Under the pieces are notes generated by a model, which worked only from the letters and a program-made list of their open reading frames with translations, was not told where the DNA came from and searched no databases. The position numbers were made by a program, and so were the translations under genes. A stretch of 64,000 bases of DNA, from NCBI GenBank assembly GCA_963702425.1, contig CAVPCQ010000038.1, forward strand, positions 4,992-68,991, given 5' to 3'. Positions 1 to 64,000 of the stretch are shown here, piece by piece. How positions within the stretch are numbered: the first letter of the stretch is position 1; each line of letters begins with the position of its first letter. Source of the stretch: an uncultured Acidobacteriota bacterium. Its GTDB lineage: Bacteria; Acidobacteriota; Polarisedimenticolia; J045.

Positions 1-1
1 C

Positions 2-1045
2 GCCCGCCCCGCCGCCACGACCGGCCGCGCCGGCGACTTCTCGACCTCGCCCGACATCTCGCCGGACTTCGGCCGGCGGCTGGCGGTCCAGGCGGCGGAG
101 GTCTGGGAGCGGCTGGGCGGCGGGCCGTGGCAACTGGTCGAGCTGGGACCCGGCCGGGGACTGCTCGCCGGAGACCTGCTCGACGGCCTCGAGCGGCACG
201 CCCCGGCGGCGCGCGCCGCGCTGACGGAGCTGGTGCTGGTCGAGCCCAGCGAGACGCTGCGCGCGGCCCAGTCGGAGCGGCTGCGCGCGGCGCACCCCGG
301 GCTTTCCCTGCGCTGGGCCGCCTCGCCCGCCGAGCTGGCGCCCGGATCGATCACGGGGGTCGTGGTCGGCAACGAGGTCCTGGACGCCCTGCCCACGCAC
401 TGGCTCGCCCGGCGCGAGCACGGGCTGGTCGAGCGCTGCGTCGCGGTCGGCGCGGACGGCGCGCTGGCGCTGGCCGACGGGCCGCTCTCGGACCCCCGGC
501 TGGCCGGGCGCGTGGCGCGCTACGGCCTGCTCGCGCGCGTCGGGGACGACGCCGAGATCTGCCTCGCGCTCGAGGAACTCATCTCCGCGACCGCCCGCGC
601 CCTGGCGCGCGGCGCGGTCCTGTTCATCGACTACGGCCACCCCGCGGCCCGGCTGGCGGACGAGGACCACGCCGACGGCACCCTGCTCGCATACCACGGG
701 CACCAGGTCGTCTTCGATCTGCTCGCCCGCCCCGGTGAGCAGGACATCACCGCCCACGTCAACTGGGACCACTGCGTGGACGCCGCGATCGAGGCCGGGC
801 TGACCCCCTGCGGCCGGACCCGGCAGGAGCGGTTCCTGTTGGCGCTCGGGCTGCTCGAGGACCTCTTGCTCGATCCCGAGCCGGGGGCGATGGCGCCCGC
901 GGAGCAGGCCCGCCGCCTGGCCGCCCGCGCGCTGATCATGCCCGGGCTGGGGGGCGGCACCCGATTCGAGGTCGTCGGCTTCGTCCGGGGGCTTCCGGCC
1001 GACCTGCGCGGCTTCGGCGACCCCTTGGCCGGGATGCCGGTTTAG
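2..1045 (+). CDS. SAM-dependent methyltransferase, MidA/NDUFAF7 (DUF185) family; 5' end cut by the window edge
   Basis: The frame is open from the window edge to TAG 1043-1045. The translation (...GDFSTSPDISPDFGRRLA...WQLVELGPGRGLLAGDLLDGL...IDYGH...) shows the GDF.TSP..S and ELGPG.G signatures of this family. The track ORF 233..1045 is its internal part. Confidence 0.75.
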   Translation, partial: ARPAATTGRAGDFSTSPDISPDFGRRLAVQAAEVWERLGGGPWQLVELGPGRGLLAGDLLDGLERHAPAARAALTELVLVEPSETLRAAQSERLRAAHPGLSLRWAASPAELAPGSITGVVVGNEVLDALPTHWLARREHGLVERCVAVGADGALALADGPLSDPRLAGRVARYGLLARVGDDAEICLALEELISATARALARGAVLFIDYGHPAARLADEDHADGTLLAYHGHQVVFDLLARPGEQDITAHVNWDHCVDAAIEAGLTPCGRTRQERFLLALGLLEDLLLDPEPGAMAPAEQARRLAARALIMPGLGGGTRFEVVGFVRGLPADLRGFGDPLAGMPV

Positions 1046-1106
1046 CGGAAGAATGGCGCTCTTTTGGGCCGACCACGCCCGGCCCTCCGCCCGAGGACTC
1101 CCGACG

Positions 1107-2852
1107 ATGAGCACCGACGCCACGACCGCCTCCCCCGTCCACGGCCTGTTCCTCGGGGAACTCGCCGACGAGCTGGTCTACCCCTACCCGGAGCAGGAGG
1201 CCGACCAGCGCGAGACGACCGACCAGGCGGTCGAGGCCTTCCGCGATTGGGCGCGCGACAACGTCGATGCGCGGGCGATCGACGCCGCCCAGGAGATCCC
1301 CGAGGCGGTGCGCGACGGGATGGCCGAGCTGGGGATCATGGGGATGACGGTCCCCGAGGAGTACGGCGGCTACGGCTTCGGGATGACCGGCTACTGCCGG
1401 ATGGTCGAGGAGCTGACCCGCAACGACGCCTCGCTCTCGGTCTACGTCGGCGCGCACCTGTCGATCGGCGCGCGGCCGATCATCCTCTACGGCTCACCCG
1501 CGCAGCAAGCGAAGATCCTGCCCGGGGTCGCCAGCGGCGAGACGCTCTGCGCTTTCGCGCTGACCGAGCCGGGAGCGGGCTCCGACGCCGGCTCGATGCG
1601 CACGCGCGCGGAGTGGGACGCCGCGAAAGGCGTCTACCGGATCAACGGCAACAAGATCTGGATCACCAACGGCGGCTACGCGAAGCTGTTCACGGTCTTT
1701 GCGCGCGGCTCGGGCGGACCGGCGGGAGAAGGGGAGGGGTTCTCCGCCTTCATGGTGCGGCGCGGCACGCCCGGCTTCACCAACGGCCCGTCGGAGCACA
1801 AGCTCGGGATCCGCGGCACCTCGACCACGGAGCTGGCCTTCGTCGACGTCGAGGTCCCGCCGGAGGATCGCGTCGGACCGTGGGGCGAGGGGTTCAAGAT
1901 CGCGCTCCAGTCGCTCGAGACCGGACGGCTGTCGCTCGGCGCCGGCTGCACCGGCGGGGCCAAGGAGATGGTGCGCCTGGCGGTCGAGCACGCGCGCGAG
2001 CGGCGGCAGTTCCGCCACCCGATCATCGAGTTCGGGATGATCCGCGAGAAGCTGGGCCGGATGGCGGCGTCGGCCTTCGGCGCGGAGTCGGCGGTCTATC
2101 TCGCATCGGGGCTCTACGACGCGAAGCGGGCCGACGTCGGCGTCGAGGCCGGCTACTGCAAGGTGCTGGGCTCCGAGACGCTCTGGCAGGCGGTCAACGA
2201 CACGATCCAGGTCACGGGCGGGATCGGCTACATGACCGAGTACCCCTACGAACGGCACCTGCGCGACAGCCGGATCAACCTGATCTTCGAGGGGACGAAC
2301 GAGATCCTGCGGCTGTCGGCCACGCTGGAAGCGCTCAAGGAGCCGGGCCGCCGCGTGACCGAGGCGATCAAGGCGGAGAAGGCCGAGATCGGCGCGGCGG
2401 GCCTGGTGGCGGCGATGGCGGTCGAGGGGATGCCGTCGGGCCGCACCGCCGGGGGAGCGCGCAGCCTGCGCTGGGTCACGCCCGCGCTCGCGCGCGACGC
2501 CGAGCAGTTCGCCGCGGCGCTGGCGCTGTTCGGCGAGACCGTGCGCGCGACGCTGAGAAAGCACCGCCGCGCGATCCTCGGCGCGCAGTACACGATCCGG
2601 CGGCTCGCCGACGCCGCGATCCAGCTCTACGCGGCGGCGGCGGCCCTCTCCCGCGCCAGCACGCTGGCGCGCGACAAGGGCGAGGACGGCGCGCGGCGCG
2701 AGATCCTGCTCGCCCGACGCTTCGTCGACGAGGCGACCCGCCGCGTGCGCCACGAGCTGGACGTCGTGGACGGCACGCGCGACGCGCTGGACGACGAGAT
2801 CGCGGGGCTGTTGGCGATCGAGGGGCGCTACCCCTCGCCGCTCTTCACCTAG
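1107..2852 (+). CDS. acyl-CoA dehydrogenase, long form with C-terminal extension (VLCAD/ACAD9-like architecture)
   Basis: Track ORF 1053..2852; ATG 1107 (MSTDATT) is the more plausible start. Motifs seen: TEPGAGSDAGS, KIWITNGG, QVTGGIGYM..YPYERHLRDSRINLIFEGTNEI. About 180 aa follow the ACAD core. Confidence 0.85.
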   Translation: MSTDATTASPVHGLFLGELADELVYPYPEQEADQRETTDQAVEAFRDWARDNVDARAIDAAQEIPEAVRDGMAELGIMGMTVPEEYGGYGFGMTGYCRMVEELTRNDASLSVYVGAHLSIGARPIILYGSPAQQAKILPGVASGETLCAFALTEPGAGSDAGSMRTRAEWDAAKGVYRINGNKIWITNGGYAKLFTVFARGSGGPAGEGEGFSAFMVRRGTPGFTNGPSEHKLGIRGTSTTELAFVDVEVPPEDRVGPWGEGFKIALQSLETGRLSLGAGCTGGAKEMVRLAVEHARERRQFRHPIIEFGMIREKLGRMAASAFGAESAVYLASGLYDAKRADVGVEAGYCKVLGSETLWQAVNDTIQVTGGIGYMTEYPYERHLRDSRINLIFEGTNEILRLSATLEALKEPGRRVTEAIKAEKAEIGAAGLVAAMAVEGMPSGRTAGGARSLRWVTPALARDAEQFAAALALFGETVRATLRKHRRAILGAQYTIRRLADAAIQLYAAAAALSRASTLARDKGEDGARREILLARRFVDEATRRVRHELDVVDGTRDALDDEIAGLLAIEGRYPSPLFT

Positions 2853-2860
2853 GAGGCCGG

Positions 2861-3646
2861 ATGGCGCTTCTCGACGGAAAGTACGGGCTGCTCCTCGGGA
2901 TCGCGAACGAGCGCTCCTACGCCTGGCACATCGCGCAGGCGCTCGAGGAAGCCGGCGCGGAGCTGGCGTTCAACGCCCTGCCCGGCGAGAAGAACGAGGC
3001 CCGCACGCGCTTCGCCGTCGACGCGCTGAACATCCCCGACCCCTGGATCCGTCCCTGCGACGTGGCCCGGGACGAAGACATCGACCGGCTCTTCGAGGCC
3101 TACGCAAAGGATTTTCCGCGGCTCGACTTCGTCGTCCACTCGGTCGCCTTCGCCGACCGCGAGTACCTGCAGCCCGGCAAGTTCATCGAGACCCCGCGGG
3201 CCTCGTTCCTGATGGCGCTGGACATCTCGGTCTACTCGCTGATCGCCGTCGCGCGGCGCGCGCGGCCGCTCCTGGCCGCGGCCGGCGGCGGCTCGATCAC
3301 GACGATGAGCCACTACGGCGGCGACAAGGTCTTCCCGGGCTACAACGCGATGGGCGCCTGCAAGGCGGCGCTCGAGGCCAGCGTCCGCTACCTGGCCGAG
3401 GAGCTGGGCGCGGAGAAGATCCGCGTCAACGCGATCTCCGGCGGGGCGTTCAAGACCCTCGCGGCGTCGGGGATCGGCGGGCTCAAGTCGATGCTCGCCG
3501 AGTCCGAGCGCCGTTCCCCGCTGCGGCGCGGTGTCGAGGGGGTCGACGTCGGCGGGACGGCGGTCTACCTGGCCTCGGAGCTCTCCTCCGGAGTCACCGG
3601 CGAGACGATCTTCGTCGACTGCGGGATGAACATCCTCGGCGCCTGA
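2861..3646 (+). CDS. fabI: enoyl-[acyl-carrier-protein] reductase (NADH), FabI type
   Basis: 261 aa, with AGGAGG 5 nt upstream of ATG 2861. Motifs seen: GIANERSYAW, the SDR catalytic Y-x6-K (YNAMGACKAALE), and RVNAISGG..KTLAASGI. It is hidden inside shadow ORF 1064..3646. Confidence 0.85.
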   Translation: MALLDGKYGLLLGIANERSYAWHIAQALEEAGAELAFNALPGEKNEARTRFAVDALNIPDPWIRPCDVARDEDIDRLFEAYAKDFPRLDFVVHSVAFADREYLQPGKFIETPRASFLMALDISVYSLIAVARRARPLLAAAGGGSITTMSHYGGDKVFPGYNAMGACKAALEASVRYLAEELGAEKIRVNAISGGAFKTLAASGIGGLKSMLAESERRSPLRRGVEGVDVGGTAVYLASELSSGVTGETIFVDCGMNILGA

Positions 3647-3677
3647 ACCTCGGGCGCAGTCGGGGGACGGCGGCAGG

Positions 3678-6600
3678 ATGGTCCCGACCCAAGCGGTCCT
3701 GGCGTGGCTCCACCGCACCTTCGCGCTGCGCCGCGGGGAGGGCCGCCGCGCCCTGCTGCTGACCGTCTACCTGGGCGTCGTGATCGCCTCGTACCTGATC
3801 CTGAAAGCGGTTCGCGACGCGCTCTTCATCGCCGCCTTCAGCGCGATGAAGCTGCCCTACGTCATCTTCGGCATCGCGCTCCTGGTGGGCGTGTTCGTCG
3901 ACGTCTACATCAGGATCTCGCGCCGCGTCCCGGCGGCGCGGCTGATCACCTGGACGCTGGCCCTGTTCATCTCGAATCTCCTGGCGTTCTGGGTCCTGGC
4001 GCGGATGGGCTTCACCTGGCTCTTTCCGCTGCTCTATATCTGGGTCGGCTTCTTCGGGGTCGCGGCGCCGGTCCAGGTCTGGACGCTGGCCAACGAGGTC
4101 TTCACGACGCGCGAGGCGAAGCGCGTCTTCGGCATCGTCGGCGGCGGCGGGATCACGGGGGCGATCATCGGCGGCGCGATCGCCAGCGTGCTGGCGATCG
4201 AGATCGGGACCGAGCAGCTGCTGCTGGTGGTCGCGCTGCTGCTGGTGGCCTGCATCGTCCTGGTGCACTGGATCGCGCGCTACCGGTTGCCGGTGCTGCG
4301 CGAGCGGCGGGATGAGGTCCTCCCGTGGAACCTGGCGATCAGCGCGCGGCGGGTGCGGAGTTCCCCGCACCTGCGGGTGCTGGCGGCGCTGGTCTTCGTC
4401 GGCGCGCTGGCCACGACGATCGTCGATTTTCAGTTCAAGGCGGCGGCCGGCGGTGCGGGATTCACCCGCGACGAGCTGACGGCGTTCTTCGCGGCGACCC
4501 TGTCGGCGATGTCGCTGGTCGGCCTCGTCGTCCAGCTCGGGATCGTCCGGCCCGTGCTCCGGTCGCTCGGGTTGGGGGCGGCGATCCTGGTCCTGCCGTT
4601 CTCGCTGCTGCTCGGCGAGTCGACGCTGATCGTGCTGGGCAGCCTGTGGGCCGCGGTCTTCATGAAGGCCAGCGACGGCGCGTTCAAGCACTCGATCGAC
4701 CGCTCGAGCAAGGAGCTGGCCTACCTGCCGGTCCCGGTCGAGATCAAGTTCCAGGTCAAGTCGGCGATCGACATGGTGCTCGATCGGCTGGGGGACGCGA
4801 CGGGCGGCCTGGTCCTGCTCGTGCTCGCGACCTGGCTCGGCTTCTCGATCGTCACGATCGGCTGGGTCAACCTTGCTCTGCTCGGGGCCTGGCTGTTGCT
4901 GGCGCGCCGGCTGCGGCAGTCGTACGTCGACGAGCTGGCGACCTCGATCGGGGCCAAGAGCGCGCGCGCCAGCTACGAGTTGGACGCCTCGCTGATCGAC
5001 GCCGACGCGCGCGCCGGGCTGCGGCGCGCGCTGACCGCCGCCGACCCGCAGACGATCGGGATCGCGCTCGAGCTGGCGTCGCTCTCCCCCGGCAGCGACC
5101 TCGAGCCGGAACTGGCCCAGCTCGCGCAGCACGAGAGCCCGGAGGTCCGCGCGCGCGTGCTGGGTGTGTTCCTCGCACCGGGCGGGTCCGGGCTGCCGCC
5201 CGAGCTGCTCGACCGGCTCGAGGAGGCCGACCACGACCTGCTCGCCAAGGGGCTCGACCTGGTGCTGGCGACGACGCCCGAAGAGCGCCGCGAGCGAGCC
5301 ACGGCGCTGCTCGGCAAGCGTCGGCCCGACACGCAGGGCGTGATGCTGGCGCTGCTGGTGCGGCGGCTCGGCCCCGACTTCGCGCCGGTCGCGGCGCACG
5401 TGCTGGACGGGATGATCGCGGCCGACGCGCCGGCCTCGCTGCGTCGCGCCGCGGCCTCGGCGCTGGGGATGCTCCCCGCCGACTCGGCCCTGGCCGGCAA
5501 GCTCGACGCGCTGCTCGACGACCCCGAAACGGAGGTGCGGGCCCAGGCGGCAGAGAGCGCGGGGCGCCTCGGTCGCAGCGACCTGGTCCCGCGCCTGGTC
5601 GAGCTGCTCGGCTCCCACCGCACGCGACCGCCGGCGCACCGGGCGCTGGTGGCGCTCGGGGGGGAAGCGATCCCGGCTCTCGGGGCAGCCCTCGCCCGGC
5701 AGCGGGGCACCCCCGCTTCGGGCTCGTCGCCGGAGTCGGCGGCCCTGCGGCACGTCCCGGCGGTGCTGCGCGCGATCGGCTCCTCGGGCGCGATCGCGCT
5801 GCTGGTCGACAGCCTCGGCCACCCCGACGAGTTCGTGCGCGAGGCCTCGATCCACGCCGTCGAGCGGTTGCGCGAGCGCGACCCGGAGAACCTGCTGGCG
5901 GGCCCGGAGCTGGTCGATCCCGAGATTGCCGCCGACGGCGAGCGCCACGCCTGGATCCTCGGCCACTACGCGGCAGCCGCGGCCGAGACCGGCCCGGTGG
6001 CCGAGTTCCTCGCCGCGCGGCTGCGCGAGCACCTGGCGCGGGTGCGGCGCCGCGTCCTGTCGCTGCTCCGGATGCGGCTCGGGCCGCGCTCGGCCCAGGC
6101 CGTGGCCCGCGGCCTCGAGTCGGGACGCCCCGACCTGCGCGACAACGCGCTCGAGCTGCTCGACTCGGCCCTGCCGCGCTCGCTGCGCGCCTCGGTCGTG
6201 CCGATGCTGGAGGAGGAGCCGGCGGCGGTGCTCGAGATGCGTGCCGGGGAGCCGATCGGTTACCCTTCCCCGCGCCGCGCGCAGCTGCTGCGCGAGCTGG
6301 CGCTCGGGGCCGACCCGTGGCTCGCGGCCGCGGCGCTGCGGGTGGCCGCGGAGAGCGGGCTGGGCTGGGTCGAGGAGGTCGCGTCGCGCCGCCGCGACCA
6401 CGCGGCCACGGTCCTGGGCGAGGAAGCGCGGCGCGCGATGCGGAGGCGGGGTGGAGCCGAGGGGGAGGGACCGGGCGTGACGATGTCGCTCCTCGATCGC
6501 GCCGTGGCGCTGCGCGCGGTCGACGCCTTCCGCGGCGTCACCACCGATCAGCTCGCGCTGATCGCCGCGATCGCGGCCGAGCAGGTCCTTCCCGAGGGGA

Positions 6601-6893
6601 GCCTGCTGTTCGAGGAGGGGGCGCTCCCCGACAGCCTGTTCGTGGTCCTCGACGGCACCGTGTCGCTCATGCGCCAGGGCGCCCCGATGGGCACCGTCGC
6701 CGCCGGAGAAGCACTCGGCACATGGTCGCTGCTCGACGACGAGCCGCGCTCCGCGCGCGCCGTCGCGGCCACGCCGGTCCGGGTGCTGACGATCGAGCGC
6801 GAAGACTTCTACGACGTGCTCGCCGAGCACAGCGAGATCAGCCGCAGCCTGATGCGCGACCTCGTCGGACGGCTGCGCGAGCTGGCGCACTGA
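3678..6893 (+). CDS. multidomain membrane protein: TLC/Npt-type (ATP:ADP antiporter-like MFS) transporter domain + HEAT-like repeats + C-terminal cyclic-nucleotide-binding domain
   Basis: 1071 aa. The N-terminal ~430 aa are polytopic, with the LRRGEG..LL..YL..I.SYLILKAVRDALF opening typical of Npt1/Npt2-family carriers. The middle is Ala/Leu/Arg-rich helical repeats (..ESPEVRARV.., ..DPETEVRAQAAESAGRLG.., ..HPDEFVREASIHAVERL..). The C-terminus (~6510-6890) carries GSLLFEEGALPDSLFVVLDGTV...AAGEALGTWSLLD..PRSA.A.A, a cNMP-binding fold. Confidence 0.7.
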   Translation: MVPTQAVLAWLHRTFALRRGEGRRALLLTVYLGVVIASYLILKAVRDALFIAAFSAMKLPYVIFGIALLVGVFVDVYIRISRRVPAARLITWTLALFISNLLAFWVLARMGFTWLFPLLYIWVGFFGVAAPVQVWTLANEVFTTREAKRVFGIVGGGGITGAIIGGAIASVLAIEIGTEQLLLVVALLLVACIVLVHWIARYRLPVLRERRDEVLPWNLAISARRVRSSPHLRVLAALVFVGALATTIVDFQFKAAAGGAGFTRDELTAFFAATLSAMSLVGLVVQLGIVRPVLRSLGLGAAILVLPFSLLLGESTLIVLGSLWAAVFMKASDGAFKHSIDRSSKELAYLPVPVEIKFQVKSAIDMVLDRLGDATGGLVLLVLATWLGFSIVTIGWVNLALLGAWLLLARRLRQSYVDELATSIGAKSARASYELDASLIDADARAGLRRALTAADPQTIGIALELASLSPGSDLEPELAQLAQHESPEVRARVLGVFLAPGGSGLPPELLDRLEEADHDLLAKGLDLVLATTPEERRERATALLGKRRPDTQGVMLALLVRRLGPDFAPVAAHVLDGMIAADAPASLRRAAASALGMLPADSALAGKLDALLDDPETEVRAQAAESAGRLGRSDLVPRLVELLGSHRTRPPAHRALVALGGEAIPALGAALARQRGTPASGSSPESAALRHVPAVLRAIGSSGAIALLVDSLGHPDEFVREASIHAVERLRERDPENLLAGPELVDPEIAADGERHAWILGHYAAAAAETGPVAEFLAARLREHLARVRRRVLSLLRMRLGPRSAQAVARGLESGRPDLRDNALELLDSALPRSLRASVVPMLEEEPAAVLEMRAGEPIGYPSPRRAQLLRELALGADPWLAAAALRVAAESGLGWVEEVASRRRDHAATVLGEEARRAMRRRGGAEGEGPGVTMSLLDRAVALRAVDAFRGVTTDQLALIAAIAAEQVLPEGSLLFEEGALPDSLFVVLDGTVSLMRQGAPMGTVAAGEALGTWSLLDDEPRSARAVAATPVRVLTIEREDFYDVLAEHSEISRSLMRDLVGRLRELAH

Positions 6894-6915
6894 GCCGGCA
6901 GGGCAAGGGGAGACG

Positions 6916-7380
6916 ATGACGGAACCGGGGAACGAGAAGGCGCAGCTGCTGGTCGTCGACGACGACGTCCTGGTCACGCGCACGCTGTCCTTCCTCTTCG
7001 CGGGCCAGGACGACTTCGCGGTCCAGATGTTCAATGATCCGCGCGCGGCGCTGCAGCACCTCGAGAGCCACTCCGTCGACGTCGTCGTCGCCGACTACCT
7101 GATGCCGGGGATGGACGGGCTGCAATTCCTGTCCGAGGTGCGCCGGACGCACCCTGCGGCGAGCCGGATCATCCTCACCGGCTACGCCGACAAGGACGCG
7201 GCGATCCGCGCGATCAACGAGGTCGGCCTCTACCACTTCCTCGAGAAGCCGTGGCGCAACGAAGAGCTGCTGCTGATCCTGCGCCACGCGGCCGAGCGGG
7301 CGCGGCTCGTGTCCGAGCTGGAGCGCCGTACCGGCGACATTGCCGCCTTCCGCGAGAAGCTGTTCCGGGCCCTCCTGTGA
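6916..7380 (+). CDS. response regulator, stand-alone receiver domain
   Basis: 154 aa with AAGGGGAG upstream. Receiver signatures seen: LLVVDDD, VVVADYLMPGMDG, IILTGY, EKPW. Confidence 0.85.
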   Translation: MTEPGNEKAQLLVVDDDVLVTRTLSFLFAGQDDFAVQMFNDPRAALQHLESHSVDVVVADYLMPGMDGLQFLSEVRRTHPAASRIILTGYADKDAAIRAINEVGLYHFLEKPWRNEELLLILRHAAERARLVSELERRTGDIAAFREKLFRALL

Positions 7381-8561
7381 CCGAGCCGCTCGCGGCTTGC
7401 CAGGAGCTGTTCGAGGGGCACGTCGACCCCGGTGCCCTGCTCGATGCCGGCCTCGCCGTCCTCGTGCAGAACGCCGCCGCGCGCGGGGTGTTCGGCGAAG
7501 GCGTGGGCCGGCCCTGCTACGCGCTGCACTTCGGCCGCGAGGCGCCGTGTCCCGGCTGCCGCGCCGCGGAAGTGACCCACGACGGCGCGGCGCTGCGCTG
7601 GATGATGGAGGTTGCCGGGGAGTTTCCAGGGGCGGCGCGATCCGGGGTGTGGGAGGTGACACTCATCCCGGTGAAGGATGCCGCCGGGCGCGTCACCCGG
7701 TTCGTCGAGCTGCTGCGCGACGCGACGCTGAGCCTCGGGCTGGAGCAGCATCTGATCGAACTGGCGCGGGGCCTCGACCTCGAGATTGCCCGTCGCACCA
7801 CCGAAGCCGGGGAGTTGACCCAGCGCGCGCGCGCACTGCAGGCCGAGATCGAGCGCCTCACCGAGGAGGAGGCGGATCTGCTCCGGACCGAGCGGATGGC
7901 GGCGCTGGGGCGGGTCGTTGCCGGCGTGGCGCACGAGATCCACACCCCCCTCGGCGCGATCCTCTCGACGCTGGAGATGGTCCGGGCGCGACTGGCCGAC
8001 GGGCGGGCCGACGAGCTGAGCGAACTGGTCGAACTGATGCAGGACGCCGGCGAACGGATCCGTAAGGTGGTCCGCACGCTGCGCGTCTTCTCGCGCCTCG
8101 ACGCCGCGCAGATCGAGACGGTGGACATCCACGAGGGGCTGGAGTCGTCGCTGCACCTGCTGGCGCACGAGATGCAGCCCCGGGTGGCGGCCCTGTGCGA
8201 GTACGGCGAGACCCCGCGGGTCCGCTGCCGGCCGGACCAGATCAACCAGATCTTCCTGAATATCCTGCGGAACGCCGTGCAGGCGATCGAAGGACAGGGC
8301 ACCATCACGGTGCGTACGTTCGCGCACGAGGGTGCGGCCGTGGTCGAGATCGAGGACACCGGGCCCGGGATCGCCGCCGAGAACCTGGAGCGGGTCTTCG
8401 AGGCCGGGTTCACGACCAAACCCCGCGGCGAGGGGACGGGCTGGGGCCTGTCGATCTGCCGGCGGATCGTGCACGAGCACGGCGGTGAGATCGCCGTGCG
8501 CAGCACGGTCGGGCGCGGCACGACGTTCCGCATCACGCTGCCGATCGAGGGACCGCCATGA
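7377..8561 (+). CDS. sensor histidine kinase (PAS-like N-terminus with four Cys, HisKA, HATPase_c)
   Basis: GTG 7377 overlaps the receiver gene's stop (GTGA). Motifs seen: H-box RMAALGRVVAGVAHEIHTPLGAI, N-box FLNILRNAVQA, G1 EDTGPGI, G2 GTGWGLSI. The N-terminal segment contains RPCYALHFGREAPCPGCRAAEV. The track ORF (7251) starts inside the upstream gene. Confidence 0.8.
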   Translation: MTEPLAACQELFEGHVDPGALLDAGLAVLVQNAAARGVFGEGVGRPCYALHFGREAPCPGCRAAEVTHDGAALRWMMEVAGEFPGAARSGVWEVTLIPVKDAAGRVTRFVELLRDATLSLGLEQHLIELARGLDLEIARRTTEAGELTQRARALQAEIERLTEEEADLLRTERMAALGRVVAGVAHEIHTPLGAILSTLEMVRARLADGRADELSELVELMQDAGERIRKVVRTLRVFSRLDAAQIETVDIHEGLESSLHLLAHEMQPRVAALCEYGETPRVRCRPDQINQIFLNILRNAVQAIEGQGTITVRTFAHEGAAVVEIEDTGPGIAAENLERVFEAGFTTKPRGEGTGWGLSICRRIVHEHGGEIAVRSTVGRGTTFRITLPIEGPP

Positions 8562-10555
8562 GTTGCCCGCCCCGACGCCTCCCGTCCCTGCTCTCCTTCG
8601 TGCTCACCGCCGCGGCGGTGGGTATCGCGACGGTCCCGGCTTCGCGCGCCGGCGCGCCCGGAGACCCTCCGACGTGGCGCTACGCCGGGGTCGAGCGCGT
8701 CGTCGCGATCGGCGACGTCCACGGCAGCTACGAGCCGCTGGTCGAGGTGCTGCGCGCCGCGGGGCTGATCGACGAGGCGCTGGCCTGGAGCGGCGGCAAG
8801 GCGCACCTCGTGATGCTCGGCGACCTCGTCGACCGCGGTCCGAAGGAGCGCGAGGTGCTGGACCTCGTCATGCGGCTCGAACGCGAGGCGCCGGAAGCCG
8901 GCGGCCAGGTGCACGTGCTGCTCGGCAACCACGAGGTGATGAACCTGGTCGGCGACCTGCGCTACGTCTCGAAGGCCGGCTACGCCGAGTACGCCGAGGC
9001 GACCCCGCCCAGGGAGCGCGAACAGGCGCTGGCCCGCTTCATGCGGTCCGGCGGCGGCGCGGAGACCGGCCCCGAGGGGGTGCTGCCGCGGTTCAACGAG
9101 CTCTACCCGCCCGGGTACTTCGAGCGACAGAAGGCCTTCTCGGCGAGCGGCGCCTACGGCCGCTGGCTGCTCTCGAAGTCCTTCATCCTCGTGATCGACG
9201 ACGTCGCGTACGTGCACGGCGGCCTGCCGCCGAGCGTGGCCTCGGAGGGCGCGGAGGCACTCAACCGGTCGCTGATGCAGGAGATCCAGGCCTACATCAA
9301 GGCGCGCGAGACGCTGATCGAGGCCGGTCTGCTCGACCCGGAGACGAGCTTCGTCGAGTCGTTCCAGCGGGTCGGGCAGAAGGTGGAAGAGGCCGAGGCC
9401 AAGGGGCAGGCGCTGCCGGAGGCGTCTGCGAAGGCGGCCGAGACCCTGCTGGCGAGCGCGGGCGCCTACGCCTTCAGCAATGAGAACCCGTTCTGGTACC
9501 GCGGCACGTCGCTCAACCCCGAGCCGCAGGAACTGCCGGCCTTCGAGGCGGCGCTGGCGAAGCTGGGCGCGAAGTCGGTGGTCGTCGGACACACCACCAC
9601 CCCCGGCGGGCGGATCACCTCGCGCTTCGGCGGGCGCCTGCTGCGCGCGGACACGGGGATGCTGAGCGAGGTCTACCGCGGCCGCGGCGCGGCGGTCGTG
9701 GCGGAGGGCGGGACGCGGCGGACGCTCTACCCCGGCGACCCGGCGGACACCAAGCCCGTTCCCGAGACGAAGGAGGAGCCGGGTCCGATCGTCGCCCAGG
9801 GGATGCCTGACGCAGCGCTCGAGACCTTCCTGAAGACCGCCGACGTGGTCAAGATCGAGGACATCGGCTCCGGCATCACCCGGCCCAAGCGGCTGTCGCT
9901 GCAGAAGGACGGCGTTTCACGGCGCGCGGCGTTCAAGTACGTCGACGAGACGTTCGACTCGACGGTGCGCATCGCCGGCCGCCTGGAGATGCAGTTCAAC
10001 GACCGTTACATCTACGACGTCGCGGCCTACCGGCTCGACCGGCTGCTCGAGATGGACATGGTGCCGGTCGCGGTCGAGCGGACGGTCGACGGTACCGCGG
10101 GGGCGGTGCAGGACTGGATCGAGAACGCGATCGACGAGGGGCGGCGTGTGACCGAGAAGCTCGAGCCCTATGACGCCGAGTCCTTCAAGCGCCAGACCCA
10201 GGTGATGCGCGTCTTCGACGCGCTGATCTACAACGCGGACCGCAACCAGGGGAACATCCTCTACACCCCCGGGGACTGGAAGCTGCACCTGATCGACCAC
10301 ACGCGCGCGTTCCGGCTCGGCACGGGGCGCCCGCCGGGCCTCGTCGACGTGCCACTCGTGATCGAGCCCGAGCTGCGCGTGCGGCTCGCGGCACTGAACG
10401 AGGAGCAGTTGAAGTCGGCCCTCGGTGGCCTGCTGAGCAACGCGCAGATCGGCGCGATCCTGAAGCGCCGCGACAAGCTGCTGGCGGAGACGGTGCCGAA
10501 GGCGGCGCCCAAGGCACCGGCCAGCGCCGCGCCGGCCGTGAAGCGCGCCTCGTAG
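8558..10555 (+). CDS. secreted fusion protein: calcineurin-like (Shewanella-like/PPP-type) metallophosphoesterase + C-terminal PI3/PI4-kinase-like (protein-kinase-fold) domain
   Basis: ATG 8558 overlaps the kinase gene's stop (ATGA). Signal peptide: LLSFVLTAAAVGIATVPASRA. Phosphoesterase motifs: AIGDVHGSY, MLGDLVDRGP, LLGNHEVMN, VHGG, VVVGHT. The C-terminal ~225 aa (about 9800-10477) carry FDALIYNADRNQGNILY (10217-10261) and LIDHTRAF (10289-10312). These resemble the catalytic and activation segments of type II PI4K-like kinases. Confidence 0.7.
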   Translation: MSCPPRRLPSLLSFVLTAAAVGIATVPASRAGAPGDPPTWRYAGVERVVAIGDVHGSYEPLVEVLRAAGLIDEALAWSGGKAHLVMLGDLVDRGPKEREVLDLVMRLEREAPEAGGQVHVLLGNHEVMNLVGDLRYVSKAGYAEYAEATPPREREQALARFMRSGGGAETGPEGVLPRFNELYPPGYFERQKAFSASGAYGRWLLSKSFILVIDDVAYVHGGLPPSVASEGAEALNRSLMQEIQAYIKARETLIEAGLLDPETSFVESFQRVGQKVEEAEAKGQALPEASAKAAETLLASAGAYAFSNENPFWYRGTSLNPEPQELPAFEAALAKLGAKSVVVGHTTTPGGRITSRFGGRLLRADTGMLSEVYRGRGAAVVAEGGTRRTLYPGDPADTKPVPETKEEPGPIVAQGMPDAALETFLKTADVVKIEDIGSGITRPKRLSLQKDGVSRRAAFKYVDETFDSTVRIAGRLEMQFNDRYIYDVAAYRLDRLLEMDMVPVAVERTVDGTAGAVQDWIENAIDEGRRVTEKLEPYDAESFKRQTQVMRVFDALIYNADRNQGNILYTPGDWKLHLIDHTRAFRLGTGRPPGLVDVPLVIEPELRVRLAALNEEQLKSALGGLLSNAQIGAILKRRDKLLAETVPKAAPKAPASAAPAVKRAS

Positions 10556-10606
10556 CCGGCGTCCCGAGCCGGCCCGCGCGGCCGCCGCGGGTCCAGGAGG
10601 CTGTCC

Positions 10607-11647
10607 GTGAGCGACCGCGCACGCCCGTGGCGACGGTTGGCGCTGAACACGCTCCTCGTGGTCGCGTCGGTGGCCATCGCGCTCGGGCTTGTCGACCTCC
10701 TGCTGATCGTCACGCACACCCCTGTCCACGGACCGATCTGGGAGGCTCAGGGGCTCTTCCGCCTCGATCGGGAGCTGATCTACTCGCTGGTCCCCGGTAA
10801 GAAACGGGTCTGGCGCACCGACGAGTTCGCGGAGCAGGCCTCCATCAACCGGGAGGGGCTGCGGGGCGCCGAGCTTCGGGAACGACGGGGGATCGACTCG
10901 CGCATCATCGTGACCGGCGACTCCGTCGTCTTCGGCCACGGCGTCGGCGACGGAGAGGCCTTTCCGAAGCAGCTCGAGGCGATCTTCGCGTCCGAGGGCC
11001 GCAACGTCGAGGTGCTCAACGCGGGCGTGAAAGGCTACGGCACCGACCAGTCGTTCAAGTCCTTCGATCGTCGCCTGCAGGCCCTGAAACCGGATGTCCT
11101 GGTGTTCGCCGTCAACACCAACGACGTGGCCGACAACATCCGGCAACCGCTCTATACCGTGCAGGACGGCCGGCTTCGCGAGCTCGACGCAACGCGCAAC
11201 CCGTTCTACCGGGTCGTCTGGCTCGATTCGCACCTCCCGGGGGCCGTCCGCCGCACCGACCTGTACGGGCGGCTCGTCACCCGGCTGCTCCGCGCCGACT
11301 GGGATCGCGCGCTTCCCGACAGCGACCCCGATCGGCTCAAGGCGTGGTCCCGGGAGAAGGTCGTGCTGGAGATTGAGTCGCTTCACGACCGGTCCCGGTC
11401 GGCCGGCTTCCGGCTCGTCGTGCTGGGGCTCCCCAGCACGGCGCCCAACGCGTTCCGATGGCTGCGGTCGAGCCTGCCCGAGGGCGTCGATTTCCTCGAC
11501 GCGAACGAGGTCGAAGCCTGGGCGAGCGAACCGTCCCGGTGGTTCCTGAACGACCGGACTCACCTCACCGTGGCCGGCAACGAGCGGCTCGCCCAGCGGC
11601 TCTACGCCCACCTGCTCGACACGGAGAGCCCCGCCACCGCACCATAG
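10607..11647 (+). CDS. SGNH/GDSL-family hydrolase with N-terminal membrane anchor
   Basis: 346 aa, with AGGAGG 6 nt upstream of GTG 10607. TM helix: LALNTLLVVASVAIALGLVDLLLIV. Block I is IIVTGDSVVFGHG. Later blocks (AGVKGYGT; FLNDRTHLTVAGNERLA) fit the SGNH layout. Confidence 0.6.
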   Translation: MSDRARPWRRLALNTLLVVASVAIALGLVDLLLIVTHTPVHGPIWEAQGLFRLDRELIYSLVPGKKRVWRTDEFAEQASINREGLRGAELRERRGIDSRIIVTGDSVVFGHGVGDGEAFPKQLEAIFASEGRNVEVLNAGVKGYGTDQSFKSFDRRLQALKPDVLVFAVNTNDVADNIRQPLYTVQDGRLRELDATRNPFYRVVWLDSHLPGAVRRTDLYGRLVTRLLRADWDRALPDSDPDRLKAWSREKVVLEIESLHDRSRSAGFRLVVLGLPSTAPNAFRWLRSSLPEGVDFLDANEVEAWASEPSRWFLNDRTHLTVAGNERLAQRLYAHLLDTESPATAP

Positions 11648-11702
11648 GACAGCCGTCGCGTCGAATGCGTGGTGGCGAGGCCGGGCCAACTCCGGGGTGG
11701 AC

Positions 11703-13543
11703 ATGACGGTGCACGACTCGCCAGCCTTCATCCTCGGGATCTCGGCCTTCTACCACGATTCCGCCGCCTGTCTCGTGCAGGATGGCCGGATCGTCGCTGC
11801 GGCCCAGGAAGAACGCTTCACGCGCCGGAAGCACGACGCGGGATTCCCGCGGCACGCGATCGACTACTGCCTGCGCGAGGCGCGCATCGGCCCGGACCGG
11901 CTGACCGCGGTCGCCTTCTACGACAAGCCGTGGATCAAGTTCGAGCGGCTGCTCGAAACCTACCTCGCGTTCGCGCCCGGCCGGTCGTGTCCTCCTTCCT
12001 GAAGAGCATGCCGCTCTGGCTGAAGCAGAAGCTCTGGATCGGCGACCTGATCGCGCGCGAGCTGGGCTACGACGGCGATCTGCTCTTCCCGGAGCACCAC
12101 CAGTCGCACGCCGCGTCCGCCTTCTTCCCGTCTCCCTTCGAGCGAGCCGCGTTCCTGACGATGGACGGGGTGGGGGAGTGGGCCACCGCTTCCTGGGGCG
12201 TCGGGCACGGCAACCGGGTCGAGATCTCGCACGAGCTGCGCTTCCCGCACAGCCTCGGCCTGCTCTACAGCGCCTTCACCTACTACACCGGCTTCAAGGT
12301 CAACTCGGGGGAGTACAAGGTGATGGGGCTAGCGCCCTACGGCGAGCCCCGGTACGCCGGGCTGATCTACGACCACCTCCTCGACCTGCGCGAGGACGGC
12401 TCGTTCCGCCTCAACATGGAGTACTTCAACTACTGCCAGGGCCTGACGATGACCTCGGAGCGGTTCCACCGGCTCTTCGGCGGCCCGCCGCGGGCGGCGG
12501 AGTCCGAGGTCACGCAGCGCGAGATGGACCTCGCCCGCTCGCTGCAGGACGTCACCGAGGAGGTCATGCTGCGGATGGCGCGCCACGTGCGGAAGGCGAC
12601 CGGGGAGCGGAACCTGTGCCTCGCCGGCGGCGTCGCGCTCAACTGCGTCGGGAACGGGAGAATCCTGCGAGAGCGAGTGTTCGACCGGCTGTGGATCCAG
12701 CCCGCCGCCGGTGATGCCGGAGGCGCCCTCGGCGCCGCGCTCTTCGCCTGGCACCAGGTCCGCGGCGAGCCCCGCCGCGCGGACCCGGGTCGCGACAGCC
12801 AGTCGGGCTCGTACCTCGGACCCGCGTTTCCCGGCGATGCGATCCGGCAGTGGCTCGACGGTGCGGGCATTCCGTACCGCACGCACTCCCCGTCCGAGAT
12901 CCCGGGCCTCGCGGCCGAACTGATTGCGCAGGAGAAGGTCGTGGGGTGGTTCTCCGGGCGGATGGAGTTCGGGCCCCGGGCGCTGGGGGCCCGGAGCATC
13001 CTCGGGGACGCCCGCAGCCCGAAGATGCAGTCGGTCCTGAACCTCAAGATCAAGTTCCGGGAGTCGTTCCGCCCCTTCGCGCCATCCTGCCTGGTCGAGG
13101 ACGTGTCGGAGTACTTCGAGCTGGAGGTCGAGTCGCCGTACATGCTCCTCGTCGCGCCGGTCGTCGAGACGCGACGGCTCGCGATGAGCGCGGAGCAGTC
13201 GGCGCTGTTCGGGATCGAGAAGCTCAACGTCCCGCGCAGCGACATCCCCGCGGTGACGCACGTCGACTACTCGGCGCGCGTGCAGACGGTCGACGCCCGC
13301 GATCACGCGCAGTACCACGAGCTGATCCGTGAGTTCAAGCGGCGGACCGGGTACGGGGTCATCATCAACACGTCGTTCAACGTCCGCGGCGAGCCGATCG
13401 TCTGCACGCCGCAGGATGCCTACCTGTGCTTCATGCGGACGCAGATGGACGCGCTGGTGCTGGAGGACTGCGTGCTGCTCAAGGAAGAGCAGCCGCCGCT
13501 GAAGGACGACGTCGACTGGAGATCGCAGTATGGCCTCGACTGA
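11703..13543 (+). pseudogene. carbamoyltransferase (NodU/CmcH family), reading frame interrupted by a -1 shift near 11976-11992
   Basis: The first ~100 aa (frame of 11697..12002) read MTVHDSPAFILGISAFYHDSAACLV...FERLLETYLAFAP. The remaining ~515 aa (frame of 11669..13543) read ..SFLKSMPLWLKQKLW..HHQSHAASAFF..GEYKVMGLAPYG... Together they are the two halves of one enzyme. The first frame hits TGA at 12000. The switch lies in gcgcccggccgg (C/G runs). This may be an assembly indel. Confidence 0.8.
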
Positions 13544-13958
13544 GGGGATCGGCCTGCCGGCGAGGCCCGCGACGCGCAGCGGCCGCGAGCTGCGGACGTT
13601 CGGGCTGGTGATGGCGGGAGCGTTCGGCGCGCTGGGTGGCCTGGCGGCGTGGCGCGGCCGGTCCGCCGGGCCGGTCCTGCTCGGCGTGGCGGCCGCCTTC
13701 CTGCTGCTCGGGCTGGCCTTGCCGCGGCTCCTCCGGCCCGTCGAGAAGGCCTGGATGGCGGTCGCGCGGGTGATGGGCGTCGTGATGACGCACGTCATCC
13801 TGACGCTCTTCTACTACCTCGTGATCACACCGTTCGGAATCGCGATGCGGATCGCCGGCCGCGACCCCCTGGGGCTGAAGGCGGCCCCGGCGCGCGAGTC
13901 CTTCTGGGAAGCGGTCGATCCGCAGGGATCGGCCTCCCGCCCGGACAAGCCCTATTGA
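13530..13958 (+). CDS. SxtJ-family small membrane protein
   Basis: 142 aa, overlapping the carbamoyltransferase stop by 14 nt. It has two or three hydrophobic helices and the ..LL.P.EK.WM..A..MG...T.VIL...YYLVITP.G...R..G.DPL pattern I associate with SxtJ proteins found next to carbamoyltransferases. Confidence 0.6.
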   Translation: MASTEGIGLPARPATRSGRELRTFGLVMAGAFGALGGLAAWRGRSAGPVLLGVAAAFLLLGLALPRLLRPVEKAWMAVARVMGVVMTHVILTLFYYLVITPFGIAMRIAGRDPLGLKAAPARESFWEAVDPQGSASRPDKPY

Positions 13959-13989
13959 GCCGGAGCCAGCGGCGGGAGAGAATCCGGAC

Positions 13990-14148
13990 ATGCCGGCTGT
14001 GAAGAACCTGTGGATGATCTGGGACTTTCTCCGGGTCCGGAAGAAGTTCTGGCTGCTCCCGATCGTGGCGCTGCTCCTGCTCTTCGGGCTGCTGATCGTC
14101 CTGACCGAGGGCTCGGCGCTCGCGCCGTTCATCTACACGCTGTTCTGA
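13990..14148 (+). CDS. DUF5989-family small membrane protein (52 aa); not in the supplied ORF track
   Basis: My own translation is MPAVKNLWMIWDFLRVRKKFWLLPIVALLLLFGLLIVLTEGSALAPFIYTLF*. This is the W.FLR.RKKFWLLPI....LL.G.LIVL..GSA.APFIYTLF pattern characteristic of DUF5989, which normally follows SxtJ. It is too short for the track's length cut-off. Confidence 0.6.
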   Translation: MPAVKNLWMIWDFLRVRKKFWLLPIVALLLLFGLLIVLTEGSALAPFIYTLF

Positions 14149-14201
14149 CCGGGCGGCCGCCGGGAGAGGTCCCCCGGGCGGTTTCCAAGGAGGCGAATCA
14201 C

Positions 14202-14852
14202 ATGAGAAGGACGACGATCGTCCTGTCGCTGGGTGTTCTGCTGTTTGCCGCCTGCGGTCCGCGCGAGGACGCGAAGGCCACCGCCCCCGCGTCCCGCGAG
14301 CCGGCGCCACCGGCCGCCCCGGCGCTGGCAACTCCGCCCCCGGCCGCGCCCGCCGGCTTCGACAAGACGCTCGAGCTGCAAGGGATCACCTTCCACGTCA
14401 CCTGCCCGAACGGCTCGTCGCTCAACCAGGTGACGATCACGCCGGCCGGCCTCGAGATCGACAACTCGGCGATGGTGCGCGAGGCGGACGGCACGGTCGT
14501 CGGGGCGGAGATCGCCGACCTCAACGTCGACGGGTCGCCGGAGCTCTACGTCTACGTCCAGTCCGCCGGCAGCGGCTCGTACGGCTCGCTCGTGGCGTTC
14601 TCGGCCAACAACAAGAAATCCCTGAGCGACATCGTCCTGCCGCCGGTCGCCGCCGACCCGAAGGCCTCGAAGGGCTACATGGGCCACGACGAGTTCGCGG
14701 TCGTCGAATCGACGCTGGTGCAGCGCTTCCCGATCTACCGCGAGGGGGACGCGAACGCGCAGCCGAGCGGCAGGACGCGGCAGATCCAGTACAAGCTGAA
14801 GGCCGGCGAAGCGGGGTGGGTCCTCGAGGCGGACAAGATCGTCGAGTACTGA
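14202..14852 (+). CDS. lipoprotein of unknown function
   Basis: AAGGAGG lies upstream of ATG 14202. Lipobox: LSLGVLLFAAC. A Pro/Ala linker is followed by a beta-rich domain (..ADLNVDGSPELYVYVQSAGSGSYGSLVAF..GYMGHDEFAVVE..). The track ORF 14010 starts too far upstream, overlapping the DUF5989 gene. Confidence 0.6.
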   Translation: MRRTTIVLSLGVLLFAACGPREDAKATAPASREPAPPAAPALATPPPAAPAGFDKTLELQGITFHVTCPNGSSLNQVTITPAGLEIDNSAMVREADGTVVGAEIADLNVDGSPELYVYVQSAGSGSYGSLVAFSANNKKSLSDIVLPPVAADPKASKGYMGHDEFAVVESTLVQRFPIYREGDANAQPSGRTRQIQYKLKAGEAGWVLEADKIVEY

Positions 14853-14853
14853 G

Positions 14854-14897
14854 GCGGCGGCATCCGTACCGACCCGGCCCGGTCGGACGGCCGCCGC
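14854..14897. terminator. nested GC-rich hairpin between convergent genes (candidate bidirectional terminator)
   Basis: The outer stem is GCGGCGGC (14854-14861) / GCCGCCGC (14890-14897). The inner stem is CCGACC (14869-14874) / GGTCGG (14881-14886). It lies between TGA 14850-14852 and the minus-strand stop at 14899-14901. There is no U-tract. Confidence 0.35.
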
Positions 14898-14898
14898 T

Positions 14899-15393
14899 CT
14901 ACGTCGAGTCTCGAAGAACGTCGCGGATCGCGCGAAGTTCGGCTTCCACCGTCCTGTCCTTCGGTCTCGACAGAGCACCTTTCACCTCGATGAGCTGGTC
15001 GAGGGCGAGGACCTTGAACAGCCGGTGCTCGACGAGTTCCATCTCGACCGTCTCCAGGTCTGCGTACTCCCCGACGGGCCGAACCTCACGGATGATGTCG
15101 ACCCGCCCGAGATCCGTCGCCAACATCAAGAGCCGGTAGGTAGCGAGGCGCTCGGGGGGATCGGCAAGCTCGCCCAGATCGGGGCGCAGAACGTGCCTGG
15201 GATGAAGCGGACGGAGCGCATCGAGGAGGCGGGCGAGATTCTCGGCGGTCATCGGCGCGGCCAGGTCGAGATCACGGGTCAGCGTGCTGGCGCCGTGCGC
15301 GATGGCAGCGACCCCCCCGATCACGGCGAACTCGAAGCCGGCGTCCTGAAGGCGAGCCAGGAGCCGCTGGAGCCCGGGGTCGAGATCAGCCAT
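14899..15393 (-). CDS. nucleotidyltransferase-fold protein (MNT/DUF6036-like), candidate toxin-antitoxin component
   Basis: 164 aa. FEFAVIGGVAAIAHGASTLTRDLDLAA matches the G[GS]-x9-13-D.D pattern of minimal nucleotidyltransferases. It overlaps the upstream small gene by 8 nt (ATGGCTGA). Confidence 0.55.
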   Translation of the reverse strand: MADLDPGLQRLLARLQDAGFEFAVIGGVAAIAHGASTLTRDLDLAAPMTAENLARLLDALRPLHPRHVLRPDLGELADPPERLATYRLLMLATDLGRVDIIREVRPVGEYADLETVEMELVEHRLFKVLALDQLIEVKGALSRPKDRTVEAELRAIRDVLRDST

Positions 15394-15688
15394 GGCGATC
15401 CGCGCCGTCGGGGTCCAGCGCCTGGGACTTCTCCCTCAGGCGCCGGGCCTCCATCGCGCGCCGGACCGGTTCGGACACGGTGCGCCGCTGGACGTCGTCG
15501 AGGAGCCGGTTCTGCTCGTCCAGGAGGCGGAGCCTCTCCTTCGGTGACAGCGCGAGGTTCTCCAGCAGCAGCGCGACATCGACGCCGGCCGTGACGGCAG
15601 CGTCCCAATCCGGGCCGAAGCTGCGGATCATGCGTCCTGCATCCGCAGTCGTGCGAATGGTGTCGAGTTCAGGTCTCTCGGCCGGCAT
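15386..15688 (-). CDS. small protein (100 aa) translationally coupled to the nucleotidyltransferase; unknown function
   Basis: ATG 15688 (MPAERPELDTIRTT...LLENLALSPKERLRLLDEQNRLL...). It is the only non-shadow part of track ORF 15386..18253, and its stop overlaps the downstream start. Confidence 0.45.
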   Translation of the reverse strand: MPAERPELDTIRTTADAGRMIRSFGPDWDAAVTAGVDVALLLENLALSPKERLRLLDEQNRLLDDVQRRTVSEPVRRAMEARRLREKSQALDPDGADRHG

Positions 15689-15714
15689 GAGGCGCAGGAT
15701 AGCAGCCGGTCCGG

Positions 15715-18151
15715 TCAGAACGCACCCACCGCCACCTTGTAGAACGCCAGCACCGGCCCCGAGCCGTCCGCGCCGACGACCCAGGCGACGCCGGGGTTGC
15801 GGCTGTAGCCGTACGCGATCGTCGCGCTCGACGGCAGCGCACGCGAGAAGAGCAGCGTGATCGTGGCCCCGCTCGCGGTCTGAGAGCTTGGCTGCACCGG
15901 GACCGCGCCGTCGTAAGCGCGGAACAGGCCGGGGATGCCGCCGGTCACGTTCTTGTCCCAGCGCACCTCGATCTGCGTGCGCGCCCCGTCGCTGAACTTC
16001 GCTGCGACCAACTTCGGCACCTGGACCGCCGGCTGCCCGTACGAACCGGCGCGCACCACCCGCGCCAGCCGCACGCCCGCGGTCTTGTAGCCGTCCACGC
16101 TGAGGTGGATCGAGTCCGAGCGCGGCTGGTCGATCAGCGGGATCACGCCGGCGAGGGGATCGAGCCCCTGCCGGCGCTGCGCCTCCTGGATCGGCAGCCA
16201 GGTCTCGAAGTCCTCGGTCAGATAGGTCGCCAGCTGGCAGTTGCCGAAGAAGAGGCTGGGGCTGCCGAGATCGGTGCGCAGGTTCGCGACCAGCGCGCGG
16301 AGGTCGGCGAGGTAGAGGTCGGTCCCGCGGCCGGCGTCCGACTCGCCCTGGTACCAGAGCGCGCCGCGGATCGGGTGAGCGTAGCCCTGCGCCCGGACGC
16401 GCGAGACCGCCGATCCGTAGAGCGTGCCGCGGTTGAACGGGTCGGCCGCGTTGCGCTGCCACTGGCTGTAGAGATTGGTCCCGCCGAGCGGGGCCGGAAT
16501 GATCGCTACCGGCACGCCGACCGTTCTCTCGATCTCCTTGCCGAAGCGGAGCATCAGCGTGTGGAGCGGGGCCTCCTCGCTGACGCGATCGACCTGGTCC
16601 GTGCCGTCGTCCATCGGCTCGCGGGCGCGCTTCCAGGCATAGTCGTTGCCGAACAGGTGCACGCGATCGATCGGCGGCTCGGCCGGTTCGAGCGAGCCGG
16701 AGTAGCCCGACATGTTCGACTGGCCGATCGCCAGGAAGACGTCGCCGACCGCGATCTCCGTCACCGTGTCGCTGCCCAGCACCGTCCCGGCCGCGACGTC
16801 GACGAGTCGCGCCTCGAGGTCGTAGTTGCCGCCCGCCGGGACGGCCTCGAGCGCGAAGGACGCGGTGGCGCCCGCGGGAGCGGCCGAGAGCGGGAAGGCG
16901 TGGTCGGCCCAGTCGAAGCCGGGCAGGGGGGCGCCGTTCGTGCTCACGACGACCCGCACCTCCAGCCGCGCCGCACCGTCCGCGCGGTAAGCGACCGGCA
17001 CCGGCAGCGGGGCGCGCCCGTCCGGTCCGCGCTGGAACAGCTTCCACTCGACGAGGCCGTCGTGCGCCCGGAAGATCGCCAGCGCCGCGGCCGGCAGCGC
17101 CTTCTCCGCGGTGACGCGCAGCAGCGGGCGCCGCCCGTCGACGAGGTCCGAGAGGCCGAGGCCGCGCCCGAACAGGCGGTGATCGTCGGCGATCGTGAAG
17201 ACGCCGACGTCGAGGTCCCAGCCCGTGCCGTTCCAGCGATCGAGGCGAAGCGTCGACTGCGTCCCGAAGTCCTTCGCCAACCGCAGGCGCATCCGGCCCG
17301 GCGCGCCCAGCGAGGCCTGCCCGAGCGCCGTGAACTCGCGGCCGCGCCGCACCCACGCGAACGCGGTGCCCGTCGCGTCGACGCGGAACAGCACCCCGCC
17401 GCCGGCGTTCTCGGCGTAGCTCCCCTCGTTCCAGAGGTTGATCTCGAACTGGGCGGCCAGCGAGGTCGTGTCGAGGTAGGCGACCTGCGCCCGTTGCGGG
17501 CCGTCCTGGGGCAGGCGGTCGAAGACGTCGACGCAGCCCTGGCCCGAGCCGTCGTACGACACGGCGAGGTCGCCCGCGACGTCGCGCACCGCGAAGGTCG
17601 CGTTGACCGCGCCGCGACTGCGTCATGTCGGCCGGGCGCTGGCCCGGAAGGTCACCGTCGAAGGTGTAGGTCTTCGGGTCGCAGGCGTCGCCCAGCCCGT
17701 CGGCGTTCTGGTCGGCCTGCGACGGGTTGGTCGCGCCGGGGCAGTTGTCCCGGTCGTCGCGCACGAGGTCGCCGTCGTCGTCGGCGCAGCGCACGGCGGG
17801 AGCGCGCGGGGTGCCGTCGGAGGCGTCGCCCAGGGACCCCTCGCCGTCGGAGTTCCAGGCTGCGACGAGATAGGAGAAAAGCACTCCGGGGGTGTCGGGG
17901 TCGGCGGCCGACAGGTCGGAGGTCCGGAAGACGAGGCACGAGAGGTCGGCCCCGTCCGCACGTGCGCCGCGGTAGAGGTCGTACCGCTCCGCCCCGGCGA
18001 CCGGGTCCCAGCGCAGCGTGGCGCGGTCGGGATCGACGCGCAGCGTCGGGCCGACCTCCGGGGGGCGCTGGGCCCGCGCGGCGGGCGAACCGAGCGTGCC
18101 TGCGAGCAGGAGCGCAGCGCAAGCCGTACGAGCCAGGCGGACCGCGACCAT
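15715..18151 (-). pseudogene. secreted sialate O-acetylesterase-like (SASA/DUF303, SGNH) enzyme with N-terminal FN3-like module and TSP3-like Asp-rich repeat; +1 frame disruption near 17600-17622
   Basis: ATG 18151 has GGAGG 5 nt upstream. Signal peptide: MVAVRLARTACAALLLAG..ARAQ. Asp-rich repeat: DDDGDLVRDDRDNCPGATNPSQADQNADGLGDACD. The frame then changes (...PADMTQSR | GAVNATFAVRDVAGD...) into track ORF 15715..17589, which carries AIGQSNMSG and LWYQGESD. The second frame has TGA at 17623-17625, so the shift must lie downstream of that. Confidence 0.75.
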
Positions 18152-18253
18152 CGAACCTCCCCGAAGACCCATGGATATACGGCGAACCGGGGCGGGAAGA
18201 CGGCCTTGGTGGCGAAAGCCGGTCGTCCGTGGTCCGCCCCCAAGCGGGCCCAT

Positions 18254-20125
18254 CTAGCGAGGATCGGCGTCCAGCGACGCGATCGCCCGCGCGACCTCGC
18301 GGCGCGCCTCGTCGTAGCGCGCCAGCGGCCACGACTTGGGGCCGTCGATCCACTTCCCGGTGCCGCCGTCGACGCGGCCGATCTCCTTGACGCGGTCGGC
18401 GATCTCGCCGCGCAGCCGATCGAGCGTCAGCTGCGCCGCCTGCCGCACCGCCGGCTTCCCGCGCCCCTCCGCCAGCGCCCGCTCCAGCGCCTCGAGGTAC
18501 TTCAGGTCGTCGATCCCCTCGCGCGACGCTTCCCAGTCGCGCAGGAAGCAGCGCGACTCGCCGCACGGTGCGGAGGCCGGTTCCCAGGCCCAGAACATCA
18601 CGTTGTCGAGGCCCAGCTTCCAGGCCAGGAAGCCGGCCTGGTAGCGCACCCCTTCCGGACGGTTGCCGTAGATGTTGATGTAGGTTCCGTAGCGGTCGCC
18701 GGCCGCGCGGGTGCGCTCGCGCGTCTCGGGCCCGAGGTAGCGATTGTGGTACGAGCGCGTCTTCAGGTACGGCTCGAGCCGCAGCGCCGGCTCGTCGCCG
18801 ACCGGCTGGAACCAGAGCGCGCTTTCGTCCGGCTCGGAAACGGTCGGCTCGTTGCAGGTGATGAACGAGTCGGCGCCGGCCTCCGCGGCAGCGCGCACCA
18901 TCGCCATCGCCAGCCGGAACGAGCCGCGCGTCTGGTGCGGCTCGTCGACGAGGTAGTAGAAGAAGGGCTGCCAGCCGCGTCGCGCGGCCTCGGCGTCGAG
19001 CGTCTTCATCCCGGCCACCCAGCCCTCGAACACGAAGCGGCCGAAGCTCGTGTCGGGCGGACCGTACGGGTCCTTCGAGGGACGGTAGGGGCCCTTCCAG
19101 CGCTCGACCCCTTCGATCGGCTCGCCCCCCTCGTACAGGAACATGAAGCCGGCGTTGTAGTCGAGGCCGCCGGCTGCCTTCTCCGGCACCGGAACCCCGG
19201 ACATCTTGAGGCCGGCGACGGTCGAGCGGACCATGTACTGGTAGAGCATGATCCCGACCGGGTGCGAGAGGCCCAGCCCGGCCTGCCGCGCCGTCTCCAC
19301 GGCGGTGATCGTCGGCGCGAAACCATCGTCGAAGACGAAGCTCGTGCCCGCGAGGCGCGGGATCGACTGCTTCGGCCAGCCCGGGTTGACGCAGATCGTG
19401 TTCATCCCGTGGGCGCGGCAGTCGGTGAAGGTGGCGGCGGAGAGCGGCCAGTTGTCGCCGTAGACCCACAGCGCCGGCCGCGCCTCGCCGAGCCGGAAGG
19501 GATAGACCTCGACCTCCAGCGGCAGCGCCGCCAGTTCGGCGCCGTCCGCGACCAGCGCGAGCGAGCCGCGGTAGCTGCCCGCCGCCGCGTCGTCGGGGGC
19601 GTGCAGCGTGATCCAGTAGGCGCGAGTCGTGGCCGCCGCGAGATCGGCGCCGGCCGCCTCCTGCGGGTCGAGGAAGCCCGGGTGCCGCGGGTGCTCCTTG
19701 AGCTTCGGCCAGCGCTCGCGCGGCTCGATCATCCGCACCACGCGGACGTCCAGCGCCGCCGCCGGGATCGTGGCGCCGCCGGGGCCCGCGAGCGCGGACG
19801 GCACGAGCCGCAGGCCGCGCAGACCGTCGCGCACGCGGACCCCCACGCTGGCCGGCTCGTACTCCCCGGGAGTCAGGGCGAGGCGAACCGTTCCCCCCAG
19901 CTCGGCCAGCGCCGGGAGGTCCTCCTCGTAGATCGGCGCCATCCAGTCGCGGGAGAAGAGCGCCACGCGCGGGAGGTCCGCGTCGGTCGGGCCGGGCGCG
20001 CCGCAACCCGCCGTCAGCAGGCCGGCGAGGCCGGCGAGGCCCGCGAGGACGGCGACCCCGGCGACGCGTCGGAGACGGATCGGCCGGTCGGAAACGGTGG
20101 CGCAACGCGGCGAACGGGGGTCCAT
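18254..20125 (-). CDS. lipoprotein, possible glycoside-hydrolase-like (TIM-barrel) protein; function uncertain
   Basis: 623 aa from ATG 20125. Lipobox: LAGLAGLLTAGC. It has a large conserved-looking body (..CRAHGMNTICVNPGW.., ..FFYYLVDEPH.., ..FITCNEP.., ..VMFWAWE..). It lies directly upstream of the esterase gene on the same strand. Confidence 0.55.
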   Translation of the reverse strand: MDPRSPRCATVSDRPIRLRRVAGVAVLAGLAGLAGLLTAGCGAPGPTDADLPRVALFSRDWMAPIYEEDLPALAELGGTVRLALTPGEYEPASVGVRVRDGLRGLRLVPSALAGPGGATIPAAALDVRVVRMIEPRERWPKLKEHPRHPGFLDPQEAAGADLAAATTRAYWITLHAPDDAAAGSYRGSLALVADGAELAALPLEVEVYPFRLGEARPALWVYGDNWPLSAATFTDCRAHGMNTICVNPGWPKQSIPRLAGTSFVFDDGFAPTITAVETARQAGLGLSHPVGIMLYQYMVRSTVAGLKMSGVPVPEKAAGGLDYNAGFMFLYEGGEPIEGVERWKGPYRPSKDPYGPPDTSFGRFVFEGWVAGMKTLDAEAARRGWQPFFYYLVDEPHQTRGSFRLAMAMVRAAAEAGADSFITCNEPTVSEPDESALWFQPVGDEPALRLEPYLKTRSYHNRYLGPETRERTRAAGDRYGTYINIYGNRPEGVRYQAGFLAWKLGLDNVMFWAWEPASAPCGESRCFLRDWEASREGIDDLKYLEALERALAEGRGKPAVRQAAQLTLDRLRGEIADRVKEIGRVDGGTGKWIDGPKSWPLARYDEARREVARAIASLDADPR

Positions 20126-20198
20126 GGAAATCCCAGAGTGTACCGTCACCGGCGCCGGGGGGAAGGACTGCGTACATTCAGGCACCCGTGGGCCGACC

Positions 20199-21623
20199 AT
20201 GAACGAATTCCCCGAGCGCCACCCATTCGCCGTGCCGGAGATCGACTGGACGGCCGCCCGCGCCCTCGTGCGCGAGCGGATCCGGCGGCAGTGGCCCGCC
20301 GTCGGCGATGCGGAACTCGGCGAGCGGACCGACGATGCGCTGGTCCGGCTGGCACGCCGGCTGCGGGCCGACCTGCCCCCGCCGAGCGAGGAGGCGATGG
20401 CCGGTGCGGTGGCCCGCTCGCTGCTCGAGCAGCTGCGCGGCCGGCGCCGCTGGCTGGCTCTCCACGCCCTCGTCTCTGGCGCGCCCGGCCGTGCGCGCGA
20501 ATTGCCCGAGCCGCTCGGAGATCCGCTCGAGCGCTTCCGCTTCCTGGCGCTGGCGGCGGTCGCCCAGCCGGACGCCGATCCGGGGGCGCACGATCGCGTG
20601 CGCCTGGCGATCGAGGGTCATCCGATGCCTCCCGTCGCGCTGCCGGAGGAGACATCGCTCGAGGGACCGCGCCTCGCGCGCCGGTTCGCGCGCACGCTGG
20701 CGCACGATCCCGCGTTCGCACCGCTCGCCTCCTGGAGCGCCCGCGCCGTGGCGTCCGGCGTACCGACCGACGAGATCGCCGCGCAGGCCTGGTTCGGCGC
20801 CCGCATCCTCCCGTTCCTGACCGGCCTGCTGCGCCCGGCCGAGGACGCGCTCTTCCGCGAGTTCGGCGACCGCGACGCGCACTGCCGCTACGCCTTCGCG
20901 CCGTTCGCGGAGGGGGCGGGCGAGCCCGCGGACGTCGAGGGGCACGTCCCGCCGCCGGTCCTCGCACGCTGGACCGGGGCACCGCTGGATCTCGGCCCGG
21001 CCGAGTCGCACGCCGTGCGCGAGCACCTCGCTGGCTGTGGCGAGTGCCGCGACGACCTGGCGGCGCTCGGATGCGATGCCGGTGCCCTGGAGCCAAGCCG
21101 CACGTCCGCGCGGCGCCCGCCCTGGCCGCGGCACCGGCGTGACCGGGCGCTGACCGGGTGGGCGGTGACGGCGACCGTGGCCGCGGTCGTCCTGGGCGTG
21201 CTGCTGCTGCGGTCGGCGTCCCGGACGAGTCCCGTCGCCGGTGCGGGTGGGCCGGGACCGGCCGGCGGCGCTGTCGCCGCGGTGGAGCCGGTGGGTGCGC
21301 CGCACGTCGTACTGTCCGGTACGAGGCGTCCGCCCGCGTCGCTCTTGCCGCCGATCGCTCTCGCCGGCGGTGAGCCGCTCTTCGTGCGCCTTCCCGACGT
21401 TCCGGCGGCGGTGCAGTCGATCGTCGTCGAGCTCGACGACGCGACGGGCCGGCCGCTGGTCCGCGAGCGCCTGCCGGTGGCCCGCGTCAACGCCGCCTTC
21501 CAGCTCGCGATCCGGCCCGCCACGCCCTGGAGGAGCGGAAACTATCGGCTGCGCGTGCTGGCCGCCGACGGCGAGACTCCGCTGTTCGACCGGCCGCTCG
21601 CGATCCGCACCGCGGGCGAGTGA
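20199..21623 (+). CDS. single-pass membrane protein with zf-HC2 anti-sigma-like motif
   Basis: 474 aa from ATG 20199. HAVREHLAGCGECRDDLAAL resembles the H-x3-C-x2-C anti-sigma zinc motif. It is followed by a TM helix (WAVTATVAAVVLGVLLL) and an extracytoplasmic tail. Confidence 0.5.
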   Translation: MNEFPERHPFAVPEIDWTAARALVRERIRRQWPAVGDAELGERTDDALVRLARRLRADLPPPSEEAMAGAVARSLLEQLRGRRRWLALHALVSGAPGRARELPEPLGDPLERFRFLALAAVAQPDADPGAHDRVRLAIEGHPMPPVALPEETSLEGPRLARRFARTLAHDPAFAPLASWSARAVASGVPTDEIAAQAWFGARILPFLTGLLRPAEDALFREFGDRDAHCRYAFAPFAEGAGEPADVEGHVPPPVLARWTGAPLDLGPAESHAVREHLAGCGECRDDLAALGCDAGALEPSRTSARRPPWPRHRRDRALTGWAVTATVAAVVLGVLLLRSASRTSPVAGAGGPGPAGGAVAAVEPVGAPHVVLSGTRRPPASLLPPIALAGGEPLFVRLPDVPAAVQSIVVELDDATGRPLVRERLPVARVNAAFQLAIRPATPWRSGNYRLRVLAADGETPLFDRPLAIRTAGE

Positions 21624-21645
21624 CCCCGACGCGGCGCTCTCCGCG

Positions 21646-22071
21646 TCAAGGCTGCCACCACTCGATCTGCTCGACCGCCGCGTTGAAGACGTAGACCCGC
21701 ACGTTGTTGCACTCGGGGTCGGAGGGGATGACGAAGAAACCGCGTTTGGCCGGGCTGTAGCCGACGGTGAAGCCTCGTAGGATTTCGCCATCCTTGAAAT
21801 GCACGATCACCTTGCGGCCCTGGCCGCGCGCGTCGGCCAGCTCGTCCTGCAGCTGGCGCGTCGCGTCGCCGCTGAAGGTGCGCACGAAGAAGACCGCCTT
21901 GAGGTCGACGAGCGCGACCTTGACCGCCGGCCGGCTCTCGTCGCCGTCTTCGTGAATGTGGATCTCCGGGCGGTCGGGGTAGAAGTCGTGCGTTGTACCC
22001 TTGAGCAGCCGCCCGTCCATGAAGCGCAGCACCACCATCCCGAGTTTGGCCGGGGTGAGCGTCGGGTTCAT
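21646..22071 (-). CDS. conserved hypothetical protein (141 aa)
   Basis: A clean ORF with non-shadow composition (MNPTLTPAKLGMVVLRFMDGRLLKGTTHDFYPDRPEIHIHEDG...). I do not recognise a family. Confidence 0.5.
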   Translation of the reverse strand: MNPTLTPAKLGMVVLRFMDGRLLKGTTHDFYPDRPEIHIHEDGDESRPAVKVALVDLKAVFFVRTFSGDATRQLQDELADARGQGRKVIVHFKDGEILRGFTVGYSPAKRGFFVIPSDPECNNVRVYVFNAAVEQIEWWQP

Positions 22072-22094
22072 GACCGCCCTCCTCCCGGACTAAT

Positions 22095-22120
22095 GTAGGG
22101 GCCGGCCTCCGTGCCGGCCC
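22095..22120. repeat. REP-like hairpin element, single copy (variant CTCCGT loop)
   Basis: GTAGGGGCCGGCCTCCGTGCCGGCCC has the stem GGCCGGC/GCCGGCC. It belongs to the same family as the elements at 35685-35798 and 44607-44724. Confidence 0.7.
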
Positions 22121-22294
22121 GTCCGGAACCCGTCTGGCTCCGGGCGGCCCGAAAGGCCCGCCGCACCCGGGTTTCGGCCGCCCCCGAGCTTGACCCCGGC
22201 GACCCCCCCCCGGGCCGCCGCGCTCGCTGACCCGGCCGCCCCCCGGGGGGCGCGCACCGGGCGGGCGCTCCTGCCCCTGCGGGGTCGCGCCCGG

Positions 22295-23299
22295 TCACGG
22301 CGTCTCCACCGCCACCGGCGCCGCAGCCGCCGCCAGCTCGGCCACGACCTCTTCCACCCGCTCCTCGTAGCGTGGCGAGACGTGCAGCGGCACCACCGTG
22401 CCCGCGCCCGCCGCGCGCGCGATCCGTCCCGCGATCGCCGCCGTCAGGTGGGCGTTGCGTTGCGCGAGCGCGTGATCGGCCTCGAGGTAGTGAGCCTCGA
22501 TCACGAGTCGGTGGACGCCGCGGGCCAGCTCGACGATCGCCGCGACGTTCGCCTCGTCCGGGGCGGCGTCGCACGCATACGCCAGCGTGTCCCCCTCGGT
22601 GATGCGCACCAGCCGTGCGCGCAGCTCGCCGACCGGCAGCACGCGCCCGTCCGGCAGCGCGATCGGCTCGTCGTCGGTCGCGCCGCGACGCACCGCGGCC
22701 TTGAGCGCGCCGAGCCACGGCCCGGCCGCGAGGCCGAGCCGCTCGACCTCGACCGGATCGACGTTGAGCCCGCGCCGCTCCTCGACGCGATAGGCGATCG
22801 AGGGGATGCCTCCGTGGTCGAGCACCGCGGCGCGGACCTCCAGCAGCTCGTCGGCCAGCACCGGCCCCTCGCCCGGCGCCGGCCCACGGGCGATCGCATA
22901 CGGCTCGAACCCGGCCGAGGACGGGAAACGCCAGGTCTCGGTCCGATCGGCATGGACCTCGACCACCGTCAGGTCGAGCGGGAACGCCTCGACCAGATTC
23001 CAGGCGTATCCCCCGAGGTGGCTGCGCACGTGGGCGGCCAGTCCCGGTGGCCCGACGAGGCGCAGCGGACGCTCGGGCCGGCCCAGCCGGGCACGCAGCA
23101 GCCGGGCCAGCCCGAAGACGTGGTCGACGTGGGCGTGGGTCACCAGCACATCGGCCGCGTCGAGCAGGGTGCGCGGCGTCAACGACGCGGCATCTCCGGC
23201 GTCGAGGAGGAGCAGGCGCGGCAGCCACGGAACGCGCACGACGACCAGCGGATCGCCGACGAGGCCGTTGGGGAGCGCAATCCGGAAGCCGCGACGCAT
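22295..23299 (-). CDS. MBL-fold metallo-hydrolase (RNase Z/ElaC-like)
   Basis: 334 aa. VLVTHAHVDHVFG is an HxHxDH motif, and a later AVLDHGG..IAY and C-terminal LHVSPRY fit the RNase Z-like layout. Confidence 0.7.
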   Translation of the reverse strand: MRRGFRIALPNGLVGDPLVVVRVPWLPRLLLLDAGDAASLTPRTLLDAADVLVTHAHVDHVFGLARLLRARLGRPERPLRLVGPPGLAAHVRSHLGGYAWNLVEAFPLDLTVVEVHADRTETWRFPSSAGFEPYAIARGPAPGEGPVLADELLEVRAAVLDHGGIPSIAYRVEERRGLNVDPVEVERLGLAAGPWLGALKAAVRRGATDDEPIALPDGRVLPVGELRARLVRITEGDTLAYACDAAPDEANVAAIVELARGVHRLVIEAHYLEADHALAQRNAHLTAAIAGRIARAAGAGTVVPLHVSPRYEERVEEVVAELAAAAAPVAVETP

Positions 23300-23404
23300 C
23301 GCGCGCTAGGATAGCGAACACCGGGTTGTGGGGCAGGGCGGCCAAGACTACCCTTGCCCGTCACGCCCCGACCCGCGCCGCGCGCGCCCCCCAATGGATC
23401 GATC

Positions 23405-24643
23405 ATGCCTGCCGCCCGTACCCTGCGCACCGCCCTGACCTGGCTCGTGATCCTCGCGCTGCTCGGCACCGCGGCCTGGTACTTCCTGTTGCGCGAGAAG
23501 AAAGAGGACGCCCCCGTCTACCGGACCGAGGCGCTGACGAAGGGCGACGTCACCTCGTCCGTGACCGCGACCGGCACGCTGTCCGCCGTGACCACCGTTC
23601 AGGTCGGAAGCCAGGTCTCGGGGATCATCTCGAGGCTGTACGCCGACTTCAACAGCCGGGTGCAGAAGAACCAGCTGCTGGCGGAGCTCGATCCGACGCC
23701 GTTCCTCGCGCAGGTCGAGCAGCGCCGCGCCGACCTCGCGCGGGCCGAGGTCAACGCCCGCAACAGCAAGGTCACCTACGAGCGCCAGAAGCGGCTCTCC
23801 GAGGAAGGGCTCTCGGCCGCGACCGAGTACGACGCCGCGAAGGCGGCGTACCAGGTGGACGACGCGGTCGTCCGGCAGCTGGAGGCCGCGCTGAGCCAGT
23901 CCGAGACCAATCTGCGCTACACGAAGATCCTCTCGCCGATCGACGGCGTGGTCGTGGACCGGCAGTACGACGTGGGCCAGACGGTCGCCGCGTCGTTCCA
24001 GGCGCCGACGCTCTTCACGATCGCCCAGGACCTGACGGAGATGCAGGTCCAGGCCGACGTGGACCAGTCCGACATCGGGAAGGTCAGGATCGGTCTGCCC
24101 GTGCACTTCACGGTCGACGCCTACCCGGAGCAGGAGTTCCGCGGCGCGATCACGCAGATCCGCCTCAACGCCACCGTGCAGCAGAACGTCATCACCTACC
24201 CGGTGATGATCGAGGTCCCGAACCCGGGCGAGAAGCTGCGTCCGAAGATGACGGCCGACGTCACGATCGACATCGAGACCGTCAAGGACGCGCTGCGGAT
24301 CCCCAACGCGGCGCTGCGCTTCCGGCCGCCGGAGTCGGCGACTGCCGGCGGCGAGGCTGCGTCGAATGGAACGGCGAGCGGCGGCACCGCCGCGGCCGCA
24401 CCCGCCGCCGTCCCCGCGGCAGGGCCCGGCGGCCACGGCGGCGGCGGCCGGCGCGAGTCGACCGTCTACAGCCTCGGGCCGGACGGTGCGCTGAAGCCGT
24501 TCTCGGTCACGACCGGGATCACCGATGGCCGGTTCACCGTCGTCGCGGGGGGCGACCTGAAGGAGGGGGACCAGGTCGTCGTCGGATCCCCGACGACGAA
24601 GGTCGAAGGCACCGGCCGTCCGCCGGGCATGGGCCGGATGTAG
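23405..24643 (+). CDS. macA: efflux transporter periplasmic adaptor (MacA/HlyD family)
   Basis: ATG 23405, TM anchor LTWLVILALLGTAAWYF. Motifs seen: GTLSAVTTVQVGSQVSGII..L.ADFNS.V.K.QLLAELDP, a coiled-coil hairpin, then I.SPIDGVV and beta-barrel segments. It directly precedes the ABC genes. Confidence 0.8.
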   Translation: MPAARTLRTALTWLVILALLGTAAWYFLLREKKEDAPVYRTEALTKGDVTSSVTATGTLSAVTTVQVGSQVSGIISRLYADFNSRVQKNQLLAELDPTPFLAQVEQRRADLARAEVNARNSKVTYERQKRLSEEGLSAATEYDAAKAAYQVDDAVVRQLEAALSQSETNLRYTKILSPIDGVVVDRQYDVGQTVAASFQAPTLFTIAQDLTEMQVQADVDQSDIGKVRIGLPVHFTVDAYPEQEFRGAITQIRLNATVQQNVITYPVMIEVPNPGEKLRPKMTADVTIDIETVKDALRIPNAALRFRPPESATAGGEAASNGTASGGTAAAAPAAVPAAGPGGHGGGGRRESTVYSLGPDGALKPFSVTTGITDGRFTVVAGGDLKEGDQVVVGSPTTKVEGTGRPPGMGRM

Positions 24644-24681
24644 GCCGGCGCACGCCGCCGGCCCGGAGCGAGACTGCCGCC

Positions 24682-25401
24682 ATGCCGCTCGTCGACATGC
24701 AGAAGATCGTCAAGATCTACGCCTCGGGCGACCTCGAGGTGCGGGCGCTCGACGGGATCGACCTGGCGATCGCCGCCGGCGAGTTCGTGGCCGTCATCGG
24801 TCCGTCCGGATCCGGCAAGTCGACGCTGATGAACATCCTCGGCTGCCTCGACCGGCCGACCGAGGGGACCTACCGGCTCGATGGCGTCGACGTCTCGGAG
24901 ATGAGCGCCAACCAGCGGGCCGAGATCCGCAACTCGCGCCTGGGATTCGTCTACCAGAACTTCAACCTGCTCTCGCGCACGACCGCGCTCGAGAACGTCG
25001 AGCTGCCGCTGATCTACGGCCAGGCGCCGCTGTCGGCCCGCCAGCGGCGCGCGCGCGCGCGGGAGATCATCCGGCGCGTCGGGCTCGACGGCCGCGAGAA
25101 GCACACGCCGGCGCAGCTCTCGGGCGGCCAGCAGCAGCGGGTAGCGATCGCGCGGGCGCTGATCACCGACCCGCCGGTGATCCTCGCCGACGAGCCGACC
25201 GGCAACCTCGACACGCGCACCTCGCAGGAGGTGATGGAGATCTTCGAGCGGCTCAACGACGAGGGGAAGACCGTGGTCATCATCACGCACGAGCACGACA
25301 TCGCCGCGTACGCGCGGCGGGTCGTGGCCTTCCGCGACGGGAAGATCGTGCAGGACGCCCCGCTCGAGGAGCGCCGGCGCGCGCAGGCGGCGCAGCCGTG
25401 A
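24682..25401 (+). CDS. macB: ABC transporter ATP-binding protein (MacB/LolD type)
   Basis: Walker [10 protein letters not shown], signature [15 protein letters not shown], Walker [13 protein letters not shown]-loop ITHE. It is hidden in shadow ORF 23047..25401. Confidence 0.9.
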
Positions 25402-26627
25402 CCGGCCTGCAGCGGGTGCTGTCGATCGTGAGGATCGGTCTGCGCGCGATCCTGCGGCACAAGCTGCGCTCGTTCCTCACCGTGCTGGGGATCGTGATCG
25501 GCGTCGGCTGCGTGATCACGATGGTCGCGATCGCGACCGGCGCCTCGAAGGCGATCCAGTCGTCGATCAACTCGCTCGGCTCGAACTTCATCATGATCTT
25601 CCCCGGTGCCGTGACGCAGTCGGGGGCGCGGATCTTCACCGGCCAGTCGTCGCTGACGGAGGAGGACGCGGCCGCGATCAAGGCCGAATGCCCGTCGGTG
25701 GCCTACGTCTCCGCCGGGGCGCGCACCTCGGCGCAGGTCGTCGCTGGCGAGGAGAACTGGGGGACCCAGATCCAGGGCGCGGACGTCGACTGGCCCTTCA
25801 TCCGGGCCTGGAACATGGCCGAGGGGGCGTTTTTCACCGAAGGGGACGTCAAGTCCGCGGCCAAGGTTGCCGTGCTGGGCAAGACCGTCTCCGACGCGCT
25901 GTTTCCACAGGGCGGACCGGTCGGCCAGACGATCCGGATCAAGAACGTCCCCTTCCGGGTCGTCGGCGTGCTCGAGGGGAAGGGCGGCTCACAGATGGGG
26001 CAGGACCAGGACGACGTGATCATCGCGCCCTACACGACCCTGCTCAAGCGCCTGGAGAGCCACTCCCACCGGCTCGGCGTCATCCTCGTCGCCGCGGCCG
26101 ACCCGTCGCTGGTGCCCCAGGCGATGGGCGAGATCGAGGCCCTGCTGCGCCAGCGGCGCCGGCTGCAGCCCGGGCAGGACAACGACTTCATGATGCGCTC
26201 CCAGGAGGAGATCTCCTCGATCGCGAGCCAGAGCGTCAACACCTTCTCCACCCTGCTCGGCTCGGTGGCGGCGATCTCGCTGCTGGTCGGCGGGATCGGG
26301 ATCATGAACATCATGCTGGTCTCGGTGACCGAGCGGACGCGCGAGATCGGGATCCGGATGGCGGTCGGCGCCAAGGGGCGCGACGTGCTGTCGCAGTTCC
26401 TGATCGAGGCGGTCGTGCTGTCGCTCGTCGGCGGCGTGATCGGGATCGGCGCCGGAGTGCTGGTCAGCCGGATCATCGCCGACAGCGCCGGCTGGCCGGT
26501 CGAGGTCACGCCCGGATCGATCGCCATGGCCTTCGGCACGGCGGCGCTGATCGGGATCTTCTTCGGCTTCTACCCGGCGCGGAAGGCCAGCAAGCTCGAC
26601 CCGATCGACGCGCTGCGGTACGAGTGA
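25398..26627 (+). CDS. ABC transporter permease (MacB/FtsX family with periplasmic domain)
   Basis: GTG 25398 overlaps the ATPase gene's stop (GTGA). 409 aa. The N-terminal TM and large periplasmic domain are followed by the FtsX-type C-terminus ([28 protein letters not shown]...[19 protein letters not shown]). Confidence 0.9.
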
Positions 26628-26649
26628 GCCGGACCGGCCGCGGGGAGGG

Positions 26650-28218
26650 ATGATCGGGATGGGGGCAGAGCACGACGCGAAGGCGGGCGAGCGCGGCGGC
26701 TTCGTGCGCGAGCTCGGTCTCCTCGACTCGACGATGATCGTCGCCGGCTCGATGATCGGTTCGGGGATCTTCATCGTCTCGGCCGACATGGCGCGGCTGC
26801 TCGGCTCGGGAGGCTGGCTGCTGGCGGCGTGGGCCGTCACCGGGCTGCTCACCGTCGCCGGGGCGCTCTCGTACGGCGAGCTGGCCTCGATGATGCCACA
26901 GGCCGGCGGCCAGTACGTCTTCCTGCGCGAGGCCTATTCGCCGCTCTGGGGCTTCCTGTACGGCTGGACGCTGTTCCTGGTGATCCAGACCGGAACGATC
27001 GCCGCGGTCGGGGTCGCTTTCGCCCGCTTCCTGGGCGTCCTCTTTCCGTGGATCTCGCCGTCCTCCTGGATCGTCAGCCCGATCCACCTCTCCGACGGCT
27101 ACGCGCTGAGCCTCTCGACGCAGCAGCTCGTGGGGATCCTGTCGATCGTGCTGCTCACGGCGGTCAACACGCGCGGGATCCACCTCGGCAAGCTGCTCCA
27201 GAACACCGTGACGTCCGCCAAGACGCTGGCTCTCGTGGCGGTGATCGTGCTCGGCATCGTGCTTGGCCGGAACACTGCTGCAATCACCGCCAACTTCGCG
27301 GGCTTCTGGGACACCGCCGGCGCCGAGACGACGGTCACCTCGCGCTTCTCGTTCCTGCCGCCGCTCTCGGCCGGGAGCGGCGCGCTCGGGCTGCTCGTGG
27401 CGTTCTGCGTCGCGCAGGTCGGCTCGCTGTTCTCGTCCGACGCCTGGAACAACATCACCTTTGCCGCGGGCGAGGTGAAGGACCCGCGGCGCACCGTGCC
27501 GCGGGCGCTGGCCGCCGGAACCGGCCTGGTGATCGCGCTCTACCTGCTGGCCAACCTCGCCTACCTGCTGGTGCTGCCGCTCGCCGGGATCCAGCACGCC
27601 CCCGACGACCGAGTCGGCACGGCGGTGCTGGACGTGATCTTCGGCCCCGCCGGCGCGACGATCATGGCGATCGCGATCGCGGTTTCGACCTTCGGCTGCA
27701 ACAACGGGCTGATCCTGGCGGGGGCGCGGGTCTATTACGTGATGGCGCGTGACGGCCTCTTCTTTCGCGGCGTCGGCCGTCTCAATGCGCGGCGCGTGCC
27801 GGCGGCAGGGCTGGTCGCGCAGGGGATCTGGGCGTCGCTCCTGATCCTGCCGCGGACCCGCCTGGGCGCCGGCCCTGGCGGCGAGGAGCGCTATGGCAAC
27901 CTCTACGGCAACCTGCTCGACTACGTCGTCTTCGCGGTCCTGATCTTCTACGTGCTGACGATCGTCGCACTCTTCGTGCTGCGCCGGACCCGTCCCGACG
28001 CCGAGCGGCCGTACCGTGCGTGGGGCTATCCGGTGGTGCCGCTGCTCTACATCGTGACCGCGTGCGTGATCATGGCCGTACTGGTGGCCTACCGCAGCGA
28101 AACCACCTGGCCGGGTCTGGTCATCGTGCTCAGCGGCCTGCCGGCCTACTGGATCTGGAAGCGGCTGGGGGCGCCGGCAAGCGAGAGGGCGGCAGGGCAG
28201 GCGGGGGAGGAGACGTAG
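26650..28218 (+). CDS. amino acid permease (APC superfamily)
   Basis: 522 aa. Motifs seen: GSMIGSGIF, LSYGELASMMPQAGGQYVFLREAY, ~12 hydrophobic segments. The start could be ATG 26659, which has better spacing from GGGGAGGG. Confidence 0.85.
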   Translation: MIGMGAEHDAKAGERGGFVRELGLLDSTMIVAGSMIGSGIFIVSADMARLLGSGGWLLAAWAVTGLLTVAGALSYGELASMMPQAGGQYVFLREAYSPLWGFLYGWTLFLVIQTGTIAAVGVAFARFLGVLFPWISPSSWIVSPIHLSDGYALSLSTQQLVGILSIVLLTAVNTRGIHLGKLLQNTVTSAKTLALVAVIVLGIVLGRNTAAITANFAGFWDTAGAETTVTSRFSFLPPLSAGSGALGLLVAFCVAQVGSLFSSDAWNNITFAAGEVKDPRRTVPRALAAGTGLVIALYLLANLAYLLVLPLAGIQHAPDDRVGTAVLDVIFGPAGATIMAIAIAVSTFGCNNGLILAGARVYYVMARDGLFFRGVGRLNARRVPAAGLVAQGIWASLLILPRTRLGAGPGGEERYGNLYGNLLDYVVFAVLIFYVLTIVALFVLRRTRPDAERPYRAWGYPVVPLLYIVTACVIMAVLVAYRSETTWPGLVIVLSGLPAYWIWKRLGAPASERAAGQAGEET

Positions 28219-28257
28219 GGCCGGTGGAAAGGCGGGCGCGGGCAACCGCCGCCTCCG

Positions 28258-28818
28258 TCACCCGGCGAACAACGCAGCCAGCGGGACCTCGAGCCCCGGG
28301 AAGAGCCCGGGACGGAAGACGTCGCTCCGGTCCGCGATGGTGACCTGCTGGTAGCGGCCGCCGTCGAGCTGGAACTCCTCGAGCGATTCCGTGTCCGGGT
28401 CCACGATCCAGTACCAGGACACGCCGCGCCGCGCATAGACCCGCATCTTGCGCACCCGGTCGTGTCCCCGCGACCCCTCCGAGAGGACCTCGACGACCAG
28501 GTCCGGCGGCCCCACGCCCCGCTTCGCCGTGACCCGGTCGGCGTGCTCCGGCGCGACGTAGAGCAGGTCCGGCTGGAACACGTTCGTGTCCTCGAGGACG
28601 ACGTCGAAGGGAGCGAACAAAAGCAGCCCGCCGGGCCCCTGGCTGACGTGCCCGTGGAGCAGCACGAACAGCTCTCCGAGAATCCTCTGGTGCCGCAACG
28701 CGGGGGCGTTCATCTCGACGAGTTCCCCTTCGATCACCTGGTAGCGCCGCCCGTCGTCGGGGAGCGCGAGGTAATCGGCGAAGGTGAAGGGGACCTTCTC
28801 GCCGGCCGCGTGGCTCAT
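28258..28818 (-). CDS. Uma2-family (DUF820) PD-(D/E)xK endonuclease-like protein
   Basis: 186 aa from ATG 28818. Motifs seen: RYQVIEGELVEMNAP, QPDLLYV, PPDLVVEVLSEGSR..D...K...Y...GV..YWIVDP. The track ORF extends upstream to 29076 as shadow sequence. Confidence 0.75.
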   Translation of the reverse strand: MSHAAGEKVPFTFADYLALPDDGRRYQVIEGELVEMNAPALRHQRILGELFVLLHGHVSQGPGGLLLFAPFDVVLEDTNVFQPDLLYVAPEHADRVTAKRGVGPPDLVVEVLSEGSRGHDRVRKMRVYARRGVSWYWIVDPDTESLEEFQLDGGRYQQVTIADRSDVFRPGLFPGLEVPLAALFAG

Positions 28819-28945
28819 TCGCTGACCTCTCGAAAGAAATGGTACGGCCGGGCGCGAACGGCGCGCAAGCCGCCATCGCGGGCTCCGTCCCACGCGCGGG
28901 AGCGGACGCGCGCGGGACCGCGCGCCCGACGGTTTGCAGCCGCGC

Positions 28946-31900
28946 TCAGCGCGCCGGCAGCCCCTTTCTCGGCAGCGGCGGGACCGGCGGGAGCGGCCGC
29001 GGATCCTCGGCGATCTTCTTCCGCAGCAGCGCGATCGCCGCCTCGAGCTGCGCGTCCTTCCCATCCCACGTCGCACGGGGAAGGTTGTCGACGACGACGT
29101 CGGGCTCGACGCCGTGCCCCTCGATCAGCCAGGTCCCTTCCGGACCGAAGACGCCGTACTCCGCCGCCGTCGCGATCCCGCGGTCGACCAGGACGTTGCT
29201 CGACGAGAGCCAGATCTCGCCGCCCCAGGTCCGCGTGCCGAGGACCGGCCCGAGCTCGAGCCGCCGGAATCCCTCCGCGAACGCCTCGCCGTCGGAGGAG
29301 GTCCCCTCGTCCACCAGCACGACGACGTGGCCGCGGAAGGCGTACTGCATGTTCCAGGACGGCGCGCGCCCGGCGCGCTGGCTCCAGTAGAACCAGGCCC
29401 GGCGCAGCAGGCGCGACAGGATCCAACTGTCGATGTTGCCGCCCCGGTTGTGGCGCACGTCGATGATCAGTCCCTGGCGCGTGAACGAGGGGTAGTAGTC
29501 GCGGGCCCACGCCGAGTAGTCGTCGCCCCCCATCGCGCGCAGATGGACGTAGCCGATCGTGCTGCCGCTCGCCTCGTCTGTCCTGAGGCGGCGCGTGTAC
29601 TCCCACTCGTGGTAGCGGCGGTCCGCGTCATCGTCGGGCGTCAGCGGCTGGACGATCACCTCGCGCGGCGCGCCGCCGCCGGCGGGCTTGACCGAGAGCA
29701 GCACCTGGCGGCCCGCCTTGGCGCGCAGCAGCGCGCCCGGATCGGGCGACGAGAGGGTCGCGACGCCGTCGATCGCCAGGATCACGTCCCCCGGCTTCAC
29801 GTCGACCCCCGGCCGCGCGAGCGGCGAGGCCAGCTCCGGCCGGTCGGGATCGGACCGGTAGATCGACTCTACGACGAGCCCGCCCCGCTCCGGGTCTCGG
29901 GCGAGCCGCGCTCCGAGGAAAGCCGGGGCCGGCTCGACGTCTCCCTTCCGCGCGTCGCCCCCGTAGACGAAGGTGTGCAGCGCCTCGACCTCGCTGACCA
30001 TCTGCGCCAGCAGGTCGGACAGCTCGGCCCGGCTGTGGACGCGGTCGACGAGCGGCAGGTAGCGCGCCTTCATCCCGCTCCAGTCGATCCCGTGCATCGC
30101 CTGGTCATAGAAGTAGTCGCGCTCGAGGCGCCAGGCCTCGTTGAACATCTGCCGCCACTCCTCCCGCGGGTCGACCGGCAGCGTGAAGGCCGTGAGATCG
30201 ACCTTCTTCTTGTCGAGGTCGGTGACCGGCGCGGCCGCGGCGTCGAAGACGTAGAGCGCGTCGTCCTTGCGGACGAGGAGCTTCTTGCCGTCCGCGCTGG
30301 GCTCGGCCGAGAGCACGCCGGCGAGCACCGTCTTGACCTCCGGCTTCTCGTTCGTGATCTCGAGCGCCTGGAGGTCCGCCTTCGCGCGCTCGCCGGCGGT
30401 CGACGACAGCCAGTAGAGCGCCTTCTCGGTGACGAACAGGCCGCGGAAGTTGCCGGGCGGGACGGGGACCTCGAGCAGCCGCGCCGCGAGGCCGTCGGGA
30501 TCGACGGTGGTGGGGGGCGGGGTGTCTGGCTTGACCTCCGGCGAGCCGTCGCTGCGCTTTCCGCTGCTCTTTCCCTGCTCTCCCTTCTCTGTCTTGTCGC
30601 GCTTCTCGCCGTTCTCCCGGTTCGCGTCCTTCACCTCCTTCTTCTCTGCAGGGGGATGCAGCTCGTCCGCCGGCTCGAACGGCGACCGCAGGTCCGGCGC
30701 CAGCGCCAGCAGGTAGACGCGCGTCGTCTTGTCGAAGTAGGGCTCGGGCTGCATCAGTCCCCAGGGGCCCGGGACGAGCGAATTGAGGTTCCGCTCGGAG
30801 AGGAAGGCGAGCCACTTTCCATCCGCCGAGAACGCCGGGGACGAACTGTCGTAACGGTCGGTCGTCGCGAAGAGCGCCGCGCCCCCCTCGACCGGGTAGA
30901 GCTTCACGCGCCGGTTGAGGTTGTCGCCGGGGACCGCGGCCGCGAGCCAGCGACCGTCGGGCGACCAGGCGAGGTCCTCGATGTCGGCAATCGCGGACTC
31001 CTCCAGCTTCCGGGTCGCGCCCGTCGCCTGGTCGGTGATCCACAGCCGCTGGTTCTTGTCGGTGTGCGCGATCCGCTTGCCGTCGGGGGAGGGGAGCGCG
31101 ATCCAGCGCAGCACCTCGCCGCCCCTCGTCACCTGACGCGCGTCGCCGACGCCGTTGGCGGGAAGCGTCCAGAGCTCGACCTCGCCCGACTCGTCCGAGA
31201 GCGCGACCAGCGACTTGCCGTCGGGCAAGAAACGCGCGTCGCGGAAGCGCACGCCCGGCCGGCGCGAGGCCTCGACGAATCGCCCGGGGCCCACCGGTGC
31301 GACGAACACCTGCCCGCGCGCGGTGAGCACCACGCGCTTGCCGTCGGGCGACAGGTGCGCCGAGGTCGTCCAGGTGAGCGGATCCTTGACGGTCCGCTCG
31401 CGCGTCTGGTCGAGGTCGGAGCCGAGCGTGATCGCCAGCGGCGTCTCCGTTCCGGCGGCGATGTCGAAGAGGAACAGGTCGGCGCCGGAGCGGAAGGCGA
31501 TCCGTCCCGCGTCGAGCGACGCCTCGGCGATTTCCCAGCTGCGCTTGGTGTGCTGCCGCAGATCCTTCCCGTCGCCGGTCATCGACCAGAGGTTCATCGT
31601 GCCGTCGCGATCGGAGAGGAAGTAGACCCGCTCGTTCCAGACCATCGGGCCCTTGCTCGTGCCGGGGTAGTCGCCGGTCAGGAGCACCGCTTCCGCGGCG
31701 CCGCCGTCCCAGCGCCAGATCTGCTGCACGGTGCCGCCGCGGTAGCGCTTGGTGTGGCTCCCCTGGAACGGCAGCCGCGTGAAGTAGAGCGCCGTTCCGG
31801 CCTCGTTCCACGCGCCGTCGGCGGCCTGCGCCAGCGGGATCGGCTGCGACGATCCCGACGCCGGATCGAGCGTCTCGAGCTGGACGGACGGCAGGGTGGA

Positions 31901-32350
31901 GCGCGCGGTGGTGGCGTAGAGCACGCGGCCGTCCTTCGTCCAGCCGGCGACGGTCGGCGTGCCCCCTCCACTCGACGCCTGCCAGGTGTGCCGCATCGGC
32001 GGGCCGCCGGCGAGAGGCATCGTGTAGACCTCGGCCGGGCCGTCGTAGCGGGCGACGAAGGCCACGGTCGTCCCGTCGGGCGAGATCGCCGGGGATCCCT
32101 CTCCGGCGGCGTCGGTCGTCAGCCGGGCCGCGACCCCGCCGCGCGCGGAGACCCTCCATAGGTCCCCCTCCGAGACGAACACGATCGTCTCGCCGCGCAG
32201 CGAGGGCTGGCGGTAGTAACCGAGCGGGGCCGCGGGAGGTGCGGGGCGGGCCGCCGCAGCGGCGGTTTCAGCGGCCGGGGACGTCGTTCCGGTCGCAAGG
32301 CCCGGAAGCGCAAGAGACAGACCACACGCGAGCAGGGCAGAGCGCGTCAT
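28946..32350 (-). CDS. tricorn-protease-like S41 peptidase (TolB-like beta-propellers + PDZ + S41 domain)
   Basis: 1134 aa from ATG 32350 (GGAGG upstream) with a signal peptide. The N-terminus reads YYRQPSLRGETIVFVSEGDLWRV...SPAISPDGTTVAF, typical of tricorn homologues. A PDZ-like GDVILAIDG is present, and VVVLVDEGTSSDGEAF..GTRTWGG lies at the S41 core. Confidence 0.8.
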   Translation of the reverse strand: MTRSALLACGLSLALPGLATGTTSPAAETAAAAARPAPPAAPLGYYRQPSLRGETIVFVSEGDLWRVSARGGVAARLTTDAAGEGSPAISPDGTTVAFVARYDGPAEVYTMPLAGGPPMRHTWQASSGGGTPTVAGWTKDGRVLYATTARSTLPSVQLETLDPASGSSQPIPLAQAADGAWNEAGTALYFTRLPFQGSHTKRYRGGTVQQIWRWDGGAAEAVLLTGDYPGTSKGPMVWNERVYFLSDRDGTMNLWSMTGDGKDLRQHTKRSWEIAEASLDAGRIAFRSGADLFLFDIAAGTETPLAITLGSDLDQTRERTVKDPLTWTTSAHLSPDGKRVVLTARGQVFVAPVGPGRFVEASRRPGVRFRDARFLPDGKSLVALSDESGEVELWTLPANGVGDARQVTRGGEVLRWIALPSPDGKRIAHTDKNQRLWITDQATGATRKLEESAIADIEDLAWSPDGRWLAAAVPGDNLNRRVKLYPVEGGAALFATTDRYDSSSPAFSADGKWLAFLSERNLNSLVPGPWGLMQPEPYFDKTTRVYLLALAPDLRSPFEPADELHPPAEKKEVKDANRENGEKRDKTEKGEQGKSSGKRSDGSPEVKPDTPPPTTVDPDGLAARLLEVPVPPGNFRGLFVTEKALYWLSSTAGERAKADLQALEITNEKPEVKTVLAGVLSAEPSADGKKLLVRKDDALYVFDAAAAPVTDLDKKKVDLTAFTLPVDPREEWRQMFNEAWRLERDYFYDQAMHGIDWSGMKARYLPLVDRVHSRAELSDLLAQMVSEVEALHTFVYGGDARKGDVEPAPAFLGARLARDPERGGLVVESIYRSDPDRPELASPLARPGVDVKPGDVILAIDGVATLSSPDPGALLRAKAGRQVLLSVKPAGGGAPREVIVQPLTPDDDADRRYHEWEYTRRLRTDEASGSTIGYVHLRAMGGDDYSAWARDYYPSFTRQGLIIDVRHNRGGNIDSWILSRLLRRAWFYWSQRAGRAPSWNMQYAFRGHVVVLVDEGTSSDGEAFAEGFRRLELGPVLGTRTWGGEIWLSSSNVLVDRGIATAAEYGVFGPEGTWLIEGHGVEPDVVVDNLPRATWDGKDAQLEAAIALLRKKIAEDPRPLPPVPPLPRKGLPAR

Positions 32351-32447
32351 CGAACCTCCGGGTGCGTCGAGTGCCGCCGGGATGATAGCGGAGCGGGAGC
32401 GGCACGCGTCGCCCGCCGGAGGAGAGCGATCCGAGCCGGCGGCCGCA

Positions 32448-32531
32448 CGGCCGCTCCGCGCCGCCGCTCGTCCCGCGGCCGCTCCGCGCCGCCGTTCGTC
32501 CCGCGGCCGCTGCGCGCCGCCGTTCGTCCCG
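32448..32531. repeat. 28-bp tandem repeat, three copies
   Basis: CGGCCGCTCCGCGCCGCCG(C/T)TCGTCCCG occurs at 32448-32475, 32476-32503 and 32504-32531 (the third copy has TG for TC), followed by a partial copy. It lies in the non-coding gap between the divergent tricorn and TonB-C genes. Confidence 0.85.
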
Positions 32532-32557
32532 CGGCTGCCGATACAGGGGGCCCGTCC

Positions 32558-32787
32558 GAATGCACATCCGGCGACAGAGGACCCCCTCGAATGCACACAT
32601 CGTCCCCAGCGACGGCGTGATGACTCCCACCTTGAGCCCAAGTTCACCGCAAAGAGTCGCCGTGCGCCACCGCCGACCGGGTTCCGGTCGCGATCTTCCT
32701 GCCGGCGAGGGCCTGCTCAGCGCGGCGGTGTGCGTTCGAGGGGGTCCTCTGTCGCCGGATGTGCATTCGAGGGGGTCCTCTGTCGCC
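32558..32787. repeat. 40-nt inverted repeat (39/40 match) flanking a 131-nt spacer; the right arm is partly duplicated
   Basis: The left arm at 32558-32597 is GAATGCACATCCGGCGACAGAGGACCCCCTCGAATGCACA. Its reverse complement matches 32729-32768 (TGTGCGTTCGAGGGGGTCCTCTGTCGCCGGATGTGCATTC). The unit TGTGC(G/A)TTCGAGGGGGTCCTCTGTCGCC occurs twice on the right (32729-32756, 32760-32787). Confidence 0.85.
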
Positions 32788-32972
32788 ACGCCGACATTCG
32801 GCTGTGAACGCTGTCGCGGTCTCTCGGCCCGGCCGCGGATCGTCGGGTCGGCCGGGGCCCCGCTTCGACCTGTCGCCGCCACGTCGCATGCCGGCGCCGA
32901 CCACGGCGCCGGCCTCCGTGCCGCGTCGGTCCGGAACGTCGCGACCGGCAAGGGAGCGGGCCGCTCCCGGGC

Positions 32973-32978
32973 TAGAAT
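32973..32978 (+). promoter_or_regulatory. candidate -10 element TAGAAT (context GCTAGAATCC) upstream of the TonB-C gene
   Basis: It lies 39 nt upstream of GTG 33017. The same TAGAATCC octamer lies 47 nt upstream of the S9 peptidase gene (60057). No convincing -35 was seen. Confidence 0.25.
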
Positions 32979-33016
32979 CCGGACGGACCGGTTCCCGTCC
33001 CCGACGGAGTCCCATC

Positions 33017-33896
33017 GTGCGCCGCATGCTCCAGTTGCTGTCATCAGGGTGCCTCGCCGCACTCGCGGGCGGGTGCGCCGCCGCCGATTCGCCGGCAGCC
33101 GAGGAATGGGCGCGCTGGATGCTGCGCGGGCTGCCCGGGGTCTCGGTCGCGTGCACCCCGAAGCTGGAAAGCGACCCAGCCATGACCGTCCACTGCGTCG
33201 ACCTGGAGATGCCGTGGAACGAGTTTCGGCGGGAGTGGGAGTCCGCCCTCCGGTCGGCCGGCCGGTCGTTTCCCGACACGGGGTGGCTCGATGAGGGGAA
33301 GCTGAAGCGCCGGCGCTACATCGTCTTCGACGTGCCCGTCGACGTTTTTCGAGACTCCGCGGGCTCGGGCCTGGTGATCGCGGTCCCGCGCTTCTTCCTG
33401 GATTGCGACGAGGTGAACTGGGGCGATGTGATCGACCTCGACCAGGACACCTCGGGGGAGATCACGCGCCCGCAGCTCGAGCACCGGGTCGAGGCCGTCT
33501 ACCCGGAACGCGAGCGCCGGGCCAGGCGCCTAGTGTCACGTAACCGAAGTCACGCTAACGCCGGGGCGGTCTGGCAAGCCGATGGCTGCGTTGCTCCTCC
33601 TTGCTGTACGGTTCAGTACAGCGTCGTCGTCGCGCCTTGCCCTCGGCTCACCATCCTCGCCCTGGCATTAACCTGACTTCGGTTACGTGACACTAGGCAG
33701 GGTCTGGATGATGGGACTGATCCGCACGGATGGGCACGTCGCGCCGCTCTGCATCAAGTCGTCGGAGGGCGCCACGCCCGCGATGAACTCCGCCGCGCTG
33801 CGCGCGCTCGCGCAGTGGCGCTACGCGCCGGCGCTGCGGGACGGCCAGCCGATCGCGGTGCGATTCGTGGTGGCCATCAGTTTCTCCGTCCGCTAG
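33017..33896 (+). pseudogene. lipoprotein with TonB C-terminal domain, split by a MITE insertion
   Basis: GTG 33017 (GGAG upstream); lipobox LLSSGC / ALAGGC. The upstream part ends ...EITRPQLEHRVEAVYPERERRARR, then reads into the MITE and stops at 33676. Track ORF 33687..33896 (..GRVWMMGLIRTDGHVAPLCIKSSEG..AALRALAQWRYAPALRDGQPIAVRFVVAISF) is the rest of a TonB_C fold. Removing 163 bp rejoins the two frames. Confidence 0.8.
33530..33696. mobile_element. MITE copy 1 (159-bp core flanked by CTAG on both sides)
   Basis: Perfect 23-nt terminal inverted repeats: CTAG-TGTCACGTAACCGAAGTCA ... TGACTTCGGTTACGTGACA-CTAG. There is a central hairpin, GCTGTACggttcaGTACAGC. The element is too short to encode a transposase. 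A second copy at 55685-55851 differs at two positions (33553 and 33555, C vs T). Confidence 0.85.
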
Positions 33897-33916
33897 ACGC
33901 GGCGGCGCACCGGCAC

Positions 33917-35623
33917 CTACGGTGCACGCGAACCGACGCGCAGCATCGCCGCCGCTCCGATGCGCCGCTCGTCCCCCCGTCGCCCCTCGACGCGCCAGTA
34001 GAGCGAGCCGCCGTCGCGCGCCAGCGCCGTCGCGCGGCGCCACTGGTCGGCGCCCGGGGTCCACGACGTCGCACGGGTCCAGCGGCCGGAGGTCACGATC
34101 CGCCCGGCGGCCTGCGGGTCGGCGCTGAAGACGACGCGGCATTCGTCCATTCCGGCCGCGTCCCAGGAGAACGTCGGGAGCCGGTCGGGCACGGCCGCCG
34201 CCGCGCCGCCGCCCGCCGCCAAGCCCGCCGCCGTGTCCACCACCGCGCCATCGCCCGGCGCCAGCGGCCGCGGCGCGGTGTCGTCCGGGTACCACCGGGG
34301 GAACGCGTCCCCCCGCGGCCAGGCCTCGGCGCGCGCCGCGGCGCGCCGCAGCACGGACTCGACCTCCCACAGGAACGCCTCGGTCTGCACCGGCTTCGTA
34401 TTGAAGACCGCCGCGAACGCGCGGCCGTCGGTGATCCGCATCAGCAGCGCCGTCGAGCCGAAGAGCGAGCCGCCGTGCCAGACGGCGGCGCGCGGCCCGT
34501 CGGGACGCACGTACCAGCCCAGGCCGTACCAGGCATCGCGCAGGATCCAGGTCGATAGCTGCGGGCGGAGCAGCATCAGGCGCTGGGTACCGGGCGAAAG
34601 GAGATCCGGCCGCTCCGGCAGCCCGTCCACCGCCGTCATGAAGCGCACGAGGTCGATCGCGGAAGCGGTCCAGCCGCCCGCGCTGTCCATCGCCTCGATG
34701 TAAAACCCGCCATCCGGCCAGGCGACCAGGTCCTCCTCGTCCGGGAAGACCGAGCGGACGAGCGCGCGAACTCCGGAGTCGTAGTAGCGCACCTCGCCGG
34801 CTGGCCGGTCCGCGGGCCGGGAGCGCCCGATCCGCATCCGCGTGATCCCGAGCGGGGCGAGGATTGCGCTCCGCACGTACTCCTCGTAGCCCATCCCGGA
34901 AGCGTGCTCGATGACCCGGCCGAGCAGCGCGTAGCCGAAGTTGGAGTAGGAAAAGCGGCCGCCCGGCGAGAAGTCGAGCGGCCGACCCTTCACGAAGCGG
35001 ATCACCGTGCGCGCGTCGGCGGGGGCGGGGGCGTCGACGGCCTGCGCGGTGAGGCGCGGCGCGAACATCGGGTCGAGCGAGAGCAGGCGATCCCAGCCGG
35101 CGGAGTGGTTGAGCAGGTCGCGCACCGTGATCCGCTCCAGCCGCGGGTCGGGGCTGGCGCCGGCGGGAGGAGCGAGGTCGGGGAACATCGGGAAGACGCG
35201 CTCGTCGAGGCGCAGCCTCCCGTCCTCGACCAGTTCGAGGATCGCGGTCGCGGTCACCGTCTTGGAGACGCTGCCGATCCGGAAGACCGCATCCGGGGCG
35301 ACGGGCAGGCCGCGCGCGACGTCGGCGTAGCCGAAGCCGCGAGCGTAGACGAGGCGGTCGTCGCGGATCACGGCCAGCGCGCCGCCGGGGATCTCCCAGC
35401 GCTCCATCAGCGCCAGCATCTCGCGGTCGAAAGCGGCCAGGCCGGGCACGGCCGTGCCGGTGATCGGGAAGGGGTGCGTCTCGCGGGCGACGGGGGTCCG
35501 GCCGGGGGCGGGGGCCGGGGCGGCGGCAGGCAGGGCCGCGGGAGGCGGGGCAGCGCACGGTCCCGGCGTGGCCACGAGGCCCGTCGAGAGGAAGGCGACG
35601 ATCGCGAGGCGCCGGCCGGGCAT
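33917..35623 (-). CDS. serine hydrolase, class C beta-lactamase/DD-peptidase family, with C-terminal extra domain
   Basis: 568 aa from ATG 35623 (GGAGG upstream) with a signal peptide. S-x-x-K motif: FRIGSVSKTVTA. Y-x-N motif: FSYSNFGYALLG. The C-terminal ~150 aa lie beyond the catalytic domain. Confidence 0.8.
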   Translation of the reverse strand: MPGRRLAIVAFLSTGLVATPGPCAAPPPAALPAAAPAPAPGRTPVARETHPFPITGTAVPGLAAFDREMLALMERWEIPGGALAVIRDDRLVYARGFGYADVARGLPVAPDAVFRIGSVSKTVTATAILELVEDGRLRLDERVFPMFPDLAPPAGASPDPRLERITVRDLLNHSAGWDRLLSLDPMFAPRLTAQAVDAPAPADARTVIRFVKGRPLDFSPGGRFSYSNFGYALLGRVIEHASGMGYEEYVRSAILAPLGITRMRIGRSRPADRPAGEVRYYDSGVRALVRSVFPDEEDLVAWPDGGFYIEAMDSAGGWTASAIDLVRFMTAVDGLPERPDLLSPGTQRLMLLRPQLSTWILRDAWYGLGWYVRPDGPRAAVWHGGSLFGSTALLMRITDGRAFAAVFNTKPVQTEAFLWEVESVLRRAAARAEAWPRGDAFPRWYPDDTAPRPLAPGDGAVVDTAAGLAAGGGAAAAVPDRLPTFSWDAAGMDECRVVFSADPQAAGRIVTSGRWTRATSWTPGADQWRRATALARDGGSLYWRVEGRRGDERRIGAAAMLRVGSRAP

Positions 35624-35684
35624 CCGCGAGACCTCCGGGAGCGGGATTATGCCCGCCCCGGGGCCCCCCGGCTGCGCCGCCCGA

Positions 35685-35798
35685 AGGGGCCGGCCTTCGT
35701 GCCGGACCGACCGACGACGGGCAACCAGCGGGCCGGCACAGAGGCCGGCCCGACCGACGACAGGCAACCTGCGGGCCGGCACAGAGGCCGGCCCCTAC
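35685..35798. repeat. REP-like hairpin array (three hairpins; the two right-hand units have a 43-bp period)
   Basis: GGCCGGCcttcgtGCCGGAC sits at 35688-35707 in the opposite orientation. GGCCGGCACAGAGGCCGGCC then occurs at 35731-35750 and 35774-35793, each preceded by CGACCGACGAC(G/A)GGCAACC(A/T)GC. The array ends ...GGCCGGCCCCTAC at 35798, 8 nt before the stop of the M14 gene. Confidence 0.8.
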
Positions 35799-35805
35799 GG
35801 CGTCA

Positions 35806-38800
35806 TCAGGGAGTCGGCTCCTCGCCCGAGGTGCCGGCGGCGTTCTTCGCCGCGACCAGGTAGAACGACGAACCGCTCGCGGCCCCGCCGGTCGTGTCGC
35901 GCCACGCGGCCGACGTCGGTTCGCCGACCGCCCCGTACCCGCCGGTCGGCGTCCCCGAGCGGTAGACCGGGTAGGTGCGGGCCGCGTCGTGCAGTGCGTC
36001 GACCGGCGGTGCGGTCCACGACAGCCGGACGTCTCCCGCCCGCCGCTCCGCACGCAACGTTCCGCCGACCGGGTTGGGCGGCTTCGTCTCCGAGGGCGTG
36101 AACGGGACGCAGCCGTCGAACTGCCGCACCACGCGGACGTCGTCGATCAGCAGCTCGGTGAGCGGGTCGGCGCTGATCTGCGAGGTCTCCTCGGCCTCGA
36201 AGCGCACTCGCATGCTGGCGGTCGGTGTGAGGAGCGAGGTGAGGTCGATCGTCACATCGGTCCAGGCGGCCGCATTCGTGGACAGGTCCTCGATCGTGGC
36301 ATAGGTCGTGCCCCCGTCGGTGCTGACCTTCGCACGCGCGTTGGAGGCTTGCAGGAAACCGACTCCGCTGCGGTGGTAGAAGCGCGAGAAGTACAGCATC
36401 AAACGACCGCCCCCGAGGCCGCTGAAGACCGGGGAGCTGATGTGGACCCGGCCCCGGTCGACGTCGCCGGTGTGGGGGTCGAATCCAGGGCCGACGAAGG
36501 CGTTGCCGGTGACCCAGCAGATCGTGCCGGGCGCCGGCGTGCGGTCGTCCTCGGGCTGGACCGGACCGACGGACGGGTCGGTGAAGCCGTTCGGGTCCAG
36601 CCGCTCGAACCGGCCGCTGATCGTGGTGCCGCCGACGCTCCACCCCTTGTCGGTCTGGAAGTTGTCCGAGAGCAGCGTCTGCTCGGTCGGATCGCCGATC
36701 ACGATCGTGAAGTTGCTGCTCGTCGTGCCGCCATCCTGCCAGCGGGTCGTCAGCCGCAGCGTGACGTCCGGCCCGCACGGGCCGGTGAGCTCCACGGAGA
36801 AGTGCGGTGCCAGCGAGAACGCGCTCGTCCCGGCCGGGATGTCGGGGTAGTCGGCCACGGCGTCGTGGACCACCACGCCGGAGCTGATCGCCGAGAGCAC
36901 CGCGCTCACCGCCGTCGCGCCCGCGCCGCCGCTGTTGACGGCCTCGATCCGCAGGACCGCCGTCTCGCCCGGGTCGAGCAGGCCGTCGCCGTTGCCGTAG
37001 GCCGGGTTCGAGTCGTCGATGACGTGGCTCTTGTACTTGACGCGCGGCGTCGAGTTGCGAAGCTGCTCGCCGCAGATCGCGAGGTCGTCGAGGTAGAAGC
37101 CGGCCCCGGTCGTGCCGCTGTCTGAGGACAGCGAGAACCGGACGTAGACCTCCGACTCACCGTCGGCGAGGCCGGAGATGTCGTAGCGCACCGGGACCCA
37201 GGCCGTGTCGCGCCCGAATCCTTCCCACACGACCTGCCAGCCGTTCGAACCGGCGGTCTCGATCTCGACCCGCGCGATGTCGAAGCCCGTCTCGCTCCTG
37301 AGCCAGCGCGCGAAGCGCAGCTCTGAGTTCCGCAGCGTCGAGAGGTCGTAGGGACCGGCGGTCAGGAAGTAGGCCGCGCTGTCGGAGTAGTTGCCGTCGA
37401 GGTTGGTGCCGTAGACGTTGCTGCCGGTGTAGGCCGCGGTCGGGCCCGGTCCGGACGGGCTCGGCACCCCGAACTCCCAGCCGTTCGTGAAGGCGCCGTT
37501 ATCGATCTGCCAGGCCGGGTCGGCGTCCAGGGTCTCTTCGACCGAGGGACAGGCGACATTCCCGGTGGTGACGCGCAGCGTCCAGCTCCGCGCGGCGCCG
37601 CACGGTTCCGGGCTGCCGCCGAAATCGACGCTGATCGTCGCCTCGTAGCCGTCCGGCGTGCCGGCGGCGAAGGCGATCCGCACCGGGTCGCCGGCGGCGG
37701 CCTCGCGGGTCTCGCCGGCGGCGAGGCTGCCGAAGCTCGGTCGTGCCGTCGAGGATCGTCAGGTACGGGTCGGAGGACGTCACCGTGGCCGTCAGGCCGG
37801 CGAGGGCGTCACCGGTCGCGTAGGCCGAGAGGTAACAGGTCGACCGTCTCGCCCGGGTCGATCCGGCCGTCGCCGTCGCCGCCGCTCTCGACCACCCGCA
37901 CGCCGCGCACGGCCGCGTCGGCCGAGCCGGCCGGGACCAGGAAGACCTCGCGAGCGAACGGCGCGAAGCCGACGTCGGTCGGCCAGGCCTGGGAGGCGTA
38001 GCCGCTCCGCGACGCCTGCAGCGTGTAGCTGCCGGCGAGCACGGGCCAGTCGTAGCGCGCGAAGTCGGGCGTCGTCGTGCGCGGCAGCTCGCCGTTGGTG
38101 AAGACCTGCTCGGCGAGGCCGATGGTCGTCCCGGGCAGCGCAGCGCCGGTGCAGGCGTCCTTCACGTGACCGGTCAGCCGCGGGCCGTCGAGCAGCTCGA
38201 GCGTGTAGCGCCAGCCCGCGCGGGCCCGCAGGACGGTCGTCTCGCGCCACGTCGCGTAGTCGGGCTGGAACCCCTGGCTGTCGGCGTTCAGCTCGTACGT
38301 CACGCCGACCGCCCCCAGCTCGCCGTACATCCAGCCGTCGGTGTCGCCGTCGACCGAGTAGAGCAGCTCCCACGGCGTGCCGAACTGGAACCAGGTCCCG
38401 GCGACGTCGCCCTGCATCCGGGACGCGGCCACGTTGGCCAGCTCGCGGAACATCCGGAAGTCGGGCTGAGCCACGGAGGAGCTCTCGCAGCCGTAGGGAT
38501 GGAGCGTGTACCCGCCGTAGGTGTGGTACGAGATGTAGTAGACGGGGCGCTGCTGCCGGGCGAGGTTGATCAGCCCGATGTTCGTCGGCTCCGAGCCGGG
38601 GCTCGGGCCGCGGTAGGTGTCGGAGCTGGGGCTGCCCGACGAGCCGCCGCAGGCGTTCCAGGTCAGCGGGTAGTTGCGGTTGAGGTCGACGCCGAAGCTG
38701 CCGTCGCCGTTGTTGCGGCGGTTCTTGCGCCAGTTCGACTCGTTGGTGAACACGTAGCTGGCGCCGTCCGGGTTGTGCGACGGCAGGACCCAGATCTCGC

Positions 38801-39443
38801 TCTCGTTGACCCAGCGGGTGATCGTCGGGTCGGTGCCGTACTGCGTGAGCAACTGGTCGATCGTGTCGATCGCAACCTCCGGCGTCATCACCTCGCGCGC
38901 GTGGTGCTGCGCGACGTAGAGCACCGCCGGCTCGTCTTCCTCGACGGCCACGTTGTCCGAGATCTTCATCGCCCAGGCGGTTCGACCCTCGTGGTCGGTG
39001 GCATAGGCGACCCGCTTGGCGAGCGCGGGGTAGGCCGACTCGAACTGCGCGAGACGGGCCTCGAGCTCCGACGGCGACAGGTAGTCCGACAGCGCCTCCG
39101 GCGCGAGCGGGCCGTCCGCCGGCTGCGGGTCGAAGCCGAGCGTCCGCAGCAGCGCGATCTCCGCCTCGCCCCCCATCACGTCGAGCGTCCCGCGCTTGGC
39201 GTTGACGTAGGTCACGTCGAGGCCGCGCAGCTTCAGCTCGTCCAGCAACTGGCGGGGGTCCTGATCGAAGCGGATACGCAGCCGGACCGTCGGGCTGGCC
39301 GGAGTCACGGGGGCCGCGGCTCCGTCCTCTCCCGCCAGTGCGGGCGAGACGGCGAGGCTCGCGGCGGCGACGGCGGCGACGAGAGCGATGAGCAGGCAGG
39401 CGGCGGACGACAAGAGAACGACGAGCCGGGCACGGGTGCGCAT
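35806..39443 (-). pseudogene. secreted M14 zinc carboxypeptidase fused to large beta-sandwich (MAM/LamG-like) region and C-terminal FN3-like module; two +1 frame disruptions (about 37830-37840 and 37735-37758)
   Basis: Frame 1 (37809..39443) carries a signal peptide and the motifs QHHAREVMTPE (HxxE), SHNPDG, DLNRNY, ISYHTYGG. It ends ..GRIDPGETVDL, then runs into TGA. Frame 2 (part of 37499..37783) reads YLSAYATGDALAGLTATVTSSDPYLTILDGTTE. Frame 3 (35806..37683) reads FGSLAAGETREAAAGDPVRIAFAAGTPDGYEATISVDF.... All three pieces read as one continuous protein. Confidence 0.75.
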
Positions 39444-39512
39444 GAGGGGACTCCGCGGGGGGTAGCGCGACCTATTTACCGCGATTTAGTCCCCGAGGGA
39501 ACCGGAAGCGTG

Positions 39513-39884
39513 TCAGGCGGTCCGGACCTCGATCTGCGGCGGCCGCTCGAGGTGCTTCTTGACCGCGCAGAGCTGGGCCGAGCGGATCACCGCCTCGCGG
39601 TACTGCTCCGGGAACCCGGGTGGCAGCTCGATCGTGAGCTCGATCTTCCCGATCAGCTTCGAGGCCGGGTCCTGGATCATCCGCTGGCGGATGACCAGCC
39701 CCTCGGTCGGGAGTCCGCGTTGGCGCAGGAAGCTCGAGACGTAGATCCCGGCGCAGGTGCCGATCGAGGCCAGGAAGAGCTGGAAGGGGGAGGGGGCCGA
39801 GCCGTCCTGGTCGGTGACCAGACGGATCCCGTCCATCACCGCGTCGACGCGGTCGCCGCCGGGGAATTCGATCGTCATGTCCAT
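39513..39884 (-). CDS. OsmC/Ohr-family peroxiredoxin-like protein
   Basis: 123 aa. The two conserved Cys contexts are present: LASIGTCAGIYV and SAQLCAVKKHL. Confidence 0.8.
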   Translation of the reverse strand: MDMTIEFPGGDRVDAVMDGIRLVTDQDGSAPSPFQLFLASIGTCAGIYVSSFLRQRGLPTEGLVIRQRMIQDPASKLIGKIELTIELPPGFPEQYREAVIRSAQLCAVKKHLERPPQIEVRTA

Positions 39885-39913
39885 GCCGGAGAGATGCGGG
39901 ACGGCGGGGCGGG

Positions 39914-41053
39914 TTACAGCTGCTCGCCGAGGCGCTGGGTGCAGTCGGGATAGTCGCAGCAGGTGTGACAGACGCGCTTGTAGGCGTTGAAGGAGAGCAG
40001 CTCGACGGTCGGCGTGAGGTGCTCGGGCTTCTCCGGTTCCTCGCGCAGCAGATCGGTGGAGAGGTACTTCTTGTTGTCGTCCGGGAAGACGGTCACCACG
40101 ACCGCGTCGGGGCCGAGCTGCTCCTGCACCTCGAGCGCGGCGACGAAGTTGGCGCCGGACGAGATCCCGACGGCCAGGCCCAGCTCTCGCGCCAGCTTCT
40201 GGGCCATCAGGATCGCGTCACCGTCGCAGACGTCGACGACCGGATCGAGCGCGTCGAGCCGGACGATCTCCGGGATGAACTCGTCGGAGATCCCCTGGAT
40301 CCGGTGCTGGCCGACCTTGCGGCCGGTCCGCAGCGTGGGCGAGCTGGCCGGCTCCATCGGGTGGATCCTGATCGCGGGGCGCTGCTGCTTCAGGTAGGTG
40401 CCGACGCCCATGATCGTCCCGCCGGTACCGACGCCGGCGACGAAGGCGTCGGGGGTGACGCCGTTGGCGCGAAGCTGCCACCAGATCTCGGGCGCCGTGG
40501 CGGTCGCGTGGGCCTCGCAGTTGTGCTCGTTGGCGAACTGCCGCGGGAGGAAGCATCCCCCGTCCGAGGCCAGCTCCTCGGCCATCCGGATGCTGCCGAG
40601 AAAGCCCCCTTCTTCACGCGTCACCGGGCGGATCGCGGCGCCGAGGCTGCGGATCAGCTCGACCCGCTCGCGGCTCATCCAGTCGGGCATGAAGATCGTC
40701 ACCGGGTGGCCGAGCGCGCGCCCGATCGCGGCGAAGGAGATGCCGGTGTTGCCGGAGGTGGCCTCGACGATCCGCTCGCCGGGCGCGAGGCAGCCGTCGG
40801 CGTAGGCCCGCCGCAGGATGTGAAGCGCCATCCGGTCTTTGATGCTGCCGGTCATGTTGAGCTGCTCGGCCTTGGCGAAGATCCGCCGCGTCCGGCCGCG
40901 GAAGCGGAGTGCGATCTCGAGAAGCGGGGTGTTCCCGACCAGGTGGCCGATCGCCTGCAGGCGCCGCGTGGGCGGGTCGGCAGCGGGGAGGCCGGCCGGA
41001 GGTGGCGGCGGGAACGGGGAGAGGGTCCGTCGGGGTGGCGGTTGCGGGTTCAC
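39914..41053 (-). CDS. cysteine synthase / PLP-dependent beta-replacement enzyme (CysK/CysM/CBS family) with Cys-rich C-terminal tail; start uncertain
   Basis: Motifs seen: GNTPLL, PLP-lysine context [41 protein letters not shown]. The extra tail reads ..[28 protein letters not shown] 41053 is my choice of start; the track uses TTG 41191. Confidence 0.75.
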
Positions 41054-41200
41054 GGTGCGGGGAGGATAGCGCACCGGGCCGCCGATGCAGCGGAAGCGGG
41101 TATCGACGGGGCCTACCGAGTCGCGGCCGCCGGCCCGGTCGTCGCCGCGCCGCGCTTCTCCTGGTGGCAGGTCACGTCGCGGCAGGGCCAAGGCCCCCCG

Positions 41201-43090
41201 CTAGCGCCTCCGCCACCCGCCGCCCCCCGGCAGGACCGCGTCCCGTCCCGGCCGGCGCGGCTCCCAGGGCGCGATCCACGGCGAGAGCGGCAGCCGGTCC
41301 TCCGCCGCCTCCAGCTCCTCCGCCAGCCCGGCCGAGCCGGCCACGACCGGCGCCCACTCCTCGCCGCGGCGCTTGCCGGCGATCTCGTCCAGCTCGCGGT
41401 GGGCGAGGTCGCGGATCTCCGGCCGCAGCCCCTGGGCGGCGATCTCCTCGGTGAAGGCCCGGCGCCCCTCGACGAGGTCGGCCACGAAGGCGGCGATCTG
41501 CTCGCTCGAGTAGAAGTTCTCGGCGCGGTAGGGCGACAGGTCGGTCCCCTCCGAGCGGACGACCTCCTCGGTGTTGAGCCGACCCTTGAGGTACTCGTTG
41601 GTCCCGCGCAGGTCGCCGCGCTGCAGCGCAGCCATCAGGTCGATCGGTACGCGCGTCACCTTGCGGACCAGCTTCTTCGCGCCGGTCACCTTGTCGGTCT
41701 CGATGATCTCGCCGACGCCACCGGTGTTGTACTGGAAGAAGTGGACCTTGCCCGGGTGACGGTTCACCAGCTCCATCACGATCTCGTGGAACGCGTTGAC
41801 CTTGCGCCCCTGCTGGCCGACGATGAAGTCGTCCATGCCGACGATCCGGACGCTCTCCCCGGCCTTTTCCGGCACCGTCGCGAAGGAGTGCGTCGACTCG
41901 CCCCACAGGTAGGCCAGCACCCCCTGCTGCGGCGTCAGCCGCTGCGCGAAGGGCATGATCGTGGCGCGGCGCGTGATGAACGAGAAGACGATCCCGTCGA
42001 GCTGGTCGAGCGGCGCAACATTGATCGAGTCGTGGCAGATCGAGACGAACTTGCGGCCGCGCTGGACCACCAGCCGGCGCCGGTCCAGGACGCCGCGGCT
42101 GTTCTCGCCCAGCCGCTCGTCGAGGAAGCTCGCACGGCCCTTGTAATCGACCATCGTGTTCTCGAGCAGCGTGCTCTTATGGGCCAGCGCGTGGTACATC
42201 GCCTCCTGCAGCTTGATGTCGACATCGGTCTTGACGTAGAAGCCCTGCTCGGTGCCGTAGGACGAGCCGTCGCGCCGCAGCCAGACGATGTCGTCCTGCG
42301 CGACCCAGGTCCCCTCGCCCTGGTCGGGGTCGAGCCCGAGCTGGTGGCAGGACCAGGTCGACTTGCCGGTGGCCGTCAGGCCGAACATGAAAACGCCGAA
42401 GGTCTTGAGCTTGCCGGCCTTCGCGTCGCGCGCGCGGACGACCTTCGTCCCGGCGTGCAGGCCCAGCATCCCGCGCTCGTCGGCGCGGTACATTCCCTGG
42501 CGCAGGAACCCCTTCTTGCACTCGCCGGTGTAGTCCGAGCCCATCGCGATGTTGATGTCGTGCTCGGGGAGCGAAAGGATCTGCATCCGGACCGGGTGCT
42601 CTTCCGGGAGGTCGATCATGATGAACTCCGGCCCGGGCCGGCCCGGCCGGACGTCGTTCATCGTGCAGCCCCACATGTAGGCCAGGCGCGCGTTCTTGGG
42701 GTCGGCGACCGAGACGTAGAGGTTGCAGATCGGGTTGAACTCGGGGTTGTCCCCCATCTGCCGCCGGACGTGGACGAACGGCAGCGTCCGGATCAGCTGC
42801 AGCACCTTGTGCAGTTGGTCGGGCGAGCGCTCGGCCAGCTGGAGCTGGAGCTTGCTGGCCCGCGGCAGCCAGACCCCGGAGCTGCCGAGGAAGAGCGTCC
42901 GTGCCGCCATCCGCGAGGAGATCGCCGAGTACCAGACGTGCGAGCCGTCGGCGGTCCGCCGGGCGAAGGGGAGGGCCATCCGCCGCAGCTGGCGCATCGA
43001 GACGTGCCGGATGTTCGGGCCGTCGAGGCTGCTCCTCAGGTTGTCGGCGAATCGCCTGTAGACATCGGGATCGTACGGGCCGCTTGCCAT
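41201..43090 (-). CDS. phosphoenolpyruvate carboxykinase (ATP)-like protein, divergent, with ~90-aa C-terminal extension
   Basis: 629 aa. GSDYTGECKKGFL matches the YxGExKKG motif. The kinase-1a P-loop reads FGLTATGKST (canonical GLSGTGKTT). Also seen: ..AQDDIVW..GFYVKT.., LLENTMVD. The C-terminal tail is Arg/Glu/Pro-rich. Confidence 0.7.
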   Translation of the reverse strand: MASGPYDPDVYRRFADNLRSSLDGPNIRHVSMRQLRRMALPFARRTADGSHVWYSAISSRMAARTLFLGSSGVWLPRASKLQLQLAERSPDQLHKVLQLIRTLPFVHVRRQMGDNPEFNPICNLYVSVADPKNARLAYMWGCTMNDVRPGRPGPEFIMIDLPEEHPVRMQILSLPEHDINIAMGSDYTGECKKGFLRQGMYRADERGMLGLHAGTKVVRARDAKAGKLKTFGVFMFGLTATGKSTWSCHQLGLDPDQGEGTWVAQDDIVWLRRDGSSYGTEQGFYVKTDVDIKLQEAMYHALAHKSTLLENTMVDYKGRASFLDERLGENSRGVLDRRRLVVQRGRKFVSICHDSINVAPLDQLDGIVFSFITRRATIMPFAQRLTPQQGVLAYLWGESTHSFATVPEKAGESVRIVGMDDFIVGQQGRKVNAFHEIVMELVNRHPGKVHFFQYNTGGVGEIIETDKVTGAKKLVRKVTRVPIDLMAALQRGDLRGTNEYLKGRLNTEEVVRSEGTDLSPYRAENFYSSEQIAAFVADLVEGRRAFTEEIAAQGLRPEIRDLAHRELDEIAGKRRGEEWAPVVAGSAGLAEELEAAEDRLPLSPWIAPWEPRRPGRDAVLPGGGGWRRR

Positions 43091-43170
43091 GCAAGGACCT
43101 CTCGGGACAGCGGGCGGGAATCGGATGTTAGTCGGTCGGGAGCGCCGAGGGCAAGCGAAGCCGGGCCCGG

Positions 43171-43199
43171 TTGTAGTCCCCCGCCGATTGTCCTATGGT
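43171..43199 (+). promoter_or_regulatory. candidate sigma-70-type promoter for the flotillin gene
   Basis: TTGTAG (43171-43176), a 17-nt spacer, then TATGGT (43194-43199). It lies 36 nt upstream of ATG 43235, whose RBS is GGAGGAG. Confidence 0.3.
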
Positions 43200-43234
43200 G
43201 GTTCCCCCTACCCAGCACGGACTCGGAGGAGTCC

Positions 43235-44593
43235 ATGCCCCTCACCTGGATCCTGGTCGGCGCGGCCGGCGTCGTCATCGCCACGGCCGCCGCGGCCGCT
43301 TTCTATCGCTACAGGAACTACCGGAAGGCGGGCCCGAACCAGGTGCTCGTCATCTCCGGGCGTCCGTCGACCCTGACGGACGCCGAGGGACGGACCCGAA
43401 CGGTCGGCTACCGGCTCCAGATCGGCGGCGGCACCTTCGTGCGGCCGCTGGCGGAGACGGTGGACGTCCTGCCGCTCGAGGTCTTCTCGATCTCGGTGAA
43501 GGCGCCGGACGTCATCACCTCGCAGGGGGTGCTGATCTCGGCCGACGCCCAGGCGCAGGTCAAGGTCTCCTCCGAGGAGGGGGACCTGCACCGCGCGGTC
43601 GAGAACTTCCTGTCCCGCGGCGCGTCCGGCATCACCTACGTCGCGCAGGAGGTCCTGGAAGGGCACCTGCGCTCGGTGCTGGGCGGGATGACGGTCGAGG
43701 AGATCTACACCGGGCGCGAGGAGGTCGCGGAGCGCCTGCGCCGGCAGGCCGATCCGGACTTCCGGCGGCTGGGGCTGGAGCTGGTCTCGTTCTCGCTCAA
43801 GGACGTGGCCGACGCGCAGGGCTACATCGCCGCGATCGGCGCGCGCCGCCTCGCGGAGATCAAGCGCGACGCGGCGATCGTCCAGGCCGAGACCGAGCGC
43901 GACGCGGCGATCAACGCCGCCGAGGCCCGCAAGGAAGGGGACGTGGCGCGGCTGCGCGCCGAGGCCGAGCTGGCCGAGGCGACGCGCGACTTCGAGATGC
44001 GGCGGGCCGACTACCAGGCCGACGTCAACACGAAGCGGGCGCACGCGGACCTGGCCTACGACCTCGAGCGCGCGAAGGGCGAGCTGGTCCTGCGGCAGGA
44101 GGAGTACCGCGTCCGGCTGACCGAGAAGGAGCTGGCGGCCAAGGTCGAGCAGGCCGAGGTCGTGCGCCGCGAGCAGGAGCTGGAGGCGAACGTCAAGCGG
44201 CCGGCCGAGGCGATGCAGTTCCAGGCCCGGCTGGAGGCGGAGACCGAGGCCTACCGGAAGGAGCTGGAGGCCAAGGGGCGCGCCGCCGGCGTGCGGCTGG
44301 AGGGGGCCTCGCAGGCCGAGGCGATCGCGGCGAAGGGGAAGGCGGAAGCCGACGCGATGCGTCAGAAGGCCGAGTCGTGGAAGCAGTACAACGACGCCGC
44401 GCTGGCCGAGATGATCGTGAAGGTGCTGCCCGAGCTGGCGAAGAACATCGCCGAGCCGCTCTCCAAGGTGGAGAAGATCATCATGGTCGGCGACGACGCC
44501 GGCGTGCCGAAGATCACCGGGCAGGTGGCCCAGGTCGTCGCGCAGCTGCCGACCGTCGTCGAGGCGCTCACCGGCCTCAAGCTCGCGACCTGA
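43235..44593 (+). CDS. flotillin-family SPFH/Band-7 protein
   Basis: 452 aa. An N-terminal TM helix is followed by the SPFH domain (..VLVISGR..FVRPLAETVDVLPLEVF..V.A.D..T.QGV.I...A.AQVKV..). A long Ala/Glu/Arg coiled coil follows, then the C-terminal ..PELAKNIAEPLSKVEKIIMV. Confidence 0.85.
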   Translation: MPLTWILVGAAGVVIATAAAAAFYRYRNYRKAGPNQVLVISGRPSTLTDAEGRTRTVGYRLQIGGGTFVRPLAETVDVLPLEVFSISVKAPDVITSQGVLISADAQAQVKVSSEEGDLHRAVENFLSRGASGITYVAQEVLEGHLRSVLGGMTVEEIYTGREEVAERLRRQADPDFRRLGLELVSFSLKDVADAQGYIAAIGARRLAEIKRDAAIVQAETERDAAINAAEARKEGDVARLRAEAELAEATRDFEMRRADYQADVNTKRAHADLAYDLERAKGELVLRQEEYRVRLTEKELAAKVEQAEVVRREQELEANVKRPAEAMQFQARLEAETEAYRKELEAKGRAAGVRLEGASQAEAIAAKGKAEADAMRQKAESWKQYNDAALAEMIVKVLPELAKNIAEPLSKVEKIIMVGDDAGVPKITGQVAQVVAQLPTVVEALTGLKLAT

Positions 44594-44606
44594 TCAAAAA
44601 GAAGAC

Positions 44607-44724
44607 GTAGGGGCCGGCCTCTGTGCCGGCCCGAGGAATGCCGGCCTCTGTGCCGGCCCGAGGAATGCCGGCCTCTGTGCCGGCCCGAAACCTCGTGCGG
44701 GCCGGCACAGAGGCCGGCCCCTAC
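44607..44724. repeat. REP-like hairpin array: 27-bp unit x3 plus one inverted copy (candidate terminator/REP cluster)
   Basis: GCCGGCCTCTGTGCCGGCCCGAGGAAT occurs at 44613-44639 and 44640-44666, with a truncated third copy from 44667. GTAGGGGCCGGCCTCTGTGCCGGCCC (44607-44632) is the exact reverse complement of 44699-44724. The array starts 14 nt after the flotillin stop. Confidence 0.85.
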
Positions 44725-44765
44725 CGGCGGCCGAGCGATACGGGGGCCGCCCGCGTGGATGACCG

Positions 44766-47093
44766 ATGCTGACGGAACGCGTCAACCGGATTGCCCTGTC
44801 GCCGACGCTCAAGCTCTCCCAGCGCGCGGCGAAGATGAAGGCCCAGGGGGTCGACGTCGTCGACTTCACGATCGGCGAGCCCGACTTCCCGTCGCCCGAG
44901 GCGGCGAAGCAGGCGGCCAAGGCCGCGCTCGACGCCAACTTCACCAAGTACGTCCACCCCGACGGGATCCTCGAGCTGCGCCAGGCGATCGGCGAGAAGC
45001 TGCGCCGCGACAACGGGCTGTCCTACGAGACCGACGAGATCATCGTCAGCCCCGGGGCCAAGAACTCGATCTACAACGTCGTCCTGTCGCTGTTCGGGCC
45101 GGGGGACGACGTGCTGATTCCGGCCCCGTTCTGGGTCTCCTACCCGGACCAGGTCGTGCTCTCCGGCGCCAACCCGGTCCTGCTCCGCACCCGCGAGCAG
45201 GAGGGCTTCAAGCTGATGCCCTCCGACCTCGCCGCGGCGGTGACCCCCAACACCAAGGGGATCATCCTCAACTACCCGAGCAACCCGACCGGGGCGGTCT
45301 ACTCCCGGGCCGAGCTGGCCGCGCTGGCGGAGATCTGCGTCAAGGAAGGGATCTGGATCATCAGCGACGAGATCTACGAGAAGCTGATCTACGGCGGCCA
45401 GCGCTTCGTCTCGATCGCCTCGATCGACGAGCGCGTCAAGAAGATCACGATCGTCATCAACGGCTTCTCCAAGGCCTTCTCGATGACCGGCTGGCGGCTG
45501 GGCTACGCCGCCGGGCCGAAGGAAGTGATCGCCGCCTGCTCGAAGATCCAGTCGCACACCACCTCGGGCGCGACCTCCTTCGCCCAGAAGGGGGCGCTCG
45601 AGGCGCTGCGCAGCTCGCAGATGGACGTCGAGCGGATGCGCCAGGAGTTCGAGCGGCGCAAGAACGCGGTGCTCTACCGGCTGCGCGCGATCCCCGGGGT
45701 CTCGGTCGCCTCGCCCGACGGCGCGTTCTACGCCTTCCCGAACGTCTCCCGCTACCTCGACAAGGAGTTCGGCGGCGCCCCGGTGCGCAACACCTACGGG
45801 CTGGCCTACTACCTGCTCAAGGAGGCCCGCGTCGCGGTCGTCCCGGGCGAGGCGTTCGGCAGCCCGGAGCACATCCGGATCTCGTTCGCGACCTCGATGG
45901 ACCGGATCGAGGAGGGGATGAAGCGGCTCGCCGCGGGCCTGGCGCGGCTCGAGTCGCCGCGCCGCCTGCGCCCGCGCCAGCTCAACAACGTGCTGACGAA
46001 GGTCTCGCGCTACGCCGAGGTGCGCGCGGTGCCGTCGATCGACGAGCGCAACACGCTGCTGGCCGAGGCCGAGCGGCACCTGCCGGCGGACTCCTACTTC
46101 GAGTGGAACGCGGCGATCGGCGGCGTGGTGGTCCAGCTGCGCACCAACTCGCCGCACCTGGCCGACTTCTTCCAGGAGAACTTCTACCCCGCGCCGCTCG
46201 AGGGGGACATCGCGCCCCACGCGGTGATCTACGCGGTCAAGGACATGCCGGGCCGCGAGCCGTCGGCGCTCCTGAGCCTGCCGACCGCGACCGCCTTCGC
46301 CTTCAACACCGCCTTCTACGGCCAGGTCCGGACGCTGGCGCTGGTCCTGGCCGCGGACGCCGCGACGCGCATCAGCGGCGCGCTGTTCGTCCACGCCGCG
46401 GCGATCGACCGCGGCGGCCGCGGCGCGCTGCTGTGGGGGATGCCGGGATCGGGCCGTACCGGGCTGCTGGCCGAGCTGCTGCGCGAGGACGGCGTCAAGC
46501 TGGTCGGCAACGACGCGCTGCTGGTCCGGATGTCGGGCGCCGACGCGCTGGTCGACCTGGTCGAGCGCAAGCTCTACCTCAAGGCCAAGTGGGGCCAGCA
46601 CTTCCCCGAGATCGAGAAGCTGCTGGACCGGGCCAAGCTGGAGAACCTGGTCACGACCCACGACCAGTGCACGGTCGAGTACTGCCCGATCGCGCAGGAG
46701 TGCACGCTCGACCGCGGCGCGGCGGCGTGCCTGGCGGCGTCGGGGAGCGGCCGGATCCTGCTCGACCCGGCCTGGCTCGGCGGCGGACGGCAGCACGTGC
46801 GCCGCACCGTCGGGCGGCTCGCGGTGCTGCTGGCCAAGGACCCCGCGCTGCCGTCGGTGCAGGAGCTGTCGCCGCGCGACGCGGCGCGCTACCTGTCGGG
46901 CGGCCAGCTTCCCGGCGCGCGCGGCCCGGCCATCCCGTACCTGAACCCGCACCTGGTCGGTGTCGACGCCGCGCGCAACGACGCGCTGCGCGCGCAGTAC
47001 GAGCGGCTCTTCGCCTGCACGCGGGCGGTCGTCGTCAACAGCGGGGTGGGCTCGCGCGAGGCGATCGCGCGGCGGGTGCTCGAGCTGCTCTGA
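44766..47093 (+). CDS. fusion protein: class I aspartate/aromatic aminotransferase (N-terminal ~395 aa) + HprK/PEPCK-fold kinase-like domain (C-terminal ~375 aa)
   Basis: 775 aa. Aminotransferase motifs: DFTIGEPDF, YPSNPTGAVY, INGFSKAFSMTGWRLGY (PLP Lys), IRISFA. The C-terminal part reads ..FVHAAAIDRGGRGALLWGMPGSGRTGLLAELLREDGVKLVGNDALLV.. (P-loop-like at 46437-46463, with Arg where GxxGxGK has Lys). This resembles the HPr kinase core. Confidence 0.8.
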   Translation: MLTERVNRIALSPTLKLSQRAAKMKAQGVDVVDFTIGEPDFPSPEAAKQAAKAALDANFTKYVHPDGILELRQAIGEKLRRDNGLSYETDEIIVSPGAKNSIYNVVLSLFGPGDDVLIPAPFWVSYPDQVVLSGANPVLLRTREQEGFKLMPSDLAAAVTPNTKGIILNYPSNPTGAVYSRAELAALAEICVKEGIWIISDEIYEKLIYGGQRFVSIASIDERVKKITIVINGFSKAFSMTGWRLGYAAGPKEVIAACSKIQSHTTSGATSFAQKGALEALRSSQMDVERMRQEFERRKNAVLYRLRAIPGVSVASPDGAFYAFPNVSRYLDKEFGGAPVRNTYGLAYYLLKEARVAVVPGEAFGSPEHIRISFATSMDRIEEGMKRLAAGLARLESPRRLRPRQLNNVLTKVSRYAEVRAVPSIDERNTLLAEAERHLPADSYFEWNAAIGGVVVQLRTNSPHLADFFQENFYPAPLEGDIAPHAVIYAVKDMPGREPSALLSLPTATAFAFNTAFYGQVRTLALVLAADAATRISGALFVHAAAIDRGGRGALLWGMPGSGRTGLLAELLREDGVKLVGNDALLVRMSGADALVDLVERKLYLKAKWGQHFPEIEKLLDRAKLENLVTTHDQCTVEYCPIAQECTLDRGAAACLAASGSGRILLDPAWLGGGRQHVRRTVGRLAVLLAKDPALPSVQELSPRDAARYLSGGQLPGARGPAIPYLNPHLVGVDAARNDALRAQYERLFACTRAVVVNSGVGSREAIARRVLELL

Positions 47094-47124
47094 CGGGTTG
47101 ACGGTTGCTGTCCCCGCTACGCCG

Positions 47125-48039
47125 TCAGTCGACAGGGATCCTGCGGCTGGAAGCCGGCCGCGGGTCCCGGAAGGTCCTCGGCTCCGCGCCGTTGCTGGTC
47201 GCCTTCGCCAGCCGGCGGCGCAGGCGTACGATCGCTTCCTCTTCGATCTGCCGGGCCCGCTCGCGCGAGAGCCCGAGCATCTCGCCCAGCTCCTGGAACG
47301 TCATCGCCGGGCGGCCGTCGAGGCCGAAGCGGTTCAGGATGATGACCCGCTGGCGCTCGGAGAGCAGCGCGACCTCGCGTCGCACCAGCGTCCGCACGCG
47401 CAGCCGGTCGACCTCGAGCTCGGGCGACGCGGAACGCGGGCAGGCCAGCCGGTCGAGCACCGTCAGGCCGCCTTCGCTCGTGGCGTCCTGGTCGAGCGAG
47501 AGCACGCGCGGCTCCCCGCCGCTGCGGTCCACCACGGTCGCCTCGGTCAGCCCGGCCCGCAGCGCCAGCTCCTCGACCGTCGGAGCGCGTCCCAGCTCCG
47601 AGCGCATCGTCTCCTCGATCAGCCGCAGGTCGCGTCGCCGCTCGCGCGCGTAGCGCGTCAGGCGCACGGAGCGCCCCTCGCGGCAGAGGTAATCGAGGAT
47701 CCGCTTTCTGATCCACCACGCGGCGTAGGTCAGGAACTTGACCTCGTGCGACGGGTCGTAACGATGCGCCGCCTCGACGAGGCCCATGTTCCCCTCGGCG
47801 AGCAGGTCCTCGAACGGGATCTCGCGGGACTGGAACTCGCACGCGACCTGGACCACGAAGAACAGGTGCGGTTCGACGAGCTCGCGCACCCGGGCGCGGT
47901 CGATCGGGCCCTCGTGCGGGGTGAGCATCGGCAGCGAGGCAGGGCGCTCCTCGCGTTGCACGCGCCGCGCATCCTCGAGGTAGTGCGACACGAGTCGTCG
48001 CGAAGACCGCCGCCCTGCCGACGGAGTGCCGAAGCTCAA
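47125..48039 (-). CDS. RNA polymerase sigma factor, sigma-70 family (regions 1.2, 2, 3 and 4 present); start uncertain
   Basis: Region 2: DLLAEGNMGLVEAAHRYDPSHEVKFLTYAAWWIRKRI. Region 4: MTFQELGEMLGLSRERARQIEEEAIVRLRR. TTG 48039 has GGGAGGGGG 3 nt upstream. The alternatives are TTG 48102 (track) and GTG 47991. Confidence 0.75.
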   Translation of the reverse strand: MSFGTPSAGRRSSRRLVSHYLEDARRVQREERPASLPMLTPHEGPIDRARVRELVEPHLFFVVQVACEFQSREIPFEDLLAEGNMGLVEAAHRYDPSHEVKFLTYAAWWIRKRILDYLCREGRSVRLTRYARERRRDLRLIEETMRSELGRAPTVEELALRAGLTEATVVDRSGGEPRVLSLDQDATSEGGLTVLDRLACPRSASPELEVDRLRVRTLVRREVALLSERQRVIILNRFGLDGRPAMTFQELGEMLGLSRERARQIEEEAIVRLRRRLAKATSNGAEPRTFRDPRPASSRRIPVD

Positions 48040-48132
48040 GAGCCCCCTCCCGTTCCGCTTCGAAGGAGAACCGACCCCTCGAAGGGCTTCCCGTCCTGCC
48101 AACCCCGCGGCAGTCTACTCGCGCCGGGGGTG

Positions 48133-49023
48133 TCAGGGAAGGGGAGAACGGGTGACGCCGGTGTGAGAATCGTCGTCGATGCGGCGTGCGGCGACGGCGA
48201 CCGAACAACCGCTCGCTGCCCCGATCGGAAGAAAAGTCAGTCGCGTCGGCCGAGGCAGTAAGCCGTGCCCGTGGGCCTCTTGCCAGAGGGATCTCCAGCC
48301 CTCGAGCTGGCGCCGACCGAGGCGGTAGACCGCGCCGTTCAGGGCTGTCTGGGCGCATTCGAGCGCGATGCCGCGGGCCGGACCCAGCGCGGCGATCGAG
48401 GCCAGGTCGCGGCGGGCTCGCGTGCGCGCCCCGTGCATTAACGCGTATGTTCGCCGGTCGATCGCGCCGGGCCGCGCGGCCCAGGCCCACCAGACCATCG
48501 GCATCCCGGTCAGCTCGGTCCAGGCCGCCCCGAGGTTCAGCGCGCGGGGATCGCGCCGGCCGCCGGGGGCCTCCCAGCGCAGCGCGTCGTCGCCGGCGAC
48601 GAGCACCGCGCCGTGCGCGACCAGCGCCGCCTCCAGCGGACCCGTCCAGGGTTCGATCTCCACGGCGCGGCCGCCGGCGGCGAAGAGCGTCGCCGCAACC
48701 AGCTCCGCCGCGTGGCCCGGCGCCGTCGAGACGATTCTCCGGACCTCCTCGAGCGGCACGCGCAGGTGCAGGATCGCGTCCGAGGGTCCTTCGCTCGCGA
48801 CCGCCAGGCCCGGCACGACCCGGACCTCGTCCGCGCGCCGCGCGATCTCGGAAGCCGGGAGCAGCGCCAGGTCGAGCGTCCCCTCGTCGAGGCGGCGCGC
48901 CAGCTCGAGCGGCGGCGCGATGGACAGCTCGAACGGCCCGGCGGCGGCGGGCGCGTCGAGCCCGCAGATCAGCGGCGCGGCGACGAGGTCGCCCGGCGCT
49001 CCCGCACGCCAGCGCACCGGCAT
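48133..49023 (-). CDS. mqnA: chorismate dehydratase MqnA-like (futalosine-pathway menaquinone biosynthesis), PBP-like fold
   Basis: 296 aa. The pattern ..P..LARRLDEGTLDLALLPASE.., ..LVAGDDALR.., LNLGAAWTELTGMPMVWWAWAAR matches the MqnA layout (..DLG..W...TGLP.V.A.W..R). The assignment is by recollection of family motifs only. Confidence 0.55.
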   Translation of the reverse strand: MPVRWRAGAPGDLVAAPLICGLDAPAAAGPFELSIAPPLELARRLDEGTLDLALLPASEIARRADEVRVVPGLAVASEGPSDAILHLRVPLEEVRRIVSTAPGHAAELVAATLFAAGGRAVEIEPWTGPLEAALVAHGAVLVAGDDALRWEAPGGRRDPRALNLGAAWTELTGMPMVWWAWAARPGAIDRRTYALMHGARTRARRDLASIAALGPARGIALECAQTALNGAVYRLGRRQLEGWRSLWQEAHGHGLLPRPTRLTFLPIGAASGCSVAVAARRIDDDSHTGVTRSPLP

Positions 49024-49036
49024 CGTGCGCCCGGCC

Positions 49037-49918
49037 TCAGGCGGGGTGGAGCGTGAACCGGGTGATCTCCGGCCGTACGCCGAAGCGCACGCGCCGGTTG
49101 TAGCCGAGGCCGCGGTTCGTGTAGACGAGGTGGCCGCCGGTGTTCACCAGGCCGCTCATGAAGCGCCTGTCCTCGCACGGAACGTAGGGCGCGCCGACGA
49201 GCGGCAGGCTGATCTGCCCGCCGTGGGTGTGCCCGAACAGCGCCAGCTCGAAGCGCTGGTGCTGGATCGCCGCGAAGGCGTCGGGGTTGTGGCCCAGCAC
49301 GATCCGCGCGCGGCCGGCGTCGGCGTTCCCCGGCAGGCTGCGGAACGCGGCCTCCGGATCGAACGGCTTCTTCCAGAATTCGTCGAGGCCCAGCAGCTCG
49401 ATCTCGCCCGCCCCGCCGCGCGGCGCGACGACCCGCCCGCGATCGACCAGCAGCTCGATCCCGACGCGCGCGAGCTGCTCGCCCAGCATCTGGTCGCCGT
49501 GCGGCAGTCCCGCTGCGATCTGGCGGTACCAGTGGTCGTAGTCGTGGTTCCCCATCGACGCGAAGACGGGCGCGACCTGGGCCAGCGGCGCCAACTCGTC
49601 GGCGACCAGGCGGAAGCAGTCGGTGTCGCCGGAGATGAAGTCGCCGGTGAGGACGACCAGTTCGGGTTGGAGCGCCAGCACGCGCTCGACCGCTTCGCGG
49701 ACAAAGGGTCCGCTGACGATGTCGGAGCGGTGGATGTCGGAGAGCTGCACGACCGACAGGCCGGAGAGCCCGGCCGGCAGGCCCGGGATCGCGAGCGCGT
49801 GCTGCCAGACCTGGATCCAGGTCGGCTCGACCGCCACGGCGTAGACCGCCGTGCTGCTGGTCACCAGGCCCGCCGGGACCGCGGCCGCGGCCATCTTCAG
49901 GAAATCTCTGCGGTGCAT
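49037..49918 (-). CDS. Tat-exported metallophosphoesterase (YkuE/calcineurin-like family)
   Basis: Twin-arginine signal: MHRRDFLKMAAAAV. Motifs seen: QLSDIHRSD, VLTGDFISGD, MGNHDYD, LFGHTHGGQ. Confidence 0.8.
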   Translation of the reverse strand: MHRRDFLKMAAAAVPAGLVTSSTAVYAVAVEPTWIQVWQHALAIPGLPAGLSGLSVVQLSDIHRSDIVSGPFVREAVERVLALQPELVVLTGDFISGDTDCFRLVADELAPLAQVAPVFASMGNHDYDHWYRQIAAGLPHGDQMLGEQLARVGIELLVDRGRVVAPRGGAGEIELLGLDEFWKKPFDPEAAFRSLPGNADAGRARIVLGHNPDAFAAIQHQRFELALFGHTHGGQISLPLVGAPYVPCEDRRFMSGLVNTGGHLVYTNRGLGYNRRVRFGVRPEITRFTLHPA

Positions 49919-50065
49919 CGGGCTCCGGCTCGACTGGGAAGTGTAGGGGACGGCTTCGAGCCGGCTCGCAGCGCGGGAGCTCGTCCGAACGGTGAGTCTA
50001 GGCCTTCGCCAGGGATGCGGCGAGCTTGCCCCGGGTGACGGTTGCCTGTACTTCCTGCATCACGA

Positions 50066-52814
50066 ATGACGCAGCGCGCGTTATCTGTAGCCCTTACCGG
50101 TTTGTTCCTGTTCGCGGGACTCCGCGGAGGGACGGCGTGTGCCGCTGTCCGAGCGTCCGGGCCCTCGGGGGCTCCGGCAGCCGGGCCCTCGGCGGCGGAG
50201 GAATCGGTCCGGGCCTGCGCGCGGCTCGAAGGGCTGATCACTCCGGCGACCGCGGCCGGGCGCCTCGCGGCGGTGCCGGCTGCCGAGCGCCGGGCGCGGC
50301 TGATCGCGGTCCTCTCCGCCGACGCAGTCGCGCACGCGGCGCGGGCCACCGCGCAGTTGCGCGCCGCCGGCGGGCGCGACGTCCGGCTGCTCTGGGGCGC
50401 CGGCGTGATCTGCGCGAGCGCGCCGCGCGCCGTGTGGGACGAGGTCTCCCGGCTGGACGAGGTGGCCGCCGTCTTCGACGACCCGCCCCGGGACGAAGCC
50501 GAACTGCTCGACTTCCCGCCTGGCCCGAACGAGGCCGTCCCGCCCGAGGCGCCGCTCGTCGCGCTGCGCGTCCCCGAGGCCTGGCAGCGCGGCTACACCG
50601 GGAGCGGGACGGTCGTCGCGCTGATGGACACCGGCGTCGACCGGACCCACCCCGACCTGGTCGGGCAGATCTGGGTCAACGCCGGCGAGGTCGCCGGCAA
50701 CGGCCTCGACGACGACGGCAACGGCTACGTCGACGATGTGAACGGCTACGACTTCGCCGACCGCGATCCCGACCCGTCCGACTCCGCCGGCCACGGCACG
50801 AACGCCGCCGGCCTGATCGTCGGCAACGGGAGCGCCGGCAAGCAGACCGGCGCCGCACCGGGTGCGAAGCTGATGGTGCTGCGCCGCGGCACGACGCAGG
50901 CGACGCTGTGGGAGGCGAGCCAGTACGCGATCGAGAACGGCGCCCACGTCCTGTCGCAGTCGGTGTCGTGGAAGTGGTCGTTCCTGCCGCGGCCCGACTA
51001 CTCCGCCTGGCGGCGCCAGGCCGAGACGGAGCTGGTAGCGGGCCTGGTGCACGTCAACAGCTCGGGCAACACGGGCGAGCAGCTCGGGACGGAGCCGATC
51101 CCCTACAACGTCGCTGCGCCGGCCAACTGTCCGCCCCCCTGGCTGGGTCCCGAGCAGACGCTCGTCGGTGGAGTGTCGTCCGTGCTGGGGATCGGCAACG
51201 TCGACGCGCGCACGCACGCGATCGTGCCGTCGAGCCCCTACGGTCCCGCGGAGTGGACCGACATCGTGGCCCGGCGCGACGCGACCTACCCCTGGCCGAT
51301 GCCGCCCGCGCACCAGGACTACCCGGCGTGGAGCGGCGCGATCGGTCTGCTGAAGCCCGACTTCGTCGCCCCCGGCGACAACTCGACCAGCACCGCGATG
51401 GGCGGCGGCTACGCGACCTTCGGGGGGACCTCGGCCGCGACGCCGCGCGTCGCCGGGATCCTGGCGCTGCTGCGCGAGGCGGTGCCGCGCGCCACGCCGG
51501 CCGAGCTGGCGCGCGCGCTCTTCACGAGCGCGGCGGACCTCGGTCCTGCCGGCCGCGACGCGCGCTACGGCGCCGGGATGCCGCAGGCCGACGCCGCGAT
51601 CGACGCCGCCGGGCCGCCGCTGTTCGTCGCAGCGGTGACGGTGCACGACGACGGCGCGCCGCGCGGCGACGGCGACGGCGGCGGGGACGCGGGGGAGATC
51701 GTGCGGCTCAACGTGACCGTCGAGAACGCGTCGGCCGGCGCGCTCGCCGGGATCGACCTCGTGCTGCGCGGCGGGACCGACGCGCTCGTGCGCGACGGCT
51801 ACGCGCGGCTGGCCTCGCTCGCCGCGCAGGCGACGGCGGTCGTCGACTTCACCGTGGAGTTCCCGGCGGGGAGCTGCGCGCGCGTTGCGGAGCTGGCGCT
51901 CGAGCTGCGGGAAGGGGGCCGCGCGCGGGTCGAGCCGCTGTTCGTGACGGTCGGGACCGAGACGCGGCAGGCGCTCTTCGCCGACGACGCCGAGCAGGAT
52001 CGCGGCTGGAGCGTTTCCGGCGGCGCGACCTCGGGGCAGTGGGTGCGGCAGGCGCCGGTCGGGACGACGAAGAGCGGCGCGCCGATGAACCCCGCCGCCG
52101 ATGCCAGCCCCGCTCCCGGCACGCTGGCCTGGGTCACCGGCAACGGCCCGACGGCGCCCGACGCCGCCGACGTCGACGGTGGCGCGACGACGCTGACCGC
52201 GCCACCCCGCGACGGCCGCGACTTCGCGCGCGTCGAGCTGCGCTACGCGCGGTGGTTCGCCTCGAACGACGCGGCGAGCGAGGACCGGCTGCTGGTCGAG
52301 GCGACCGGCGACGGGACGGCGTGGCGCGCGATCGAGGAGATCACCGCGCCCGCGGCGGCCTGGCGCGCACGCAGCATCGTGCTGTCCGACCTGCTGGCGC
52401 CCGGCGCGCGCACCGCGCTGCGCGTGACGGTCGAGGACGCGGGGGCGGACGACACGGTCGAAGGCGGGCTCGACGAGGTCCTGCTCGAGGGGATCGCGAT
52501 CGCCTGCACGGAGTTCGTGCCGCCGGTCGGGCCGACGCCGGACGAGGTCGGTGCGACGCTGCGCCTCGCGCCCGCGGCGGGCGGGCATCTGCTGCTGACG
52601 TGGGACCCGCCGTCGGCGACGGGGGGCGTCGATCCGCCGCGCGGGTATCGCGTGCGGCGGTCGGCCGTGGCGAGCGGCGGGTTCGCGGAGATCGGGCGGC
52701 CGCTGGCGGCGCGGTTCACGGAGGTCGACGGGGTGGCGGGGCGGCGGGCTGGTCGGGGGGCTCGTGCCGGGGTCGGCGGCGTTCTACCTGGTGGAGTCGG
52801 TGCGGTCGCGCTGA
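50066..52814 (+). pseudogene. secreted S8 subtilisin-family peptidase with long C-terminal region and terminal FN3-like module; +1 frame disruption within 52716-52757
   Basis: ATG 50066 with a signal peptide. Catalytic triad contexts: VALMDTGVD (Asp), SAGHGTNAAG (His), FGGTSAATPRVAG (Ser). The track frame (to 52966) degenerates after ..ARFTEVDG. The third frame reads ..GGLVPGSAAFYLVESVRSR* with TGA at 52812-52814. This is the same kind of ending as the M14 protein (..SSFYLVAAKN..). The shift lies in G-runs, including G6 at 52755-52760. Confidence 0.75.
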
Positions 52815-53012
52815 ATCGGTCGGCCCGAGAGTCTCTAACGCGGCAACTGCAATCGGTAACGACTCGCCTTCAGCCCGCCGCTGCGGGACCGGCGACGCTG
52901 GACCGCAAGCCCTCGCCAGGCCGCCGGGAATGGTCGTACTCTTGCGGTGTATCCCTCCCAAGATGACGTCCCCGGCGCAACGGAACACCGAGCCGCCGGT
53001 CGGGGGTGAAGC

Positions 53013-55688
53013 GTGGAGTCGAGCCGGCCATCTGCGATCGGCCTGAGCGTCGTCGTCGCCGTGCTGCTCACGACGGCCCCCGGCGTGCGCGGCGCGCGCG
53101 AGTTGACGCTCGACGAACGGGTCGATGCCCGGTGGGCGATCGAACAGGTCTTCTGGAACCACCGCATCTGGCCGGCGGAGAATCCCGGACCGAAGCCCTC
53201 CCTCGAGCAGGTTGTTTCCAGGCTCGCGCTCCGAGCGCGGGTGGAGCGCGAGCTCGAAGCCTTCGCCGCCGCCGAACGGTCGATCGGCCGCGCGATCACG
53301 GCCGACGAACTCCAAGACGAGGTCGCGCGCATGACCCGCGACAGCCGGGATCCGGAGATGCTGCGCGAGCTCTTCCGCGCCCTGAATGACGACCCCGAGC
53401 TGATCGCGGAGTGCCTGGCGCGCCCGCTCGTCGCGGATCGGCTGCGGCAAGGCGCGGCCCCCGCCGGATCGAAACTCCTGCCGCCGCTGGAGACGAAGCG
53501 GCGCCCGTGGTCGTTCTGCGACTACGACACCTGGCGCCAGATGACACCGTCCCCGCTCGCGCCGCGCAGTCACCACAGTGCGGTTTGGACCGGGAGCGAG
53601 ATGATCGTCTGGGGCGGTGCAGAGCCCGGGGCCACGCAGACGGGGGCGATCTACACCCCCGCGATGGGTTACTGGTTCTTCACGTCGATCACTCGCTTTA
53701 CGCCCGAGCCGCGCCTCGAGCACACCGCGGTCTGGACCGGGAGGGAGATGATCGTCTGGGGCGGCCGCGACCCCGCGATGGGCGAGGGCCAGTGGCTCCA
53801 GACCGGCGGCCGGTTCGATCCCGCCACCGGTGCGTGGACTCCGGTCTCCGTCCCGGCCGAAGCGCCTTCGGCACGCGCGCGCCACACCGCCGTCTGGACG
53901 GGGAGCGAGATGGTGATCTGGGGCGGCGAGGACCGAGCGGGCTCGCTCGACAGCGGCGGCCGCTACGACCCGGCGACGGAGCGCTGGCGCGGGGTGGGGC
54001 AGGCCGGATCGTTCATGCCCGGGCCGCGCAGCGGACACACGGCGACCTGGACCGGGGGCGAGCTGCTCATTTGGGGCGGCGAGTACAAGGACGCGTCCGG
54101 CGGCCGTCGCGCCCTGGGAGACGGCGCACGCTGGTCAGCGCTCGCGGACGCCTGGACTCCCGTCACGGCGGCCGGCGCGCCGAGTCCCAGGCGCGGACAC
54201 ACCGCGATCTGGACCGGAAGCGAGTTGATCGTCTGGGGCGGCCTCGATGATTCTGGAAACCCACCGACCGACGCGGGTGCGCGCTACGACCCGGCCACCG
54301 ACGGCTGGCGCGCCGTCAGCGCCGTCGACGCGCCATCCACCCGGGAGCTCCACAGCGCCGTGTGGACGGACCAGGAGATGGTCGTCTGGGGTGGCCTCGA
54401 TACGACCGGAGCGCCGCCGCTCGACGGCGGGGGCCGTTACGACCCGAAGAACGACCGCTGGGGCGCAACCACGGCGGATCGTGCGCCGGGCGGCCGGGCG
54501 CATCACACGGTCGTGTGGAACATCGGGGAGATGATCGTCTGGGGCGGGAGCGGGGGCGTCGCAGGCAGTCTGCTGGGCGATGGCGGCCGATACTGCGCGC
54601 AATGCCCGTACTGGTTCCCGGATGCCGACGGCGACGGGTTCGGTCTCTACGGAACCGGCGTGATCGCGTGCGAGCAGCCGGCTGCATATGTGGACAACTT
54701 CGACGACTGTGACGATACCGACGCGAGCATTCACCCGGGTGCAGAAGAGACCTGCAACCTGAAGGACGACAACTGCAGGGAGGGCGCGGACGAGGGCGTC
54801 ATGACACGGTTCTACCGGGACCGGGACGGCGACGGGTTCGGGCGAGCGGATGACGGCTGGTCCGCCTGCACCGCTCCCGAAGGCTACGTCGCGGACGCGA
54901 CCGACTGCGACGACTCGCGCGCGGCCGTCCATCCCGGAGCCGAGGAGCGGTTCCTGCTGGACAACTGCGATGACGGTCTCGACAACGACTGCGACGGCCT
55001 GTCCGACGACAGGGAGCCGGACTGCGCCAGCAGCATCACCAAGCCGGACTTCCCGTGGGCGCCGCCGCTGATCTACGCCGGACGTCCCGCCGAGCTGCGC
55101 ACCGGCGGTGCGCGATGCGATCTTGGCGATCCGGTCGAGTACCAGTTCCGATGGGGAGACGGCGCACTCTCCGAGTGGACCACCACCGGCCGAGCGAGCC
55201 ACACCTGGGTGGAGCCAGGCGAGTACGCCGTGCCGGCCCGGGCACGCTGCGGCGGTCACCCGGAGATCCTGTCGCCTTGGTCGACACCCGTCAGGATCCG
55301 CGTCAGCGCGCAACCCACGAGCGGGCCCGATCTCGTCGCCAGCCCGCGTTCCGTTCGGCAGGACTGCAAGCGGCGGAGCGGGGTCGAGGTCTGTACGCTC
55401 AAGGCCCGGATCGCGGTGCGCAACACCGGCGATGATCCCACTTGGTCGAGCCGGCTCGATTGGCTCGTCTCAGATGCGTTGGTCTGGGAGGAAGGCGACA
55501 AGCCCCTCTCCTCGGTCTTCGTGCCGGAGCTGAGGCCAGGCCGGACAAAGACCGTCAAGATCCTGTACACAATCCCCGGCGGGACGAGCGGGCGCGGAAA
55601 GTACCTCCTGGGACGATTGGACCCGGCCAACCGCATCCGGGAGCGGGACGAGCTGAACAACGACTTCGCGGTCGCGATTGGGCCCTAG
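53013..55688 (+). CDS. secreted Kelch-repeat protein with Cys-rich putative metal-binding repeats and PKD/CARDB-like C-terminal domains
   Basis: 891 aa from GTG 53013 with a signal peptide. At least seven repeats of H(T/S)AVWTG.E(M/L)(I/V)(V/I)WGG are present. Two to three D.DGDG(F)G.......C....(Y)V....DCDD.....HPGAEE motifs follow, then beta-sandwich domains. The stop TAG 55686-55688 lies in the MITE-flanking CTAG. Confidence 0.75.
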   Translation: MESSRPSAIGLSVVVAVLLTTAPGVRGARELTLDERVDARWAIEQVFWNHRIWPAENPGPKPSLEQVVSRLALRARVERELEAFAAAERSIGRAITADELQDEVARMTRDSRDPEMLRELFRALNDDPELIAECLARPLVADRLRQGAAPAGSKLLPPLETKRRPWSFCDYDTWRQMTPSPLAPRSHHSAVWTGSEMIVWGGAEPGATQTGAIYTPAMGYWFFTSITRFTPEPRLEHTAVWTGREMIVWGGRDPAMGEGQWLQTGGRFDPATGAWTPVSVPAEAPSARARHTAVWTGSEMVIWGGEDRAGSLDSGGRYDPATERWRGVGQAGSFMPGPRSGHTATWTGGELLIWGGEYKDASGGRRALGDGARWSALADAWTPVTAAGAPSPRRGHTAIWTGSELIVWGGLDDSGNPPTDAGARYDPATDGWRAVSAVDAPSTRELHSAVWTDQEMVVWGGLDTTGAPPLDGGGRYDPKNDRWGATTADRAPGGRAHHTVVWNIGEMIVWGGSGGVAGSLLGDGGRYCAQCPYWFPDADGDGFGLYGTGVIACEQPAAYVDNFDDCDDTDASIHPGAEETCNLKDDNCREGADEGVMTRFYRDRDGDGFGRADDGWSACTAPEGYVADATDCDDSRAAVHPGAEERFLLDNCDDGLDNDCDGLSDDREPDCASSITKPDFPWAPPLIYAGRPAELRTGGARCDLGDPVEYQFRWGDGALSEWTTTGRASHTWVEPGEYAVPARARCGGHPEILSPWSTPVRIRVSAQPTSGPDLVASPRSVRQDCKRRSGVEVCTLKARIAVRNTGDDPTWSSRLDWLVSDALVWEEGDKPLSSVFVPELRPGRTKTVKILYTIPGGTSGRGKYLLGRLDPANRIRERDELNNDFAVAIGP

Positions 55689-55847
55689 TGTCACGTAACC
55701 GAAGTCATGTTAACGCCGGGGCGGTCTGGCAAGCCGATGGCTGCGTTGCTCCTCCTTGCTGTACGGTTCAGTACAGCGTCGTCGTCGCGCCTTGCCCTCG
55801 GCTCACCATCCTCGCCCTGGCATTAACCTGACTTCGGTTACGTGACA

Positions 55848-55851
<4 letters not shown>
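55685..55851. mobile_element. MITE copy 2 (same orientation as copy 1)
   Basis: It is identical to 33530-33696 except at 55708 and 55710 (T instead of C). It is flanked by CTAG at 55685-55688 and 55848-55851, which hold the stop codons of the two convergent neighbouring genes. Confidence 0.85.
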
Positions 55852-57572
<1,721 letters not shown>

Positions 57573-57573
57573 T

Positions 57574-57596
57574 CGCGCATCTTACGGAGATGCGCG
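57574..57596 (-). promoter_or_regulatory. perfect 9-bp hairpin abutting the permease start codon
   Basis: CGCGCATCT-tacgg-AGATGCGCG ends 1 nt from ATG 57572. There is no Shine-Dalgarno sequence in between. The TAA stop (57582-57584) of the upstream ORF lies at the stem-loop junction. Confidence 0.3.
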
Positions 57597-58061
57597 TGGT
57601 AGGGGGGGTGGGGATGGGGGGGTGTGGGGGCACAGAGGCGGCCTACAGGCGGCACCGACAGGTCGAAACGTCGGCTGCGTCGTCGGGCCGGCACGGAGGC
57701 GGGTTTCTACAGGAAGGTGAGGGGGGACGGAGTTGCGCGTCAGGTTGCGCGAGCCGGCCACGGCCAGCGTCCCGTCGCGCGGCCGGTACTCGAGCAGCTC
57801 GAGCACCTCGTCCCCGCGCGGCGCCAGGGGATGCGCCTTCGGGTGGCGCACGATGCCGAACAGCACCCGCCGAACGCTCCCGTCGGCATCCAGCTCATGC
57901 TCGAGGATCGTCGCGCGACCGCGGTGGTGGGGCTTCAGGCGCCCGGCCGCGAGCAGCTCGGGCCGCGCCGCGAAGAGCTCGTCCAGCGCGGCGCGGGCCG
58001 CGGCCAGCGCGCGGCGGCGGGCGTTCCAGCGGGCGAGCGCGGCGGGGAGCCGGGTCAGCAC
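57582..58061 (-). CDS. hypothetical protein (weak call)
   Basis: 159-aa ORF from GTG 58061 with no obvious RBS. The first ~110 aa look protein-like (..ILEHELDADGSVRRVLFGIVRHPKAHPL..EVLELLEYRPRDGTL..). The C-terminal part runs through REP-like and C-rich sequence. The stop is 9 nt from the permease start. Confidence 0.3.
   Translation of the reverse strand: MLTRLPAALARWNARRRALAAARAALDELFAARPELLAAGRLKPHHRGRATILEHELDADGSVRRVLFGIVRHPKAHPLAPRGDEVLELLEYRPRDGTLAVAGSRNLTRNSVPPHLPVETRLRAGPTTQPTFRPVGAACRPPLCPHTPPSPPPLPRASP
57602..57630 (+). repeat. G-quadruplex-type motif (G7-T-G4-AT-G7-TGT-G5)
   Basis: GGGGGGGTGGGGATGGGGGGGTGTGGGGG on the + strand. That strand is the template strand for the flanking minus-strand genes. 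Confidence 0.6.
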
Positions 58062-58067
58062 CCCGCG

Positions 58068-58143
58068 AGGATAAGAAGGTCGAGGGAGGAGGAAGTGGGG
58101 GTGGGGGGGAAGGTGAGGGGAGAGAGGAAGGTAGGGGGGGGGG
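58068..58143 (+). repeat. ~75-nt polypurine / G-rich tract ending in G10
   Basis: GAGGATAAGAAGGTCGAGGGAGGAGGAAGTGGGGGTGGGGGGGAAGGTGAGGGGAGAGAGGAAGGTAGGGGGGGGGG, with only a few pyrimidines. G10 lies at 58134-58143. The tract fills the gap between two minus-strand genes. The minus-strand RNA would be a CCUCC-rich polypyrimidine tract. Confidence 0.6.
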
Positions 58144-58149
58144 CGAAGG

Positions 58150-58941
58150 TCAGACGCCGGCGGGGATCAGGCGGGCCTTCTGGAACGTTTCAAGCACCTG
58201 CCAGATCCGGGGGTGCGCGATCGCCACCGCCTCGAGGTAGTCGCGCGACAGCTCGAGCAGCTCGGTCGGCGCCGCGGTCGTGGCGGTCACGTTCCGGGGC
58301 ACGCGCGCCAGGGCCGAAACCTCGCCGAAGCAGCCGCCGTCGGTGATCGTCTCGATCTCGACCGGCGAGCCGTCCACGCCGTCCACCGTCAGCGTGACCT
58401 GCCCCTCGACGACCACGAAGATCGAGTCGCCGGGGTCGCCCTGCCGGAAGACGATGCCGCCGAGCGGAAGCTGGTGCAGCTCGGTGACGCCCAGGATCTG
58501 CGTCAGCTCGTCGCGGTCGAACTCCGAGAACAGCGGCGCGTAGCGGCGCAGCCGGGTGCGGATCGTCATCGACCGGGCCACCTCCGGCTCGGGCCGTGCG
58601 GGGTCGCGCGCCTCGTCGGCCGCGACCTCACCCAGGCGGGCGGTGACCTCGGCGTTCTTCGGGTCGATCCGGCGCGCCGCGGCGTAGACGGCGATCGCCT
58701 GGAGCATCTGGTCCTGCTTCTCCAGCTCCGCCGCCGCCGCCAGGTAGGAGTGCACTGCCTCCGCGCGGCGCCCCGCCGCCAGGTGGCACTCGGCGATCTT
58801 GCGCTGCCAGTGGGCGGCGTTCTTCGGCTCGCGTCGGAGTCGCTCCTCGTACATCGCGAGCGCGGCCTCGTGATCGCCGGCAGCCATGGCGTGGGAGGGA
58901 TCGACGTATCGCGGTTTCCTTCCGCCGAACAGAGGGAACAT
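58150..58941 (-). CDS. TPR-like N-terminus + cyclic-nucleotide-binding domain protein
   Basis: 263 aa. The N-terminal helical repeats read ..AALAMYEERLRREPKNAAHWQRKIAECHLAAGRRAEAV... The C-terminal part, ..GGIVFRQGDPGDSIFVVVEGQVTL...GGCFGEVSAL..PR.A...A, is a cNMP-binding fold. Confidence 0.75.
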   Translation of the reverse strand: MFPLFGGRKPRYVDPSHAMAAGDHEAALAMYEERLRREPKNAAHWQRKIAECHLAAGRRAEAVHSYLAAAAELEKQDQMLQAIAVYAAARRIDPKNAEVTARLGEVAADEARDPARPEPEVARSMTIRTRLRRYAPLFSEFDRDELTQILGVTELHQLPLGGIVFRQGDPGDSIFVVVEGQVTLTVDGVDGSPVEIETITDGGCFGEVSALARVPRNVTATTAAPTELLELSRDYLEAVAIAHPRIWQVLETFQKARLIPAGV

Positions 58942-58944
58942 GGC

Positions 58945-59916
58945 TCAGCTCCTCGCGACCAGCAGGCGGATGAACTTCTCGAGGATCTCCTGGTCGTAGC
59001 GCTTGCACTCGTCGCGGCGCAGCAGGGTGAGCGCCTCCGCTCCGCGCTTGGCACGCTGGTACGAACGGTCCGAGGTCATCGCGTCGTAGGAGTCGCAGAT
59101 CGCGGCGATTCGCGCCGCCTCGGGGATCGCCTTGCCGATCAGCCCACGCGGGTAGCCGCTGCCGTCCAGCCGCTCGTGGTGGCAATGGCAGACGTCGACG
59201 GCGAGCGGGTCTTTCCAGCCGGTCTCGCGCAGGATGTTCCGGCCGTGCGTCGGGTGGGTCATCATCTGCTCCCACTCGTCGCGGTTGAGCTTGCCGGGCT
59301 TGTTGATGAGGTGCGTGGGCAGCTTGACCTTGCCGCAGTCGTGCATCAGAGCGCCCCGCCCGATGCTGGCGAGTACGTCCGGCGCGTCGACCCCGCAGGC
59401 GCGCGCCAGCGACACCGCGAAGATCGAGACGTGCAGGGAGTGGGTGTAGGTGTAGTAGTCGTGCTCCATCAGGCGCACGGCAGTGGCCACCGTTTCCGGC
59501 CCGCGCATCAGCTCGCAGACGGCATCCGCGACGTTGTTCACGCGCTTGGCGGCGCCGGGCTTGCGGGGATCCTCGAGGATCTCGCGCAGGATCGGACGGC
59601 TCGCCTCGAGCAGCACCTCGACCCGCTGTTCGACCGGGATGCTCGGGTCGGTGATCCGCTCGTGCAGCCGCTCTTCGATGTAGGCCGTCCAGGCGGCAGA
59701 GTCGGAGAAGGGGACGTAGAGCGTCTCGACGCCGGAGGCGCGCAGCCGCGCGCGGTGGTCCATCGTGAAGTCGAGGTGCCGCGCGCGGTAGAGCACGGGT
59801 TCGGCCTCGCCGTGCCGGAGCCAGAGCTCGCAGGGCACGATCGAGCCCGGCGTGAGCATCGCCAGCGCGATCTTGAAGTAGGTCTGCTCGGCGACCGCTG
59901 CGGCGCCTGCCTGCAC
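58945..59916 (-). CDS. HD-GYP domain protein (putative c-di-GMP phosphodiesterase)
   Basis: 323 aa from GTG 59916 (GGAGG 5 nt upstream). Motifs seen: YTHSLHVSIF, LMHDCGKVKLP, HCHHERLDGSGYPRGL. Its stop is 3 nt before the start of the TPR-cNMP gene. It is hidden in shadow ORF 58945..61410. Confidence 0.8.
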   Translation of the reverse strand: MQAGAAAVAEQTYFKIALAMLTPGSIVPCELWLRHGEAEPVLYRARHLDFTMDHRARLRASGVETLYVPFSDSAAWTAYIEERLHERITDPSIPVEQRVEVLLEASRPILREILEDPRKPGAAKRVNNVADAVCELMRGPETVATAVRLMEHDYYTYTHSLHVSIFAVSLARACGVDAPDVLASIGRGALMHDCGKVKLPTHLINKPGKLNRDEWEQMMTHPTHGRNILRETGWKDPLAVDVCHCHHERLDGSGYPRGLIGKAIPEAARIAAICDSYDAMTSDRSYQRAKRGAEALTLLRRDECKRYDQEILEKFIRLLVARS

Positions 59917-60056
59917 CCCGGACCTCCGCGGCGCGCGCCGACCCCGTTCGCGGGGGTGCGCGCGGCCCACCACGGGAAAGGTGGGTCCCACGGCGGGCGA
60001 AGGGTAGGGGCCGGCCCCCGGGGGAGGGGGAGGGAGGACGGGGCCCCGTCGGGGGG

Positions 60057-60062
60057 TAGAAT
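60057..60062 (+). promoter_or_regulatory. candidate -10 element TAGAAT (context GGTAGAATCC) upstream of the S9 peptidase gene
   Basis: It lies 47 nt upstream of ATG 60109, in the divergent gap shared with the HD-GYP gene. The octamer TAGAATCC is shared with 32973-32980. Confidence 0.25.
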
Positions 60063-60108
60063 CCGCCGCTTCCCGCCAGGCCGGCCCGGACCGGCCGATC
60101 GAGCCCCC

Positions 60109-62705
60109 ATGACCGACACACCCAAGCGCCCCGTCACCGCGCAGGACCTCCTCGGCCTGCGGATCCCCGGCTCCCTCGCCGTCGACCCGGAGGGGCGCCG
60201 GATCGCCCTGACCGTGGCCGAGTCGGACTTCGACAAGAGCGAGATCCGGACCCAGCTCCACCTCGCGCCCGACCCGGCCGCGTCCCCGGACGAGCCCCGG
60301 GCCACCCGCGCTCTGACCTACGGGCTGGACGACGTGACCCAGCCTGCCTGGTCGCCCGACGGCCGGACGCTGGCGTTCGTCACCTTCCGCCCGCAGCCGC
60401 ACGAGGAGGAAGAGGACGACCGGCGCGAGGACGGCACCGACAAGAAGCAGGTCTTCATCCTTCCCGCCGACGGTGGCGAGGCGCGCCGCCTGACCGAAGC
60501 CGCGGAGGGGGTCGAGCAATACCGCTGGATGCCCGACGGCTCGGGGGTGATCTTCCTCGGCCACGCGCCGCGCCCGGCCGCCGAGCGCGGCTGGCGCCGC
60601 CGTCGGCGCGACCACCACGACGACCCGATCGTCGTCCACGCCGACGTGCCGGAGCACGAGATCTGGATCCAGCCGCTCGACGGCGCGCCGCACCGCGTGC
60701 TGGGCGGCGTCAAGGGGCTCGACGATTTCGACGTCTCGCCCGACGGCAAGTGGCTTGCGTACTCCGCCAACTTCACCGGTCTTCCGGACGATGCGGAGCG
60801 GATGGTGGTCGTGCTGCGTGCCATCGAGAGCGGCGAGGAGCGGCGCGCCAGCGGTGGCCGCGGCGGCGCGGAGAGCACCCCGACCTTCACGCTCGACGGG
60901 AAGTACCTGCTCTTCCACGGCTGGGCCGAGCCGACGCTGCTCTACAGCCGGCAGGAGCTGTTCGCGCTCGACCTCGCGCAGCCCGCCGCGCCGATCCGCC
61001 CGCTGCTGGCGACGCTGGACCGCGACCTGGAGGAGTACGCGCCGCTGCCCGACGGCCGCGCCGTCGTCGCGCTGGCGTGGGGGATGGAGACCCGCCTCGC
61101 GGTCGTCGATCCCGCCTCGGGCGGGACGCAGCTCGTGCCGCTCGAGGGGCGGATGATCACGGAGGTCGACGCGGCATCGAAGAGCGGCCGCGTCGCGGCG
61201 ATCGTCGAGGAGTCCGCGCGGCCGCCCGAGGCGGCTTGGATCGACTTGACGACCGGCGCGCTCGAGCCGCTGACCGACCTCAACCCGCAGGCCGAGGACT
61301 GGCTCCGCGCGCGGCGCGTGCGCGTGGCGTGGGAGACCGACGGGTTCGCGCACGAGGGGCTGCTCGTGCTGCCGCCGGAGCCTCCAGCGACGCCTGGGAC
61401 GGCGCCGCACGCGCCCAAGGCACCCCGAACGGTTCGACGGCGGCGCCGCCCCCCCCGGTCCTGGTCTGGATCCACGGCGGCCCGCACTGGCGCGCGATCG
61501 ACACCTACCGCGTCTACGAGGCCGAGGCTTTCGCGGCCGACGGCTGGGCGGTCTTCATGCCGCAGTACCGCGGCTCCTCGGGATACGGGCAGGACTACTC
61601 GCTCGCCCTGCGCGGCGACCTCGCCGGGGGCGACGTGCGGGACATCCTGGCCGGGCTGGATCGCGTCGCGGCGGAGGGGCTGGTCGACCCCGCGCGCGCC
61701 GCGGTCGGCGGCGCGAGCTACGGCGGCTACCTCACCAACTGGATGATCGCGACGACGGATCGCTTCAGGGCCGGCGTGTCGGTCGCCGGAATCTTCGACC
61801 TGGCGCAGGACTACTCGACGTCGGAGTACGCCAACTGGGAGGTCCACTACCTCGGCGGCCGACCGTGGGAGCAGCCCGAACTCTACCGCGCGCGCTCGCC
61901 CCTGGCCCACGCCGCGGGGATCGTCGCGCCGATCCTGATCGTGCACGGCAGCGACGACGACACGACGCTGGTCACCAACGGCCGGGCGCTCTTCCGCGCG
62001 ATGCAGTCCCTGGGAAAGACGGTCGAGATGGTCGTCTACCCGCGCGAGGGACACGGGATCTTCGAGCCGACGCACCGGCTCGACGCGCACCAGCGCGCGG
62101 CCGGCTGGCTGGATCAGCACGTGCTCGGGCGCGCGCCGCTGCACGTCGCGGGGCGGCGGGTCGCGCTGGAGGGGATCGAGCTGCTGCCGCTGGCGCACGC
62201 GACGCGCAAGGACTACGCGGGGGTGCGGCCGCCGCCCGGCCGCGCGTTCCTGGAGGTGGCGCTGCTGCTGAAGGACACGCGCACCGGCGGCGACGCGCTG
62301 CGGCTGGGCGCAGCGGGGCCCGGGGCGGACGTCGTGTTGGTCGACGAGGCGGGGACGCTCTTCCGGCCGATCGGCGTGCCGCTCGAGGTCCACGGGCAGC
62401 CGGTGCTGCTGCGCGGGCGCGGCGTGGTCGAGTCCTGGCCCAGCGAGGACGGCCGGCCGTCGGCGCTGCCGCTGGCGGCGGTCTTCGAGATCCCCGCCGG
62501 GCCGGGGCTGTTCCGGCTCCAGGTCGCGGGGATGCCGCCGGTGCTGCTCGACGTCGCGCCGCCCGAGGATGATGACGACGACGAGGACGGCGAGGGTGGG
62601 CCGGGCGATGCCGGCGCCGATGCCGGCGCCGATGCCGATGCCGACGCCGGTCCGATGCCGACGGAGAGGACACCCCGTGAACGCCGACTACGCGCGGCTC
62701 CGTGA
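60109..62705 (+). pseudogene. S9 prolyl oligopeptidase / acylaminoacyl-peptidase family protein (beta-propeller + alpha/beta hydrolase + extra C-terminal domain); -1 frame disruption between 61378 and 61456
   Basis: The N-terminal frame (part of 58213..61746) reads MTDTPKRPVTAQDLL..WSPDGRTLAF..VSPDGKWLAY.. through ..FAHEGLLVLPPE. The C-terminal frame (60750..62705) reads ..PPPPVLVWIHGGPHW.., VGGASYGGYL (GxSxGG), LIVHGSDDD, YPREGHGI. A C8 homopolymer lies at 61449-61456, in the switch zone. Confidence 0.8.
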
Positions 62706-64000
62706 GCGGCTGGCCGAGGTCCAGGACCTCTCCTCCGCGCAGGCGCTCCTGGAGTGGGACCAGCGCACGATGATGCCGGCGCGCGGCAGTTCGGCGCGGG
62801 CCGAGGCGCTGGCGACGGTCGTCAAGCTGGGCTTCGAGCGCTTCGCGTCGGACGAGGTCGGCGCGCTGCTCGACGCGCTCGGGCCGTGGGCGGCGGCGCT
62901 CCCGTACGAGAGCGACGAGGCGTCGCTGGTCCGCGTGACGCGCCGCGAGTACGACAAGGCGCGCCGCGTGCCGGCGGCGCTCAAGGCGGAGATCGCGCGG
63001 ACCGCGGCGATCGCCGGGGACGCATGGATCGAGGCCCGCAAGGCCTCCGACTTCGCCGCCTTCCGGCCGCACCTGGAGCGGATCATCGCGCTCAAGCGCG
63101 AGTACGCGGCCTGCCTCGCCGCGCCGGGGACCGTTCCCTACGATGCACTGCTCGACGACGACGAGCCGGGCTTCACCTCGGCCGCGGCGGCGCGGATGTT
63201 CGACGCGCTGGGGGCGGGATTGACGCCGCTGCTCGACACCGTCCGGTCGCGCACGGGCGCCGTCGACGAGCGCCTGCTCGCCGGTCACTTCCCGGCCGAC
63301 CGGCAGCGCGCGTTCTGCCTCACAGTGCTGCGCCGGATCGGCTTCGACGACGAAGGGTTCCGGCTCGACGTCTCGGCCCACCCGTTCGAGACGAGAATGT
63401 CCGCGGGCGACGTCCGCATGACGACGCGCTACGACGAGAGCCGGCTGAGCGACGCGTTCTTCGGCTGCGTCCACGAGCTGGGCCACGCGCTCTACGAGAG
63501 CGGGATCAACCCAGCGCTGGCGCGTACGCCGCTCGATCACGGGACCTCGATGGGGGTCCACGAATCGCAGAGTCGGCTCTGGGAGAACGTCGTCGCGCGC
63601 GGGCTGCCGTTCTGGCGGTACGCCTACCCGGGGCTGCAGCGGGCCTTCCCGGAGCCCTTCGAGCGCGTCCCGCTCGAGGCGTTCTGGCGCGCGATCAACA
63701 GGGTCGAGCCGTCGCTGATCCGGGTCGAGGCCGACGAGGTGACCTACAACCTGCACGTGCTGCTGCGCTTCGAGCTGGAGCGCGCGCTGATCGCGGGCGA
63801 CCTGGCAGTGGCCGACCTCCGGCCGCGTGGAACGAGGCGATGCGGAGGAACCTCGGCATTGCGGTCCCCGACGACCGGCGCGGCGTGCTGCAGGACATCC
63901 ACTGGTCGCAGGGGGACTTCGGCTACTTCCCGACCTACACGCTGGGGAACGTGATCGCGGCGCAGCTCTGGGAATCCGCGACGGCCGAGCTGCCGGGGCT
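62677..64000 (+). pseudogene. M32 carboxypeptidase (Taq-type), 3' end beyond the window; -1 frame disruption at ~63817-63822
   Basis: GTG 62677 (GGAGAGGA upstream). Motifs seen: LLEWDQRTMMP, HPF, CVHELGHALYE (HExxH), GVHESQSRLWEN. The frame breaks after ..GDLAVADL. The next frame reads (P)AAWNEAMRRNLGIAVPDDRRGVLQDIHWSQGDFGYFPTYTLGNVIAAQLWE.. to the window end. Adding one C to the CC at 63819-63820 would restore the frame. Confidence 0.8.

Follow-up and report, generated by a model that had tools for sequence, protein, structure and literature searches.

The intergenic region upstream of the tricorn gene

The window analysed here, a stretch of 64,000 nucleotides from an uncultured Acidobacteriota bacterium, contains upstream of its tricorn protease gene a 660-bp gap (32351-33016) that holds one copy of a palindromic repeat element of about 250 bp and an adjoining minisatellite. 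The gap and its neighbours comprise the following features, numbered from the first nucleotide of the window:

28946-32350, minus strand: tricorn-type S41 protease gene, the element's downstream neighbour (Pfam Peptidase_S41, Tricorn_C1, PDZ_Tricorn and PD40; 100% match to P0001)
32381-32395, minus strand: conserved block GATGATAGCGGAGCG, which precedes the tricorn start codon by about 30 nt and falls within BLAST block 32332-32396
32448-32531, plus strand: GC-rich minisatellite of three 28-bp repeats, lineage-specific, adjoining the left arm outside the palindromic element
32539-32566, minus strand: left outer unit, degenerate (TGTGCATTCGGACGGGCCCCCTGTATCG), with 8 mismatches to the consensus (PWM 25.0 bits)
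32570-32597, minus strand: left inner unit (TGTGCATTCGAGGGGGTCCTCTGTCGCC), an exact match (PWM 35.8 bits) whose TGTGC end abuts the core
32598-32728, no strand: core or spacer of 131 nt, of lower GC, poorly conserved in sequence and conserved in length
32729-32759, plus strand: right inner unit (TGTGCGTTCGAGGGGGTCCTCTGTCGCCGGA; PWM 33.1 bits)
32760-32787, plus strand: right outer unit, an exact copy (TRF, exact match; PWM 35.8 bits)
32791-32821, plus strand: possible third right unit, decayed (by eye; in register at 31 nt past the preceding unit, ACATTCG-N10-CTGTCGC)
32952-32978, plus strand: hairpin GGGAGCG-ggc-CGCTCCC and TAGAAT, upstream of the window-specific ORF and outside the element
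33017-33676, plus strand: window-specific ORF, formerly labelled TonB-C (GC3 0.85-0.95, with strong signal to about 33480)
33528-33698, no strand: unrelated 171-bp MITE whose terminal inverted repeats measure 41 nt and whose second copy lies at 55684-55851

The repeats in this gap had been noticed in a sequence-only reading of the window, and tandem-repeat (TRF), inverted-repeat and shuffle checks bear that observation out. The gap is non-coding, since the third-position GC signal that stands at 0.93-0.95 in the flanking genes is absent from about 32200 to 33000, which supports the earlier judgement that the ORFs across it are not protein-like. The statement that this is the largest gene-free stretch in the window fared less well; the check was a crude one, and a GC3-based screen shows comparable low-signal runs elsewhere, for example at 47881-48391.

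The two edges of the gap differ in what relatives preserve. On the tricorn side, the block GATGATAGCGGAGCG is identical in the window and in the closest relative, L005, and is also present in L002; its minus strand contains TATCAT, a possible -10 element to judge by the letters. The right-hand segment, comprising the hairpin, TAGAAT and the window-specific ORF, has no counterpart in relatives. The hairpin (32952-32968) and TAGAAT (32973-32978) are both present as described, and a simple sigma-70 promoter and terminator scan made no call at this segment. The TonB-C label of the ORF is unsupported, as neither Pfam nor NCBIfam returns a match even at E<=5; tblastn finds no match to the ORF in relatives, and its 3' end comes from a MITE, residues 172-210 matching the second MITE copy.

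The 28-bp tandem repeat is recovered by TRF (32448-32535; period 28 nt, 3.1 copies, 96% matches, score 162), and its unit occurs three times in the window at one mismatch or fewer against no occurrence in 100 shuffles. At the equivalent place L005 carries a 15-nt version (x1.9), and a further relative, L008, carries a 22-nt array (x12.6) in the equivalent position at the second locus described below. The array is a separate, lineage-specific slippage expansion. An AlgR box, CCGTTCGTC, was considered within it and rejected, on comparison by eye, as a lone 9-mer in a lineage-specific array. The three sub-features that had been presented together as one structured unit accordingly come apart, the array being lineage-specific and the hairpin with TAGAAT belonging to the window-specific ORF. 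For annotators, the gap is neither an unannotated gene nor a riboswitch, the neighbouring ORF is no documented TonB domain, and the 28-bp array is ordinary minisatellite variation.

Architecture of the palindromic element

An inverted repeat with 39 of 40 matching positions (32558-32597 versus 32729-32768) had been described and is correct, though the true repeat is larger: an inverted-repeat search returns arms of 56 nt (32543-32598 and 32728-32783) that are 89% complementary with 129 nt between them. The arms are assembled from a 31-bp unit of consensus TGTGCATTCGAGGGGGCTCTCTGTCGCC, two tandem units on the left in the minus orientation and two on the right in the plus orientation, spaced 31 bp from start to start, with their TGTGC ends facing the 131-nt core; the whole element occupies 32539-32790. 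The 28-nt unit of the arms occurs three times at one mismatch or fewer, together with the degenerate copy at 32539-32566, and is absent from shuffled sequence. The extra direct copy noted earlier on the right (32760-32787) is indeed exact, and the candidate third unit beyond it corresponds to a TRF row (32735-32800, period 31, 2.1 copies) and falls under the PWM threshold.

The core was rightly called less GC-rich, its GC content being 0.64-0.67 against 0.73-0.84 in the flanks, and it carries a weak central motif, (G/T)GAGCC..GAA/GTT..CGCAAA. Predicted fold energies are -166 and -161 kcal/mol on the two strands (z -10 and -8). A coding reading of the arms (MCIRGGPLSP...) was rejected, as the 31-nt unit is no multiple of three and breaks the frame, a lineage variant (TCC/CTC) is non-synonymous, and GC3 signal is absent.

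Copies in relatives and at a second locus

The arrangement of two plus two units around a core of about 130 nt is found at the orthologous tricorn locus in two relatives, L005, where coding identity with the window is 85-88%, and L002/3/4, where the copy is degenerate. The element also recurs at a second locus, in the spacer that leads from an RpoH-like sigma gene to a YCII gene, in five more contigs (L006, L007, L008, L010 and L011); the L005 tricorn locus and the L007 sigma-YCII locus lie 160 kb apart on a single 3.27-Mb contig. The total of eight instances is spread over two loci and at least five genomes, with one architecture throughout, and both host spacers separate co-directional genes, the tricorn gene being preceded by a beta-lactamase-family gene. 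ECF42 sigma factors adjoin YCII genes according to the literature, but an ECF42/DGPF lead for the second-locus factor was dropped, as this factor has regions 1.2, 2, 3 and 4 and is RpoH-like.

Both filled and empty sites are seen among relatives, with site boundaries that are not clean. At the outgroup loci (L012-L015) the sigma-YCII spacer measures 21 nt and lacks the element, and in L009 a 108-nt spacer also lacks it and has a REPIN in its place. Because the outgroup has only 21 nt between the two genes and no element, the element is an insertion. Some copies have since decayed: two of the four units of L007 have done so, and the L002 and L008 copies are degenerate. Such decay and loss of copies, and the dispensability they imply, are typical of selfish repeats. 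Core lengths across the family are 131, 131, 130, 123, 133, 119 and 128 nt (range 119-133), and the distance from the element to the downstream start rises from about 80 nt in L005 to 190 nt in the window, and further to about 310 nt (L002) and about 700 nt (L008).

A PWM and profile scan of about 200 kb of related DNA returned no further copies and no solitary units. The window-type 20-mer has a single match among 185,579 reference genomes, in a coding region of an unrelated MAG and judged to be chance; blastn against plasmids and phages gave only a 36-nt chance match, two patterns searched in viral contigs gave none, and a literature string search for the unit motif met only an irrelevant match. 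Looked up by exact sequence, the proteins of the window itself and P0001 and P0122 returned no record. The family appears to be restricted to an uncultured, 72%-GC, Acidobacteria-like clade.

Conservation and covariation of the arms

The arms are 77-86% identical among intact copies, and the cores, at 0.53-0.59, lie at the level of unrelated GC-rich sequence. The window arms are more similar to those of L006 (86%) than to the orthologous arms of L005 (79%). Positions G2, G4 and C5 are invariant in 28 of 28 units, all of which keep xGTGC, and the conserved motif of 22-28 bp, xGTGC-R-xTCG-x4-GG-YY-CTCT, looks like a protein recognition site.

Pairing between the arms is also maintained. In the window, L005, L006 and L002 copies, 45-53 of 59 arm positions are Watson-Crick paired. 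Of the arm cells 81% are paired, and RNAalifold recovers the same arm helix. Arm pairs changed on both sides number 18, where shuffles give 10.8 +/- 2.2 and slid controls 6-10. The arms of an element that is conserved at its orthologous locus thus covary beyond controls, as the sequence-only reading had suggested should be looked for in related genomes, and the further genomic copies it had in mind exist at the sigma-YCII locus. Arm-to-arm gene conversion and template switching are established mechanisms in DNA palindromes, and either would explain the covariation equally well.

Homology between the two loci extends beyond the arms, although in the core it is weak. A profile HMM of the tricorn-locus cores scores 8.4 bits on L006, with 0 of 200 shuffles as good, and the YCII-locus core HMM matches the window and L005 cores, with 1 of 200 and 0 of 200 shuffles as good; in each case core profiles from one locus match the cores of the other in the same orientation only. 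A 'TTCGGAC' variant of the left outer unit, present in the window, L002 and L010, is likewise common to both loci.

A proposed foldback insertion element and its alternatives

These observations define a previously undescribed family of palindromic elements. The element has been copied as a whole module into at least two spacers between co-directional genes and inherited vertically since insertion, and its arms remain complementary and near one family consensus while the core drifts. The gap would on this basis hold one copy of a low-copy, vertically inherited, non-coding foldback insertion element of MITE or ERIC-like type with arms that are still constrained, a reading that we consider to have about an even chance of being correct. 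Three options had been put forward, namely a regulatory region, a long structured RNA and a MITE-like element. The last fits best because homology between two unrelated loci covers the entire element with its core, and because the element is absent from the compact operon of the outgroup; the RNA option gained no specific support, and the regulatory option keeps a low probability. The MITE traits present are terminal inverted repeats of 56 nt, a size of about 250 bp, no coding capacity, and sites that are filled in some relatives and empty in others.

Several features count against a conventional MITE. No target-site duplication is visible, as the flanks of the window, L005, L006, L007 and L010 copies share no direct repeat and the ends are fuzzy, and the 'TA' seen on the left side of the copies in the window and in L005 belongs to the register of the unit (TGTAGCC versus TGTCGCC). 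Two known insertion loci are a very low copy number for a MITE, and the TGTGC ends (TG...CA-like) point inward to the core, whereas typical DDE-transposon termini have the opposite arrangement. Termini of the ISL3 type, or of the Tc1/IS630 type with TA duplication, were rejected, on comparison by eye, for their wrong orientation and for the position of the TA within the unit register. The searches of plasmids, phages, viral contigs and, by 20-mer, reference genomes found no autonomous partner or transposase. Moreover, arms at a coding-like level of conservation in orthologous copies are unexpected for a dead MITE, so that some present-day constraint must be added, whether from a function in the host, from conversion that still goes on or from a trans factor that is still active.

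As a foldback insertion element, it could have been mobilised in trans by a transposase-like protein that bound its four sites. Its main physical effect at present would be a 56-bp stem, of about -160 kcal/mol, into which any transcript reading through it, or DNA extruded there, would fold, and such a stem between the upstream gene and the downstream promoter might uncouple or process the two messages, by analogy with ERIC and Correia elements, which have been described as uncoupling or processing neighbouring messages.

A possible but unlikely explanation is that the element is a host cis-regulatory operator, perhaps a domesticated repeat, in which one clade-specific DNA-binding protein would occupy the four 28-bp motifs as its putative sites; the tandem spacing of 31 bp (three helical turns) would place neighbouring sites on one DNA face, and the inverted pairs would loop the spacer of about 130 bp and control a promoter just downstream, that of the tricorn protease gene or of the YCII operon. 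Such sites would account for the retention of the same motif positions in all 28 units, inner and outer alike, which stem pairing alone does not need, and for an invariant 31-bp spacing and a spacer held to 119-133 nt whereas neighbouring intergenic DNA varies by hundreds of nucleotides. By eye, a conserved TTGACC lies 23-27 nt from the end of the arm in L006, L007 and L010, and in L005 the position expected for a -35 lies about 27 nt from it. The unit variant GGTCCTCT versus GGCTCTCT also seems to track genome lineage, not locus, as does the greater similarity of the window arms to those of L006, and this is expected if sites co-evolve with a trans factor. However, the homology of spacer sequence and arm asymmetries across the two loci argues for whole-module copying, not for sites that evolved independently; the spacing between the element and the downstream start ranges widely, the element is absent from or decayed in some of the lineages described above, solitary sites are wanting in about 200 kb, and no regulator gene is conserved beside either locus. 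Several known motifs were compared by eye and set aside: GAATGCACA matches the DnaA box TTATNCACA at 7 of 9 positions, but its 'N' position is invariant and conservation spans 22-28 bp; the CIRCE and HAIR heat-shock operators show half-site resemblance only, with wrong spacing; and sigma-54 and ECF promoter motifs give no consistent match. A related and distinctly unlikely proposal is a domesticated four-site nucleoprotein module, in which the 28-bp motif would be recognised by a clade-specific DNA-binding protein, either a recombinase or a regulator, that would pair the site clusters over the length-constrained spacer, looping or occasionally inverting DNA upstream of stress and proteolysis genes, with the motif variant co-evolving in each lineage. 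The genes meant are the tricorn protease gene and the operon downstream of the RpoH-like sigma factor.

We regard as improbable a structured RNA, transcribed within an intergenic mRNA or as an sRNA, whose 56-bp stem would be an RNase III site, a stabiliser or an attenuator under selection for RNA pairing. The fold is very stable on either strand, the compensatory changes exceed both kinds of control, and at both loci the element keeps the same orientation relative to its co-directional genes. Yet the changes in the arms have the alternative explanations given above, and among 42 non-Watson-Crick cells the G:U-type mismatches are as frequent on the plus strand (10) as on the minus strand (12), their A:C-type counterparts being symmetric with them, so that nothing points to selection on a one-strand RNA hairpin. 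Rfam cmscan of 31800-33600 gave no match inside 32350-33016 even at E<=10, no promoter or intrinsic terminator was called, no U-tract follows either arm in the window or L005, and the likeness of inner and outer units with their invariant bases is not needed by a stem. An inverton, in which a recombinase flips the core of about 130 bp to switch the downstream gene on or off, could be imagined from long inverted repeats on either side of a segment of lower GC that immediately precedes a gene, and from the L010 full-element profile, which gains 23 bits when the copy is read in the opposite sense to its YCII-locus counterparts. It is extremely improbable: the core has the same orientation in all five determinable copies (window, L005, L006, L007 and L011), and inversion of the L010 core reaches a z of about 3 in global alignment and is not significant by local alignment or core-only HMM, while the left outer unit of L010 bears the 'TTCGGAC' signature of the window copy. 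Neighbouring genes encode no recombinase domains, no promoter was detected within the core, and the YCII gene has its conserved promoter-like block, TTGACC, beyond the repeats. Neutral debris, a chance local duplication and inversion with neither family nor constraint, draws on the decay or loss of some copies and on the clearly lineage-specific GC-rich tandem arrays in the same spacers; very improbable, it is already contradicted by eight instances of one architecture, by arms conserved at 77-86% beside cores at background level, by invariant motif positions, and by a unit and pattern that find no match in shuffles. The suspicion of decaying repeat debris, lacking conservation, covariation and other copies, does not therefore describe this region.

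As a foldback insertion element, it would add a new family to the few bacterial palindromic intergenic repeats, such as ERIC and Correia, and one from a poorly studied, uncultured high-GC clade. Such repeats hold orthologous positions and, although no transposase is obvious for them, evolve under a constraint that has yet to be well explained. The unusually legible layout of the present family, with four sites, fixed 31-bp phasing and a spacer constrained in length and free in sequence, brings within reach of experiment the question whether such a repeat is a site for a protein or a hairpin of DNA or RNA.

Comparison with known systems

The ERIC (IRU) elements of enterobacteria are imperfect palindromes of about 127 bp in transcribed intergenic regions, present in low to moderate number at orthologous positions in related species and evolving slowly with compensatory changes; no obvious transposase partner is known for them. 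In behaviour, the basis of this comparison, the element resembles them in copy number and in slow evolution with compensatory changes, and as a non-coding palindrome between co-directional genes at orthologous positions with no obvious transposase partner. It appears to have no sequence relationship to ERIC and differs in being about twice the size and from a different phylum, and in having arms of two tandem 31-bp units around a poorly conserved spacer of about 130 nt, whereas ERIC is conserved along its whole length. Membership in the ERIC family is implausible given the host clade and its 72% GC. In Neisseria, the Correia elements (CREE/NEMIS) number in the hundreds, duplicate TA and end in repeats of 26 bp; with these and other MITEs the element shares small size, non-autonomy, terminal inverted repeats, heterogeneous cores, a position near genes and the expectation of RNA hairpins in co-transcripts, but it has no visible duplication, two known loci, and arms of 56-62 bp with internal tandem repeats.

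The arms are also reminiscent of the IR-DR ends of Tc3 and Sleeping Beauty and the multi-site ends of Tn7, Mu and IS21, in which two or more direct sites of about 22-30 bp at each end, beginning with TGT or TG, are inverted relative to those of the other end, the corresponding sites of the element being candidate protein sites. In those systems a transposase gene or a long cargo lies between the sites, and the TG...CA termini are directed outward, unlike the TGTGC ends of the element, which face a 131-nt core without a transposase. REP, REPIN and BIME sequences are likewise intergenic, GC-rich, repeated and found in the same genomes, and genuine REPs (GTAGGGGCCGGCCTCTGTGCCGGCCCG, with 5' GTAG) occur in the window as a separate family. 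A REP unit is a hairpin of 20-35 nt with a conserved GTAG, whereas the unit TGTGCATTCGAGGGGGCTCTCTGTCGCC has no GTAG and no internal stem of more than 4 bp and is found only in the palindromic two-plus-two module. Finally, looping operators such as araO2-araI, and iteron or parC arrays, have phased tandem sites (here 31 bp, about three turns) in two clusters separated by a spacer constrained in length and free in sequence; unlike these, the element has no known cognate protein, is dispensable in some lineages, and is homologous between its loci as a module that includes the spacer.

Organization of the gap

The gap at 32351-33016 is bounded by the start of a tricorn-type protease gene and by a plus-strand ORF (33017-33676), and holds a palindromic element of about 250 bp (32539-32790). 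The sequence-only reading had described its inverted repeat as 39 matches in 40; the repeat is real and longer than claimed, with 56-nt arms (32543-32598 and 32728-32783) that are 89% complementary. Both arms are made of a 31-bp unit, TGTGCATTCGAGGGGGTCCTCTGTCGCC(GGA), whose TGTGC ends point toward a 131-nt core of lower GC content, and the stem of the element is predicted at about -160 kcal/mol. The features of the region are as follows.

28946-32350, minus strand: tricorn-type S41 protease gene (Pfam Peptidase_S41, Tricorn_C1, PDZ_Tricorn)
32539-32566, minus strand: left outer unit, degenerate
32570-32597, minus strand: left inner unit, exact
Starts 32729 and 32760, plus strand: right units, two copies of the 31-bp unit
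32952-32978: small hairpin and TAGAAT

Third-position GC is 0.93-0.95 in both genes beside the gap and shows no frame across approximately 32200-33000; the gap is therefore non-coding. An Rfam scan of the gap (E<=10) gave no match, and a scan of it for promoter and terminator consensus sequences called neither. The hairpin and TAGAAT picked out in the sequence-only reading are both present, in a segment that is the upstream region of ORF 33017-33676. For this ORF the label 'TonB-C' is unsupported, as Pfam and NCBIfam gave no match despite very strong coding statistics (third-position GC 0.85-0.95 within 33017-33500, plus strand), and none of the related loci compared has a counterpart. The ORF is a gene confined to this lineage and unassigned to a family, inserted between the element and a beta-lactamase-family gene. 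Together with a 171-bp MITE it makes up 1.1 kb of additional DNA to the right of the element that all relatives lack. The MITE has 41-nt terminal inverted repeats and two window copies at 99% identity (33528-33698 and 55684-55851), the first of which forms the end of the ORF, ~39 codons together with the stop. The beta-lactamase-family coding region beyond (33917-35782) is conserved at 78-88% in relatives; a 97-nt tRNA-Val(GAC) called inside it by ARAGORN (34443-34539, minus strand) is probably a false positive.

Copies at two loci

Among 5.8 billion proteins, the tricorn protein has three close relatives at 83-85% identity, the rest reaching at most 62%. The closest relative is L005, a 3.27-Mb contig with coding DNA 85-88% identical to the window, whose 340-nt spacer between beta-lactamase-family and tricorn genes is nearly all occupied by two units, a 131-nt core and two further units; its unit variant is GGCTCTCT, as against GGTCCTCT in the window. 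The next relative (L002/3/4, ~80% identical) has a degenerate 2+2 element with a 119-nt core.

Of 241 million metagenome records scanned with a degenerate two-unit pattern, one contig, L006, matched, with two inverted hits 130 nt apart; in L006 the element follows the stop of a sigma-factor gene and precedes the start of a YCII-domain gene. Homologues of the L006 YCII protein led to four further loci with the element at this site in varied states of preservation: L008; L010, where it is intact; L011, where it is truncated by the contig end; and L007, where two of four units have decayed, on the same contig as L005 and 160 kb away. The sigma-YCII spacer of L009 (108 nt) is without the element and holds a REPIN, and in the more distant L012-L015 the two genes are separated by 21 nt, within a compact operon that likewise lacks it. 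The element is an insertion, dispensable in some lineages, and this distribution indicates that it is derived, placed between co-directional genes and vertically inherited within the clade.

The sigma factor (L007 8429-9544; L012 2960-4420) has regions 1.2, 2, 3 and 4 and is RpoH-like (TIGR02392, 220 bits, under the cut-off of 323); the outgroup operon runs NUDIX-PDDEXK-sigma-YCII-GNAT-thioesterase. Several genomes carry a REP-like hairpin, GGGGCCGGCC...GCCGGCCCG, downstream of a conserved TTGACC block and ahead of the YCII start codon. The L009 REPIN, standing where other genomes have the palindromic element, belongs to a classical REP family, GTAGGGGCCGGCCTCTGTGCCGGCCCG, a hairpin with 5' GTAG that occurs as single copies, tandem copies and inverted doublets.

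L006 4040-4075, L007 9955-9990 and L010 (5' UTR of YCII): REP-like hairpin
Window 22095-22121, 35671-35804 and 44601-44736, L009 3500-3615, L005 7792-7868: classical REP family

Elsewhere in the window, seven diverged direct repeats of ~153 nt (53554-54558, 60-79% identical) with a conserved ...WTG.EMI.WGG... coding motif presumably mark a gene for a repeat-domain (propeller-like) protein.

The copies form one family, homologous as a whole between loci. A core profile from one locus detects the cores of the other, weakly but above shuffles, every match having the same orientation with respect to the flanking genes, and a 'TTCGGAC' deviation is common to the left outer units of the window, L002 and L010. 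Together these similarities show that the module was copied as one unit, not assembled independently at two promoters. About 200 kb of related DNA contained no extra copy and no solitary unit, searches of reference genomes, plasmids, phages and viral contigs yielded nothing beyond chance hits, and no target-site duplication is visible around the element.

Tandem expansions beside the element

The 28-bp tandem repeat of the sequence-only reading was recovered by TRF (32448-32535, 3.1 copies, 96% matches), and its unit is absent from 100 shuffles. It is a lineage-specific GC-rich minisatellite, with a 15-nt x1.9 repeat as its L005 counterpart. Such expansions are found repeatedly on the side facing the downstream gene, which L005 and L008 (a 22-nt array) share with the window, and array growth may reflect slippage promoted by the adjoining palindrome. 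In L008 the stretch 9381-9917, located between element and YCII start, holds the 22-nt array (x12.6, GC-rich) and a 123-nt x2.1 duplication that also doubles a conserved GGTCAAG block.

Constraint on the arms

The four units share 77-86% identity from one intact copy to another; for the cores the alignment value is 0.53-0.59, the level of unrelated GC-rich sequences. Core length is kept at 119-133 nt, while neighbouring spacer DNA differs by hundreds of nucleotides through tandem expansions. G2, G4 and C5 are invariant in 28/28 units, T3, C9, G10, G15, G16, C19 and T22 nearly so, and inner and outer units both lie near one consensus. The arms are constrained in complementarity as well as sequence: 81% of arm cells are paired, and 18 pairs have changed on both sides, compared with 10.8 +/- 2.2 in shuffles (1/500 reach 18) and 6-10 in slid controls. 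RNAalifold independently recovered the same helix. Several derived states are pair-specific, namely TGGGC in both L005 outer units, TCGGCGG in both L006 inner units and YAAGG in both L008 inner units.

The window arms (32539-32790, tricorn locus) are 86% identical to those of L006 (4146-4398, YCII locus, another genome) and 79% identical to the orthologous arms of L005 (9665-9920). The L006 genome is probably closer to the window genome than L005 is, judging from P0122 at 94%. The unit variant, GGTCCTCT or GGCTCTCT, seems to track genome lineage over locus, a pattern suggestive of concerted evolution, or of co-evolution with a trans factor.

Nature of the element

The best-fitting reading, for which the chances stand about even, is an ancient foldback insertion element of a MITE/ERIC-like kind, present in low copy number. 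Such an element would have been mobilized in trans by a protein binding all four sites, and its present physical effect would be the stem of ~-160 kcal/mol, formed in read-through transcripts or extruded DNA, after the upstream gene and ahead of the promoter downstream. The chief weakness of this reading lies in the coding-like conservation of orthologous copies, which a dead MITE is not expected to retain, so that an added present-day constraint must be supposed. The leading rival is a four-site operator of the host, perhaps a domesticated copy; it provides that constraint, and is favoured by motif invariance unit by unit, by 31-bp phasing with constrained spacer length, and by window arms nearer those at the other locus of a probably closer genome than their own orthologues; we nevertheless consider it rather unlikely.

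A structured RNA is more doubtful still. G:U-type mismatches number 10 and 12 on the two strands, of 42 non-Watson-Crick cells, and with no strand excess the arm covariation does not point to an RNA transcribed from one strand or the other; conversion between the arms, or hairpins formed by the DNA, account for it equally well. Neutral debris, given the constraint on the arms, is very improbable, and an inverton, for which the L010 orientation is ambiguous, is the least probable of these readings. The palindromic element is real and beyond chance, and represents a previously undescribed repeat family of a generally known kind.

Follow-up and report, generated by a model that had tools for sequence, protein, structure and literature searches.

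The window, by which we mean the whole 64-kb stretch of DNA that was analysed, contains two near-identical copies of a short palindromic repeat. One of them (copy 1) is lodged inside a gene for a TonB_C lipoprotein, and the other (copy 2) occupies precisely the interval from the TAG stop codon of a Kelch/MopE/PKD/CARDB protein gene to that of a convergent gene for an APA-type amino-acid permease. Genes in the window that were regarded as real were picked by codon-position GC. The features of the two loci are the following:

33017..33533, + strand: 5' portion of the TonB_C lipoprotein gene split by copy 1, starting with GTG at 33017 or ATG at 33026
33530-33696, 167 bp: MITE copy 1 segment (CTAG + 159-bp core + CTAG), as read from the sequence
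33530..33533, no strand: left CTAG flank of copy 1, the target, with TA at 33531-33532 as the presumed duplicated dinucleotide
33534..33692, + strand: copy 1 core, 159 bp, with terminal inverted repeats (TIRs) at 33534-33552 and 33674-33692 and a central hairpin at 33603-33622
33693..33696, no strand: right CTAG flank of copy 1, from the sequence as read and the alignment of the two copies
33697..33896, + strand: 3' portion of the split TonB_C gene, whose reading frame joins that of the 5' portion when 33534-33696 is deleted
53013-55688, + strand: Kelch/MopE/PKD/CARDB protein gene, with its TAG stop in the left CTAG of copy 2
55685-55851, 167 bp: MITE copy 2 segment (CTAG + 159-bp core + CTAG), as read from the sequence
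55685..55688, no strand: left CTAG flank of copy 2, its TAG being the stop codon of the gene at 53013-55688 (+)
55689..55847, + strand: copy 2 core, 159 bp, with TIRs at 55689-55707 and 55829-55847 and a central hairpin at 55758-55777
55848..55851, no strand: right CTAG flank of copy 2, its CTA being the minus-strand TAG stop of the gene at 55848-57572 (-)
55848-57572, - strand: APA-type amino-acid permease gene, with its TAG stop in the right CTAG of copy 2

An initial annotation, made from the sequence of the window, had described the two segments as identical apart from two C/T differences, and alignment confirmed this: copy 1 has C and copy 2 has T at 33553/55708 and 33555/55710, and these are the only differences. 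The sequence also reads CTAG at both ends of each segment, as had been stated, and the length of 163 bp first given for the element proved to be that of the 159-bp core plus one CTAG. Beyond the outer CTAGs the similarity breaks off sharply and the flanks are unrelated, again in agreement with the earlier description. In both copies the core starts with TGTCACGTAACCGAAGTCA and ends with the reverse complement of TGTCACGTAACCGAAGTCA. This 19-nt terminus occurs exactly four times in the 64-kb window, at both ends of both copies (~0.01 occurrences expected by chance), and neither a 19-mer scan nor low-stringency BLAST found a third copy or a remnant in the window. The TIR is perfect over 19 nt, and the inverted repeat reaches 39 nt with 92% complementarity in copy 2 and 39-41 nt with 90% in copy 1; the inverted repeat previously noted in copy 2 is thus real, but the 29 nt allotted to it fall short. 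The two halves of the MITE are mutually inverted across ~54 nt, and the central hairpin reported for each copy could be placed at the positions listed above, with the sequence GCTGTAC-ggttca-GTACAGC in both. As RNA, the full 167 nt folds into a single long hairpin of -106 kcal/mol (z = -14 versus shuffles). The GC content of the core is 60%, against 72% for the window. With a core of 159 bp the element has no capacity to encode a transposase, and similarity to the partner transposase described below was found nowhere in the 64-kb window.

Copy 1 interrupts the TonB_C lipoprotein gene at a point where the + frame reads CTA at 33530. The unrepaired open reading frame from 33017 enters the MITE and ends at TGA 33674-33676, gaining 46 MITE-encoded residues, and the disrupted protein has no TonB_C domain. 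In silico deletion of 33534-33696 (163 bp) restores an open reading frame of 235 aa with a complete TonB_C domain that spans the junction (PF03544, 51.9 bits, profile positions 3-78 of 79). The insertion of copy 1 is plainly deleterious. The stop codon of the TonB_C gene lies in another CTAG (33893-33896), which in the window is single and unoccupied. There is also a consequence for annotation, as the database protein P0123 is the window's own disrupted product (33017-33676), 46 MITE-encoded residues included; its record is an artefact in which a truncated TonB_C lipoprotein is joined to a translation of the MITE.

Upstream of the TonB_C gene, positions 32543-32598 and 32728-32783 form a separate 56-nt inverted repeat with 89% complementarity, which is conserved on L033, a contig from a relative discussed below. 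In each arm a unit of ~27 nt, which ends in GAATGCACA, occurs twice in direct orientation, and the region 32535-32795 folds as DNA at -92 kcal/mol (z = -9). This inverted repeat may represent a further small element, mobile or regulatory in nature. The window also has a GC-rich, REP-like palindrome, GGGGCCGGCCTCTGTGCCGGCCC, at 22098-22120, 35686-35795 (three copies) and 44610-44721 (four copies), giving eight copies with three or fewer mismatches where none was expected; they cluster as inverted pairs in intergenic DNA. The same palindrome is found downstream of the TonB_C orthologue on the contig L036 (1043-1088).

No promoter or terminator motif, U-tracts included, was found around copy 2. 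The orthologues of the adjoining permease on L035 (91% nt identity) and L038 (84% aa identity) were considered as a source of an empty site for copy 2, and proved uninformative, with a different C-terminus, stop codon and neighbour. Source records name the permease homologues as Acidobacteriota, Thermoanaerobaculia or Pyrinomonadaceae, and the host is likely Acidobacteriota-like. The gene on the other side of copy 2 contains seven tandem Kelch-repeat units (53554-54558) of ~153 nt each, which are 60-79% identical to the first.

Further copies were sought with a 19-mer scan of GTDB species representatives, metagenomes and viral contigs. Among the GTDB species representatives, the MITE was found only in the MAG 'uncultured Acidobacteriota MFD02979.bin.1.81', which holds two full copies (L002 and L004) that are 96-99% identical and lie at loci unrelated to the window. 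The same MAG has a 39-bp deletion derivative (L005, 2770-2808), CTAG-TGTCACGTAACC|TGACTTCGGTTACGTGACA-CTAG, that lost its interior by deletion between two TAACC microhomologies and retains a perfect 12-bp stem. Together with the copy on L033, five full-length copies are available (two in the window, L002, L004 and L033), all exactly 167 bp with their CTAGs and each at a different locus; counting the deletion derivative, this makes six loci in at least three assemblies. The five full copies differ at 0-5 positions and their 19-nt TIRs are invariant. Both copies in the window have T95/A121 and the other copies G95/G121, a shared pattern that points to amplification in this lineage. Among the five copies no compensatory changes were seen in the hairpin, the variation being too small to test for them. 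The viral contigs gave no match to the 19-mer, a search of a plasmid collection with the MITE in distant mode gave none either, and no Rfam covariance model matched anywhere in the window at the gathering score. Single 19-mer matches on L001, L003 and L007-L010 were dismissed as chance, being isolated in unrelated, lower-GC DNA with neither a second end nor a transposase.

A search with the reconstructed TonB_C protein retrieved P0121, an intact 235-aa orthologue that is 98% identical, carries PF03544 and is encoded on L033 and L034. Both contigs have ~98% DNA identity to window positions 32718-33896, and both lack the MITE at the copy 1 site (site A). L033 has the same MITE (97% identical, in the opposite orientation) in the CTAG that holds the TonB_C stop codon (site B), a site that is empty in the window. 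The window carries the MITE at site A, where L033, L034 and the outgroup L036 have none, and L033 carries it at site B, where the window has none. The two sites are ~200 to 360 bp apart and reciprocally filled and empty in genomes that are ~2% diverged, which is direct evidence of MITE mobility. The initial annotation had argued for recent mobility and had suggested a comparison with empty sites in related genomes; an insertion polymorphism between genomes that are ~98% identical bears out the former, and the latter comparison gave the empty site of copy 1 in L033 and L034 as well as the reciprocal filled site in L033. Past the right junction of the L033 insertion the sequence is unlike that of the window, and this junction may be a product of assembly through the repeat; a MEGAHIT contig made with k = 141 could be chimeric at a repeat of 159 bp. 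In L034 a third, different sequence, TACTACTGTGTCATAAGCTTGACG, follows the CTAG stop of the TonB_C gene (990-1018), after which the contig ends; it is possibly a further element inserted at this CTAG hot spot.

Across the copy 1 site (window 33511-33702, L033 794-820), the window reads CTAGGCAGG, L033 and L034 read GCAGGCAAG, and L036 reads GCCGGCAAG. The window sequence reconstructs as CGC-CTA-GGC-AGG, and the empty sites contain no CTAG, reading CGC-GCA-GGC-AAG in L033 and L034 and GCC-GGC-AAG in L036 (84% aa identity), where the codon is likewise Ala (GCC). With GCAG at the empty site of the close relatives and Ala in the outgroup, the CTAG would be derived in the window lineage, through two neighbouring base changes that preceded the insertion, or else the site changed by another route. 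Substitutions are concentrated here, four of the nine differences in the 708-nt TonB_C gene falling within 27 nt of the insertion. We take this as a CTAG that was created by mutation and then hit, although the site is not fully explained; mutagenesis coupled to insertion or repair is a less likely source of the substitution cluster.

The metagenome part of the 19-mer scan led to a possible source of the transposition machinery. On L006 the 19-mer forms the right terminus of an element with a 351-aa open reading frame, the TAA stop codon of which lies inside the repeat. The encoded protein matches NF033545, 'IS630 family transposase', with 227 bits (cut-off 100), and the Pfam families HTH_32, HTH_29 and DDE_3. 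The initial annotation had proposed a search of the genome for a transposase gene bounded by ends of this type; the L006 element, an autonomous relative of the IS630 family with one matching end, comes from a metagenome contig. The left end of the MITE agrees with the right end of the L006 IS at 25/25 nt, or at 30/33 with one 3-nt gap, and its right end agrees with the same IS end at 24/25. Homologues of the L006 transposase, P0001 (94% identical), P0002 (82%) and the cluster member P0255, are encoded on L011, L012 and L037. Each of these contigs has a full-length IS of ~1.13 kb (~1132 bp) with CTAG...CTAG borders and a transposase 82-94% identical to that of L006; in L011 and L037 the IS is embedded in DNA of 72-75% GC. 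The ends of these full-length ISs are IRL TGTCGCGTAC(C/G)AGAAGT... and IRR TGTCGCGTAACCGAAGTCATGTTAA. Both MITE ends are closer to IRR than to IRL (alignment scores of 45-51 versus 20-27), the similarity between MITE and IS is confined to the terminal 25-33 nt, and the MITE interior shows none above shuffled controls to the subterminal regions of the IS. With both ends IRR-like and an unrelated interior, the MITE is an IRR-IRR derivative of the foldback type and not a simple internal deletion of the IS. No IS was found in MFD02979.bin.1.81 by exact 19-mer, a search that the ends of L011, L012 and L037, being 1-2 bases off, would escape. Among annotated transposases in the plasmid collection, the nearest are <50% identical, all bearing the name 'IS630 family transposase'.

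The target site is shared by the MITE and these ISs. Two related ISs with ~70% identical transposases were collected at 20 loci, where the flanks vary, with some left or right flanks recurring, and CTAG is found on both sides in every case. Altogether, CTAG borders both sides of 26/26 complete elements (three close ISs, the 20 related IS loci and three further MITE copies) and of the deletion derivative L005, and the IS clade occurs at CTAG only, in 23/23 complete IS loci examined. The right flank of the L006 element, CTGG, is the sole exception to TA within CTAG among the MITE and IS copies. On three contigs (L023, L025 and L027, at ~1480-1560), related IS630-family elements and one end of another IS630-like element meet at a CTAG that both use, with a further IS630-type transposase gene close by; this arrangement is a tandem or nested insertion at CTAG.

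The initial annotation had called the target duplication ambiguous, and this still holds with every element flanked by CTAG: the tetranucleotide is palindromic, so that duplication of TA by an element with ends G...C and duplication of all four bases give the same sequence, and an empty site is equally uninformative. Of the two options put forward there, the IS630/Tc1-mariner style is supported by the family of the matching IS and the IS5-family style is disfavoured. If the MITE instead belonged to an IS5- or IS701-type family with duplication of a 4-bp target, CTAG (YTAR), it would leave the CTAG seen on both sides of every copy, and it would have a precedent in MITEPsy1, which is related to IS5 and is flanked by a duplication of CTAG or YTAA (PMC3189936). 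We nevertheless regard this as improbable, since the only elements found with matching ends encode an IS630-family transposase (NF033545, 227 bits, DDE_3) and not DDE_Tnp_1, the whole IS630-type clade is CTAG-flanked, and both CTAG specificity and TA duplication are documented for IS630 in a reference cited in PMC2170065. The title of that reference (Tenzen & Ohtsubo 1991) gives the target of IS630 as TA in 5'-CTAG-3'. ISY100 likewise duplicates TA, and 30 bp of each of its ends is enough for transposition (PMC2170065), and IS870 and ISMt1 are CTAG-specific (PMC13630536). From membership in the IS630 family and by analogy with these elements, we infer that the duplicated unit is TA rather than CTAG.

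CTAG is rare in the window: base composition predicts 162 occurrences and a Markov estimate 70, but 12 are present, a depletion of ~6- to 13-fold. MITE flanks account for 4 of the 12, and 4 of the 8 free CTAGs are stop codons of long open reading frames with high third-position GC. At other loci, namely in L033, L004, L002, L011 and L012, the CTAG beside the element supplies the stop codon for a plausible gene. The bias of insertions towards gene ends follows from the fact that the remaining CTAGs are mostly stop codons of the form C+TAG.

Taken together, these results are best accounted for by a 159-bp non-autonomous MITE of the IS630/Tc1-mariner superfamily, with ends copied from the right inverted repeat of an IS and mobilised in trans into CTAG, a reading to which we give a probability of about 0.88. 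The initial interpretation of the repeat as a MITE is upheld by the unrelated flanks, the further copies, the empty site and the matching IS630-family IS. The termini would derive from the right inverted repeat of a ~1.13-kb IS630-family IS, and the transposase of the IS (351 aa, with N-terminal helix-turn-helix domains and a DDE_3 catalytic domain) would be supplied in trans. By analogy with ISY100, the helix-turn-helix domains are expected to bind the terminal 25-30 bp of the MITE, double-strand cuts would excise it, and it would be pasted into the TA of a 5'-CTAG-3' site with duplication of the TA. At gene ends, as at copy 2, the duplication would re-create a stop codon on each side, and an occasional landing inside a gene causes disruption, as seen at copy 1 in the TonB_C lipoprotein gene. 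The MITE is probably still active today.

The high stability of the hairpin (-106 kcal/mol, z = -14) and the position of copy 2 exactly between convergent stop codons would also suit an element that began as a MITE, has lost its mobility and is retained because it serves the host, for instance as a bidirectional terminator or mRNA stabiliser between convergent genes. Such a role has little in its favour elsewhere, as the insertion of copy 1 breaks a gene, genomes that are 98% identical differ in their insertions, the element has neither a U-tract or terminator motif nor an Rfam match, and the few substitutions among the five copies are not compensatory; we consider it hardly more than a slim chance. 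That the repeats are a segmental duplication or an assembly artefact might be argued from the window alone, with its two copies only, but can be given practically no credence, since identity stops exactly at the CTAGs and the same 167-bp unit stands at different loci in independent ENA, Logan and GTDB MAG assemblies, in accordance with the view of a mobile element taken in the initial annotation.

Beyond the mobile MITE itself, a more speculative and rather doubtful proposal is that the CTAG-specific IS630 clade and its MITE follow a 'safe-site' strategy in CTAG-depleted, high-GC genomes. Some CTAG stops are conceivably shared by two convergent genes, and an insertion that splits such a site and regenerates both stops would be nearly harmless. 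A hairpin with a stem of ~80 bp that is placed between genes in this way might later be recruited to block transcription in both directions.

The MITE described here is well documented but unremarkable; it belongs to an established type of mobile element and leaves the current understanding of transposition unchanged. It adds a pair of MITE and IS630 partner from uncultured, Acidobacteriota-like, high-GC soil bacteria, the mobile elements of which are little described, and it offers a clean natural insertion polymorphism in which a stretch of 400 bp holds sites with and without the element, a disrupted gene and an insertion at a gene end. It also shows how target specificity and tetranucleotide depletion steer insertions to stop codons.

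The closest analogue among known systems is RUP of Streptococcus pneumoniae, a MITE of the IS630-Spn1 type that is thought to be mobilised by IS630-Spn1 (PMC2229807). Both are small (RUP 107 bp) and non-coding, with TIRs that match an IS630-family IS and insertion at TA, and the high similarity of RUP copies has likewise been taken as a sign of recent mobility (PMC2229807). RUP differs in having a low-GC Firmicutes host, ~100 copies and a short perfect TIR, whereas the present MITE is 159 bp long with palindromic halves, strictly at CTAG and in few copies in a 72% GC, Acidobacteriota-like genome; the two share no sequence similarity. The closest mechanistic relatives are IS630, IS870 and ISMt1 with their CTAG targets, and ISY100 for the biochemistry. 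According to the accounts of these elements given in PMC2170065 and PMC13630536, IS630 (Shigella sonnei), IS870 and ISMt1 resemble the partner IS in the transposase family (NF033545), in the use of TA in 5'-CTAG-3' and in that the transposase gene stops at or within the right end. All three are autonomous ISs, unlike the MITE, and the partner IS has its TAA stop inside IRR, whereas the stop of IS870 is supplied by the target. ISY100 of Synechocystis serves as the mechanistic model, as its transposase alone carries out cut-and-paste transposition and its N-terminal helix-turn-helix domains bind the ~24-bp TIR (PMC2170065). The duplicated TA and the transposition of mini-elements with 30 bp per end (PMC2170065) are in keeping with the mechanism proposed here, but ISY100 uses TA with little further context and the present clade is found at CTAG only. 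MITEPsy1 of Pseudomonas syringae is also small and CTAG-flanked (PMC3189936), but differs in its 4-bp duplication and its relation to the IS5-family ISPsy2, whereas the present MITE matches an IS630-family IS.

Follow-up and report, generated by a model that had tools for sequence, protein, structure and literature searches.

In the 64-kb stretch of DNA analysed here, referred to below as the window, a gene whose exported product has a TonB_C domain is very probably interrupted at codon 172 by a non-autonomous MITE of the IS630 family. The element measures 159 nt between its flanking CTAGs, or 161 nt when the terminal G and C are included. The 5' open reading frame (ORF) runs 48 codons into the MITE and stops there; the signal peptide and the N-terminal domain, along with the first 12 TonB_C residues, are separated from the remaining TonB_C domain. 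Because the frame shifts, the 5' ORF stops within the element and the TonB_C domain is split, the gene is most probably a recent pseudogene, and loss of its function would be expected. An earlier note on this DNA had placed the MITE inside a TonB_C-domain gene; this reading is confirmed by the anatomy of the element, its second copy, the restored reading frame and the orthologues. The coordinates of the ORFs and of the element all hold on re-reading of the sequence, and the main features are the following.

33006-33009, + strand: GGAG, a Shine-Dalgarno-like sequence read from the sequence, 7 nt upstream of the GTG start
33017-33529, + strand: 5' part of the disrupted gene, codons 1-171, frame 2, ending in AVYPERERRARR
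33530-33533, no strand: left CTAG, target site; TA 33531-33532 is the probable duplicated dinucleotide
33530-33676, + strand: element-encoded tail of 48 codons, LVSRNRSHANAG...LALALT, followed by TGA at 33674-33676
33534-33692, no strand: MITE core, 159 nt, non-coding
33534-33552 and 33674-33692: terminal inverted repeats of the MITE, perfect, 19 nt each
33687-33896, + strand: mechanical ORF of 69 codons, frame 0, with its GTG inside the right terminal repeat; no evidence of use
33693-33696, no strand: right CTAG; TA 33694-33695 is the probable duplicate
33693-33896, + strand: 3' part of the disrupted gene, codons 172-238 and TAG stop, holding most of the TonB_C domain
55685-55851, no strand: second MITE copy (copy B), core 55689-55847, with CTAG on both sides

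The core of the element begins with the 19 nt TGTCACGTAACCGAAGTCA and ends with their exact reverse complement. Allowing mismatches gives a longer inverted repeat of 41 nt at 90%. The element is near-palindromic over its whole length; a single strand folds as one hairpin with a dG of -51.9 kcal/mol (z -9.35). Its GC content is 61%, compared with 72% for the window. The terminal 19-mer has four matches in the 64-kb window, whereas shuffles give an expectation of 0.01, and two of these matches delimit copy B. The two window copies differ at only 2 of 159 bases, and both carry CTAG on each side. The element thus has the properties by which MITEs are recognized: it is short, lacks coding capacity of its own, carries terminal inverted repeats and occurs in several near-identical copies at unrelated sites, and an autonomous element with the same ends exists in the form of the insertion sequence (IS) on contig L009 described below. 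No Rfam family was found for the MITE; within the stretch 32000-34500, the sole Rfam matches (E-values of 0.22 and 0.5) lie outside the element and score far under the gathering scores. The window MITE showed neither an outward promoter nor any other regulatory feature. A transposase is likewise missing from the 64-kb window, where the best match to the L009 transposase has an E-value of 1.6 and is not significant.

The MITE also occurs in the uncultured Acidobacteriota MAG MFD02979.bin.1.81, which holds two complete copies, 96-99% identical to those of the window and in both orientations, as well as one 31-nt remnant left by internal deletion. All three MAG copies have CTAG on both sides. The 31-nt remnant (L008, 2770-2808) consists of TGTCACGTAACC joined to TGACTTCGGTTACGTGACA, again between two CTAGs, and appears to have been made by a deletion between two TAACC pentamers. 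The 19-mer scans of genomes and metagenomes also hit contigs of low GC content (L004, L006 and L010-L013), which have nothing in common with the MITE beyond the 19-mer and are taken as chance or unrelated matches.

A scan of metagenomes yielded the autonomous partner of the family. On contig L009, with a GC content of 64.5%, a 351-aa ORF is followed directly by ...TTAACATGACTTCGGTTACGTGACA, and this right end of the IS matches the MITE end without a mismatch over 25 nt, with more similarity after a 2-nt indel. The product of the ORF is an IS630-type DDE transposase: it matches the NCBIfam model for IS630 family transposases (NF033545) at 227.1 bits, where the cut-off is 100, and the Pfam families DDE_3 (61 bits), HTH_32 (66 bits) and HTH_29, and no IS5 transposase match was obtained for it. 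The closest relatives of the L009 transposase, at 94% and 82% identity, are found in the complete elements L015 and L016, which have cores of 1132 nt, related inverted repeats and CTAG on both sides. Both MITE ends resemble the right end of the IS. The similarity of its ends to the right end of the IS on L009, together with the CTAG flanks of the full-length L015 and L016, identifies the window element, to judge from these alignments, as a MITE that descends from an IS630-family insertion sequence or at any rate has its ends in common with one. The right flank of the IS on L009 (1050-1084) is CTGG and not CTAG, with TG in place of TA, and the left end is lost at the contig end; the CTGG could be a mutated duplication or the mark of an insertion at a site other than TA.

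The interrupted gene starts at GTG 33017, and the gene calls of its orthologues begin at the same codon. Its 5' part encodes an N-terminus resembling a signal peptide, a domain of ~130 aa without a family match and, at its very end, the 12 residues with which the TonB_C match begins (AVYPERERRARR). Together with the element-encoded tail, it yields a truncated product of 219 aa, which is present as P0003 in a public protein collection. The net gain of 163 nt caused by the insertion corresponds to a frame shift of +1. The two halves lie in frames 2 and 0 and are rejoined in one frame by in-silico excision, as had been described in the earlier note: removal of 163 nt gives cgc-cta-ggc-agg-gtc and a single open frame. 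The length of this frame had been given as 239 aa and is corrected here, the recount giving 238 codons and hence a product of 238 aa.

The repaired 238-aa protein contains a whole TonB_C domain that scores above the curated cut-offs. It matches Pfam TonB_C (PF03544) at 51.9 bits (cut-off 24.6 bits), with residues 160-236 covering profile positions 3-78 of 79, and TIGR01352 (tonB_Cterm) at 35.2 bits (cut-off 27.1 bits). The proposed TonB_C assignment is thereby borne out, the profile match bridging the junction. In addition, residues 155-226 align across the junction with the C-terminal domain of Vibrio TonB2 (PDB 2k9k). Since the matches to both the TonB_C profile and PDB 2k9k bridge the junction, the insertion divides the domain close to its N-terminal edge, with the YP-containing segment on one side and the G-x-V strand on the other. 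The C-terminal fragment alone reaches 40.7 bits against TonB_C and covers profile positions 16-78 only, and the N-terminal fragment alone matches no Pfam profile.

The repaired protein is not a canonical TonB. Against the full-length TonB equivalog models NF008083 and NF008081, it scores ~12 bits, compared with cut-offs of 448 and 377, and only its C-terminal 80 residues align. Residues 25-150 have no family match, and an AlphaFold2 model of the repaired protein, calculated with a 19-sequence alignment, was uninformative (mean pLDDT 42.5). The N-terminus of the gene product looks like a signal peptide. The further description of the product as a lipoprotein could not be upheld: Cys20 is replaced by Phe or Ser in most of 17 orthologues and Cys12 by Ile in two, so the sequences share no conserved lipobox cysteine. 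A conserved lipobox is not supported because the candidate cysteines vary among the orthologues.

Comparison with relatives makes it possible to describe the gene before the insertion. A search of a large protein collection returned three clusters: P0001 (98% identity, 235 aa) and P0002 (84% identity, 238 aa), both uninterrupted, and P0003, which is the 219-aa truncated product with the element-encoded tail. The listing of cluster members provided 17 orthologues with 84-98% identity, all colinear with the repaired ORF without gaps; 16 of the 17 are continuous through the junction, the exception being P0006, which ends before it. At the DNA level, the window sequence with 163 nt removed aligns with L001, the 98% relative, over 1016 nt in a single block, with 20 mismatches and no gap. 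Because the orthologues are uninterrupted and the DNA alignment is ungapped after removal of the 163 nt, the gene was whole and the MITE arrived later. Two naturally separate genes would, according to the earlier note, have spoken against its reading; the comparison shows the gene to be whole in relatives. The insertion is also likely to be young, given the 2 differences in 159 bases between the window copies and the 6 coding positions, outside the junction, that differ between the gene and its 98% relative. An orthologue of ~90% identity from another metagenome (L014, 100-830) is split mid-gene by a 1-nt deletion, without a MITE, into an upstream half (P0006, 119 aa) and a downstream half that spans the junction (P0005, 118 aa); this split is either a second independent inactivation or a sequencing error.

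The empty site reads CGC GCA GGC AAG in L001, L002 and L014 and CGT GCC GGC AAG in L003, and the residues encoded there are Ala/Thr-Gly-Lys in every orthologue spanning the site, compared with Leu-Gly-Arg in the repaired window allele (CGC CTA GGC AGG). The comparison of filled and empty sites therefore has two sides: removal of 163 nt gives colinearity, but the empty sites are GCAG or GCCG rather than CTAG. They lack TA, and no allele with an empty CTAG was found among the orthologues. Relative to L001, the window allele requires G>C and C>T together with a nearby A>G. The window and L001 differ at nine coding positions, and these three changes (33693, 33694 and 33700) are among them, all at most 8 nt from the junction; by a rough binomial estimate, a cluster of this kind has a chance of ~2 in 10,000. 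The C-TA-G is created by precisely two of the three. Most likely, substitutions in this lineage (GCAG to CTAG, Ala to Leu) had produced the CTAG target by the time of the insertion, possibly as one tandem GC>CT change, and the third change (AAG>AGG) may reflect chance or drift after inactivation. As ISY100 duplicates whatever dinucleotide is struck, the TA on both flanks points to a target that already contained TA.

Two other accounts of the site were tried and rejected. One supposes a 167-nt insert without duplication and a separate 4-nt deletion of GCAA; this deletion would not adjoin the insertion point, and the evidence from the family as a whole favours a CTAG/TA target. The other supposes an ancestral insertion followed by excision in the relatives, against which stand 17 diverse orthologues that keep an intact, conserved Ala/Thr-Gly-Lys at the site.

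The length of the duplication is best considered for the family as a whole. TA flanks both ends of all five MITE copies and of the two complete IS copies, in each case within CTAG. Members of the IS630 family move by cut and paste and duplicate TA (PMC2170065). In vitro, the ISY100 transposase cleaves precisely at the 3' ends of the element and, at the 5' ends, 2 nt further inside, and it duplicates TA (PMC2170065), and preferential transposition to TA in 5'-CTAG-3' is named in the title of Tenzen and Ohtsubo 1991 (cited in PMC2170065). By analogy with these systems, the true duplication is most probably TA within a preferred CTAG, with element ends G...C. Under the TA model, the element proper would comprise 161 nt, G...C, at 33533-33693, and the target would be C-TA-G. 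The 163 inserted bases had been explained earlier as the core plus one CTAG; that description stands as far as the outcome of excision is concerned, while a duplication of the whole CTAG gives way to the more probable duplication of TA, as in IS630. If the MITE moves as the family does, its terminal repeats would be bound by a DDE transposase of the IS630 family, supplied in trans, which would also cut the MITE out. The transposase would then join the 3' ends of the MITE to TA, preferably within CTAG, and subsequent repair would duplicate the TA.

The same flanks could be explained by a MITE of the IS5-family type whose duplication comprises all 4 bp of CTAG, rather than by an IS630-type element with TA. 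This type of duplication is known from MITEPsy1, an IS5-related MITE of Pseudomonas syringae with a CTAG/YTAA 4-nt duplication (PMC3189936). CTAG is intact on both sides of every copy and, with G...C ends, the sequence alone fits a 2-bp and a 4-bp duplication alike. However, the sole transposase beside these ends belongs to the IS630 family (NF033545, 227 bits) and has no IS5 match, and these ends and flanks recur in the two full-length relatives, which leaves the IS5 reading with a low probability. Similarly improbable is the proposal that the CTAG flanks, and perhaps also AAG>AGG, were produced during the insertion itself, on a target without prior TA or CTAG. If true, it would mean that an IS630-type element is able to force the flank it prefers onto a non-canonical target, but this conflicts with the in vitro behaviour of ISY100, which duplicates any dinucleotide struck (PMC2170065). 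Insertion of an IS630-type MITE into a pre-existing TA is accordingly the preferred reading of the flanks.

The remaining alternatives concern the gene rather than the target. The window looks like part of a MAG contig, P0003 being recorded on one contig of 68,991 nt that is presumably its source, and the MITE is a multi-copy repeat, so that the element could have been placed in the gene as a repeat-induced artefact of metagenome assembly. Unlike at a chimeric join at a repeat, though, both flanks continue exactly the same gene, the CTAG typical of the family is present on both sides, and the flanking bases differ from the orthologues exactly as needed for the target; an assembly error is therefore judged highly improbable. 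Still less credible, to the point of being nearly negligible, is the existence of two naturally separate genes with an ordinary intergenic repeat between them. Gene callers do list the 219-aa product as a protein of its own (P0003), but the 17 orthologues are single genes, and the TonB_C profile and PDB 2k9k align across the repaired junction.

A split that is functional would require translation of the downstream half. It had been suggested that the MITE supplies a start codon, GTG 33687; by translational coupling, a free C-terminal TonB_C fragment could then be made. This GTG lies in the right terminal repeat, 10 nt after the upstream TGA, and is the first start codon after an in-frame TAA at 33669, and the fragment keeps its 40.7 bits against TonB_C. 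However, no Shine-Dalgarno-like sequence is present in the 12 nt upstream of GTG 33687 and no promoter-like site was found in 32600-34100, and the suggestion finds no support on either count. The fragment would also lack the signal peptide and the first 13 profile positions, while TonB C-terminal domains act in the periplasm. Moreover, the equivalent outward GTG of copy B is the start of a 586-codon ORF (55842-57602, + strand) opposite the permease gene described below, and this ORF is taken to be spurious; all 17 orthologues keep the gene whole. A functional split is consequently regarded as very unlikely, and inactivation of the TonB_C gene by the MITE remains the reading adopted here.

The preference of the element for CTAG also bears on the insertion sites of the family. 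The window contains 12 CTAGs, compared with 70-160 expected from base, dinucleotide or trinucleotide composition, which corresponds to a depletion of ~6- to 13-fold. The two MITE copies account for four of the 12 with their flanks, and several others end long ORFs on either strand. Because CTAG is depleted and most of the remaining CTAGs lie on TAG stops, a CTAG-preferring element is steered to gene ends. Copy B illustrates this, being located exactly at the 4-base CTAG overlap of the TAG stops of two convergent genes: a Kelch/CARDB protein gene (53013-55688, + strand), whose product ends AVAIGP*, and an amino-acid permease gene (55848-57572, - strand; AA_permease_2, 179 bits), whose product ends RLASTC*. 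Both genes keep their stop codon after the duplication, and the position of copy B on the shared CTAG of convergent stops fits a duplication. An empty-site partner for copy B was not found: the C-terminal 250 aa of the Kelch/CARDB protein led only to a 46% relative, and an exact look-up of the permease returned none. The remnant in L008 lies on the stop codon of a cytidine/deoxycytidylate-deaminase-family gene, and the full-length elements in L015 and L016 lie on the TAG stops of their upstream genes. Most copies of the family are thus on TAG stop codons and harmless, and the copy in the TonB_C gene is the exception. This gene offers an example of a CTAG that probably arose inside a coding region and was then struck.

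The surroundings of the interrupted gene contain repeats of other kinds. The upstream intergenic region includes a 28-nt tandem repeat of 3-4 units (32435-32538) and a 56-nt inverted repeat (32543-32598 and 32728-32783), whose arms are 89% complementary and 129 nt apart. Each arm consists of two tandem units of ~31 nt containing TTCGAGGGGGTCCTCTGTCGCC, a 22-mer that within the window is restricted to the region 32435-32790, where it occurs 3 times versus 0 expected. The alignment with L001 runs from 32718 onward and so covers the right arm. The neighbouring genes encode a tricorn-like protease (28946-32647, - strand) with Peptidase_S41, Tricorn_C1, PDZ_Tricorn and PD40 repeats, and a 621-aa beta-lactamase-family serine hydrolase (33917-35782, - strand); neither a TonB-dependent receptor nor ExbB/ExbD genes were found directly beside the disrupted gene.

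At the MITE flank, a very long ORF of 786 codons (33693-36053, - strand) runs opposite the beta-lactamase-family gene. Both this ORF and the 586-codon ORF at copy B are taken to be spurious antisense ORFs, as expected in DNA of 72% GC. Such antisense ORFs at MITE flanks could mislead gene callers. In annotations, a single pseudogene disrupted by a mobile element should take the place of the 219-aa and 69-aa ORFs. The MITE family and its IS630-type partner can also be added to repeat libraries of high-GC Acidobacteriota-type soil and wetland bacteria.

Compared with known proteins, the repaired product resembles TonB C-terminal domain proteins (PF03544, TIGR01352, PDB 2k9k) in having a complete C-terminal TonB_C domain. 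It differs from canonical TonB in that it has neither a proline-rich spacer nor a match to the full-length models. The partner IS resembles IS630 of Shigella sonnei, ISY100 of Synechocystis and the IS630/Tc1/mariner superfamily in its transposase with DDE_3 and HTH domains, and the IS630 family in its size of ~1.13 kb, its terminal inverted repeats and the TA within CTAG on both flanks. The window element, in contrast to these insertion sequences, has no transposase and is only 159-161 nt long.

These properties are shared with bacterial MITEs. Correia elements of Neisseria are another example of MITEs derived from insertion sequences in bacteria. Like MITEPsy1 of Pseudomonas syringae (PMC3189936), the window element is small and non-coding and has inverted repeats and, probably, a short target duplication. 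Multiple near-identical copies, a palindromic structure and landing sites in or beside genes are further points of agreement with bacterial MITEs. A full-text search of the open literature for Acidobacteria, IS630 and MITE returned nothing, which at most indicates that the family is not prominent there. The insertion leaves the knowledge of MITEs and of TonB unchanged and represents a well-documented type of gene inactivation. The difference from known bacterial MITEs lies in the sequence family, so far encountered only in high-GC Acidobacteriota-type genomes; only this element family and its host group are new here, and the kind of mechanism is already known.

Follow-up and report, generated by a model that had tools for sequence, protein, structure and literature searches.

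REP elements (repetitive extragenic palindromes, small non-coding repeats) preceded by the tetranucleotide GTAG form a described superfamily (Nunvar et al. 2010, PMC2817692; Di Nocera, De Gregorio and Rocco 2013, PMC3733652) in which an unpaired 5' GTAG is followed by a stem of 6-13 bp and a loop of mostly 2-4 nt. Its members occur as singletons, as dimers with GTAG on the outside (HH) and as tandem clusters that carry flanking DNA along; they lie between unidirectional or convergent ORFs near gene 3' ends, where their TAG often serves as the stop codon, they are occasionally found in frame inside genes, and RAYT genes are flanked by the same repeats. Pairs of the same orientation (HT) are rare in the 2013 survey, and our only reference to that survey for Acidobacteria concerns RAYT-like genes that have long terminal inverted repeats on their flanks. 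In the REPtron or TnpA_REP systems of Stenotrophomonas maltophilia and Marinomonas (Corneloup et al. 2021, PMC8266576), the one gene for the HuH/Tyr transposase sits among its cognate REPs and inverted REPs, which are short, perfect and preceded by GTAG, and the cleavage site, a CT in both E. coli and S. maltophilia, is positioned by the GTAG foot (PMC8266576). The BIMEs of E. coli are intergenic mosaics of Y and Z REPs with inverted pairs, short linkers and tandem reiteration, and the REPINs of Pseudomonas fluorescens (Bertels and Rainey) are inverted REP pairs with a short variable spacer whose associated RAYT is vertically fixed.

Here we report on a family of palindromic repeats in a stretch of 64,000 nucleotides (hereafter the window) with a G+C content of about 72% throughout. 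Judged by this sequence, the host is an uncultured Acidobacteriota (Thermoanaerobaculia-like) bacterium with approximately 72% G+C that is related to the MAG Prado002, a contig of which is 84-91% identical to positions 55866-59872. We consider it very probable that the repeats are copies of a GTAG-tagged REP family of the kind that is spread by a domesticated RAYT (REP-associated Y1 HuH transposase). This kind of element is well known, and the traits listed above for the GTAG-REP superfamily recur here with a stem of 8 bp, the departures being a 6-nt loop and the frequency of same-orientation neighbors. The initial annotation of the window did not recognize the consensus; the sequence itself is absent from the accessible parts of the text and supplements of PMC3733652, and a full-text literature search for the hairpin 20-mers returned no paper, but the consensus belongs to the superfamily that has already been described. 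We found no description of canonical GTAG-REP/RAYT systems for Acidobacteriota in the literature searched.

In the complete unit, an unpaired GTAG precedes the perfect hairpin GGGCCGGC-CTCYGT-GCCGGCCC, the G+C stem of which has 8 bp rather than the 7 bp first proposed and encloses a loop of 6 nt. Folded as DNA, a single 26-nt unit has an energy of -11.2 kcal/mol and leaves GTAG unpaired. The 26-mer GTAGGGGCCGGCCTC[C/T]GTGCCGGCCC has six matches in the window at three or fewer mismatches where 0 are expected, and searching for GTAGGGGCCGSCCTCYGTGSCGGCCC at the same tolerance likewise gave six matches against 0.00 expected and none in 100 dinucleotide shuffles. The pattern GGCCGGC-N6-GCCGGCC is present without mismatches at positions 22100, 35731, 35774, 44612, and 44700 and with one mismatch at 35688, 44639, and 44666; at two or fewer mismatches it occurs 21 times against 7.7 expected, a count equaled by 0 of 100 shuffles. 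Shorter probes also recover remnants: the loop-centered 12-mer GGCCTCYGTGCC is found eight times (0.08 expected), including one relic near 32.9 kb, and the 13-mer GTAGGGGCCGGCC five times, including the truncated copy at 60004 reported previously, which we accept as a real relic because only 0.02 occurrences of this 13-mer are expected per window. Altogether the window holds eight foldable hairpins at three intergenic loci, namely the six 26-mer matches and two tag-less tandem units, and four decayed relics, giving six loci (table 1); the GTAG tag is present on four of the eight hairpins. The recurrence of the hairpin at the loci of the initial annotation is thus borne out, with counts far above those of the shuffles. 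Genes in the window were predicted with a home-made codon-bias caller trained on the window itself, neighboring genes were checked against Pfam, and all copies lie outside these gene calls. Scanning the whole window against Rfam at gathering thresholds returned no family.

Table 1. REP copies, decayed relics, and tandem repeats in the 64-kb window
Feature	Position	Strand	Basis or remark
Intact single REP GTAGGGGCCGGCCTCCGTGCCGGCCC, loop CTCCGT	22095-22120	+	0 mismatches to 26-mer
Relic GCCGGCCTCCGTGCCG-cgtcgGTCCGGAAC, no tag, 3' arm broken	32908-32937	+	12-mer GGCCTCYGTGCC match
Degenerate REP GAAGGGGCCGGCCTTCGTGCCGGACC, GAAG for GTAG, one stem mismatch	35683-35708	+	3 mismatches; DNA fold -8.0 kcal/mol
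43-nt tandem duplication, 2.2 copies, 94% match	35701-35794	.	Tandem Repeats Finder
REP hairpin without GTAG (GGTC instead), first unit of 43-nt tandem duplication	35730-35755	-	26-mer match, Tandem Repeats Finder
Intact REP, loop CTCTGT	35773-35798	-	0 mismatches to 26-mer
Intact REP, loop CTCTGT, left arm of GTAG-outside inverted dimer	44607-44632	+	26-mer match
27-nt tandem repeat, 2.8 copies, 100% match	44613-44688	.	Tandem Repeats Finder
Tag-less hairpin unit T-GCCGGCCTCTGTGCCGGC-CC, second copy of 27-nt tandem unit	44639-44659	+	Tandem Repeats Finder
Tag-less hairpin unit, third (partial) copy of 27-nt tandem unit	44666-44686	+	Tandem Repeats Finder
Intact REP, right arm of dimer, exact reverse complement of 44607-44632	44699-44724	-	26-mer match
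Decayed REP GGGGGCACAGAGGCGGCCTAC, stem deletions	57626-57646	-	Folding lost
Decayed REP GGGCCGGCACGGAGGCGGGTTTCTAC; arm GGGCCGGC and loop intact, GTAG-proximal arm replaced	57685-57710	-	Folding lost
Truncated relic GTAGGGGCCGGCC, tag and 5' arm only	60004-60016	+	13-mer expected 0.02 per window

The single REP at 22.1 kb is located in a 223-nt gap between an MBL-fold gene (22295-23299, minus strand) and a DUF6982 gene (21646-22071, minus strand), 24 nt upstream of the ATG of the latter. The three hairpins proposed at 35.7 kb are present, but the middle one lacks the tag and the first carries a substitution in it. The first is the inverted partner of the two minus-strand copies, and the second minus-strand hairpin is the product of the 43-nt tandem duplication. 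This array follows an InhA-like/MAM gene (35806-37683, minus strand), the GTAG end of the intact copy being 7 nt past its stop codon (35806-35808), and a beta-lactamase-family gene, likewise on the minus strand, comes next after the array; folded as RNA, the spacer adopts a composite structure like that at 44.6 kb (z = -5.7). At 44.6 kb, three 27-bp units and an exactly inverted copy had been described, and both the perfect tandem repeat and the exact inversion hold, except that the two inner units are without GTAG. The array starts 13 nt after the stop codon (TGA, 44591-44593) of a flotillin/SPFH gene, and 41 nt separate its end from the ATG (44766) of an aminotransferase gene, both genes being on the plus strand. 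As the initial annotation anticipated, the outermost copies can pair: in the 172-nt spacer they form a stem of 27 bp with both inner hairpins inside it, with an energy of -114.7 kcal/mol as RNA (z = -7.5) and -57.9 kcal/mol as DNA (z = -11.2). A CRISPR array was considered for this locus and rejected, given that the 27-nt units abut without spacers, an inverted copy closes the array and the flanks are the flotillin and aminotransferase genes.

The decayed loci at 32.9, 57.6, and 60.0 kb each lie between divergently oriented genes. The relic at 32.9 kb shares the tail GTCCGGAAC with the 22.1-kb copy, as had been noticed, and lies where genes are sparse, upstream of a paralog of the Tricorn protease. 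Two decayed copies do exist at 57.6 kb, at the revised coordinates of table 1, but the ORF 57582-58061 (minus strand) that they were reported to overlap is probably not a gene: from 57735 there is a block conserved with a relative in which 33 of 48 mismatches fall at one codon position, in phase with the plus-strand ORF 57733-58074.

The initial annotation proposed a search for a RAYT gene. A phmmer search with the E. coli RayT and the RAYT described below against six-frame ORFs of at least 70 aa found none in the window, and the genome from which it derives may have lost its RAYT, but sister genomes do have a RAYT gene, with the same REP on its flanks. With E. coli rayT (MG1655) as a query against all ORFs of the fetched loci, two matches were obtained, and locus L053 from the Acidobacteriota MAG MFD00032.bin.3.166 encodes a 164-aa RAYT homolog (1882-2376, minus strand) that lies between two groups of REP hairpins of exactly the window's sequence, six on one flank and five, all oppositely oriented, on the second. 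This protein scores 27.2 bits against Pfam Y1_Tnp (cut-off 23), 73.2 bits (E = 2e-20) against NF047646 REP_Tyr_transpos, just under the equivalog cut-off of 80, and 22.8 bits against NF033573 IS200, for which the cut-off is 55; comparison with solved structures gave weak matches to ISDra2 TnpA (E = 0.005) and to E. coli TnpA_REP 4er8. Its PDHLH, WQ, and REYIRTNP motifs align with E. coli RayT (H59/H61; VDYIYINP). The VDYIYINP motif contains the catalytic Tyr of that enzyme (Y115). Database homologs that are 71-79% identical to the L053 protein are named "REP element-mobilizing transposase RayT" by JGI, and RAYTs that are 76-79% identical (P0001, P0002), on four more contigs (L102-L105), have the same REP on their flanks. 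A further REP variant is also present on these four contigs; it differs in one stem pair, which is C-G instead of G-C (GCCGGC to GCCGCC, with a matching change in the partner). Where the contigs are long enough, the RAYT gene is accompanied by a Tricorn protease gene (L053, L103, and L104) or a BNR-like gene (L102, L105, and probably L053), and because the same neighbors recur the gene looks fixed rather than mobile. The Tricorn gene of the window (28946-32350) was tried as a RAYT marker and rejected: being only 34% identical to the RAYT-adjoining Tricorn of the sister genome it is a paralog, and the neighboring 186-aa gene is no RAYT.

More distant homologs (37-42% identical) have inverted GTAG hairpins of their own on both flanks, and the RAYT gene of a Chloroflexia MAG contains an in-frame REP. 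By the traits compiled by Quentin et al. (PMC6006769, Table 1), the RAYT appears to resemble TnpA_Y1 subclass 2.4 (Bertels group 4) more than the Pseudomonas/Xanthomonas subclass 2.5, sharing with the former the WQ and YIxxNP motifs, a variable insertion after HuH, an in-frame REP in one homolog and an occurrence in many phyla. The same data bear on the possibility that the repeats are not REPs at all but the ends or solo remnants of an insertion sequence of the IS200/IS605 type, which are palindrome-associated transposable elements. The fit to Y1_Tnp and the presence of ISDra2 TnpA among the best structure matches are what such an origin would predict; the much higher score against the RAYT model than against the IS200 model, the recurrent Tricorn and BNR-like neighbors of an apparently fixed gene, the identical GTAG hairpin on both flanks in place of distinct left and right ends and the lack of an adjacent tnpB gene all point the other way, and we regard this origin as very unlikely.

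A scan for GGGCCGGCCTCYGTGCCGGCCC with one genome per species returned at least 100 loci, most of them in five Acidobacteriota/Thermoanaerobaculia MAGs. The loci analyzed in these relatives were selected for containing a REP, and their gene calls are home-made. Alignment on the core of the copies from the five MAGs and the window revealed that GTAGGGGCCGGCCTC[C/T]GTGCCGGCCCG is common to the copies and that the sequence beyond it is unrelated. In this set, 103 of 117 copies are intergenic in DNA of which just 13% is non-coding, in agreement with the proposal that the family lies outside coding sequence; the surrounding gene pairs are co-directional in 57 cases, convergent in 35 and divergent in only 2, whereas 26% of the intergenic length is found in divergent gaps. 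The initial annotation had named chance-level counts and a mainly coding location as grounds for abandoning the family, and we found neither, in the window or in the related MAG loci.

In the Acidobacteriota loci together with the window, the median distance from a stop codon to the REP is 10 nt, and in 43 of 389 confident genes the stop codon is the TAG of the REP's own GTAG. When 2 mismatches and the second stem variant are allowed, these loci contain 166 hairpins, 126 of which have GTAG in the tag position. They are arranged as 51 singletons and 38 clusters of 2-6, so that singletons are the commonest arrangement (51/89). Among 77 adjacent REP pairs, 39 have the same orientation, 28 have GTAG outside, and 10 have GTAG inside, and in contrast to the survey of Di Nocera et al. 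same-orientation neighbors are the commonest. A single MAG holds, among the matches listed, at least 42 copies in approximately 24 loci, distributed over a 3.27-Mb contig and others. Relative to transcription, copies are found in both orientations.

Comparison of orthologous junctions revealed that the copies turn over. The junction downstream of the flotillin gene exists in five states. In L191, which is 85-89% identical to the window, there is no REP, and the gene already ends on G-TAG, followed by a 13-nt gap. Prado002 (L190, 91% identical) has one REP, the TAG of which is the flotillin stop codon, and L192 (90%) has a GTAG-outside dimer with a 14-nt spacer; in two relatives the flotillin stop codon is supplied by the REP. 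The window has the dimer and two extra, perfectly identical 27-nt tag-less units, and a 1-nt deletion ends its flotillin five codons early. L189 (97.6%) is near-empty, retaining only GTAGGGGCCGG before the ATG of the next gene, and positions 44618-44763 of the window have no counterpart there. The 27-nt amplification is thus seen in the window alone, L192 having a plain dimer and L190 a single REP, and from this stepwise series, which is unusually clean for one junction, we conclude that the amplification is recent and that copies are gained or lost within a few percent of divergence. At 57.6 kb, the Prado002 spacer (L019) holds one intact REP versus the two decayed copies of the window, and an orthologous 35.7-kb junction carries a single hairpin that shares the stem but has a different loop and lacks GTAG.

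The last of these hairpins, together with the position of REPs directly after stop codons and their very stable folds, is compatible with terminators or attenuators that evolved independently and converged on a G+C-rich stem without any transposase. Convergence would leave unexplained, however, that stem, loop and unpaired GTAG do not differ between loci or genomes; the same sequence also flanks RAYT genes and is found in both orientations relative to transcription. Moreover, no T-tract follows any copy, and a scan for intrinsic (Rho-independent) terminators called none of the REPs in the region 35000-45500, where the downstream sequence is G+C-rich. An origin as convergent terminators is, therefore, extremely unlikely, and membership in a RAYT-spread REP family remains the reading that we prefer.

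The identical 26-nt REP including GTAG also occurs in MAGs assigned to a "delta proteobacterium," Chloroflexia, Berkiella, Omnitrophica, Elusimicrobia, Bacillota, and others; the local G+C content is as low as 43%, and genomes of 43-50% G+C are among those concerned. Contamination of the MAGs may account for these cross-phylum matches, even though the sequence immediately around them has a low G+C content. A metagenome scan identified 80 RAYT relatives at 29-44% identity, 70 of which have a GTAGGGGC-type hairpin within 400 nt, and these relatives keep the REP frame GTAG-GGGC-NNN-C-CNNNGT-G-NNN-GCCC. In a set of 94 distinct 26-mers, only the three pairs in the middle of the stem covary, each change being compensated; the tag, the base of the stem (GGGC/GCCC), the C-G pair that closes it and the two ends of the loop (C...GT) hardly change. 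Because these sequences were picked for pairing, the covariation count is an illustration of this pattern and no proof of it. It is hardly credible that the repeats serve to bind a DNA-binding protein of the host, be it a regulator, a nucleoid protein, or gyrase, or act as signals for DNA uptake, and are kept by that function alone, as perfect palindromes and the binding of gyrase and IHF by E. coli REPs (PMC8266576) might suggest, when divergent (promoter) spacers hold only 2 of 94 copies, an asymmetric GTAG tag is conserved, copies decay freely and the same element occurs in unrelated phyla wherever this RAYT clade does.

We put forward, as possible but not probable, the further idea that the RAYT clade imposes an unusually rigid REP recognition code, either retained or repeatedly passed on between phyla, and that the flotillin-junction series displays the steps of birth, dimerization, slippage, and excision. 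If true, this would provide a natural system for testing REP dissemination, which is called poorly understood in PMC8266576.

The designation as REP/BIME-type in the initial annotation is sound in its first half: the GTAG tag, the palindrome, the extragenic location, the dimers and clusters, and the link to RAYT are those of REPs. In organization, the short perfect GTAG-preceded units and the single HuH/Tyr transposase gene among cognate and inverted REPs are like those of the REPtrons of S. maltophilia and Marinomonas (PMC8266576). Intergenic clusters, inverted pairs with short linkers, and tandem reiteration are shared with E. coli BIMEs; however, there are no bulged long REPs and no alternating-orientation rule, the amplified units of the window are direct tag-less repeats, and there are no conserved linker motifs, the spacers differing between loci. 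Because same-orientation tandem pairs dominate, the strict E. coli BIME label does not fit. Inverted pairs with a short variable spacer, as in L192 and several MAG loci, resemble the REPINs of P. fluorescens, and the vertically fixed RAYT of the latter would have its counterpart in the apparently fixed gene of the sister genomes, but unlike in REPINs singletons prevail here.

By analogy with E. coli, Stenotrophomonas, and Marinomonas (PMC8266576; PMC3479197), a single-copy, chromosomally fixed RAYT would bind the hairpin on single-stranded DNA; guided by the GTAG foot, it would cleave and rejoin DNA nearby and thereby seed new copies and inverted dimers (REPINs) (PMC8266576). We also considered GTAG as the insertion target but dropped the idea, since published work describes the tag as a guide-like foot (PMC8266576). 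The tag-less 27-nt and 43-nt tandem units may instead have arisen through replication slippage between the G+C-rich arms; slippage is favored over RAYT action for these repeats because the motif that the enzyme needs is missing from them. Copies transcribed at the 3' ends of mRNAs would form very stable stem-loops, which would most plausibly protect the upstream message from 3' exonucleases or attenuate read-through; because no T/U-tract follows the REPs, protection or attenuation is likelier than classical intrinsic termination.

The present understanding of REPs is unchanged by these results, which extend canonical GTAG-REP/RAYT systems to Thermoanaerobaculia-like Acidobacteriota. Within the intergenic sequence of this lineage, the family accounts for the majority of strong hairpins and of short tandem repeats, and in annotation its members should not be called terminators, CRISPR-like arrays, or small ORFs. 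The copy-number polymorphism among contigs that are 90-98% identical means that the family is still turning over and altering the 3' ends of genes, and this polymorphism between close contigs is therefore a possible strain marker as well as material for studies of REP dissemination.

Outside the window, the REP was also found as a component of larger repeats. In the 'delta proteobacterium' MAGs CAWBGG01 and CAWESZ01 (63-65% G+C), the window-type REP lies within a conserved composite element of ~145 nt, seen at loci L010, L014, L022, L037, L038, and L041 and at other loci of these two MAGs, in which it is arranged tail-to-tail with a second REP type, GTAGTGGCCGGCGTCCCTGCCGGCCA, and enclosed by the outer arms GTAGTGGGCGGTTTTG...CAAAACCGCCCACTAC. 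Every unit of a tandem array in Noviherbaspirillum aridicola holds AGTAGG-GCCGGCCTCCGTGCCGGC; this is the window-type hairpin, but the tag is followed by one G fewer and the flanking sequence is different.

The window itself contains two copies of a MITE-like element, which are 99% identical, have terminal inverted repeats of 41 nt, and are lower in G+C than the flanking DNA. Synteny with the contig of the related MAG Prado002 breaks at copy 2, and no copy of the 171-nt element was found among the 100 fetched REP-bearing loci. We also observed that a stretch of 0.8 kb upstream of the Tricorn-protease paralog (32351-33118) has few genes; it includes a tandem repeat, a composite inverted repeat, and a REP relic.

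Features discussed in the text, with positions in the window unless another locus is named
Feature	Position	Strand	Size	Remarks
MITE-like element, copy 1	33528-33698		171 nt	
MITE-like element, copy 2	55684-55851			
Tandem repeat	32439-32520		28-nt unit	in gene-poor stretch
Composite inverted repeat	32543-32598 and 32728-32783		56-nt arms	arms 89% complementary
tRNA-Val call (ARAGORN)	34443-34539	-	97 nt	within beta-lactamase-family CDS 33917-35623
Coding repeats	53554-54558		~153 nt each	seven, within 891-aa gene 53013-55688
ORF	57733-58074	+	113 aa	
Tandem array, N. aridicola (L021)	about 5750-6300	-	134-nt unit	five copies
RAYT gene, Chloroflexia MAG (L033)	860-1411			MAG of 48% G+C

Comparison with four orthologs revealed a 1-nt deletion close to the 3' end of the flotillin gene, in the interval 44575-44610, because of which the 452-aa window protein ends in ...LAT-TGA, whereas the orthologs end in ...DLIKKK[E/P]-TAG; in two relatives this TAG stop is part of the GTAG of a REP. 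The minus-strand ORF at 57582-58061 in the initial annotation is probably spurious, as both the conservation in Prado002 and the distribution of mismatches over codon positions fit the plus-strand ORF, which has no match in Pfam. The tRNA-Val call is probably a false positive as well. The coding repeats are 60-79% identical to the reference copy, and a ...WTGSEMIVWGG-like motif conserved in each of them suggests that the 891-aa product is a beta-propeller repeat protein.

Two RAYT genes from other genomes are themselves closely associated with REPs. P0001, a RAYT homolog on a metagenomic contig (L105; JGI 3300037307), reads REHIRTNP versus REYIRTNP, with His replacing the presumed catalytic Tyr, and, judged by this substitution, may be an inactive copy; its gene is nonetheless still surrounded by REPs. 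The Chloroflexia RAYT gene is flanked by the stem-flipped REP variant GTAGGGGCCGCCCTCTGTGGCGGCCC and carries, between the HuH and Tyr motifs, an in-frame REP of the Acidobacteriota type that encodes GPAQRPAPT. An in-frame REP inside the RAYT gene is a trait already known for TnpA_Y1 subclass 2.4 (PMC6006769).
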